A stretch of 36,296 nucleotides of DNA from a virus (taxonomy: Duplodnaviria; Caudoviricetes), in IMG/VR virus record IMGVR_UViG_3300026302_000103, positions 1 to 36,296 of that record. One strand, 5' to 3'. Below the pieces are notes generated by a model. It was not told the DNA's origin. It saw nothing but the letters and a program-made list of their open reading frames with translations, and ran no database searches. Below, one piece after another: positions 1 through 36,296 of this stretch (positions are counted from its first letter, which is position 1; each line of letters opens with the position of its first letter). Made by a program: the position numbers and the translations under genes.

Positions 1-54
1 AGTCGGCTTATCCTTTTGATTCTATTGAGGCCGACTAGAATCACCGCTGAACGA

Positions 55-76
55 TACCCGCTTTCCTACCCGCTTT
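55..76. repeat. Direct repeat TACCCGCTTT x2, candidate integrase arm-type sites (att region)
   Basis: Exact 10-mers at 55-64 and 67-76. They resemble the tandem arm sites beside att of P4-family integrases. An IHF-like AATCAAaaggATA lies on the minus strand at about 9-21. Confidence 0.55.
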
Positions 77-105
77 TTCAGACGCTGGAGAAGTTGGCGC
101 GGACG

Positions 106-136
106 AAAAAAATGCCGGCCCTCGAAGACCGGCATT
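106..136 (-). terminator. Intrinsic terminator ending the leftward early operon
   Basis: Stem AATGCCGG (111-118) / CCGGCATT (129-136) followed by a T7 tract on the minus strand, just past the stop at 159. Confidence 0.8.
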
Positions 137-158
137 GTCGCACTGTGCGGGTGCAGTA

Positions 159-764
159 TCAAGGAAGGGGCCGGAACTCGACGACCCACACCCACGGGTT
201 TGCATGCCAAGACTTTTCGCCGTTGATCGACTGCCAGAGGTGACAGAAGGATTCGCGAGCATCTGGCGCCGGACTATCGCAGCCGCACGGTTCTGGATTT
301 CCGCAGTTCAGACACCCGCCATCGATGATTCCCTCGGCGCGTGCGTCTGTCTCGCTGATGTCATGCAACCGCTCGACGCGGACTGCGGTGATCTCCAAGT
401 CGATGCGCGAAAGGTTACGCGGCATGTGGATAGACGGCTTCCAGCCAGCGCCCCGTGTGTCGCCGTCGCAGTCGGCACGATATGTCGTGTGCGACGGGCG
501 CGATGGAATGCTGACGCTCGCTTCCCAACAGTAGTCCGCCGGCTCGTGAATGAATGCCTCCCTCACCCATAGCCGGTCGCCCGGTTGGCCGTATGGGCAG
601 CGATACTCGCGCGCGCTGGTGTCGTGCCAGTACGGCGATCCAATCGGACGCGACAATCCGTCTTCGTCCGGCTGCGGCTTCACAACGCGCCGAGTTTGCG
701 ATTTGGTGCAATTCAGCAAAGCGCGCACCATCGGCGCGCTGAACAGGATGGGACGCTCTTTCAC
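159..764 (-). CDS. ASCH/PUA-like conserved phage protein
   Basis: Motifs KERPILFSAPMVRALL..KSQTRR, GDRLWVRE, WKPSIHMPR and NPWVWVVEF. The GTG start at 764 overlaps the alpA stop. Confidence 0.8.
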   Translation of the reverse strand: MKERPILFSAPMVRALLNCTKSQTRRVVKPQPDEDGLSRPIGSPYWHDTSAREYRCPYGQPGDRLWVREAFIHEPADYCWEASVSIPSRPSHTTYRADCDGDTRGAGWKPSIHMPRNLSRIDLEITAVRVERLHDISETDARAEGIIDGGCLNCGNPEPCGCDSPAPDARESFCHLWQSINGEKSWHANPWVWVVEFRPLP

Positions 765-979
765 GCCGCCCTCCGCTGCTGCTCGACCTGCTGCGCGATC
801 CAGTTGTCGACCTCGTGCTCGGGCCAGGCCGAGGCGCTGCCGAGCTTGATCGGCTTCGGGAAGGTGCCGGCCTTGATCCGCTCGTAGATCACGGTCTTTT
901 TGAGGCCGACCCGATCGAGCACCTGCGGCATGCGCAGCAGGCGGGTATTGGCCTGAAGGTGGGTATCGGGGGCGTTCAT
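761..979 (-). CDS. alpA: AlpA-family excisionase / regulator
   Basis: LLRMPQVLDRVGLKKTVIYERIKAGTFPKPIKLG..SAW is the typical AlpA signature. ATG at 979 is coupled to the upstream stop. Confidence 0.9.
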   Translation of the reverse strand: MNAPDTHLQANTRLLRMPQVLDRVGLKKTVIYERIKAGTFPKPIKLGSASAWPEHEVDNWIAQQVEQQRRAA

Positions 980-1173
980 GCTGAAATCCTCGTTCTGTAG
1001 GTGCAAATGTCGCGGGCCGTGCTTTCACCGCAGGCGAAGATCATCGCCAGGGTTCTGTAGCCCTTTCCGCGTCTCTCGTGAAGTTCGCGCATCTCACGCA
1101 CCTGCTCGAATGTGAGCTTGGCGCGCGGGTGCGACTGGCCGCAACGGTGGCCGGATGGGGAGCGCGTGACCAT
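976..1173 (-). CDS. Small HTH DNA-binding protein resembling the C-terminal domain of phage HNH endonucleases
   Basis: GQSHPRAKLTFEQVREMR...YRTLAMIFACGESTARDI; coupled to both neighbours. Confidence 0.7.
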   Translation of the reverse strand: MVTRSPSGHRCGQSHPRAKLTFEQVREMRELHERRGKGYRTLAMIFACGESTARDICTYRTRISA

Positions 1174-1604
1174 CAGAAGGGCACGTCGTCGGTTAGGTCG
1201 TCGAAGCCGCGGGGAGGCGCAGCCGGACGACGGGGTGAGTCGGACGCAGGCTGCGACTTACCGCCCGACGGGTTGCTTCCCGCCTCGCGTGCGCCGCCGG
1301 CGAATTCCAGCTCCAGCACCTTGCCGACCAACTTGAAGCCGGTGGTCTGGTCTTTTTTCTGCCAGGTCTCGATGTGCGGATCGGCGAGGATCAGGTCGAT
1401 CGCTGCCCCCTTCTTCAGGTACTGCGCCAGCGCCTCGGCGCGCTTGCCGAACAGCGAGGCCTCGATCCATTGGGTCGGCTTGCTGCCGCTGCTGTCCTTC
1501 TGGCCGTAATTGAAGGCGAGGCGCAGGGTAGCGACCGGCTCGCCGCCCTGGGTGTAACGCAGCTCGGCGTCCGCTCCGAGGCGGGCGAGTCCGGTCAGTA
1601 TCAT
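1173..1604 (-). CDS. ssb: Single-stranded DNA-binding protein
   Basis: OB-fold motifs (RLGADAELRYT, TQWIEASLFGKRAE) and acidic tail DDLTDDVPF. Confidence 0.93.
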   Translation of the reverse strand: MILTGLARLGADAELRYTQGGEPVATLRLAFNYGQKDSSGSKPTQWIEASLFGKRAEALAQYLKKGAAIDLILADPHIETWQKKDQTTGFKLVGKVLELEFAGGAREAGSNPSGGKSQPASDSPRRPAAPPRGFDDLTDDVPF

Positions 1605-1605
1605 G

Positions 1606-2121
1606 TTACGCAGCCTCCCGCATCTCGAAGCCGCCCTTGTCGGCCTCCGGCTCGATCAGGGACATCTCGACTTCCTGCTGGATCATCTCGCACAGGCGGC
1701 CGAGTTCGTTCGGCTCGGGGTGGGCGATCACGCGGAAGCTGACCGCGACCGTGCCGCCGTCCTGACAATCGAAGCGGAAGTTGTCGACCTCGCAGTCGAT
1801 CAGGTGGATGTCCTGGGCACCGCTGACGCCGTAGTGAATCACCGTCTCGTATCCCGAGAATTCCTTGCCCCACTTCACCGGCCCCATGAGGGGGAACTTC
1901 AGGGCGGGAAGGTGGCCGGCGTCGGTAATCAGCTCGCCCTGGGGGCCGTCGGCCTTCTTGTAGAGCGAGGACTTGAGAGACGAGTCGAACTCGGACAGGA
2001 CATCGTTACCGACCTTTATCTCGAACTTCAGATCGGCGGCCATGACGTGATCGGTGCCGTGAATCTCGGCGCGTGGATTCACGCTCGTGAGCTTGGCGGC
2101 TTGGTTGGCGAGGGAAAACAT
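1606..2121 (-). CDS. Hypothetical phage protein
   Basis: 171-aa ORF with AGGAG RBS inside the leftward operon; natural amino-acid composition. Confidence 0.75.
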   Translation of the reverse strand: MFSLANQAAKLTSVNPRAEIHGTDHVMAADLKFEIKVGNDVLSEFDSSLKSSLYKKADGPQGELITDAGHLPALKFPLMGPVKWGKEFSGYETVIHYGVSGAQDIHLIDCEVDNFRFDCQDGGTVAVSFRVIAHPEPNELGRLCEMIQQEVEMSLIEPEADKGGFEMREAA

Positions 2122-2157
2122 AGGGCACTTCTCCTTTTTCTACTGGAAATGAGGGGG

Positions 2158-3261
2158 TTACTTGGCGGCCTTGAACTCGTCGGCCTTGCGCTTGTAGATG
2201 CCGCCGAGTTCGTCGCGCTGCGTCGTGCTGCCGACGTACTGGATCAGGTCGGCCGCTTCGGCGAGCTGGTCTTCGTTGGTGGCCTTCTGCAGCTTGTCGG
2301 CGACTTCGGCGTAGCTCATGACCGGATCAGCACTGGCGCCGCCCTGTTCGACCCGGCGCAGCGCTTCGTCGTCGGGGTCGGGAATCTCGCCAGTCTCGGT
2401 GTTGACGTTCTCGCTCTTCTTCTTCGCACGCATCTTGTCTTTCACGGCATCAGTGCGCGATGCAGGCGCCGTCGGCTTTTCCTCTGCCTGCTCGGCCTCG
2501 AACCAGTCGGCCGGCTGGCTCATTCCGTCGCGCAGGCTGGCGTAAATCTTCTTCAGGCTGACGACTTGCGCCGGCTGGATTGCATCGAGGCGGCGCTGAA
2601 TGCGCTTCTCGATCTGCTCCTTCGTGACGCCGAACGGCTCAAAGGCGGCGAGCATCTTCTGCATGGCCTCGGGCGACGTGTCGGCCTTGGTCTTCATCGT
2701 CGTCTCGCACTGTGCGACGGCCGCCTCGGTGACATCGCCGGGGATCACGGCAAGGATGCAGGCGCGCAGGCGGCGGGAGCCTTGATTTGCGACCATTTCA
2801 TACACGTCGCGCGGGTCTTCGAGCTTCTTGCTACCGTTCTTGGTGTAACGGATGTGCGGCACCTGAAAGGTGACTTCGCGCCGGGTATTGGTCTCGACAT
2901 CCCAGGCGAAGGCCTGCACCGTGCTCTCACCGTTGCGCTGATCCAGCTCGCGAATACCGAACTGCATATTTCCCCAAGCTTGGGCCATTGCTTCGGCAAG
3001 GCGGATGCTCGGGCCGGACACATCGGTACCGCCGCGGGAATAGGTATAGACCGCGGAGTCGGCCAGAGTAGGACGGGCGCAGGCGTTCAGGATGCGATCC
3101 ATCGCGGCGATCTGATCGCGCGGGTTCATGCGGGCGATCATCATCGCGGCCTGAACCTCGGCAACCGCACGCTGCTGATCGGATTGGGCGACGGCGCCGC
3201 CAGTCTGCCGAGCTTGCGCGGGAAGCGATGCGGCGAAGGGGTTTGCTGCGACTTCATTCAT
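2158..3261 (-). CDS. Putative single-strand annealing protein / recombinase partner of YqaJ
   Basis: 367 aa, directly downstream of the exonuclease and upstream of ssb; globular N-terminus with a charged flexible C-terminus. Function inferred from synteny. Confidence 0.6.
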   Translation of the reverse strand: MNEVAANPFAASLPAQARQTGGAVAQSDQQRAVAEVQAAMMIARMNPRDQIAAMDRILNACARPTLADSAVYTYSRGGTDVSGPSIRLAEAMAQAWGNMQFGIRELDQRNGESTVQAFAWDVETNTRREVTFQVPHIRYTKNGSKKLEDPRDVYEMVANQGSRRLRACILAVIPGDVTEAAVAQCETTMKTKADTSPEAMQKMLAAFEPFGVTKEQIEKRIQRRLDAIQPAQVVSLKKIYASLRDGMSQPADWFEAEQAEEKPTAPASRTDAVKDKMRAKKKSENVNTETGEIPDPDDEALRRVEQGGASADPVMSYAEVADKLQKATNEDQLAEAADLIQYVGSTTQRDELGGIYKRKADEFKAAK

Positions 3262-3267
3262 GGTGAA

Positions 3268-4155
3268 TTACTCCTTTGTGGTTCCGAAACGGGCGTCGAT
3301 GTAGCTGGAGGCTTCGACGGTGTAGGGCTTTTTCTGGATCAGCTTCCGGCGGAATACCCGGTTTCCGTCCAGCTTCAGCACAGCCGCATCGCCCATAAAG
3401 GCGAGCAGATGGTTCTTTGCGGTCTCCGCGACCTTCTCGTATTCGCGGGCCTTTTCTGCTGCGTCCTCGGCTACCTTGGCCCAGTGCAGAATCATTTCGT
3501 CGGCCTCGACCTTGGCGCCGTTGGTGCCCGGATAGAGGCGCTTGAACATGGGCAGCGTCGCGGGGTGGTCGAACTCCGGCTCGGGCGGAACGCCGGCGAT
3601 GACGTTCTTGTGCCAAAAGTCGTGCGCCTCCTGGATGATTAGCTCGTCCATTTCACGGTCGCGCTCCATCGGGTAGATGCGCAGGTCGTCGCCGCCGAAA
3701 TAGGCCGCCACGTCGAACGCCGGATAGTCGAGCACGAGCATGTAGTGATGCGGTTGCGGGACGTAATACTCGGCGATGGCATCGGGCTGGCCGTCCTTGC
3801 CCCACAGGTAGGCCATGCGCGGTGAGACGTTCTTGATCTCCAGGCCCTTCGGCTGGCCTACGAAGTCGCGGTCGATGTGGGCGATCAGGAAGTCATGCTT
3901 CGGGTGGCGCAGGGTGCGATTCACCTTGCGCAGCTTCACGCCTTCACGCTCGGCGACCATCGAGGCGATCACCTGCTCCATGACCCGGCCAGCTTTGGTG
4001 CGGCTGTTGTCGGGCGTCGGCTCAATCTCGCCGCGCTTCTGCAGGTACAGCTCCAGGCGCGTCGCGTAGGGGTTGATCCCGAACAGCGTCGCGATGTCGC
4101 TGCCGCCGAGGCCGGTCTGGCGGGCCTTCAGGAATTCTTCGATCGGTGCATTCAT
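3268..4155 (-). CDS. YqaJ-like viral recombinase exonuclease (lambda-exo family)
   Basis: R.TGLGGSD..LFGINPY, G..ME, AHIDR, LEIKN and YYVPQPHHYM motifs. Confidence 0.92.
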   Translation of the reverse strand: MNAPIEEFLKARQTGLGGSDIATLFGINPYATRLELYLQKRGEIEPTPDNSRTKAGRVMEQVIASMVAEREGVKLRKVNRTLRHPKHDFLIAHIDRDFVGQPKGLEIKNVSPRMAYLWGKDGQPDAIAEYYVPQPHHYMLVLDYPAFDVAAYFGGDDLRIYPMERDREMDELIIQEAHDFWHKNVIAGVPPEPEFDHPATLPMFKRLYPGTNGAKVEADEMILHWAKVAEDAAEKAREYEKVAETAKNHLLAFMGDAAVLKLDGNRVFRRKLIQKKPYTVEASSYIDARFGTTKE

Positions 4156-4535
4156 CAGTCGTCTCTCCCGTAGTCTTCGTCACAATGGCGACAGCCTCGG
4201 CCGCGGCACCGCGGGCAGGCGTTCGCAAGTTCGTTGTCGATCTGGCGCTCGGCTTCGCGCCGGGCCGATGCGTCCCAGTAGTCGCGCACCAGCTTCGCCA
4301 AGGTGGCGCCGGCTTCCGCTTCCTTCCCGTCGGCGAGCTGCTTGGCGAGGTCTTCGATGTCGATCTCGCCCAGGGCCTCGCTCAAGTTGTCGGCGATGAA
4401 TGGCGCGTAGTCGCCGGCCAGCAGCTCTTCGGTGCGCTCGTCGATGGATTCGTCGCGACGGTCGTCCTCGTCGAGTCTGGCGAGGTAGCGGTTCAGGTCA
4501 GCCGTTACTGCGCACGGCACGTCGTAGAGGCTCAC
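4155..4535 (-). CDS. Acidic hypothetical protein with C-terminal CxxC..CxxC
   Basis: GTG at 4535 overlaps the upstream TGA; ends CPRCRGRGCRHC. Confidence 0.65.
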   Translation of the reverse strand: MSLYDVPCAVTADLNRYLARLDEDDRRDESIDERTEELLAGDYAPFIADNLSEALGEIDIEDLAKQLADGKEAEAGATLAKLVRDYWDASARREAERQIDNELANACPRCRGRGCRHCDEDYGRDD

Positions 4536-4621
4536 AGCGTCACCTTCGCGAGGTTCCACGCCTTGCGGATGCCATAGCCGCTGCGCAGGTAGTAAAGGAA
4601 ATCGCCGAGGAACTTCTTCAT
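4532..4621 (-). CDS. 29-aa small protein MKKFLGDFLYYLRSGYGIRKAWNLAKVTL (not in ORF track)
   Basis: Fills the gap exactly, with ATGA/GTGA coupling at both ends. Confidence 0.6.
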   Translation of the reverse strand: MKKFLGDFLYYLRSGYGIRKAWNLAKVTL

Positions 4622-4860
4622 GCAGCCCTCGGCAGGGTGTCGAGCGGGCGGGCGATCACGACAAGGCCGTCGAGCGGCATCGACTCGTCACCGTCGAAGA
4701 AAAGGTCGATGGCCTTGCAGATCGCGTCGCAAGACGTGTAGGCCATTACGTTGATGTCCTCGGGCGCCGTGGCCGTCTTGATGCTGACGGCGAACGGGCG
4801 CAGGGCCGGGGGAGCGAAAGGCGCCAGCGCCTCGCGGAAAAGCGGGTGAATGTTGCTCAT
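4618..4860 (-). CDS. Hypothetical 80-aa protein (MSNIHPLFREAL...)
   Basis: ATG at 4860 with GGAGG RBS, overlapping the LPD29 stop; ends in RAA like several neighbours. Confidence 0.65.
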   Translation of the reverse strand: MSNIHPLFREALAPFAPPALRPFAVSIKTATAPEDINVMAYTSCDAICKAIDLFFDGDESMPLDGLVVIARPLDTLPRAA

Positions 4861-5432
4861 GCCAGTGCCTCCGCGTTGAGGGCGCCGATGTCGCTGTAGC
4901 CGTCGTTGCCGAGGTAGATCACGCGGCCGGCGGTCTTCGACTGCTCGACCTTCAGGCGGTCGGAGCGCTTCGCGAGCTGCTGCCAGATCAGGTCGCGCAG
5001 GTCGTAATTGCCGACGACATGGATGTAGCAGCAACGGCCGGCTTTCCAGTCCTCGGCCGTCGGGCGCTGCACTTCCTTGAGGTTGCCGGCATAGCGGCGG
5101 AACACGGCGCCGATCGCGGCCTCGACGAAGGCGTCGGAGTAGTCGCGGTTGCAGAAGATGAAGTCGGCGCCGAAGTTCACGACCTGGCCGTCGAGCATCG
5201 CGTAGGTGTTGCCCTGATAGTCCTGACTGCCGTCGAAGTAGGCGCCTTGGAAGGTCTTCGCGACCGCTTCGACCTGGGCACCGTTCGGGCCGTCGATCCA
5301 GCGCACGTTGATCGAGGCGCCGCCGCTGTAGGTGTCGGAACGGACGGAGAACTTCACGCCGGGGAATGCTTCTTTCAGTGCCTGGCGCACCATCTTTGCG
5401 GTGTCGGCACAAGAGAGATATTTCGCAACCAT
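4857..5432 (-). CDS. LPD29 (large polyvalent protein-associated domain 29) protein
   Basis: TAKMVRQALKEAFPGVKFSVRSDTYSGGASINVRWIDGP matches the LPD29 signature as recalled. GGAGG RBS; first gene after PL. Confidence 0.75.
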   Translation of the reverse strand: MVAKYLSCADTAKMVRQALKEAFPGVKFSVRSDTYSGGASINVRWIDGPNGAQVEAVAKTFQGAYFDGSQDYQGNTYAMLDGQVVNFGADFIFCNRDYSDAFVEAAIGAVFRRYAGNLKEVQRPTAEDWKAGRCCYIHVVGNYDLRDLIWQQLAKRSDRLKVEQSKTAGRVIYLGNDGYSDIGALNAEALA

Positions 5433-5455
5433 TTCAGCCTCCAGTTGTAATTCGC

Positions 5456-5505
5456 TACAACCGCAGATTACAACGCCGATTTGTAGATTGCAAGTGAAAG
5501 TTGTA
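5456..5505 (-). promoter_or_regulatory. PL promoter with OL operators
   Basis: Operators T(A/G)CAA-N7-TTGTA at 5469-5485 and 5489-5505, variant at 5456-5472. Minus-strand -35 TTGCAA (5493-5488), 17 bp, -10 TAATCT (5470-5465). Confidence 0.8.
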
Positions 5506-5515
5506 ATCGAGGGCG

Positions 5516-5538
5516 AAAAAAATCCGCCGGGCGGCGGA
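5516..5538 (-). terminator. Intrinsic terminator of the cI operon
   Basis: TCCGCC/GGCGGA stem with 4-nt loop and a T7 tract on the minus strand. Confidence 0.7.
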
Positions 5539-5557
5539 ATAGTGCGGAATCAGGCGG

Positions 5558-5764
5558 TTAGCGGCGGCGATCCATCAACCGGTAAAGCCACTTCCCGACA
5601 TAGTAGGCGGCGAAGATCGAGGCGATAGAGACAACGGAGAGCAGCCAGCGCTCGTAGTCCTCATCCAGGGAAAGGGATTTGACTCCGGCACCAAGCAGCC
5701 AGAACACCCCGGCGCCGGCCAAGATTATGACCAGAAGAAACAGATTTGCGGCGATCCATTGCAC
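5558..5764 (-). CDS. Small two-TM membrane protein (immunity-region moron)
   Basis: GTG at 5764; hydrophobic segments LFLLVIILAGAGVFWLLGAGV and WLLSVVSIASIFAAYYV. Confidence 0.6.
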   Translation of the reverse strand: MQWIAANLFLLVIILAGAGVFWLLGAGVKSLSLDEDYERWLLSVVSIASIFAAYYVGKWLYRLMDRRR

Positions 5765-5772
5765 GGCGACGC

Positions 5773-6018
5773 CTATCCGCAAACGCCCCGATTGGCAGTG
5801 CCAGGGATGGGCTGGTAGCCCTTCGACTTCATGCACTTCTCGTACAAATCCATCTGGTGACAGTCGTTTCCGCGGACGTTGCGGGCGTCGCGCTCGCATT
5901 CGTAGTCGTCCTTCGAGAACTGCTTTGGCTCGGCATCGCCACGCGAGAAGGCGGTCGGCGTCATTGGCGCGCAGGATGCGCACAAGGCGGCAACAGCCGC
6001 GAGGATCATTCGCTTCAT
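5773..6018 (-). CDS. Small lipoprotein, possible superinfection exclusion factor
   Basis: MKRMILAAVAALCASC signal with lipobox; ATG overlaps the cI stop; Cys pattern YECE...YEKCMKSKGY. Confidence 0.7.
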   Translation of the reverse strand: MKRMILAAVAALCASCAPMTPTAFSRGDAEPKQFSKDDYECERDARNVRGNDCHQMDLYEKCMKSKGYQPIPGTANRGVCG

Positions 6019-6668
6019 TCGGGCACCCACTTTCCAATAACGACGCCGCAGATTGTCGCATTTCCGTTGATCGGGATCAGCTTCGGGCCGGGCCAGTCCG
6101 GGTTAAGCGCACGCAGGAATTTCTGCCCGCCCTCCATGACGAGCTGCTTGAAGGTGGCTTCGTGCTCGTCGTCGAGGCGAACGACGATGTTCTTCCCGTG
6201 CTCGGCCTGGCCATCGGGATCGACGAAGATGATGTCGCCGTCCTGATACTTCGGCTCCATCGAGACGCCACGCACCCGCAGCGCGAAGGCATGCGGGCCG
6301 AACTTCCGCGGGCACGGCAGCCAGTCCTCGGCATCGCCGGGGGCGAAGTTGTCGATCACCGCTTCCCAGTTGCCGGCCTGCACCCATGAAATAAGCGGCA
6401 CGTGCCCGCGCAGGTCTGGCCCCGGCTCGACGTTGGCGTCAGTCTCGGGCGCGAATTTCCGTCCGACCGTGATGCTGCCGGTCAGCAGGTATTCGACCGT
6501 CGTGCCGAGCGCCTGGGCGACTTCACGCAGCCGCGCACCTTTCGGCGCCCCGCCGGATTCCCACTTCTGCACCGCTTGCGGTGTGACACCGAGGGCGCGC
6601 GCCAGCTCGGACTGATTCATCCCTTTAGCGGCACGGGCTTCGGCGATCCGTTTTCCGATTTCGTTCAT
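6015..6668 (-). CDS. cI: CI-like repressor (HTH_XRE + S24 peptidase)
   Basis: HTH QSELARALGVTPQAVQKWESG; cleavage site VQAG; catalytic GVSMEP and ATFK. Confidence 0.95.
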   Translation of the reverse strand: MNEIGKRIAEARAAKGMNQSELARALGVTPQAVQKWESGGAPKGARLREVAQALGTTVEYLLTGSITVGRKFAPETDANVEPGPDLRGHVPLISWVQAGNWEAVIDNFAPGDAEDWLPCPRKFGPHAFALRVRGVSMEPKYQDGDIIFVDPDGQAEHGKNIVVRLDDEHEATFKQLVMEGGQKFLRALNPDWPGPKLIPINGNATICGVVIGKWVPE

Positions 6669-6753
6669 ATCGCAACTCTACAAGTCGATGTTGTAAAACG
6701 CACTGCAAATATTGGTTGTAATCTGCAAACGCAGGTTGTAATATCCGGTTGTA
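6669..6753. promoter_or_regulatory. OR operators with PR and a leaderless PRM
   Basis: T(A/G)CAA-N7-TTGTA at 6679-6695, 6704-6720 and 6724-6740, variant at 6737-6753. PR -35 TTGTAA (6716-6721), 17 bp, -10 TAATAT (6739-6744). Minus-strand TAGAGT (6680-6675) lies 6 nt before the cI ATG. Confidence 0.8.
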
Positions 6754-6778
6754 ATCCACTCCCCATTACGAGGAAGCC

Positions 6779-6997
6779 ATGAACACCCCTTGTCCCATCC
6801 AGCGTGCTGCCGTGTCGGTCGGCGGTCAGTCTGCTCTGGCTCGGAAGCTCGGCATCAAGCCCCAGGCCGTTCAGCGCTGGTGCGCTACCGGCATCGTTCC
6901 CGCCAATCGTGTGCTCGACATCGAGCGCGTGACCGAAGGTGCTGTTTCCCGCAACGAGCTGCGCCCCGACCTCTACCCGATCGAACGGGCTGCATGA
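6779..6997 (+). CDS. cro: Cro-like repressor (YdaS family)
   Basis: GGQSALARKLGIKPQAVQRW...VSRNELRPDLY; divergent from cI. Confidence 0.92.
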   Translation: MNTPCPIQRAAVSVGGQSALARKLGIKPQAVQRWCATGIVPANRVLDIERVTEGAVSRNELRPDLYPIERAA

Positions 6998-7016
6998 CTG
7001 CAGCCTAATTTTTTTT
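6988..7016 (+). terminator. tR1-like terminator after cro
   Basis: GGCTGCA-tgac-TGCAGCC followed by TAA and T8. Confidence 0.65.
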
Positions 7017-7035
7017 GTTCAGGGAGGACAGGCAA

Positions 7036-7464
7036 ATGCGGTCAAAAGAATTGAATGCGGTTGAGCACCCCGAGCTTCCACTAGCCCGGAAGGCCGATCC
7101 CGTCGAGGTTCCGCTTGATCTGGTGGTCAAGCAACACACCCTTTCGGCGGCGATCGCGCTCTGCGTACAAGTGTCCGGCCTCGAAGAAAAAGAGGTCTAT
7201 CTGTCGCTCGAAATCGACGCCGGCCACTGGACGCGGATCATGAAGGGCGACGCGCACTTCCCGGTGAACAAGCTCAACAATCTGATGGACTTGTGCGGCA
7301 ACGAGGCGCCGCTGATGTGGCTGGCGAACTCGCGCGGCTATGGCCTGGTGGTATTGAAGACCGAGGCCGAGCGCCGCGCCGAGATGGCCGAGCGCGCCCT
7401 GCGAGAAGAGCGCGACAAGGTGCGCTTCCTCACCGAGCTGCTGCAAGGAAAGGCGGCGGCATGA
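7036..7464 (+). CDS. CII-like transcriptional regulator
   Basis: Follows cro; HTH-like LEIDAGHWTRIMKG and C-terminal coiled coil; GGAGG RBS before ATG 7036. Confidence 0.6.
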   Translation: MRSKELNAVEHPELPLARKADPVEVPLDLVVKQHTLSAAIALCVQVSGLEEKEVYLSLEIDAGHWTRIMKGDAHFPVNKLNNLMDLCGNEAPLMWLANSRGYGLVVLKTEAERRAEMAERALREERDKVRFLTELLQGKAAA

Positions 7465-8420
7465 TTCTTCATGTCGTCAGCGTATCGGGCGGGAAGGACA
7501 GCACCGCGACGCTCTTGCTCGCCCTTGAAAAAATCGGTCGCGAACGGCTTCGGGCGATCTTCTGCGACACCGGAAACGAGCACTCCGCAGTCTATGAATA
7601 CCTGTCCTACCTCGAACAAGCGCTCGACATCCGAATCGACCGGCTGAAGGCAGACTTCACCGACCAGATCGCCGCAAAGCGACGCTTCATCTCCCGCGAC
7701 CAGCGCGTCGGACGAGACAAGCGGGGAAGAAAGATTCGCTGGAGCAACAAGGCAAAGCGGCGCGCTCTCGAAGTCCTTCACCCTACTGGGAACCCGTTCC
7801 TCGATCTTTGCATCTGGAAGGGTCGATTCCCATCCCGCAAGGCGCAGTTCTGCACGGAAGAGCTGAAGCGGAATATGGCCGTGAGCTACCAGCTTGATTT
7901 GGTCGACGCCGGCTACCAGATCGTGAGCTGGCAGGGAGTTCGTAGAGACGAAAGTCTCAACCGACGGCACGCGAAAAAAATTGAGCGCATCGGGCCGGCT
8001 ATGCGGGCGTTCCGTCCGATCGTTGAATGGACTGCTCTGCAGGTCTTTGACTACTGCGCACAGTGCGGAATTCAGCCGAATCCGCTCTACCTGCAGGGAA
8101 TGGGCCGTGTCGGCTGTATGCCGTGCATCAACGTCGGGAAGGACGAGCTGCGGCAAATCCATGCTCGATTTCCTGAAGCCCTTGATGAAAAGGCTAGGTG
8201 GGAGGCGCTTGTCTCCAAGGCCTCGAAGCGCGGGTTTTCTACTTTCTTCAACAAAGAGCTTCATGCCGCCAATTACGCCGATCGGCGCGTTCACCACGCG
8301 AACCGCGTCGAGGCAGTGATCGAGTGGGCGCACACAACCCGAGGGGGGCGGCAGTTCGATCTGCTCGCCGACCTGGTCGAGCCGACCGCGTGCTCGTCAG
8401 CCTACGGGCTGTGTGAGTAA
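7461..8420 (+). CDS. PAPS reductase family protein (PP-loop, Cys motifs)
   Basis: VVSVSGGKDS, FCDTGNEH, FCTEELK, WQGVRRDES, NPLY..GMGRVGCMPC and C-terminal CSSAYGLCE. Confidence 0.9.
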   Translation: MILHVVSVSGGKDSTATLLLALEKIGRERLRAIFCDTGNEHSAVYEYLSYLEQALDIRIDRLKADFTDQIAAKRRFISRDQRVGRDKRGRKIRWSNKAKRRALEVLHPTGNPFLDLCIWKGRFPSRKAQFCTEELKRNMAVSYQLDLVDAGYQIVSWQGVRRDESLNRRHAKKIERIGPAMRAFRPIVEWTALQVFDYCAQCGIQPNPLYLQGMGRVGCMPCINVGKDELRQIHARFPEALDEKARWEALVSKASKRGFSTFFNKELHAANYADRRVHHANRVEAVIEWAHTTRGGRQFDLLADLVEPTACSSAYGLCE

Positions 8421-8429
8421 GGGGGAGGG

Positions 8430-9383
8430 ATGAACTACTACGAACACCACATCGGAGACTATGCAGAGGCGACCCTGCATTTGAGCTTCGTCGAGGACGC
8501 GGCCTATAGCCGTCTGATTCGGAAATATTACTCGACCGAGCGCCCACTTCCTGCCGACCTGAAACAGGTTCAGAGGCTAATTGGGGCACGCACGCGAGAA
8601 GAAAAATCCGCCGTCGAGGTCGTGCTGAAAGAATTTTTTTCCCTGGGCGACGACGGATGGCACAACGAAAGGTGTGATTTTGAGCTGGCGAAATTCCGCG
8701 CCGGAGAACCCGAGCGCGAGGTCAAAAAGGCCAATGAATCGAACCGGCTAAAGAAGCACCGGGAAGAGAGAAGCGCCCTATTTAAGCGGCTTACCGAGGC
8801 AGGGCATCACGCCTCTTGGAATATCGGCATCGTCGAATTGCGCGAGCTGGTGAAGAAGCATTGCGGCGATTCTGAAACGCCTGCACCGCCGTTACCTGAA
8901 ACGGCACCTGCAACGCCTGCAACGGCTACCCAGTCACCAGTACCCAATCACCAGACACCAGACACCAGTGAAAGTAGGGTAGTGGACGCTGAACCGTCGG
9001 CGGAATCACAGCCACCAGAGAACGCCACTCGCAAGGGGGCGTTGTGCAAGCAGCTTCGCTCACTCGGCATCGACGCTGCGCCACACCTGCAAGGATGGGC
9101 CGAGCTGCTACCGGCCTACAGCGACGCGGAAATCATCGCAGCAGCAGAGCATGCACGGGACAAAAAACCCGGCGAGCGGCTGCACCTGAACTACCTGCTC
9201 CCGATCCTTCGGGACAGGAAGGCACCAACACCGGGAACAGCAACGACCAGCAGCTCGTCCCGGAAATCTCGAATCGACAGCTACGCGGCGCAGGCCGCCG
9301 CAGCAAGGGGGGATCATGGAACCGAAAACCGACCTGACAGAGACGACCGCATCATCGACGGTGAAGTCGTCCGCGTTGCCTGA
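8430..9383 (+). CDS. Replication initiator, YdaU/DUF1376 family
   Basis: MNYYEHHIGDY...LSFVEDAAYSRLIRKYY..E.PLP N-terminus; internal iteron-like repeats. Confidence 0.85.
   Translation: MNYYEHHIGDYAEATLHLSFVEDAAYSRLIRKYYSTERPLPADLKQVQRLIGARTREEKSAVEVVLKEFFSLGDDGWHNERCDFELAKFRAGEPEREVKKANESNRLKKHREERSALFKRLTEAGHHASWNIGIVELRELVKKHCGDSETPAPPLPETAPATPATATQSPVPNHQTPDTSESRVVDAEPSAESQPPENATRKGALCKQLRSLGIDAAPHLQGWAELLPAYSDAEIIAAAEHARDKKPGERLHLNYLLPILRDRKAPTPGTATTSSSSRKSRIDSYAAQAAAARGDHGTENRPDRDDRIIDGEVVRVA
8872..8969 (+). repeat. Candidate replication origin inside the initiator gene
   Basis: CTG(A/C)A(A/C)CG at 8872, 8881, 8896, 8908 and 8917, then about six CCAG(T/A)CA-type heptamers at 8930-8969. 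This resembles the lambda ori inside gene O. Confidence 0.6.
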
Positions 9384-9933
9384 CGCCTGGATCGAGCGAA
9401 TCTTTCAGCGCATGGAAGACCGCTACGGCGCCCTGTGGGCTGACCGCTACGGCGCATTCCCGCGCGCCAGGGTAATGCGATCCTGGGCCGAGGACTTGGC
9501 CGACATGACGCGCGACGAGCTTTCCCGCGGGGTATCAGCTTGCCGCGACCGCAAGTTCCCGCCGACGCTTCCCGAGTTCCGCGAATTGTGCCGCCCGGCC
9601 CTCGACTACGAGCGCGCCTTCATCGAAGCCGTCGAGCAGATGCGCAAGCGCGAAACCGGGGGCGACACTTGGAGCATAGCGGCGGTTTATTGGGCCGCTG
9701 TGAAGCTAGGGTCAGACCTTTCGGCCCATCCATACCCGGCGATCAAAGGCCGCTGGATGGCCGCACTCGACGACGCGATCGAGGGCATCCGCACCGGCAA
9801 GCTGCCGTCCGACGTGCCGCAGCGCCGTGAAGCGCTTCCCGCTCCCGGCCAGTGCAGCGTCCCGCCCGAGGTAGCAAAGCAGCGTCTCGCGAACATCCGC
9901 GACATGCTGGCCCGAAAAATGACCATGCAGTGA
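9316..9933 (+). CDS. Replication protein P-like (helicase loader)
   Basis: IFQRMEDRYGALW...WAEDL...FPPTLPEFRELCRP; follows the initiator gene. Confidence 0.65.
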   Translation: MEPKTDLTETTASSTVKSSALPDAWIERIFQRMEDRYGALWADRYGAFPRARVMRSWAEDLADMTRDELSRGVSACRDRKFPPTLPEFRELCRPALDYERAFIEAVEQMRKRETGGDTWSIAAVYWAAVKLGSDLSAHPYPAIKGRWMAALDDAIEGIRTGKLPSDVPQRREALPAPGQCSVPPEVAKQRLANIRDMLARKMTMQ

Positions 9934-9936
9934 CCG

Positions 9937-10182
9937 ATGTGCGGAGCGAAGCCATGCGAGAAAAAGAGCTGCACTTGGTCGGAAACCCATCGACGGGAAT
10001 GCGAAGCGCGAACCGTGATGCGATGGGACATGGAGAAGCGGAGGGCGTACTACGCCGACGTGAAGGCACGACGCGGGGATCAAGCGCTGCAGGAGTTGCG
10101 TGCCGAGGTAAATCGGCAATGGGCTATGCGCTCGTCCTCGTCGGGCTGTTCTGGATCGCCCGAGCAGTCGCCCTTGTTCTGA
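9937..10182 (+). CDS. Conserved-looking small phage protein
   Basis: HRRECEARTV..W...RRAYY..V..RRG...L..EV..QW pattern; fills the operon gap. Confidence 0.6.
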   Translation: MCGAKPCEKKSCTWSETHRRECEARTVMRWDMEKRRAYYADVKARRGDQALQELRAEVNRQWAMRSSSSGCSGSPEQSPLF

Positions 10183-10201
10183 GTGTGTGGGAGGTGTCGA
10201 A

Positions 10202-10696
10202 ATGATGGCGATGAACGCTGCCGACTCGCGCGCGTGCGCGCATTTGCAACCGATCGAGCTGGTGCTGCCCTACCCGCTGTCGGCTAACCGCTACTGGCGG
10301 ACGTACATGCCCAAGGGATTCAAGGCGCCGGTGACGGTGTGCTCGTCCGAGGCGAAGGCCTACAAGCAGCAAGTCGGATGGCTGGCGAAAGCGGCCGGAA
10401 TCCGTCAGCCGATCACCGGGCGGGTGGCCGTGTCCTACACGCTCTACCCGAAGCGTCCGCAGGACTGGGCCAAGCGAGCAGCGAAAGACCCGGCAGCCTG
10501 GGACGACGGCGTGCTCTGCATCGACCTCGACAACGCGCAGAAGGTGCTCTTCGACGCGCTCAAGGGCGTTGTGATCGAGGACGACAAGTGGGTGCGCCGC
10601 ATCGAGGCCGAGCGCGCAGAGCCGGACGGCGAAGCCCGCCTCGTCGTGCGCATCTGGCCGCTGGCCGCAACATCCCCGCAGGCTTCCCTGCTCTGA
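10202..10696 (+). CDS. rusA: RusA-family Holliday junction resolvase
   Basis: LPYPLSANRYWR and IDLDNAQKVLFDALKGVVIEDDKWV; GGAGG RBS. Confidence 0.92.
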   Translation: MMAMNAADSRACAHLQPIELVLPYPLSANRYWRTYMPKGFKAPVTVCSSEAKAYKQQVGWLAKAAGIRQPITGRVAVSYTLYPKRPQDWAKRAAKDPAAWDDGVLCIDLDNAQKVLFDALKGVVIEDDKWVRRIEAERAEPDGEARLVVRIWPLAATSPQASLL

Positions 10697-10701
10697 CCCC
10701 G

Positions 10702-10977
10702 ATGCAGCAGGCGGCGGTAGCGGCGGAAATCCGAATCGACTGGTTCCAAGTCATCAGCGACTTGGGCCGGCGCGGCTTTCCGTCGCAACTGATCGCCGAC
10801 TCGATCGGTGTCGCGAAGTCGACCTTGCTCGGCTGGAAGCAGGGGGCGGAACCGAAACACGGCGACGGAGAGAAGCTGATCGCCTTCTGGTGCCGCGTCA
10901 TGGAGCGGCAGCGCGAGGCCTTGCCGATGGTGAGCGCCGACGCTTGGTGGGCCTACCACTCGACCCGCGTGCGCTGA
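10702..10977 (+). CDS. Small HTH regulator, candidate late-gene activator
   Basis: HTH SQLIADSIGVAKSTLLGWKQG; last early gene, directly before the first late-promoter palindrome. Confidence 0.65.
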   Translation: MQQAAVAAEIRIDWFQVISDLGRRGFPSQLIADSIGVAKSTLLGWKQGAEPKHGDGEKLIAFWCRVMERQREALPMVSADAWWAYHSTRVR

Positions 10978-10982
10978 CGAAG

Positions 10983-11015
10983 GTCGGGAAACCGACCGCT
11001 GCTTCCTCCGATACT
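10983..11015 (+). promoter_or_regulatory. Late promoter 1
   Basis: GTCGGGAAACCGAC, 13 bp, GATACT. Confidence 0.7.
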
Positions 11016-11038
11016 CGCCTGCGCATGTCCCTTTCCTC

Positions 11039-11277
11039 AACCCACGACCACGGAGACCACGATGCCCCCGCGCAAACTGACCCCGCAAACCCCCGGCGAA
11101 CCGATTCAGGAAGCCGAAACCACGGATCAAAACAGCCCGGAAACGGAACAAACCGCCCCGGAAACGGAACAGCAGGCCGCCCAGGTGGATCAGGCGCCCG
11201 CCGAGGCGACCGAAACCGCCCCCGCTGCCGAAACGCCGGCCGATCCCGAGCCGGAACCCACGACCACGGAGACCACG
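11039..11277 (+). repeat. 23-bp exact direct repeat AACCCACGACCACGGAGACCACG
   Basis: Copies at 11039-11061 and 11255-11277. Confidence 0.85.
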
Positions 11278-11430
11278 GCGCCGGCCGCTGATCCCTCCCC
11301 GGTCGAAGCCGTCGCCGATCCGGTTGCCGAACTCGCCCCCGGTGAGCTGCCCGACGCTTCCGCGATCGACCCGAAGAAGATCACCAAGCCCGTGCTGACC
11401 AAGCAGGGCTACGTCCTGCCGGAGCGTTGA
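11062..11430 (+). CDS. Pro/Glu/Thr/Ala-rich hypothetical protein, first late gene
   Basis: GGAG RBS; disordered repeats followed by LPDASAIDPKKITKPVLTKQGYVLP. Confidence 0.7.
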   Translation: MPPRKLTPQTPGEPIQEAETTDQNSPETEQTAPETEQQAAQVDQAPAEATETAPAAETPADPEPEPTTTETTAPAADPSPVEAVADPVAELAPGELPDASAIDPKKITKPVLTKQGYVLPER

Positions 11431-11431
11431 G

Positions 11432-11659
11432 ATGTGCGGCGGTGGTGGCAGCCCTCCCCCGGTCGTGCAACGCGACCCGAAAGCGGAGGCAGAAGCGGCG
11501 GCCAATGAGGCCGCGATGAAGGCAAACTCAGAGGCAGCATCCCGTCGGCGTCGCAAGCAGGAAAGCAGCCTGCTCGCATCCGGCGCCCAGGGTGTGCAGG
11601 GGCCGGCAGGTTCCTCGCTGCTCGCCTCGGCTCAAGGCAAGGACACACTCGGATCATGA
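11432..11659 (+). CDS. Small virion protein (MCGGGG start) preceding the portal
   Basis: MC start, basic RRRRK and terminal TLG; position typical of pre-portal podovirus proteins. Confidence 0.7.
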   Translation: MCGGGGSPPPVVQRDPKAEAEAAANEAAMKANSEAASRRRRKQESSLLASGAQGVQGPAGSSLLASAQGKDTLGS

Positions 11660-13290
11660 GCGAAACCGCCGACAAGATCGTCAAGCGCCTGGCTGCGCTC
11701 AAAACGCTGCGCCGGCCGCATGAACAGGTCTGGCGCGAATGCTTCGACTTTACCTACCCGCTGCGCGGCTCGGGCTTCAGCTCCGAAGTGCTCGACGCGC
11801 AGCAGGGCCAGTCGAAGCGCGCCAACCTGCTCGACGCGACCGCCACCGATGCGGTGCGCATCCTGGCCTCGGCGATCATGTCGGGCCTGACCCCTGCTAA
11901 CTCCCGCTGGTTCCAGCTCGATGTCGGACAGGAGTCCGAGGATGAACGCCGCTGGCTCGACATGGCGGCTCAAACCCTGTGGGAAAACATCCACATGGCG
12001 AACTTCGATGCGGCCGCCTTTGAAGCCGTTCTCGATGTCGTGTGCGCCGGCTGGTTCGCCCTCTACATCGAGGAAGACCCGGACGAGGGCGGGCTGCGCT
12101 TCCACCAGTGGCCCCTGTCCGGCGTCTATGCCAGCACGACCGACCCCTGCGATGGGGTCGATACCGTTTATCGGTGCTTCACCCTGACCGCCGAGCAGGC
12201 CGTCGCCGAGTTCGGCGAGCAGGAGGAAGGCAGCGAGGGCGGCAAGAGCTTTGGCGTCAGCGAGAAGACCGCCAAGCTCGCCAAGGAAAAGCCCGACGAG
12301 AATATCGAATTCGTGCATGCGATCTACCCGCGCAAGACCAAGGTCGACAATCCCCGCCTCGCGCGCAATCTCCCGGTGGCCTCGGTGCATGTCGAGGTCA
12401 AGGAAAAGCGCATCGTCCGCGAGTCTGGCTATCACGAGATGCCGGTCGTCGTGCCGCGCTGGATGCTGATCCCCGATTCGGTCTATGGCATCGGCCCGGT
12501 CTTCGATTCGCTGCCCGACGTGAAGATGCTCAACGAGCTGAAGCGCATGGAACTGGCATCGGCCGACCTGGCGATCGCCGGCATGTGGATCGCCGAGGAC
12601 GACGGCGTGCTCAATCCCCGCACCGTGAAGGTCGGGCCGCGCAAGATCATCGTTGCGAACTCAGTCGACAGCATGAAGCCGCTGCAGACCGGCGCGAATT
12701 TCGAGCTGTCCGAGGTGCTTTCCGACCAGCTCCAGAAGTCGATCCGCAAGGTGCTGATGGCCGACCAGCTACAGCCCCAGGACGGCCCGGCCATGACGGC
12801 GACCGAGGTGCATGTCCGCGTGAATCTGATCCGGCAACTGCTCGGCCCGATCTACGGCCGACTGCAAGCCGAATACCTGCAGCCGCTGATCGAGCGCTGC
12901 TTCGGCCTAGCTTACCGCGCCGGCGTGTTCGGCCCGTCTCCCGATACCCTGTCCGGGCGAGAGTTCTCCGTCCGGTATCTCTCCCCTCTTGCCCGCGCTC
13001 AAAAGCTCGAAGACGTTACCGCGATCGAGCGCCTGCACGTGAATGTCGCGCAGATCGCCCAGGTGAAGCCGGAAGTGCTCGACCTGATCGACGAGGACGC
13101 GACGGTGCGGATTCTCTCCGACGCCCTGGGCGTGCCGACCAAGGTCGTGCGCAAGACCGCCGACGTGCAGCAGCTCCGGCAAGACCGCGCACAGCAGCAG
13201 CAGGCAGCAGCGCAGCAAGCCCAGGCGGCGCAGATTCAGCAGGCGGCCGGTGAGGCAATGGTCAAGAAAGCCGTCGGAGGTGCCGCGTGA
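11656..13290 (+). CDS. Portal (head-tail connector), T7 gp8/BPP-1-like
   Basis: LASAIMSGLTPANSRWF, PVVVPRW...YGIGP, MTATEV, LLGPIYGRLQAEYLQPLIER and YLSPLARAQ. Confidence 0.93.
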   Translation: MSETADKIVKRLAALKTLRRPHEQVWRECFDFTYPLRGSGFSSEVLDAQQGQSKRANLLDATATDAVRILASAIMSGLTPANSRWFQLDVGQESEDERRWLDMAAQTLWENIHMANFDAAAFEAVLDVVCAGWFALYIEEDPDEGGLRFHQWPLSGVYASTTDPCDGVDTVYRCFTLTAEQAVAEFGEQEEGSEGGKSFGVSEKTAKLAKEKPDENIEFVHAIYPRKTKVDNPRLARNLPVASVHVEVKEKRIVRESGYHEMPVVVPRWMLIPDSVYGIGPVFDSLPDVKMLNELKRMELASADLAIAGMWIAEDDGVLNPRTVKVGPRKIIVANSVDSMKPLQTGANFELSEVLSDQLQKSIRKVLMADQLQPQDGPAMTATEVHVRVNLIRQLLGPIYGRLQAEYLQPLIERCFGLAYRAGVFGPSPDTLSGREFSVRYLSPLARAQKLEDVTAIERLHVNVAQIAQVKPEVLDLIDEDATVRILSDALGVPTKVVRKTADVQQLRQDRAQQQQAAAQQAQAAQIQQAAGEAMVKKAVGGAA

Positions 13291-13526
13291 GCACGAAACC
13301 GATCGGCCCCGAGGTCTATGCCCGCGTGTTCGAGAACCACGCCGAGGGCCGGATGATCCTCGACGACCTGACCGCCCGCTTCGGTGGCGGCATCTACGTG
13401 AAGGGCGGTCTCGAAGGGGATCGCCAGACCTGTTTCAACGCTGGCCGCCGCAGCGTCTTGGATTTCATTCTCGGGCGGATCAACCAAGCAAACGGAGTAG
13501 AAACCGATGAACATCTTGAGGAATAA
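13287..13526 (+). CDS. Bbp19-like small phage protein
   Basis: YARVF...GRMILDDL...FNAGRRSVLDFI, located between portal and scaffold. Confidence 0.75.
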   Translation: MSTKPIGPEVYARVFENHAEGRMILDDLTARFGGGIYVKGGLEGDRQTCFNAGRRSVLDFILGRINQANGVETDEHLEE

Positions 13527-14472
13527 GCATGTTTTCATGGCTGAAGCAGGTGATGGAACGGCAGGCGGCGCAGGCGGCGGTTCGGCAGGCGCAGGCGATG
13601 CGGGTGCAGGCGCTGCTGCTGGTGCAGGCCAGGGCGGCGCGAACGGTGCGGCAGGTGGCACTGGTGCAGCATCTGGCAGCGTCCTGGCTTCCGGCCAAGT
13701 TGCGGCGGGAAGTGGACAAGGCGCTGCAGGCGGCGCTGCTGCTGGCCCCAACGACTGGCTCCCCGAAAAGTACCGCGTCAACAAAGCGGACGGGGCGCTC
13801 GACATCGAAGCGTCGGCGCGCAAGGTAGCCGAGGCGCATCGCCACCTCGAACAGAAGCTCGGCGCCGGTGACGTGCCGCCGAAGACGGCCGAAGAGTACG
13901 CCCCGAAGGTCGAGGCCGAGGGCTTCAACTGGGACGACGTGAAGAACGACGAGAGCATGAAGGGCTTCCTCAAGGGCGCCCATGCCAAGGGCTTCACGAA
14001 CGATCAACTGTCCTACGTCCTGGGCGAGTATTTCAAGGCCGTGCCGGCGGTGATGCAGGGCGCCAAGCAGCTCGACGACAAGGCGGCAACCGCCGAACTG
14101 CGCCAGGTGTGGAAGACCGATGCCGAATTCGGCCAGAACGTCGGCCTCGCCTTCAAGGCCTTCAGCGCCTTCGCTTCCGAAGCCGACCGGGCGAAGATCG
14201 ACGAGATCGGGAATAACCCGATCGTCCTGCGCCTGCTGGCGAACATCGGCAAGGAAATGCAGGAGGACAGCCCGGTCAATGGTGGCAGCCTGCCCGAGGG
14301 CGACTTCAACACCAAGGTGGCCGAGCTGCGCGCCGAGCTGGAGAAGCTGCCCCAGTCCGACCCGCGTCGCAAGCAGGTGAAGGCCGAACTCGACGGCCTC
14401 TACTCCCGCCGTTATGGCACCAAGGCGCAACGCCTTGGCGGTGGCGCATCCCGCGCCACGGCTACCGCTTAA
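13507..14472 (+). CDS. Capsid scaffolding protein
   Basis: Gly/Ala-rich N-terminus, WLPEKY, LEQKLG and helical acidic body; directly upstream of the capsid gene. Confidence 0.8.
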   Translation: MNILRNKHVFMAEAGDGTAGGAGGGSAGAGDAGAGAAAGAGQGGANGAAGGTGAASGSVLASGQVAAGSGQGAAGGAAAGPNDWLPEKYRVNKADGALDIEASARKVAEAHRHLEQKLGAGDVPPKTAEEYAPKVEAEGFNWDDVKNDESMKGFLKGAHAKGFTNDQLSYVLGEYFKAVPAVMQGAKQLDDKAATAELRQVWKTDAEFGQNVGLAFKAFSAFASEADRAKIDEIGNNPIVLRLLANIGKEMQEDSPVNGGSLPEGDFNTKVAELRAELEKLPQSDPRRKQVKAELDGLYSRRYGTKAQRLGGGASRATATA

Positions 14473-14490
14473 CCCCCAACGTCTCAAAAG

Positions 14491-14523
14491 GTCGGGAAAC
14501 CGACCGCACTCTCGCACGATCAT
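14491..14523 (+). promoter_or_regulatory. Late promoter 2 (capsid)
   Basis: GTCGGGAAACCGAC, 13 bp, GATCAT. Confidence 0.7.
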
Positions 14524-14524
14524 C

Positions 14525-14683
14525 GCAGGCATTCCCGGTTAGCCGGGCGGCCTGCGGTGGCGCGCAGATACCCGAACAAGGCCCGCAGGTCGAGCATGGA
14601 ACGCCGATGCCCGATCCCGAGAAGCAGGCCCGCGTAGCGGACACCCTGAAAGGCGACCTTTACCAACTTTTCAGGAGCGCAAC
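14525..14683 (+). ncRNA. Structured 5' leader of capsid mRNA (putative cis-regulatory RNA)
   Basis: Two stem/internal-loop/stem motifs (14548-14574, 14625-14648) and an alternative pairing over the SD; see findings. Confidence 0.6.
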
Positions 14684-15547
14684 ATGTCTCAGTTCATCAC
14701 TGAAGCGTTTGTGCAGCAGTTCGCGGATAACTTCATCCACGTTGCACAACAGAAAACCAGCCGCCTCGAAAGCTGCGTCTCTGTCGAGACCGGCATCAAG
14801 GGCATGTCCAAGAGCATCAACCGCCTCGGCCAGCGCACCGCGCAGCGCCGCACGGTTCGCCACGCCGACACCCCGATCAACGACCAGCCGCACAGCACCC
14901 GCTACGTCGACCTGTTCGACTGGGAAGACGGCGACATGCTCGACGATCAGGACAAGATTCGGATGCTCACCGATCCGCAGTCCGAGTATGTGCAGGCGAT
15001 GGTCGCCTCGCTCAACCGTGCCAAGGACGACGTAATCATCTCGGCCCTGGGCGTCGACTCCCGCAGCTCGACCGGCAACATCATCCTGCCGGCAAGCCAG
15101 AAGATCTCCGTCGGCGGTACCGGCCTGACCAAGACCAAGCTCTTCCAGGCGCGCAAGCTGTTCCGTCAGAACGAGTGCGACGACGAGGCGGGCGAAGAGC
15201 TGTTCATGCTCTACCACTCCCAGGCCTTGAACGACATCCTCGCCGATACGCAGCTCACCAGCGCCGACTGGACTGCGGTGCAGATGCTGCAGAACGGCAC
15301 CCTGTCGGGCAAGTGGATGGGCTTCAACTGGATTCCGATGGAGCGCACCCCGAAATCCGGCACGACCCGCTACACCTACGCCTTCGCCAAGTCCGGCATG
15401 AAGCTCGGTGTGGGCGAGGACATCATGACCCGCATCGGCGAAGACCCCGGCAAGGGCTTCAACGTGCGCATCTACGCCAAGATGTCCGTCGGCGCGGTGC
15501 GTATCGAAGAAGAAAAAGTCGTGGAAATCGCCTGCCTCGATCCCTGA
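14684..15547 (+). CDS. Major capsid protein
   Basis: ITEAFVQQFADN...QQKTSRL, DDQDKIRML.DP.SEY, RAKDDVII, WMGFNWI and GAVRIEEEKVVEI; AGGAG RBS. Confidence 0.9.
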   Translation: MSQFITEAFVQQFADNFIHVAQQKTSRLESCVSVETGIKGMSKSINRLGQRTAQRRTVRHADTPINDQPHSTRYVDLFDWEDGDMLDDQDKIRMLTDPQSEYVQAMVASLNRAKDDVIISALGVDSRSSTGNIILPASQKISVGGTGLTKTKLFQARKLFRQNECDDEAGEELFMLYHSQALNDILADTQLTSADWTAVQMLQNGTLSGKWMGFNWIPMERTPKSGTTRYTYAFAKSGMKLGVGEDIMTRIGEDPGKGFNVRIYAKMSVGAVRIEEEKVVEIACLDP

Positions 15548-15618
15548 TCCTGGCTGATTGACACCGGGCGGCCCTCACGGGCTGCCCATCACCGAACCAA
15601 CATTTTCAGGAGTCCAAC

Positions 15619-16083
15619 ATGGCAAACGGAAACGCAAGTCTCGCAGCGGCCCGCGCGAACCTGCCGCAGCAGCTCGTCAAGGGCAACCAACAGGACGGCG
15701 AGACCAAGGTCTTTTGCTCGACCTTCACCGTCCCCGCAGCCGGCGGCCCCGGCATCGGCGAATACATCTCGTGGGGCTTCCTGCCCTACGGTGCTCGCCT
15801 CCTGCCCGGCTCGAAGATTTACTTCTCGGCTGGCGCCGCGGGATCGACCATCAACCTCGGAGACCCGGCCAGTGCCGCGCGCTACATGGCCGCGACCTCC
15901 GTCGCTGCTGCCGGTAACGCTGTCGCTGAAGCCCAGTATGCCAACGGCGCCTTGGCTGAAGTCGATGTCGTCGCCCTCGGCCAAGCGACCGACAAGAGCG
16001 AACTCCGCTCGACGGTCGCCGGTGCCGCTCTGCAGGCCGGTCAGGTTCTGACGCTGGTCGGGCAGTACGTCACCAACAACTGA
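15619..16083 (+). CDS. Capsid cement / decoration protein (Bbp16-like)
   Basis: 154-aa beta-rich Ala/Gly protein directly after the capsid gene; AGGAG RBS. Confidence 0.65.
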   Translation: MANGNASLAAARANLPQQLVKGNQQDGETKVFCSTFTVPAAGGPGIGEYISWGFLPYGARLLPGSKIYFSAGAAGSTINLGDPASAARYMAATSVAAAGNAVAEAQYANGALAEVDVVALGQATDKSELRSTVAGAALQAGQVLTLVGQYVTNN

Positions 16084-16121
16084 CGCTTCCCGGTTGAACC
16101 TCCCTCCAGTGAAGCACTTTG

Positions 16122-16147
16122 ACCGGGGCCACGTGCCCCGGTTTTTT
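16122..16147 (+). terminator. Terminator after the head genes
   Basis: ACCGGGGC-cacgt-GCCCCGGT followed by a T-run. Confidence 0.8.
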
Positions 16148-16163
16148 CTTCAGGACTCAGAAC

Positions 16164-16739
16164 ATGGCGACCAGTGTCTCGATCTGCTCCAACGCGCTGC
16201 TGATGCTCGGCGCGCAACCCATCAACGACCTGGCCGAAGACCTCGACCGGGCACGACTGGCGGCTAACCTCTACCCGTCGGTGCGCGACGACATGCTGCG
16301 CGCCCATCCGTGGAATTGCGCTGTCAAGCGCGTGGTGCTCTCGCCTGACACGACGCCCCCGGCCTACGGCTATTCCTACCAGTTCCGCCTGCCGTCCGAC
16401 TGGCTGCGCACCCTATCGGTGGGCGACTACGGTGCCGAGTCCGATTTCCGCACCGAGGGCCGCATGCTGCTGGCCGACGAGGACGTGCTGAAGCTGCGCT
16501 ACATCTTCCGCAACGAGAACGAATCGACCTGGGACGCGATGCTGGTGCAGTGCATGACGCTGGCGATGGCCGCCCGCATGGCCTACGCGATCACCCAGTC
16601 GGCAAGCCTTGAGCAGGTTCGCCTGCAAGAGCTGGAAATGACGCTGAAGCGCGCCCGCGCTGCCGACGGTCAAGACGACCCGCCGGAGACCTTGGGCGAC
16701 TTCCGGCTGCTCGGCAGCCGCCACGGCTTTCGCTGGTGA
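16164..16739 (+). CDS. Tail tubular protein A (adaptor)
   Basis: SICSNALLMLGAQPI, LRAHPWNCAVKR and YQFRLPSDWLR. Confidence 0.85.
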   Translation: MATSVSICSNALLMLGAQPINDLAEDLDRARLAANLYPSVRDDMLRAHPWNCAVKRVVLSPDTTPPAYGYSYQFRLPSDWLRTLSVGDYGAESDFRTEGRMLLADEDVLKLRYIFRNENESTWDAMLVQCMTLAMAARMAYAITQSASLEQVRLQELEMTLKRARAADGQDDPPETLGDFRLLGSRHGFRW

Positions 16740-16748
16740 GGTGACGAC

Positions 16749-19202
16749 ATGCCGCGCGTCACCCTGATGCAAACCAATTTCACGGCCGGAGAGGTCTCCC
16801 CCCGCCTGCTTGGCCGTGTCGACATCGCCCGCTACTCCAACGGCGCCCGACTGATCCAGAACGCTTATCCGATGGTGCATGGTGGCGTGATCCGCCGGCC
16901 CGGATCCCGTTTCGTCGCCTCGGCGAAGTATTCGGACAAGCGCGCCCGCCTGATCCCCTACATCTTCAACAAGGAACAGGCCTACATGCTGGAGTTCGGC
17001 GAGAAATACATGCGCGTCTACAAGGACGGCGCGCAGGTGCTCAACTCGGCCGGGCAGCCCTACGAGGTCGCCACCCCATACACCGCCGACATGCTGGCAG
17101 GGATCGACTTCGTGCAGGGCGCCGACACCATGTTCCTCGCGCATACGAAGGTTCCGATCTACCGCCTGCGCCGCCTCGATCACGCCGATTGGTCGATGGA
17201 GCCGGCCCCGTTCGTGACGCAGCCCTTCGACGAGATCGGCTTCCGTCCCACCTGCAACGCTGCGCTATCCGTCATCACCGTGGGCAGCGGGCGCACCCTG
17301 ACGGCGGACAATGCGACCTTCCTCGCCTCGGACGTTGGCCGGGAAGTCTGGTGCGGCGCAGGCATCGCCAAAATCACCCAGGTGAATTCGGCGGTCTCTG
17401 CAGTCGTCGACATCTCCGTCGCCTTCAAGGACTACGCGCTGGCCGCTGGCAAGTGGAAGATCACCGGCTCGCCGCAGACCACATGCACGCCGTCAGCGAA
17501 AGACCCGGTAGGCACCTCGATTACCCTGACCCTGCCGTCGGCAGCTACCTCGACTAGCAGCGAGACAGCGAAGAGCATCGTCGGCGCCTCCTACTCCTAT
17601 GACGGCGTGAGCGGCAATTCACTCATCACGGTGACGCTTCCGGGCCACGGCTACCAGTCGGGAAATACCATCGTGATCGCCGGCTTCACCCCGGCAGGCT
17701 TCAACGGCACCTACACGATCACGGTGCTGAACGCGAACGCCTTCACCTACTCGATCGCCGGCGACCCCGGCACGGCTTCCGCCCTGGGCACGTCGTCGCG
17801 CGTCGTCACCAGCAGCGGCGCCGGCGGCTGGCGCAATGAGGACGTGGGCAAGTATGTGCGCGTCAATCGCGGCTTGGTGAAGATCACCGCAGTGTCGTCG
17901 GCCAGCTCGGCGACGGGCACGATCCTGTCGGCGCTTGATGCGACTGTCGCCGCGCCGGCGAACGCCTGGACGTTGGAGGCGCCCGTCTGGAACGATGTCG
18001 ACGGCTACCCCGCGACCGTAACCTTGAGCGAACAGCGCCTCGTTGCCGCCGGTTCCCCGGCCTATCCGCAAACCGTTTGGATGTCGCGCACCGGCGAATC
18101 GCTCAACTTCGAGCTTGGCACGAAGGACGACGATGCGATGTCCTTCACCATCTCGTCCGACCAAATCAACCCCATCGCCCACCTGGCGAACATCAAGGCG
18201 CTGATCGCTCTGACCTACGGGGGCGAATTCACCCTATCGGGGGGCGTCGAGAAGCCGATCACACCGACCAACATCCAAGTGAAGAGCCAGTCGGTCTATG
18301 GCTGCAACGCGGTGCGGCCGTACCGAATCGGCAACGAGCTTTACTTCATGCAGCGGGCCGGCCGGAAGCTGCGGGCGATGGCCTACAAGTTCGACTCCGA
18401 CGCCTACGGCTCGCCCGACCTGTCCGTGCTTGCCGAACATGCCACCGAGACCGGCATCGTCGACATGGCCTACCAGCAGGAACCCGACTCGGTGCTCTGG
18501 CTGGTGCGTACCGACGGGGTGCTGGCAACCGTCTCCGTCGACCGCGATCAGGATGTCGTCGGATGGGCGCGACAGATCACCGCCGGTACCTATGAATCGG
18601 TCGCCTCGATCCCGGTCGCTTCTGGCGATGAAGTGTGGGCAATCGCGAGCCGTACCGTCGGCGGCAACACCGTGCGCTACATCGAGCGCTTCGACAAGGC
18701 GGTCGGCACCGATGTCTCGATCACGGGCACCAATGCGGCCGGCTCGAAGGTCTGGTCGGGCCTCTCCCATCTCGAAGGGTGCGAGGTCGATGTCGTTGCC
18801 GATGGTGTCGTGATGCAGCGCCAGACCGTTGCCGGCGGCCAGGTCACGCTGTCACGCCCGGCAAAGGCCGTGCAGATCGGGCTGCCCTACGAGACGACCA
18901 TCGAGACCCTGACGCCGGAAATAGCCGGCGGCACTGGCAGCGCCCAGGGCAACAGCATGCGGATCGCCGAGGTCACGCTGCGCTTCGCCGATACGACCGG
19001 CGTCGAGGTCAACGGCCAGGTGATCGCCTTCCGCAATCTCGGCAAGGCGCAGCTCGACAGGCCCGCCCCTCTCTTCACCGGAGATCACCGCATCGAAACC
19101 CTTGGATGGGAGCGCGGCAAGGCAAACCTGACGATTCAGCAGAAGCAGCCGCTCCCCTTCCATCTGCTCGCCGTCATCAAGAAATTCACCGTCAACGACT
19201 AG
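16749..19202 (+). CDS. Tail tubular protein B (nozzle)
   Basis: QTNFTAGEVSPRLLGRVD, GGVIRRPG, YMLEFGEKYMRVY, GYPATVTLSEQRL and QDVVGWARQ. Confidence 0.88.
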   Translation: MPRVTLMQTNFTAGEVSPRLLGRVDIARYSNGARLIQNAYPMVHGGVIRRPGSRFVASAKYSDKRARLIPYIFNKEQAYMLEFGEKYMRVYKDGAQVLNSAGQPYEVATPYTADMLAGIDFVQGADTMFLAHTKVPIYRLRRLDHADWSMEPAPFVTQPFDEIGFRPTCNAALSVITVGSGRTLTADNATFLASDVGREVWCGAGIAKITQVNSAVSAVVDISVAFKDYALAAGKWKITGSPQTTCTPSAKDPVGTSITLTLPSAATSTSSETAKSIVGASYSYDGVSGNSLITVTLPGHGYQSGNTIVIAGFTPAGFNGTYTITVLNANAFTYSIAGDPGTASALGTSSRVVTSSGAGGWRNEDVGKYVRVNRGLVKITAVSSASSATGTILSALDATVAAPANAWTLEAPVWNDVDGYPATVTLSEQRLVAAGSPAYPQTVWMSRTGESLNFELGTKDDDAMSFTISSDQINPIAHLANIKALIALTYGGEFTLSGGVEKPITPTNIQVKSQSVYGCNAVRPYRIGNELYFMQRAGRKLRAMAYKFDSDAYGSPDLSVLAEHATETGIVDMAYQQEPDSVLWLVRTDGVLATVSVDRDQDVVGWARQITAGTYESVASIPVASGDEVWAIASRTVGGNTVRYIERFDKAVGTDVSITGTNAAGSKVWSGLSHLEGCEVDVVADGVVMQRQTVAGGQVTLSRPAKAVQIGLPYETTIETLTPEIAGGTGSAQGNSMRIAEVTLRFADTTGVEVNGQVIAFRNLGKAQLDRPAPLFTGDHRIETLGWERGKANLTIQQKQPLPFHLLAVIKKFTVND

Positions 19203-19213
19203 GAGGCACAACC

Positions 19214-19657
19214 ATGATCCGACAAGCCAGAACCGAAGACATCCCGCGCATGATCGAACTGGGCGCCGCGATGCACGCAGAAAGCCGCTTTTCCGTCCTC
19301 GGCTATGACCGCGAGAAGGTCGCCGCACTGTTCTCCCACCTGCTTGCGACCGGCCAATTCATCGAGGTGATCGAACGCGACGGCGAACTGCTCGGCGGGT
19401 TTGCCGGATTCGTGACCGAGCACTGGGCGTCGAAAGACCTCGTTTCGTACGACTGCGGCCTGTTCATCTCTCCCGACCACCGGGGCGGCGGCGACGCGGC
19501 TCGCCTCATCAAGCGCTTCCGCGAGTGGGCCATTTCCCGCGGGGCAAAGATGGTCACGCTCGGCGTGAATACGGGGGTGCATCCCGAGCGCACGGCCCGC
19601 CTGATGGAGGCCGTCGGCTTCGAGCAAATCGGGTATCTCTACGAAGGAGTGAAGTGA
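19214..19657 (+). CDS. GNAT-family acetyltransferase in the virion module
   Basis: MIRQARTEDIP, LFISPDHRGGG and MEAVGF; AGGAGG RBS. Confidence 0.85.
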   Translation: MIRQARTEDIPRMIELGAAMHAESRFSVLGYDREKVAALFSHLLATGQFIEVIERDGELLGGFAGFVTEHWASKDLVSYDCGLFISPDHRGGGDAARLIKRFREWAISRGAKMVTLGVNTGVHPERTARLMEAVGFEQIGYLYEGVK

Positions 19658-20166
19658 TGTGCACCGGAACCTCTTTTGCACTCTACGCGATGGCCGCGGC
19701 CGCCGCCGTTGGCGCTTACGCCAGCATCCAGTCGGCGGAACAACAGAAGGACTGGAACGAATACCAAGGCAAGCAGGCCGAGGCCGATGCAAAGGCCGAG
19801 AAGAGCGCCGCCGAGGTGCAGGCAGAGAAGATCAGGAAGATGGCCCGGATCAACGCCGGCGAGGCGACGGCATCCCTTGCCGGCTCGGGCGTCGATGTCG
19901 GCGAGGGCACCGCGCTGAACATCAACAGCGAGATTTACGGCCGAGCCGAAGAGGATGCGGTCATGACGATCTTCGGAGGTGCTGATCGCTCGGCACGAGG
20001 CAACGCCGAGGCGGCCGGGTACAGACTGAAGGGAAGCCAGGCGCAGCAGGCCGGCTATCTGAATGCGGCCTCGACTGTTCTCGGCGCAGCCGGAAGCACG
20101 GCGAAAGGCTGGAAGACGCCCTCGTCGAATGGGACGGTTCCGTCGGCCGGCGGTAGCGGGGGTTAA
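19657..20166 (+). CDS. Small internal virion / ejection protein
   Basis: MC start, hydrophobic N-terminus and LAGSGVDVGEGTAL; T7 gp14-like position. Confidence 0.75.
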   Translation: MCTGTSFALYAMAAAAAVGAYASIQSAEQQKDWNEYQGKQAEADAKAEKSAAEVQAEKIRKMARINAGEATASLAGSGVDVGEGTALNINSEIYGRAEEDAVMTIFGGADRSARGNAEAAGYRLKGSQAQQAGYLNAASTVLGAAGSTAKGWKTPSSNGTVPSAGGSGG

Positions 20167-20169
20167 GCG

Positions 20170-22269
20170 ATGAAGATTCCGATGGGAAATTTCGGCTTCA
20201 AGGGGCCGGACGCAGTGCAGCACACCCACGTCAGCGGCGACGGCATCGACGCAGCCGCCCGCGCTGCGCAGAACCTTGGACAGACCGGCATGCAGGTGGC
20301 CGCCGGCATCATGGCCGACCAGCGTCAGGAGAACGAGGCACTGACCCGCGCCCGCGCCGGTAATGTCCTGCTCGATCGCGAGATTCAGATCAAGACGCTG
20401 AACGCCGACCTCGAACAGAAACTCGCCGACGGCTCACTGCGCCACGATCAGGCGGTCGATGCCTACAACGCTGCGCTGAAGAAGATGGAGACCACGACGG
20501 TCGACGGCATGGACGTGGTGACGGCCGAGAACTTCAACAAGGGGATGAAGCGCGTCGAGTTCTCGGGTCTCTCCGCAATCCAGCAGGCATCGGAGAAGGC
20601 GAAGCGCGTCGAGTTCAAGGGGCAGACCGACGGCGCCCTCGATCGCTTCGGCAAGCTGGCCGGCATGCCCGGTGCAGAGATCGACAAGATCAACACCCAG
20701 GTGGATGCCCTCGATCCCATCGGACAAGTCGCCTACGGCCAGAACTGGGGGAAGGTGAAGCAGGACTTCCGCGACCGCAACTGGACGAATCAGGCGACGC
20801 AGCGCGCCATGCAGGTACGCGACAACCTCGACGGACTGCAGCAGCTCGAACGCGACCTCACCGATGCCGACGGCTTCTATGCCGGGAAACTCGACACCGA
20901 CAAGCGCAACGCCGTACTGCGCACCGTCATCGGCGACCGCATGCGCCTGGAGAACCGGCTGCAGCACGATGCCGACCGACGCGAGGCCCGCGCCGAGAAG
21001 GTGATCGGCGAGATCGACCGCCAGATCGCGAGCGGCGTGCCGGCGACGGCCGACATGTGGACAGCCTGGGGCGACAAAGTGAAGGGCACCTCATTCGAGG
21101 GCGAGATGAAGCAGCGCCTCGATGAAGAGGGCGAGGTGCAGAAGGTGCTGCGCCTGCCGGTCGATCAGCAGCTCGCTTTCGTGCAGCAGCGCGAGGCCAA
21201 GCTGCTCAACGGGGGCGGCACGGTGCGCGATCAGGCGAATCTCTCCCGCATGAAGGGCGCCGTCGAGGCGAACGTGAAGCAGCTCCAAGAGGCGCCGCTG
21301 CTCTTCAACCAATCCCGCACGGGCACGCCGGTGCAGCCGCTCGACATCGCCGCCCTAGCCGACCCCAACGGAGCCGGAAAAGTATCCGGTCAGATGCGCG
21401 ACCGCGTGGCCTCGATCACCGCCATGCAGAAGCAGTACGGCCCGCAGGTACAGATGCGGCCCCTATTGCCGCAAGAGGCCCAGTTCCTGACCCGCGCCCT
21501 CGATCAGGCCAGCCCGCGCCAGCAGGTCGATCTGTTCGGCACCCTGCGCAAGGCATTCGACGACGACAGCGCCTATGCCGCGGCGATGCAGCAGATCGCG
21601 CCGGATTCCCCGGTCAAGGCACTGGCCGGCATCCTTGTGGCGAAGCAGCGCAAGATCACGCTCGAAAGCAATCTGTTCTCTGCCGACACCACGGCCATGA
21701 GCGGCGACATCGCGGCAACCCTGCTCGATGGCGAGGCCTTGCTGAACAAGACCAAGGGACAGAAGGCCGAGGACGGAAAGGCGAAGGGCATCCCATTGCC
21801 CCCCGAGAAGGACTTCCGCGATCAGTTTTCCAGCGCTGCCGGTCACGTCTTCGCCGGCCGTCCGCAGGCCTACGAGGTCGCCATGCAAGCGGTGCGCGCC
21901 TACTACACCGGAAAGGCCGCCCAGGATGGTGACGTATCCGGACAGATCGACGGCGGGCGCATGAAGCACGCGATCACCGCCGTGCTCGGCGAGGTCGTGA
22001 ATTACAACGGCAACGGCGAAGTGCTGGCGCCCTGGGGCATGGACAAGAGCACCTTCAAGGACAAGACGAAGGACGCCTTCCGCACCGAGCTGAAGGCCCG
22101 CGGCATGCCGGACTCGATGCTCGACAGCCTGCCGGCGCTCGGACTGCGGAACAAGGGAGACGGCACCTACTACGTGGTTCAGGGGCGGAACTACCTCTAT
22201 GACCGGCAGGGGCAGCCGGTAATCATCAACCTCAACGGCCAGCCCCAACCGCAGCAGGTGAAGAAATGA
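20170..22269 (+). CDS. Internal virion / ejection protein (699 aa)
   Basis: Long helical Ala/Gln-rich protein in the ejection gene block. Confidence 0.75.
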   Translation: MKIPMGNFGFKGPDAVQHTHVSGDGIDAAARAAQNLGQTGMQVAAGIMADQRQENEALTRARAGNVLLDREIQIKTLNADLEQKLADGSLRHDQAVDAYNAALKKMETTTVDGMDVVTAENFNKGMKRVEFSGLSAIQQASEKAKRVEFKGQTDGALDRFGKLAGMPGAEIDKINTQVDALDPIGQVAYGQNWGKVKQDFRDRNWTNQATQRAMQVRDNLDGLQQLERDLTDADGFYAGKLDTDKRNAVLRTVIGDRMRLENRLQHDADRREARAEKVIGEIDRQIASGVPATADMWTAWGDKVKGTSFEGEMKQRLDEEGEVQKVLRLPVDQQLAFVQQREAKLLNGGGTVRDQANLSRMKGAVEANVKQLQEAPLLFNQSRTGTPVQPLDIAALADPNGAGKVSGQMRDRVASITAMQKQYGPQVQMRPLLPQEAQFLTRALDQASPRQQVDLFGTLRKAFDDDSAYAAAMQQIAPDSPVKALAGILVAKQRKITLESNLFSADTTAMSGDIAATLLDGEALLNKTKGQKAEDGKAKGIPLPPEKDFRDQFSSAAGHVFAGRPQAYEVAMQAVRAYYTGKAAQDGDVSGQIDGGRMKHAITAVLGEVVNYNGNGEVLAPWGMDKSTFKDKTKDAFRTELKARGMPDSMLDSLPALGLRNKGDGTYYVVQGRNYLYDRQGQPVIINLNGQPQPQQVKK

Positions 22270-25200
22270 GCGTCTTTGACCTCGACCAGAAGGGGCAGCA
22301 GGCACTTGCCGAAGACGCCCGACTGAATCCGCTTGATGCCTCGCAGATCGAGCCGACGACCTTCACCGGCACCGGCAAGGGCATCGGCATGGGGATGATG
22401 AAGGGCGGCGCCCGTGTCGGGCAGTTCGTCGGACTCGCCGGTGCAGTCGTGCCGATGGCGATCGACAAGATCACCGAGGGCGACAACTTCAGCGGGAAGA
22501 GCCTCACCGACCGCTATTTCGAGGGTCTGGACGAGACCGTGAATCGTGCGGCCGACTACTGGACTCCGAATCATGCCGAGGTCGGCAAGGCCGGCCAGGT
22601 GCTCGGCGGCCTGTCCGAGATCATCCTGCCGATGCTCGCCGGCGGTGGCAATCCAGCCCTGACCGCGACGATGGTCACGGGATCGCAGACCGCAGGAACC
22701 GGCATCGACCTCGTGAAGCAGGGCGTCGACGGCAAGACAGCCGGTACCGTGGCTGCAATTCAAGGCCTTTCCACCTATGCCGGCTTCAAGATTCCCTTCC
22801 TCGGCCACACGCTGGCGGCCCGCATGGGCAGCGGTGTGGCCGGGAACGTCGTGACCAATGCAGGCGGCGCTGCGGTGCAAAGCAAGGTGCTGAAGGGGGC
22901 GGGCTACGATGAGCAGGCCAAGCAGTTCGACCCGATGAACCTCGAAGCGCGCTCTATCGACGTGCTCACCGGCATGCTCTTCGGCGGTTTCGCGCACTGG
23001 TCGGCCGGGAAGGGGAAGCCGATTGCTCCGTCGGATGCCGACGCCGTGCTGACCGCCAACAACGCGAAGCACTTCCAGCAGGACACCGCCCCCGGCGTAC
23101 CGGCCGACGCCAAGGCAAGCACCGCGCACCAGTCGGCGATTGAGCAGGCGATCGAGCAGCTTGTCCGCGGCGAGCGGGTGAGCGTCGCCGATAGCATCCA
23201 CGATGCCGAATTCGTGCGCCCGGTACCGCCCTCGGCCGAGACGCCGATCGCCACCGCCGTGCGCGACGCCTTCGGGCCTGACCTTCCGCGTTACCGGCCG
23301 AGTGCGCCGGCCAATGCACCGCGCGGCGTGCGCAACAACAACCCTGGCAACATCGAGCGCAGCGCGCGGGTTTGGGATGGCGAGGTCGCCGGCAACGATC
23401 CGCGCTTCGCTACCTTCGACACTCCCGAGGCCGGCATCCGTGCCCTGGCAAAGAACCTGATCGCCTACAACGACAAGCACGGGCTGAACACCGTCGAGGG
23501 CATCATCAACCGATGGGCGCCACCTGGCGAGAACAAGACGAGCAGCTATGCGCAGGCCGTCGCCAAGGAACTCGGCGTCAAGCCGGGCGACGTGCTCAAC
23601 GTGCGCGACCCCGACACCCTGACCCGCCTCACGTCGGCGATCATCCGGCACGAGAACGGAGCGCAGCCCTACCCGGCCGAGACCTTGCGCGCCGGCGTCG
23701 AATTGGCGATTTCCGGCGGCTCGTCGAAAAAGTCGCCAGCCGACTTTCTGGCCGCAATGCCCCGCGCGAAGGCGCTCTCGGAACTCGACCGCCAGATCGA
23801 AACCCGCCTCGCCGATAAGATCGCCAAGGATTACCCGGCAGCCGTGACCGAATACAACGCGCTGCCGGAATCCCAAGGCGGCAAGGTGCTCAACGTCGAC
23901 ACGGCGCGCGAGCTGTCGCCAGACTACGCCACCAGCAAGGAATCCCGCGCCCTTCTATCGCCGGCCGTGCATGAGCCGTCGAGCTTCTTCATCAAGCAGC
24001 TCTACGCCGACCGCCTGGCCGAGATGCCGCCCGACGGAACGGTGATGTTCACGTCCGGCGGCACCGGCGCCGGCAAGTCCTCGGCGATCGAGCAAGTGCC
24101 CGTCGCGGCCCAGGCGCTGAAGGATGCCTATCTCGTGTACGACACGAACATGAACGGCCTCAAGTCGGCGCAGCAGAAGATCGAGCAGGCACTTGCGGCC
24201 GGCGCGAAGGTCGACATCTGGCACGTGCAGCGCGATCCGGTCGATGCCCTGGTCAATGGTGCCCTGCCGCGGGCCAAGCGTATCGGCCGCACCGCTCCGC
24301 TCGAAGCCCACGAAGCGACCTACGTCGGCGCCGCCGAGACCATCGGAAAGCTGGCGGAAATCTACAAGGACGATCCGCGCGTAACCGTCCGAGTGCTCGA
24401 CAACACGCGAGGCCGGGGAAATGCAGCAGAGACCGGAATTGAGTTTGTCAAGGGGTTCGACTACAATAATCTTCGTGAGAGGCTGATTTCAGCGCTCCAG
24501 AAGGAGTATCAAGATGGCCGCATCAACGATGCAATCTACCGCGGGACGCTCGGCAGTGCCGCAGATGCCGGACGGCAGGACGGTGGAACAGGCAGCCGAC
24601 GACTACACGAGGATGGAGTATCGTCGGGGCTACCCCTTCGCCAGCGAGGAAGAAATTCAGATGCTGCTGGACGCCGAGAAGAAGGCGGGCTACCCGGCGG
24701 ACGATCTGCAACAGGCGAAGGAAATCCTCGGCAAGTCGTAAGTGCCGACCGCTTCCCTGTCCAAGGGAAGACAGCAACCGCCGTCACCGAGCGCGGCGCC
24801 ACAGTTCAAACCCAATTTGTCGCCGTCGAGGCATCAAGCCTCGTAACCTCGCACGACAACGGGCTGCGCCAAAACCCCAACTTCCCCCCCGAGCTGCAAC
24901 CGCGTGACCGCGGCCGAGCGGCTTCCGAGGCGCAGATCGCCAAGATCGAGAACGGGATCAACCCCGAGCTGCTGGCCGAGTCTCCAAAGGCTTCCGACGG
25001 TGCCCCGATCATTGGCACCGATAGCGTCGTCGAATCCGGTAACGCTCGCACCATCGCGCTGCGCCGCGCCTACGAGGGCGGCAAGGCTGATCCATACCGC
25101 CAGTGGCTGATCGACAATGCCGAGCGCTTCGGCCTCGATCCGGCCAAGGTCGCCGAGATGAAGCAACCGGTGCTTGCCCGTGTCGGCCTGGGGAAATACG

Positions 25201-26144
25201 ACCGCGCAGAATTTGCCCGCCAGGCGAACGAGTCGGCCGTTGCGCAAATGTCCGTCACCGAGCAGGCACGCGCTGACGCTGCACGCATGCCAGACCTGAT
25301 GGGCCTCGTCACCAACGAGGACGGCAGCATCAACCCGACGCAATCCGCCCCCTTTATCCGCGCTTTCCTCGCCCAGGCTGTCAGCCCGTCGGAACATGGC
25401 GCCATGATGACAGGCGACGGTGCGCTGTCGCAGCAGGGGCTGCAGCGCATCCGCAACGCCGTCTTCGCCAAGGCCTACGGCGAACCCGAGATCGTCGCCA
25501 TGATGGCCGAGAGCACCGACGCCAACGTGAAGAACATCCTCGCCGGAATGCTGCGCGCGGCGCCCGCCGTGGCCCGCCTGAAGGAGTTGATCGAGGCCGG
25601 TGCCCGGTACCCGATGGACATCTCCGGCGACCTCGCGCAAGCCGTGCGCCAGTTCTCGCAACTTCGCCGCGACGGCATGACGGTGCAGCAGATGCTCGCG
25701 CAGGCGGGGCTGTTCGATGGCGGCCCGTCGCCCGAGCTGCGCAATCTGCTGATCGGTCTGGAAGAGAACGCCAAGGCACCGAAGCGCGTCGCCGAGCTGA
25801 TCGGCCGCGTCGTCGATTCCGTCGACCGCCTGGGAGACCCCCGGCAAGGCTCAATGTTCGGCGATATGGCGAACCCGACCACCCCAGAGATAATCACCCG
25901 CGTGATCGAGTCGGTGCGCGATGATTTCGAGATCAAGGCCGCCGCCGATCTGTTCAAGACCCCCGAGGTCGAGGCCGCCCGTCAGGTCATGGAAGCAAAC
26001 CCCGATATGCGCGTCGTTCTCGACGATGGCACCGAGGTCTCCGTGCGCGAGGCAATGGCCCGCCTGGGCGACGACGCCCGCCAAGCGGACACCGACGTGA
26101 AGGCCTTCGAGGCCGCCGTTACCTGCTACTTGAGGAACCTGTGA
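22266..26144 (+). CDS. Polyvalent ejection protein: RNNNPGNI virion domain + zeta-toxin-like P-loop kinase + DdrB-like ParB domain
   Basis: Hydrophobic Gly/Ala N-terminus; RGVRNNNPGNI..FATF..PEAGIRAL (about aa 353); Walker A GGTGAGKS (aa 598); VTSHD..NPNFPPELQPRDR..DGAPII...VVESGNARTIAL (about aa 860-935). Confidence 0.85.
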   Translation: MSVFDLDQKGQQALAEDARLNPLDASQIEPTTFTGTGKGIGMGMMKGGARVGQFVGLAGAVVPMAIDKITEGDNFSGKSLTDRYFEGLDETVNRAADYWTPNHAEVGKAGQVLGGLSEIILPMLAGGGNPALTATMVTGSQTAGTGIDLVKQGVDGKTAGTVAAIQGLSTYAGFKIPFLGHTLAARMGSGVAGNVVTNAGGAAVQSKVLKGAGYDEQAKQFDPMNLEARSIDVLTGMLFGGFAHWSAGKGKPIAPSDADAVLTANNAKHFQQDTAPGVPADAKASTAHQSAIEQAIEQLVRGERVSVADSIHDAEFVRPVPPSAETPIATAVRDAFGPDLPRYRPSAPANAPRGVRNNNPGNIERSARVWDGEVAGNDPRFATFDTPEAGIRALAKNLIAYNDKHGLNTVEGIINRWAPPGENKTSSYAQAVAKELGVKPGDVLNVRDPDTLTRLTSAIIRHENGAQPYPAETLRAGVELAISGGSSKKSPADFLAAMPRAKALSELDRQIETRLADKIAKDYPAAVTEYNALPESQGGKVLNVDTARELSPDYATSKESRALLSPAVHEPSSFFIKQLYADRLAEMPPDGTVMFTSGGTGAGKSSAIEQVPVAAQALKDAYLVYDTNMNGLKSAQQKIEQALAAGAKVDIWHVQRDPVDALVNGALPRAKRIGRTAPLEAHEATYVGAAETIGKLAEIYKDDPRVTVRVLDNTRGRGNAAETGIEFVKGFDYNNLRERLISALQKEYQDGRINDAIYRGTLGSAADAGRQDGGTGSRRLHEDGVSSGLPLRQRGRNSDAAGRREEGGLPGGRSATGEGNPRQVVSADRFPVQGKTATAVTERGATVQTQFVAVEASSLVTSHDNGLRQNPNFPPELQPRDRGRAASEAQIAKIENGINPELLAESPKASDGAPIIGTDSVVESGNARTIALRRAYEGGKADPYRQWLIDNAERFGLDPAKVAEMKQPVLARVGLGKYDRAEFARQANESAVAQMSVTEQARADAARMPDLMGLVTNEDGSINPTQSAPFIRAFLAQAVSPSEHGAMMTGDGALSQQGLQRIRNAVFAKAYGEPEIVAMMAESTDANVKNILAGMLRAAPAVARLKELIEAGARYPMDISGDLAQAVRQFSQLRRDGMTVQQMLAQAGLFDGGPSPELRNLLIGLEENAKAPKRVAELIGRVVDSVDRLGDPRQGSMFGDMANPTTPEIITRVIESVRDDFEIKAAADLFKTPEVEAARQVMEANPDMRVVLDDGTEVSVREAMARLGDDARQADTDVKAFEAAVTCYLRNL
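24439..24506 (+). promoter_or_regulatory. Intragenic sigma70-like promoter and RBS for the nested gene
   Basis: TTGAGT (24439-24444), 17 bp, TACAAT (24462-24467); AAGGAG at 24501-24506, 7 nt before ATG 24514. Confidence 0.65.
24514..24741 (+). CDS. Nested +1-frame 75-aa acidic helical protein, candidate antitoxin
   Basis: Own promoter and SD; GC-ending codons in this frame; the host frame here is a low-complexity G/R/S linker. Confidence 0.7.
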   Translation: MAASTMQSTAGRSAVPQMPDGRTVEQAADDYTRMEYRRGYPFASEEEIQMLLDAEKKAGYPADDLQQAKEILGKS

Positions 26145-28681
26145 TGAAACCCCAGTGCATTGATGCAGTGAATCAGGCCGTCGGCCGCGAGATGAACGAG
26201 GCCGAGCTGAAGGGAGTCGAAGAGCGCATCGTCCGACACCTGCGACAAAACGCAGCGCGTGACCCGCAGGGAACGCTCGCCATGACCGCCGAGCAGCGCT
26301 TCGTCGAGGCGGCCAAGTCGGCGGCCGAAGAGTTCCAGATCGAGCAGGCGAAGAAGGCGCAGCGCGTCGCCCTGCAGGTGCTGGCGAATGCCAAGATCGA
26401 ACAGCACCTTTCCCAGTTCGCCGGCGACAAGCTCGACGGCATGGCCCGTGTGGTCGCCTTCCACGCCGACGGCAAGGGGAACTTCCTCTCTGTCGAAAGC
26501 CAGGCCAAGGCCGTCGAGCGCGACGCCCTGCGCCAGATGATCGGCACGATGGAAGCCAGCAACCCGAAATTCTTCGGACTGTTCGAGAATCGCGACGGGG
26601 TGCGCGCCCTGGTGAAGGAACTCTTCGGCGAGGATTCCGGGGTGAAGGAAGCCAAGGACGGGGCCGCCCAGTTCAAGGCCGTGGCCGAGGCGCTGCGCCA
26701 GCGCTTCAACCGCGGCGGCGGCGAGATCGGCCAGCTCGAAGACTGGGGCATGCCGCACCATCATTCGCAGCTCAACGTCGCCAAGGCCGGGCGCGAGCAG
26801 TGGATCGCCGACATCATGCCGCAGCTCGACCGTAAGCGTTACACCGGCCCGGACGGTTCGCCCATGACCGATCAGGAGCTGAACGTCTTCCTGACGAACG
26901 CCTGGGAAACAATCGCCACCGGCGGCGTGAACAAGATCGAGCCAGGTCGGCCGAACGGCAACGGTATGCGCGCCAACCGCGGCAACGAAGGGCGGCAAAT
27001 CCATTTCAAGGACGCCGACAGCTATCTCGCCTATCAGGAGAAATACGGCGAGCGCACCGCCTACGAGGTGATGATCGGCCATATCGCCGGCGTCGCGAAA
27101 GACATCGCCCTGGTCGAAACCCTCGGGCCGAATCCTGACCACGCCTTCCGATTGTTCCGCGACATCGCCGTGAAGGAAGCTACGCTTGCCGATCCGGCCA
27201 AGGCAGGCAAGGTGCAGAAGCAGGCCGTCGGGCTGGAAAACCTCTACAACATGACCGCCGGCAAGACCCTGCCGGTCGCCTCCGAATGGCTGGCGAAGAG
27301 CTTCGACACCCTGCGCTCATGGCTGACCGCTTCCCGCCTAGGATCGGCGGTGATTTCGTCCCTGTCTGACGAGGCGACCCTGTACCTCACCGCCCACGTC
27401 AACAACCTGCCAGAGATGCGGCTATTCGCGAACGAGCTGGCCGCGCTCAACCCGGCGAACCAGATGGAAAAGCGCATGGCGCTGCGCGCAGGCCTCGCCA
27501 TGAACACGATGATTTCCTCGCTGAACCGCTTCGGGCAAGACGGCCTCGGCAGCTCGTTCTCGTCGAAGCTGGCCTCGACGGTGCTGCGCGCTTCCGGCCT
27601 CAATGCCCTGACCGAAGCCCGCCGGCGCGCATTTGGTGTGACGATGATGTCGAGCCTCGGCCAGATCACCCGCGACTTCGACGGTATCGGCCGCCTCGAC
27701 CCGGCAGACCATCGCATCCTGTTGTCGAAAGGGATCACCGAGACAGACTTTGCCGTCTGGCGCAAGGCGCAGCTCGAAGACTGGGGCGGCGGCAATCACA
27801 CCATGCTGACGCCGGAGTCGATCTATCGCATCCCCGACGAAGCCCTCGCCGGACTGGCCGACGACATGTTCCCCAACATGCCGGTCGACGCCCGCGCGCT
27901 GAAGGAGCGCGCCGCTACCCGGCTGCTCGGCGTGGTGCTCGAAGAAACCGACGTGGCCGTGATCGAGCCGGGCGTGAAAGAGCGCACGATGATGATGGCG
28001 AACCTTCAGCGCGGCACGTGGAAGGGCGAACTCACGCGATCCTTCTTCCTGTTCAAGTCCTTCCCCCTGGCGATGCTGACCCGGCACTGGATGCGAGGCA
28101 TGAGCATGGAGACAACCGGCGGCAAGGCGGCCTACATCGCTTCCCTCGTCGCCTCGACAACGCTCATGGGGGCAATCTCCCTGCAGATCAATGAGGTGCT
28201 TTCCGGGCGCGACCCGCGCAACCTCAACCCGGCCGAGAAGGGCGGCGTGCGCAACTGGATACAGGCCATGCTGAAGGGCGGATCGCTCGGCATCTATGGC
28301 GATTTCCTATTCTCCGAAGCGACGCAGCACGGGCAGAGTCCGGTCGCCTCATTCATGGGGCCGGTGATCGGCATGGGCGAGTCGATGTTCAACCTCACCC
28401 AGGGCAACGTCGTGCAGGCGCTGCAGGGCAAGGACACGCACGCCGGAGCCGAGCTGGTGAAGTTCGTCAAGGGCAACTTGCCGGGGGCGAATCTCTGGTA
28501 TGCCAAGGCCGCGCTCGATCACATGATCTTTCATCGGATGCAGGAATATTTCTCGCCGGGCTATCTTTCGACGATGCGCTCTCGCGCTTATCGCGAGTTC
28601 GGGCAACAATTCTGGTGGGAGCCGGGCGACGTGACACCGGATCGGGCGCCGAACATGGCCGCCGCAGTGGGAGGACGATGA
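26141..28681 (+). CDS. Large internal virion / ejection protein (846 aa)
   Basis: MKPQCIDAV start, FFLFKSFP, LKGGSLGIYGDFL and PGANLWYAKAALDH; last gene of the ejection block. Confidence 0.8.
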   Translation: MMKPQCIDAVNQAVGREMNEAELKGVEERIVRHLRQNAARDPQGTLAMTAEQRFVEAAKSAAEEFQIEQAKKAQRVALQVLANAKIEQHLSQFAGDKLDGMARVVAFHADGKGNFLSVESQAKAVERDALRQMIGTMEASNPKFFGLFENRDGVRALVKELFGEDSGVKEAKDGAAQFKAVAEALRQRFNRGGGEIGQLEDWGMPHHHSQLNVAKAGREQWIADIMPQLDRKRYTGPDGSPMTDQELNVFLTNAWETIATGGVNKIEPGRPNGNGMRANRGNEGRQIHFKDADSYLAYQEKYGERTAYEVMIGHIAGVAKDIALVETLGPNPDHAFRLFRDIAVKEATLADPAKAGKVQKQAVGLENLYNMTAGKTLPVASEWLAKSFDTLRSWLTASRLGSAVISSLSDEATLYLTAHVNNLPEMRLFANELAALNPANQMEKRMALRAGLAMNTMISSLNRFGQDGLGSSFSSKLASTVLRASGLNALTEARRRAFGVTMMSSLGQITRDFDGIGRLDPADHRILLSKGITETDFAVWRKAQLEDWGGGNHTMLTPESIYRIPDEALAGLADDMFPNMPVDARALKERAATRLLGVVLEETDVAVIEPGVKERTMMMANLQRGTWKGELTRSFFLFKSFPLAMLTRHWMRGMSMETTGGKAAYIASLVASTTLMGAISLQINEVLSGRDPRNLNPAEKGGVRNWIQAMLKGGSLGIYGDFLFSEATQHGQSPVASFMGPVIGMGESMFNLTQGNVVQALQGKDTHAGAELVKFVKGNLPGANLWYAKAALDHMIFHRMQEYFSPGYLSTMRSRAYREFGQQFWWEPGDVTPDRAPNMAAAVGGR

Positions 28682-29061
28682 TGCGACAAGACCAGTACGA
28701 GAAGCTGCAGGCGCTGTCCGAGCGCCTGACCGACGTATTCCTCGACGAGGCCGAGCCGGAGAAGTGGCCGGGGCACAACATCGAGCCGGGCGCGATGGAT
28801 CAGAAGACGCGCGGCGATCGCTACTGGTGCAAGAAGAACGCCGTCGCCACGCTGACCCTAGTCGGCCGAGTGGCCGGCCTCACCGACCTGATCCAGAAGC
28901 AAAGCAACGCCGGCAACGGCGCGGCCGGCGTGACCGAAGAGGAAGCGACCCTCGACGCCGAAATCAATGCCGCCGAGAAGGAAGCCGCAAAGTTGCTCGA
29001 TCAACTCCAGCGCCGCAGCAAAAAGGGCGAGTTCGACAAGCGCGTACATGGCAAGTCGTGA
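28678..29061 (+). CDS. Putative terminase small subunit
   Basis: 127-aa helical protein directly upstream of and overlapping terL; GGAGG RBS. Called from synteny. Confidence 0.6.
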   Translation: MMRQDQYEKLQALSERLTDVFLDEAEPEKWPGHNIEPGAMDQKTRGDRYWCKKNAVATLTLVGRVAGLTDLIQKQSNAGNGAAGVTEEEATLDAEINAAEKEAAKLLDQLQRRSKKGEFDKRVHGKS

Positions 29062-30679
29062 CGTCAACTTCCTCACCTTCTTCCTGATTTGGGCGAAGCT
29101 GCAGGGCTGGAAAGTCCCGCTGCTGCACGTCCGTATCTGCCAGTGGCTCGACACCTGCGACGCGCGCGTGCGCGTTCTGATGGTCTTCCGGGGGGCGGCG
29201 AAATCGACGATCTACGCCGTCTGGAAGGCATACCGGCTCTACAAGAACCGGACGAACCGCTCGCTGATCTACGCCGCTGACGACAAGCTGGCCGGGAAGC
29301 TGACCCGCGACACCTTGGCGGTGCTGCGACGGCATCCGCTGTGCGCCGGCATGCTGCCGCGCAACCCTGGCGCCCTGTCGTTTTGGGTGAATGGCGCCAC
29401 CGATGCCCGCAACCCGAGCATGGAAGCCGTCGGCGTGAATTCCAACGCGACCGGCTCACGGGCTGACGATGCCGACTTTGACGACATCGAGGTGCCGAAG
29501 AACATCAAGACCCCCGAGGCCCGGCTGAACCTTCGCCAGAAGATCGAGGAATCGACGCACATCCTCGTACCTGGCTGGCAGAAAACTTTCGTCGGCACGC
29601 CCCACACGCATGATTCGATCTACACCGAACAGATCGAGGGCGGGGCGGCCGTGCTGAAGATTCCCCTCTTCGAGCACGTTCGCCGCTACACCGACACCAG
29701 CCAGCGCCGCCGGTACCGCTTCGACTTCCCGATCGCCGACGACGGCCTCTATGTGATCGCCGGCATCTACAAGTTTTCCCGCATGCTGGTCGAGGGACGC
29801 GACTATCGCGTCGAGGGTAACGAGGTCGTCTTCGACACCCCGCCGGGCGACGTGCTCGACATCTGTGCCGGCTGCGCCTGGCCGGAGCGATTCACCCGCG
29901 AGGAAATCGCCCTCAAGCGGCAGGAGACCCGCACGCTCAACGCCTGGGATTCGCAGTACCAGCTCGAAGCGAAGCCCATCTCGGAAGTGCGCCTCGATCC
30001 CGCGCGTATCGTTCCCTACGACTGCGAGCCGGTTGTCCGTGTCGCGAATGGCGAGGTTGGCATGTGGCTCGGCTCGACCCGCATCGTCGGCGCGACGGCC
30101 TACTGGGACTGCTCGCTCGGGAAGATCAAGTCGGACGCCTCGGCCCTCTCCCTGCTGCTGACCGACGCCCGCGGGCAACTGTACTGGCACGCTGCCCAGG
30201 GTCTGACCGGGGAGCTTGCCGAGTTCGACGACAAAGACCGGATCGTCGGCGGCCAGGTCATGCAGGTGCGCGAGCTGGTGCTGCGCCTCCAGATTCCCCG
30301 CGTCGTGGTCGAGACCAACGGGCCGGGCGGCTTTGTGCCGAACATCCTGCGCCAGGCGCTCAAGGGCACCGGTTGCGGGGTAGGTGAAGAGTTCTCCGTC
30401 ACCAACAAGCAAAAGCGCATTCTCGACGCCTTCGAGGCGCCCCTGTCCTCCCGCTTCCTGTGGGCGCATGTATCCGTCCTCGAAGGCCCGGTATGGGATC
30501 AGATGAAGGACTTCAACCCCGAGCTGCGCGACCAGCCAGACGACTACCTCGACAGCGGTGCCGGAGCCATTGCGCAGACGCCGATTCGGATCGGGAAGAT
30601 AGTCGGGAAACCGACCGACCACTCACGCGAAGATTGGCGACCAAATGCGGGCGTGCATGAGGTCGTAGTCGAGTATTGA
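29048..30679 (+). CDS. terL: Terminase large subunit
   Basis: LMVFRGAAKST (Walker A variant), GSRADDADFDDIE (Walker B), VGTPH, YWDCS, VVETNG and DDYLDS nuclease motifs. Confidence 0.92.
   Translation: MASRDVNFLTFFLIWAKLQGWKVPLLHVRICQWLDTCDARVRVLMVFRGAAKSTIYAVWKAYRLYKNRTNRSLIYAADDKLAGKLTRDTLAVLRRHPLCAGMLPRNPGALSFWVNGATDARNPSMEAVGVNSNATGSRADDADFDDIEVPKNIKTPEARLNLRQKIEESTHILVPGWQKTFVGTPHTHDSIYTEQIEGGAAVLKIPLFEHVRRYTDTSQRRRYRFDFPIADDGLYVIAGIYKFSRMLVEGRDYRVEGNEVVFDTPPGDVLDICAGCAWPERFTREEIALKRQETRTLNAWDSQYQLEAKPISEVRLDPARIVPYDCEPVVRVANGEVGMWLGSTRIVGATAYWDCSLGKIKSDASALSLLLTDARGQLYWHAAQGLTGELAEFDDKDRIVGGQVMQVRELVLRLQIPRVVVETNGPGGFVPNILRQALKGTGCGVGEEFSVTNKQKRILDAFEAPLSSRFLWAHVSVLEGPVWDQMKDFNPELRDQPDDYLDSGAGAIAQTPIRIGKIVGKPTDHSREDWRPNAGVHEVVVEY
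30602..30634 (+). promoter_or_regulatory. Late promoter 3, inside the terL 3' end (tail fibre/lysis operon)
   Basis: GTCGGGAAACCGAC, 13 bp, GAAGAT. Confidence 0.65.
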
Positions 30680-30710
30680 GCCGCCCGCGCAACCTGCGCG
30701 AGGCCGGCCC

Positions 30711-32864
30711 ATGTCCGTTCAAAATCAAGTCCCGTTCAACAGTTACAACGCCAACGGCGCGACGACTGTCTTTCCCTACGAGTTCCTGCTGCTCGACCCC
30801 GGCGACCTGATCGTCACCGTCGCCGGCAACCCTGTGACCTACGGGGCCGACTTCAACATCACCGGCCTGGGCAACTTGGGCGGCGGCGATGTGGTTTTCG
30901 GTACCGCCCCTGCCAGCGGCAAGGTGCTTATCAAGCGGGTGCTGACCATTCAGCGCGTGACCGACTATCAGGACAACGGCGATCTGCTGGCCGACACGCT
31001 GAACAACGATTTCGACCGCCTCTGGCAGGCGCTGCAGCAGCTCCAGCAGAACGACTTGCGAGCGCTGAAACTCCCCTACGACACGAGCATCGACCAGACA
31101 CTTGTCGAGGATGCTGCCGCCCGAGCCGGTCTTCTGGTCGGATTCGATGCCGCGGGCAACATGACGCTGAAGAAAGCGGCCGACCTATCCCTGCAAACCG
31201 TCTCGGCCTTCATCGCAACCCTGCTCGATGATGTCGACGCGGCAGCCGCCCGCACGACCTTGGGCATTCCGCCCCCGAACACCAACGGCGCAAACCTCGA
31301 CGCGAACAGCGTGCCGCTTTCACGGCTTGCCCGAGGCCCGGCCGGCAAGGTGCTGCTCGGCATGGGTGCCGGCGCTGACCTCCAGTTCGGAGACGCCCCC
31401 TTCAGCATCTCGCTGATCCCGGCCGCGTCGCTCGATCGCTCGAAGCTGGCGCCGTCTGCTGTCACCAAGGTGAAGGGATTCCCGACCCGGCAGCAGGCCG
31501 ATTTCCCATATCCGCACATGATGATTCGGATGATGGACGACACCCTGCTCGGGTGGGGGCGCACCTACGCGATGGCGCTCGGCATCAACGAAACGGCCGA
31601 CACGACGGCGATACCGCGCAAGCCGGTCTTCAACGTCGCCATTCCCGCCGGCGTGACGGTGAAGGATTTCGTCATCGCCAACGCATCAGCCTGGGTGCTC
31701 ATGAGCAACGGGTGGGTGTATTCGGCCGGTCAAAACCAGTCCGGCCAGCTTGGGCACGGCGACACGACGGCCCGATCGGTCTTCACCCGGATCGAGTATT
31801 TCGTGACCAACAGCATCACGGTCGACAAGATTTTCGCGGCAGGCTCGCGCAACGCGATCAACTATGCCGGCGCCTACTTCCTCAACGCGGCCGGTAATGT
31901 TTGGGCCTGCGGCTACAACGCGGCCGGCCAGCTCGGCGTCGGTGACACCACGAACCGAACGACGCCGACGGCGATCAGCGGCGCGATCAGTGGCGTGGCC
32001 GACATCACCATCGGGGCATCGAATCAGGCGAGCGTCTTCTTGCGCAAGACTGACGGCTCCCTGTACGCCTGCGGCTATAACGGGCAAGGTTCTCTCGGAC
32101 TTGGCGACACCACGAACCGCAGCGCCTTCACCCTCGTGACCGGGATCACCGGCGTCGCCGAGGTATGGAGCACGAGCTGCGATAACCCCGGCATTGCCGC
32201 GCACACCGTCGCGCGCCTGACCAACGGCGACGTGTATGCCTGCGGGTTCAATGCTTACGGACAGCTCGGCGTCGGCGACACGACCAACCGGACGGGCTTC
32301 ACGAAGATCGCCTCGCTCGCGAATATCGTCTCTATCGGTTGCTCTGGCGGCTACTACGGCTATTCCTGGGCGATTTCCAACACCGGACGCCTCTACACCT
32401 GGGGCTACAACGGATCGGGCGTCGTCGGAGACGGTTCTGTCGTCAATCGCACCAGCCCCTTCAACGTCGTCGGCTGGTCGGGAAACACGGTGCAAGACCC
32501 GCCATTCCTCGGGAAGATCAGCAAGGTCGTTGCCCATCTGAACGGCACCAGCTATCAGCATCTTGTCGTTCTCGATACGGACGGAAATCTCTGGTTCTCC
32601 GGTCAAGACTATGAGTTCTACTGCGCCGACACCGCGACCCAGTGCAACCGCTTCACGCCGTTCCGCCCCTTCATCCTCGAAAGCTCGACCGAGAAGATCG
32701 TCGATCTGTTCTGCCACGGAACGGACGCGACCTATCGGCATTTCTTCCTGAGCAACGACAACAAGCTCTACGCGATGGGAGACAACGGCTACAGCGTCTG
32801 CAATGCCGGCTTCAATGCGGCGATCCCCGCCATCGTGAAGAGCATGCAGCGCGTGCCGATCTGA
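30711..32864 (+). CDS. Tail fibre / receptor-binding protein with RCC1-like repeats
   Basis: T7-fibre-like N-terminus (ANGATTVFPYEF...DYQDNGDLLADTLNNDFDRL); repeats of V(Y/W)ACGxNxxGQLGxGDTTNR. Confidence 0.88.
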   Translation: MSVQNQVPFNSYNANGATTVFPYEFLLLDPGDLIVTVAGNPVTYGADFNITGLGNLGGGDVVFGTAPASGKVLIKRVLTIQRVTDYQDNGDLLADTLNNDFDRLWQALQQLQQNDLRALKLPYDTSIDQTLVEDAAARAGLLVGFDAAGNMTLKKAADLSLQTVSAFIATLLDDVDAAAARTTLGIPPPNTNGANLDANSVPLSRLARGPAGKVLLGMGAGADLQFGDAPFSISLIPAASLDRSKLAPSAVTKVKGFPTRQQADFPYPHMMIRMMDDTLLGWGRTYAMALGINETADTTAIPRKPVFNVAIPAGVTVKDFVIANASAWVLMSNGWVYSAGQNQSGQLGHGDTTARSVFTRIEYFVTNSITVDKIFAAGSRNAINYAGAYFLNAAGNVWACGYNAAGQLGVGDTTNRTTPTAISGAISGVADITIGASNQASVFLRKTDGSLYACGYNGQGSLGLGDTTNRSAFTLVTGITGVAEVWSTSCDNPGIAAHTVARLTNGDVYACGFNAYGQLGVGDTTNRTGFTKIASLANIVSIGCSGGYYGYSWAISNTGRLYTWGYNGSGVVGDGSVVNRTSPFNVVGWSGNTVQDPPFLGKISKVVAHLNGTSYQHLVVLDTDGNLWFSGQDYEFYCADTATQCNRFTPFRPFILESSTEKIVDLFCHGTDATYRHFFLSNDNKLYAMGDNGYSVCNAGFNAAIPAIVKSMQRVPI

Positions 32865-32879
32865 CCCGGAGACCTTTCC

Positions 32880-33428
32880 ATGACGACCCGCTTCTACACC
32901 GCCCCGCTCGATCGCATCGAGACATTCACCTACCCGGAAATGTCCGGCGATGGAACCATCACCCACCTGGGCGACATCGACGGCCTGCGCTACTTCCACG
33001 TCGACGACGGCGTGCCGCTGCCGACTGCCGAGGGCGCCAGCTTCCAGCCGGTCGAGCTGACCGACGACCTGGCCGCCAAGTTGCGCACCGTGGCCGCGGC
33101 CTTCGTTCTTCCGCTGATCGTGACCGACTCCGAACGGCGCGAGACGGCGAAGGCCGAGATCAACATCGAGCGCGACCGGCGCCTGGCTGCCGGCGTGCCG
33201 TGGAATGGCGAGACCTTCCACACCGACGACCGCTTCCTCACTGAACTGCTCGGCATGGTGCTCGGATACTCGGCCGGCATCCTGACCGGGAAGCAGAACA
33301 TTCGCACCCACGACAACAAGATCGTGCAGCTCGGGCAGGTCGAGATCGCCGCGCTTGCCGGTGCCGTCGGCGAATATCGCAAGGCGGTCTATGCCTGGTC
33401 GTGGGCAGCCAAGGACGCCCTGCAATGA
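32880..33428 (+). CDS. DUF4376-like tail fibre assembly protein
   Basis: AKAEINIERDRRLAAGVPWNGETFHTD...RTHDNKIVQL; follows the fibre gene. Confidence 0.7.
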   Translation: MTTRFYTAPLDRIETFTYPEMSGDGTITHLGDIDGLRYFHVDDGVPLPTAEGASFQPVELTDDLAAKLRTVAAAFVLPLIVTDSERRETAKAEINIERDRRLAAGVPWNGETFHTDDRFLTELLGMVLGYSAGILTGKQNIRTHDNKIVQLGQVEIAALAGAVGEYRKAVYAWSWAAKDALQ

Positions 33429-33883
33429 AGACCATTGCCCTGCTGTTCTCGACGACAGCGAACCCATTCAGCGGCCTGATCCGTGCCTTCACGTGGTCGA
33501 GCTGGTCGCATGTCTCGATCATCGACGGCGACACCGTAATCGAGGCGGCCGCCCTGCATGGCGTGCGCCGTGTGCCGGTGCTCGATGCGATCAACCGGGC
33601 CAGCCGCGGCGAGGTTGTCGAGTTCCAATGCCAAGACCCTGAACGGATCATCGCCGCAGCCGCGAGCCAGATCGGCAAACCCTACGACTACACCGCCCTG
33701 ATCGGCCTCGGTCTGCGGCGCGACTGGCAGGAATCCGACTCGTGGTTCTGTAGCGAGCTGGTCGCCTGGGCCTTCCAAGAGGCCGGCGAGCCGATTTTCC
33801 GAGCGGACGCGATGCACCGCGTCACCCCCGAACATCTCTGGATGCTCGACCCCGCCCCCGTTTTCAATATCAACAAGGGATAA
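33425..33883 (+). CDS. Permuted papain-like NlpC/P60 (YiiX/YebB) peptidase
   Basis: WSHVSI, VIEA, QIGKPYDY and WFCSELVA (His before Cys). Confidence 0.88.
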   Translation: MKTIALLFSTTANPFSGLIRAFTWSSWSHVSIIDGDTVIEAAALHGVRRVPVLDAINRASRGEVVEFQCQDPERIIAAAASQIGKPYDYTALIGLGLRRDWQESDSWFCSELVAWAFQEAGEPIFRADAMHRVTPEHLWMLDPAPVFNINKG

Positions 33884-33886
33884 GCG

Positions 33887-34204
33887 ATGCCTGAAAAAGA
33901 CCCGACGACCTACGGCCTACTTACCTATGCCTGGGTCGCCATTCTCTCTGCGTGGGGAGGTGCCGTGAACTGGATCAGAAAACGCAAGGCCGGCGACACC
34001 CGGCCCTTCAACTTTATGGAGCTGGTCGGCGAACTCATGACCAGCGCCTTCGCCGGCGTGCTCACCTTCTGGCTTTGCGAAGCATCTGGAATGCAGCCTC
34101 TCATTACCGCGGCACTGGTCGGAATTAGCGGCCACATGGGAAGCCGCGCGATCTACCACATGGAATCGTGGGCCGAGGCCCGCTTCGCGAAAAAGGAGAC
34201 CTGA
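33887..34204 (+). CDS. Holin (LydA-like)
   Basis: 105 aa with 2-3 TM segments; WGGAVNWI and ALVGISGHMGSRAI. Confidence 0.82.
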   Translation: MPEKDPTTYGLLTYAWVAILSAWGGAVNWIRKRKAGDTRPFNFMELVGELMTSAFAGVLTFWLCEASGMQPLITAALVGISGHMGSRAIYHMESWAEARFAKKET

Positions 34205-34206
34205 CC

Positions 34207-34674
34207 ATGCTCACCGCACTATTTTCTTTCCTCGGCGGCTCGGCCTTCAGGCTGATATTCGGCGCCGTCATGGACTGGTTCAACAAGCGCCAGGATCATC
34301 AGAACGAGATGGAGCTGCAGCGCCTGCAGTCTGACCTTGAGGCAGCGCGCCACACGCGCGACATGGAGCGCATCAAGATTCAGTCAGACCTCAACATCAA
34401 GGAGGTGCAGATCGCCGGCGATGTGGCCGAGCAGAAGGCAATGGCCGATGCCTTCCTTGAAGCCGTGAAAGCCACCGGAATCAAGACGGGAATCGGCTTT
34501 GTCGACGCATGGAATGCAAGCATCCGCCCGGCCGGCGCGTCCGTCTCCCTGCTGATTTGGGTCGGCACGATGATTTCCGTCGGGTTGGTTCTGACAGAAT
34601 TCGACCGCACGCTGATCGCCGCCTTCCTGGGCGTCTTCGTCGGCGACCGCATCCACACTCGGGGGCGCATGTGA
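34207..34674 (+). CDS. Membrane protein of the lysis cassette (second holin-like)
   Basis: N-terminal TM, coiled coil, WNASIRP and C-terminal TMs; AAGGAG RBS. Confidence 0.65.
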   Translation: MLTALFSFLGGSAFRLIFGAVMDWFNKRQDHQNEMELQRLQSDLEAARHTRDMERIKIQSDLNIKEVQIAGDVAEQKAMADAFLEAVKATGIKTGIGFVDAWNASIRPAGASVSLLIWVGTMISVGLVLTEFDRTLIAAFLGVFVGDRIHTRGRM

Positions 34675-35111
34675 TCGAGCGCCTGGCAGCCTTCTTCGTG
34701 CTCGCGAAGCGCTTCGAGGGCTGCCGTCTTACCCCTTATATCTGCCCGGCCGGCGTCTGGACATGCGGATGGGGCAGCACCGGCCCCGACGTGATTCCCG
34801 GCCAGCCCTGGACACAGGAATATGCAGACCGGCGCCTGCAGCAGGACGCCATAAAATTCGCCCTCGGCACGCTGGCTGCCTGCCCCGCCCTGGCGACCGA
34901 GCCGGACGCCCGCCTTTCGGCGATCACTGATTTTTCCTATAACCTAGGCCTTGGCCGGCTTCGCGCATCGACGCTGCGCAAGCGCGTGAATTCCCGACTT
35001 TGGCGAGAGGCCTGCAACGAGCTGCGCAAATGGGTGCGCGGTGGCGGTCGTGTTCTGCCGGGCCTAGTGCTCCGGCGTGAAGCCGAGGCCGCTCTACTTC
35101 TCCGCGACTGA
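34671..35111 (+). CDS. Endolysin, GH24 lysozyme
   Basis: FEGCRLTPYICPAGVWTCGWG (E-8-C-5-T triad), FSYNLG and LPGLVLRREAE; GTG start at 34671. Confidence 0.92.
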   Translation: MIERLAAFFVLAKRFEGCRLTPYICPAGVWTCGWGSTGPDVIPGQPWTQEYADRRLQQDAIKFALGTLAACPALATEPDARLSAITDFSYNLGLGRLRASTLRKRVNSRLWREACNELRKWVRGGGRVLPGLVLRREAEAALLLRD

Positions 35112-36296
35112 CTCTTCGGCAATAGCCTCGGCCTCGATCGCATCGAGGTAGTCGGCCCACACCTGCATCATGTCTCGGCGCGCTGGCAGATAGGCGGCAT
35201 GGTTGTAGGCTGCCTTGGCCTTCTTCTTCTCCGAGTGCGCAAGCTGCATCTCGACGAGCTTTTCCTCGTAGTGCATTTCGTAGAGGTGCGTCGAGGCCGT
35301 CGCCCGGAAGTCGTGCCCACTGAACGGGATACCGAGGTATTCCATCGCCCGGTTGATCGTCGTCGCGCTCATTACGTCGTCGGGCCGGCGCGAGTTCGGG
35401 AACATGTTCTCGCCGGCGCCCGTGATCTTGTGCAGCTCGCGCAGCACGACGAGCGCCTGGCGGGATAGCGGCACCATGTGCACCCGCTTCTTCTTCATCT
35501 TGTCGCCGGGGATAACCCACAGGGCGTCGTCGAAATTGACCTCGACCCAGGCACCGCGCCGCATCTCGACGGTGCGCACGAAGGTGTAGGCCATGAAGCG
35601 GATCGCGAGCAGTGTCGTCCGCAGGCCGCCATATTCCCGTAGCTTTGGGAGGAAGACCTTCAACTGCTCGCGGCTCATGGCCTGGGCATTCTCGACCGGC
35701 GGCCGGATGATGGCGTCGCGCAGGGCTGACACCGGATCGAAGTCGGCTCGCAGCGTCGCCACCCCGTAGCGGCAGACCGACGAGCACCATTGCCGGATGT
35801 TGATCGCGACCGTCTCGGCGCCCCGATCGACGACGCGATTCAGCACTTGCAGGATGTCGTTCGCGGTGATCGAGCGCAGCGGCCGGCGGCCGATGAACGG
35901 ATACACGTCGACCTCCATGCCGCGCAATACCTGCTTCAGGTAGTAGGGCGACCAGCCGCCTTTCTTCTTCGCGATCCATTCCTCGGCGACTGCCTTGAAG
36001 GTATTGGCGTTCTCGCCGATCTGGCGGGCCGTGGCAGCCTTGCGGACGTGCGACGGGTGCTGCCCCTGCTTCACCAGCTCGCGCGCTTCCTCGCGGGCCT
36101 TGCGCGCATCCATGAGGGTGACGGTCGGATAGTCGCCGATGGCGAACAGGTTCTCTTTTCCGTCGATCTTGTAGCGGTAGCGCCAGAGCTTCGAGCCGTT
36201 CGGCTTGACCTCCAGATAGAGGCCGTTGCCGTCGGTCAGCTTGAGCACCTTGTCGGTGGCCTTGGCCTGGCGGATTTTTACGTCGGTCAGCGGCAT
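35094..36296 (-). CDS. int: Tyrosine integrase, P4/IntA family
   Basis: Arm-binding N-terminus (LTDGNGLYLEVKPNGSKLWRYRY); catalytic R (TFVR), HDFR, LAH and Y (AYNHA). Confidence 0.95.
   Translation of the reverse strand: MPLTDVKIRQAKATDKVLKLTDGNGLYLEVKPNGSKLWRYRYKIDGKENLFAIGDYPTVTLMDARKAREEARELVKQGQHPSHVRKAATARQIGENANTFKAVAEEWIAKKKGGWSPYYLKQVLRGMEVDVYPFIGRRPLRSITANDILQVLNRVVDRGAETVAINIRQWCSSVCRYGVATLRADFDPVSALRDAIIRPPVENAQAMSREQLKVFLPKLREYGGLRTTLLAIRFMAYTFVRTVEMRRGAWVEVNFDDALWVIPGDKMKKKRVHMVPLSRQALVVLRELHKITGAGENMFPNSRRPDDVMSATTINRAMEYLGIPFSGHDFRATASTHLYEMHYEEKLVEMQLAHSEKKKAKAAYNHAAYLPARRDMMQVWADYLDAIEAEAIAEESVAEK

Follow-up and report, generated by a model that had tools for sequence, protein, structure and literature searches.

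A conserved +1-frame gene nested in a likely phage ejection-protein gene probably encodes the antitoxin of the adjacent zeta_1-type kinase

The epsilon_1 gene of Neisseria gonorrhoeae lies upstream of the zeta_1 gene. In the available part of the structural report on this pair (PDB 6EPG/6EPH/6EPI; PMC5923241), zeta_1 has a rewired zeta fold with its catalytic aspartate before the P-loop, and its ATP-site region is covered by the antitoxin. Zeta-toxin-like kinases are also listed among the domains of polyvalent proteins, which are large multidomain late-gene products that can carry DdrB-like ParB and lysozyme domains (Iyer et al. 2017, PMC5512222); weakening of the wall for injection is proposed there, and the words "overlap" and "promoter" do not occur in the available main text. 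MuF polymorphic toxins combine a toxin domain in a virion protein with a small downstream putative immunity ORF, and delivery and lysogen protection have been proposed for them (Jamet et al. 2017, PMC5576092) in an article whose main text, as available, contains neither "zeta" nor "promoter". According to the accessible portions of two preprints, an internal promoter and start within the Rpn toxin gene give rise to its antitoxin (Zhong et al., bioRxiv 10.1101/2023.05.02.539157), and Slr0489S of Synechocystis is an out-of-frame internal product that binds the host-frame protein Slr0489L and neutralises its growth inhibition (bioRxiv 10.64898/2025.12.20.695498).

Here we analysed a provirus record of 36,296 nucleotides (IMG/VR record IMGVR_UViG_3300026302_000103; hereafter, the window), in which a 1292-codon gene holds a 75-codon gene in its +1 frame, behind a kinase domain. 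As in epsilon_1/zeta_1, the kinase has the rewired fold (TM 0.79) and the equivalents of D56, K115, R175, and R181, and the small protein is predicted to bind at the kinase ATP site. We conclude that this conserved gene, carried in a likely ejection-protein gene and preceded by a predicted sigma-70-type promoter, probably encodes the antitoxin of the adjacent zeta_1-type kinase.

The 1292-codon gene and its kinase domain

The window comes from a short-tailed phage of temperate type, which has genes for portal, capsid, nozzle, and internal virion proteins, a repressor, and an integrase. The 1292-codon gene (Table 1) is located at the phiV10 gp19 position within the internal-virion block behind the nozzle gene, and it is orthologous to the epsilon15-like genes located there. 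The N-terminal 300 residues of its product are about 30% identical to the 600-aa proteins of such phages, and the product of the adjacent gene is about 50% identical to a phiV10/epsilon15-type virion protein. As a multidomain late-gene product with a DdrB-like ParB domain and variable effector domains, the 1292-aa protein is a polyvalent protein. A domain search revealed no MuF match in it, and the toxin domain is internal, not C-terminal. Internal proteins of epsilon15 are present in virions and ejected, by a general statement in the available part of PMC8954989, and the 1292-aa protein is likened to them by gene order and its N-terminal region; we regard it as a likely ejection protein that is probably packed in the virus particle.

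Elsewhere in the window, a tail fibre with RCC1 repeats is encoded at 30711-32864, a stand-alone LPD29 polyvalent-protein-associated domain in the early region at 4857-5432 (minus strand), and a PAPS-reductase-family gene among the early genes at 7293-8420. Within 28615-30679, a probable terminase small-subunit gene (approximately 28681-29061) overlaps the listed start of the large-subunit gene, whose true start is likely beyond 28967.

Table 1. Features of the 1292-codon gene and of the gene nested within it (positions in the window)
Feature	Position	Strand	Evidence or remarks
Polyvalent, internal-virion-type protein, 1292 aa (1292 codons)	22266..26144	+	phiV10 gp19 / epsilon15 gp16 orthologue by position and N-terminal likeness
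N-terminal region, aa 1-317, common to kinase-less orthologues	22266..23216	+	phrog_1145; 28-87% identity to orthologues
Lysozyme/transglycosylase-like domain, aa 345-488	23298..23729	+	phrog_873 E 5.5e-63; phrog_7182 E 5.2e-22
ng_zeta1-type kinase domain, aa 490-765	23733..24560	+	D545, R548, K604, R669, R675 = zeta_1 D56, K59, K115, R175, R181
-35-like hexamer TTGAGT	24439-24444	+	Family T/T/G/A peak, 17-nt spacing; synonymous T 39/56 vs 12.5 expected
-10-like hexamer TACAAT, host-frame Tyr-Asn	24462-24467	+	AAT at 38/38 Tyr-Asn sites vs 11.8 expected
Shine-Dalgarno-like AAGGAG, 7 nt 5' of ATG 24514	24501-24506	+	Start with SD in 49/73 relatives vs 3.3 expected
Gene nested in the +1 frame, product of 75 aa with three predicted helices; predicted antitoxin ("GYP" family)	24514..24741	+	
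G/R/S-rich linker in the host frame, shadow of the nested gene	24561..24741	+	Host pN/pS 1.83 vs 0.48 (+1 frame), small numbers; host GC3 0.38
DdrB-like ParB domain, aa 843-973	24792..25184	+	PF18763 E 2.5e-35

For comparison, 168 loci were fetched; the viral scan took the best 80 of 283 hits and the metagenome scan the best 80 of 214, and these relatives are not independent of one another. With the window included, 166 of the 169 entries cover the end of the kinase domain, giving 96 representatives at less than 95% identity. Four representatives whose contigs end early were dropped; in 73 of the others the host frame runs on past the kinase (hereafter, nested) and in 19 it stops within 26 codons (free). 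All counts out of 73, 19, and 92 given below rest on these best 80 of 283 viral and best 80 of 214 metagenome hits.

The only solved sequence relatives of the kinase domain were two zeta_1 chains from N. gonorrhoeae (E 1e-7; 1e-15 with a profile). Its model (pLDDT 95.8) matched 6EPH with TM 0.79 and E 1e-13, whereas TM values for streptococcal zeta and PezT were 0.38-0.47, and its topology is rewired, with the catalytic D545 N-terminal to the P-loop lysine K604. The domain had been described as a zeta-type kinase; the zeta fold and intact active site agree with this, but the type is the rewired one of ng_zeta1 and not that of PezT or the streptococcal toxins. The five catalytic positions (D545, R548, K604, R669, and R675) are kept in all 73 nested representatives, and the equivalents of D56, K115, R175, and R181 are each kept in 73/73 nested and 19/19 free representatives. 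Of the two UNAM-recognising residues of zeta_1, K59 has arginine as its equivalent in 91 of 92 representatives, and N75 aligns to S or A (S in the window), so that the substrate is not fixed by this comparison; by analogy with zeta_1, a lytic toxin that phosphorylates UDP-sugars at the 4'-OH, the kinase may phosphorylate UDP-sugar cell-wall precursors. The Pfam family Zeta_toxin (PF06414) did not match the whole protein of the window at E 0.01 and matched in 39 of the 39 relatives scanned. The terminal motif at the kinase end is a structural part of the fold and is also seen in zeta_1.

The nested gene, its signals, and its inheritance

All elements of the original prediction, namely TTGAGT-N17-TACAAT, AAGGAG, a 7-nt spacer, ATG 24514, and a 75-codon +1 ORF ending at 24741, were present base for base. 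The reported local AT-richness was likewise found (GC 0.55 at 24375-24524 versus about 0.61-0.69 around it), as were the GC-ending codons of the +1 frame, whose GC1/2/3 values over codons 15-75 are 0.67/0.38/0.84. The rest of the host gene has values of 0.67/0.48/0.84, and the host frame over the same nested codons has 0.82/0.67/0.38. Within the overlap, the codon-position pattern is thus displaced by precisely one base, and since both codon bias and selection track the +1 frame, the host linker is the passenger. Two descriptions needed correction in part. The host frame is indeed a G/R/S linker (49% G+R+S), except that the first 15 or so nested codons overlie the last two helices of the kinase, and the small protein is helical as proposed, with three predicted helices, but its acidity is only mild (13 D/E versus 9 K/R).

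Selection on the nested frame, which had been suspected from the linker-like host frame, was borne out in the window clade, where two disjoint pairs gave pN/pS values, based on small numbers, of 0.48 for the +1 frame and 1.83 for the host frame. Over 41 aligned codons of this clade, the fewest changes by +1 codon position were 17/11/32 (P 0.002), meaning that the host wobble position is the least variable.

Among the nested representatives of the best-80-of-283 and best-80-of-214 sample, all 73 have a +1 frame that continues without a stop for at least 34 codons beyond the anchor, against a null taken from elsewhere in the same genes with a mean of 26.8/73 and a maximum of 45 in 100,000 draws; frequent +1-frame stops in homologues retaining the kinase, which would have spoken against the nested gene, were therefore absent over these 34 codons. 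The +2 frame is open over this length in 21/73. The open +1 frame persisted at 70% (62/62) and 60% (39/39) dereplication, and it ends between 34 and 75 codons in 69/73 nested representatives (18.9 in the null). In the free set it is open in 17 of 19, as an ordinary gene overlapping the 3' end of the kinase gene. A profile of 17 free genes, restricted to codons beyond the kinase end, matched the +1 frame of 52 of the 73 nested loci at P <0.01 and none of the 73 in each of the five other frames. Of the two free loci in which the frame is not open, L120 has a like sequence in the other frame, and no small gene was visible behind the kinase of L156.

The regulatory signals are conserved as well. 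Where the -10 site encodes Tyr-Asn, the second codon is AAT in 38/38 cases (31%, or 11.8, expected), and in 31/31 and 17/17 after stricter dereplication. A TTG(A/C) peak stands 17 nt upstream of the -10 site, with T at the synonymous position in 39/56 (12.5 expected). At the site, 60/73 nested (2.6 expected) and 14/19 free representatives (1.6 expected) scored 8 or more of 12 for the two promoter boxes. A +1 start codon with SD occurs at the site in 49/73 nested representatives, compared with 3.3 expected and a maximum of 12 under a positional null, and 24/73 miss this strict test; the positional null was used instead of a +2-frame control (0/73), which is weak because it depends on the host amino acids. 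By itself, the promoter match of the window is at chance level (one match in 20000-30000 versus 1.0 expected, and two in the whole window versus about 4.7), and it is conservation across relatives that raises the promoter above chance, not the single-genome match. Leader RNA folding is unremarkable (z 0.44), and the Shine-Dalgarno sequence falls within a short predicted hairpin (window 24493-24506). Contigs from five sequencing runs, which represent relatives about 80-92% alike and may derive from DNA, had even, low depth over the kinase, the nested gene, and other late genes. The nested gene is almost certainly real, and the most likely arrangement is that its predicted host sigma-70 promoter lies inside the last codons of the kinase.

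That the +1 ORF, SD, and promoter travel with the kinase domain agrees both with these signals and with linkage counts. A linkage sample chosen on the neighbouring 846-aa gene yielded upstream DNA for 77 of 80 loci and 57 distinct orthologues of the 1292-codon gene. The kinase is present in four of the 57, each with the +1 gene behind it, and the +1 gene matched none of the 53 kinase-less orthologues, many of which are close kin of each other. In a single contig from one relative, 63 other letters stand between 23702 and 24774 in place of 23703-24773, a net in-frame loss of 1008 nt that removes the kinase and the small gene together. Kinase and small gene thus form a linked two-gene unit that is inherited jointly, as in type II systems. 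In the closest kinase-less orthologue (L173:2307-5024, N-terminus 87% identical), an SLT domain and a further domain without a name occupy the same slot and are followed by a G/S-rich linker; the slot in orthologues of this type is variable and may hide other nested genes.

The carriers of the kinase are varied. Domains found in the 39 of 72 nested or free host proteins that were scanned include ParB, LPD22, LPD38, ART-PolyVal, InPase, NUDIX, and RadC, and the arrangement of a kinase with a nested gene is common to dozens of unrelated phage proteins. Loci L028, L033, L053, L054, L057, and L073 contain a free kinase (gene near 2200-3320) and an overlapping small gene, usually just before the terminase genes, and to judge from their sequences such pairs are probably an unannotated phage toxin-antitoxin-like pair. 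Among the free loci with neighbours scanned, 5/11 have the pair directly upstream of a terminase small-subunit gene. Because the free pairs precede terminase genes without a virion carrier, virion delivery is not essential to the module. Searches of plasmids and cultured phages returned only distant kinases, in 14 and 1 records, respectively.

An origin of the small gene by new overprinting on a linker does not fit the existence of the same arrangement as free gene pairs, or the evolution of the linker as the shadow of the small gene. The earlier proposal, that a toxin-antitoxin cassette was absorbed into an ejection protein, stands in its toxin-antitoxin part, which is well supported in silico by comparative and modelling evidence. 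Its direction of transfer is not fixed, since a quick tree shows free forms scattered among nested ones (6 changes, of which at least 2 are forced) and does not root their order.

Small-protein families and predicted binding

The 75-aa protein of the window has no detectable kinship with the majority family of small proteins (P 0.06; profile-profile E 0.098), and its sequence places it in a second, unrelated family, here called GYP; its function is therefore argued, as far as the family is concerned, from position, signals, and a single complex model. The window clade comprises five loci (support 100). A profile search extended it to a wider family with an E-Y-R-x-G-Y-P core, of which 48 short matches were inspected and 40 aligned, and a GYP profile of 11 members hits the +1 frame of the window at 1e-22. 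For protein P0152, a +1-frame encoding is possible from its own start codon exactly up to the stop of the kinase protein P0061. The longest contig recorded for each of the two is 14,861 bases; we infer that they are a free pair of GYP type. Long matches in the representative search were rejected as spurious repeats over residues ~3-46 only, both of the two checked being WD40. GYP-type domains also occur in longer proteins of 100-340 aa (P0126-P0267), sometimes twice. In one locus (L120:3260-3450), a small gene of the majority type lies in the +2 frame behind the kinase stop, and the carrier there also has a SAM-lyase-like domain.

A search for the DNA context of free-looking GYP proteins yielded one locus, which was already among those known, and none was found in cultured phages. 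Against PDB sequences, the GYP profile had no match at E 10 and the majority profile had only two unrelated weak matches. The monomer model of the 75-aa protein consists of three helices (pLDDT 63); with this low-confidence model, Foldseek returned no match at E 0.001, and the Atlas gave nothing usable. Neither small-protein family is named in Pfam, PHROG, NCBIfam, or PADLOC. The supposed likeness to the epsilon and PezA antitoxins was not recovered, as no solved epsilon or PezA was matched in sequence searches or in fold searches with the low-confidence model.

Complex prediction, which had been suggested as a check, placed the 75-aa protein at the ATP site of the kinase with an ipSAE of 0.85 (runs of 0.85, 0.86, and 0.82), versus 0.00 for the best of three controls. 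In calibration, 116 of 157 solved complexes attained this ipSAE mark, as did 2 of 215 mismatched pairs; for the alignments used, these figures apply only approximately. The runs agree in at least 74% of contacts, with a partner pLDDT of at least 79. The predicted interface consists of residues 605-619, just past the Walker A lysine in the P-loop helix, and of the lid, 668-674. Its best-placed contacts are those of R669 and R672 with E35, Y36, G39, L51, and P61, most of which are conserved in the family. The existence of a kinase relative with a solved antitoxin complex could bias where the model places a partner; the 75-aa partner itself resembles no solved protein. The model supports binding over the kinase ATP site, and, taken with the sequence comparisons, it makes the 75-aa product probably the antitoxin of the kinase domain.

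Proposed role, alternatives, and comparison with known systems

Where the toxin sits mid-protein, an antidote gene cannot follow the stop codon, and the host frame would instead read through it as a tolerant linker. The sigma-70-type promoter would free the antidote from late-operon control and leave its synthesis to the host polymerase, so that a lysogen or a newly infected cell would already hold antitoxin when the toxic virion protein is mass-produced or is delivered by a kin particle. Protection would be needed most plainly by a cell producing the protein in many copies, and a lysogen would also be immune to the protein of kin particles. Unfolding at ejection would strip the antitoxin off, and the kinase would then be active in the new host until the incoming DNA is transcribed. 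Whether the kinase does reach the cytoplasm of a new host from the virion is evenly poised: the C-terminal part of T7 gp16, as an analogue, reaches the cytoplasm on ejection according to the available part of PMC8954989, and the muramidase-like domain of the 1292-aa protein implies a periplasmic part, which counts against such access.

A toxin-antitoxin pair acting only in the producing cell would deliver nothing; its kinase could weaken the wall late in infection, as an aid to lysis or its timing, or serve in addiction or abortive infection. The position of free pairs upstream of terminase small-subunit genes (5/11 free loci) and the optional presence of the module in the 1292-aa protein (4/57 orthologues) suit this explanation. 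We nevertheless consider it unlikely, as 73 of 92 representatives keep the host frame open past the kinase, many in very long carriers with ParB, LPD22, LPD38, ART-PolyVal, or InPase, and a fusion kept open in so many carriers suggests that the carrier matters. The small protein might also be a true partner of the kinase without inhibiting it, such as a chaperone, a packaging adaptor, or an activator, given that binding is modelled and that two unrelated small-protein families occupy the same slot. This seems decidedly improbable, because the predicted interface covers the neighbours of the Walker A lysine and of the catalytic arginine, the very site covered by the antitoxin of zeta_1, and because a separate host-type promoter fits protection made in advance better than co-assembly.

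Explanations without a separate gene are weaker still. The +1 frame opens about 10 codons upstream of the ATG, within the kinase end, and could in principle be read by ribosomal frameshifting as an alternative C-terminal tail of the kinase; such a shift would, however, cut off conserved terminal helices, and it accounts neither for the start with SD in 49/73 representatives (3.3 expected) and the conserved promoter codons nor for L120, where the small gene is in the other frame behind the kinase stop, making this highly improbable. Chance can hardly be upheld as the source of the whole pattern, with promoter, SD, and ATG as by-products of the kinase-end protein motif and the open +1 frame as a result of high GC. 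The motif is truly structural and occurs in zeta_1, and the single promoter match is at chance level, but synonymous codons, stop-free runs, shifted GC3, +1-frame conservation, and free-gene homology all exceed their nulls.

An antitoxin gene nested behind its toxin would explain how a cytotoxic enzyme can sit in the middle of a structural protein, where an ordinary downstream immunity gene cannot serve it, and two unannotated small-protein families can be named as candidate inhibitors of zeta_1-type kinases. Because the antidote could be silenced with the host protein left nearly intact, the standing proposal that particles of temperate phages deliver toxins becomes directly testable. A more general and tentative reading, which we consider rather doubtful, is that a widespread class of virion proteins injects a cell-wall-precursor kinase and that the antidote can be expressed only through a host-type promoter lying within the phage gene for that protein. 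If this were true, cells that admit the phage DNA would be rescued, lysogens of the same type would be protected in advance, and cells would be poisoned on destroying the entering DNA; kin specificity would depend on which of the unrelated antidote families had been swapped into the hidden slot, and antidotes to further toxin domains of giant virion proteins could be concealed likewise. The result is also a warning that "disordered linkers" and Tyr-Asn motifs behind the effector domains of polyvalent proteins could be genes and promoters missed by annotation.

The locus differs from each of the described systems in some respect. Unlike zeta_1, the kinase has no OB-fold tail, is a domain inside a phage virion-type protein, and has S in place of N75; its small partner has no sequence or fold match to epsilon_1, and the gene for it, which has a promoter of its own, is nested in the toxin gene behind the kinase domain. 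MuF toxins, in the available text, are C-terminal with an immunity ORF after the stop codon, whereas the present toxin is an internal domain with the small gene nested out of frame, and no MuF domain is present. RpnS, as described in the accessible portion of the preprint, is an in-frame fragment of its toxin, a bacterial defence nuclease; the nested gene is in another frame, encodes an unrelated protein, and is carried by a phage structural gene. Slr0489L is a small cyanobacterial membrane protein made with Slr0489S from one mRNA, and by the same kind of partial account it is neither a phage virion protein nor a kinase. The literature covered, which lies mostly outside subscription papers and supplements, contained no account of an antitoxin gene that is nested in a phage virion gene behind a zeta kinase and transcribed from a promoter of its own. 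In the portions of that literature available, the arrangement was not found as a whole, and its parts are known separately: zeta-like kinases in polyvalent proteins, virion toxins with downstream ORFs, intragenic in-frame antitoxins, and an out-of-frame neutralising partner.
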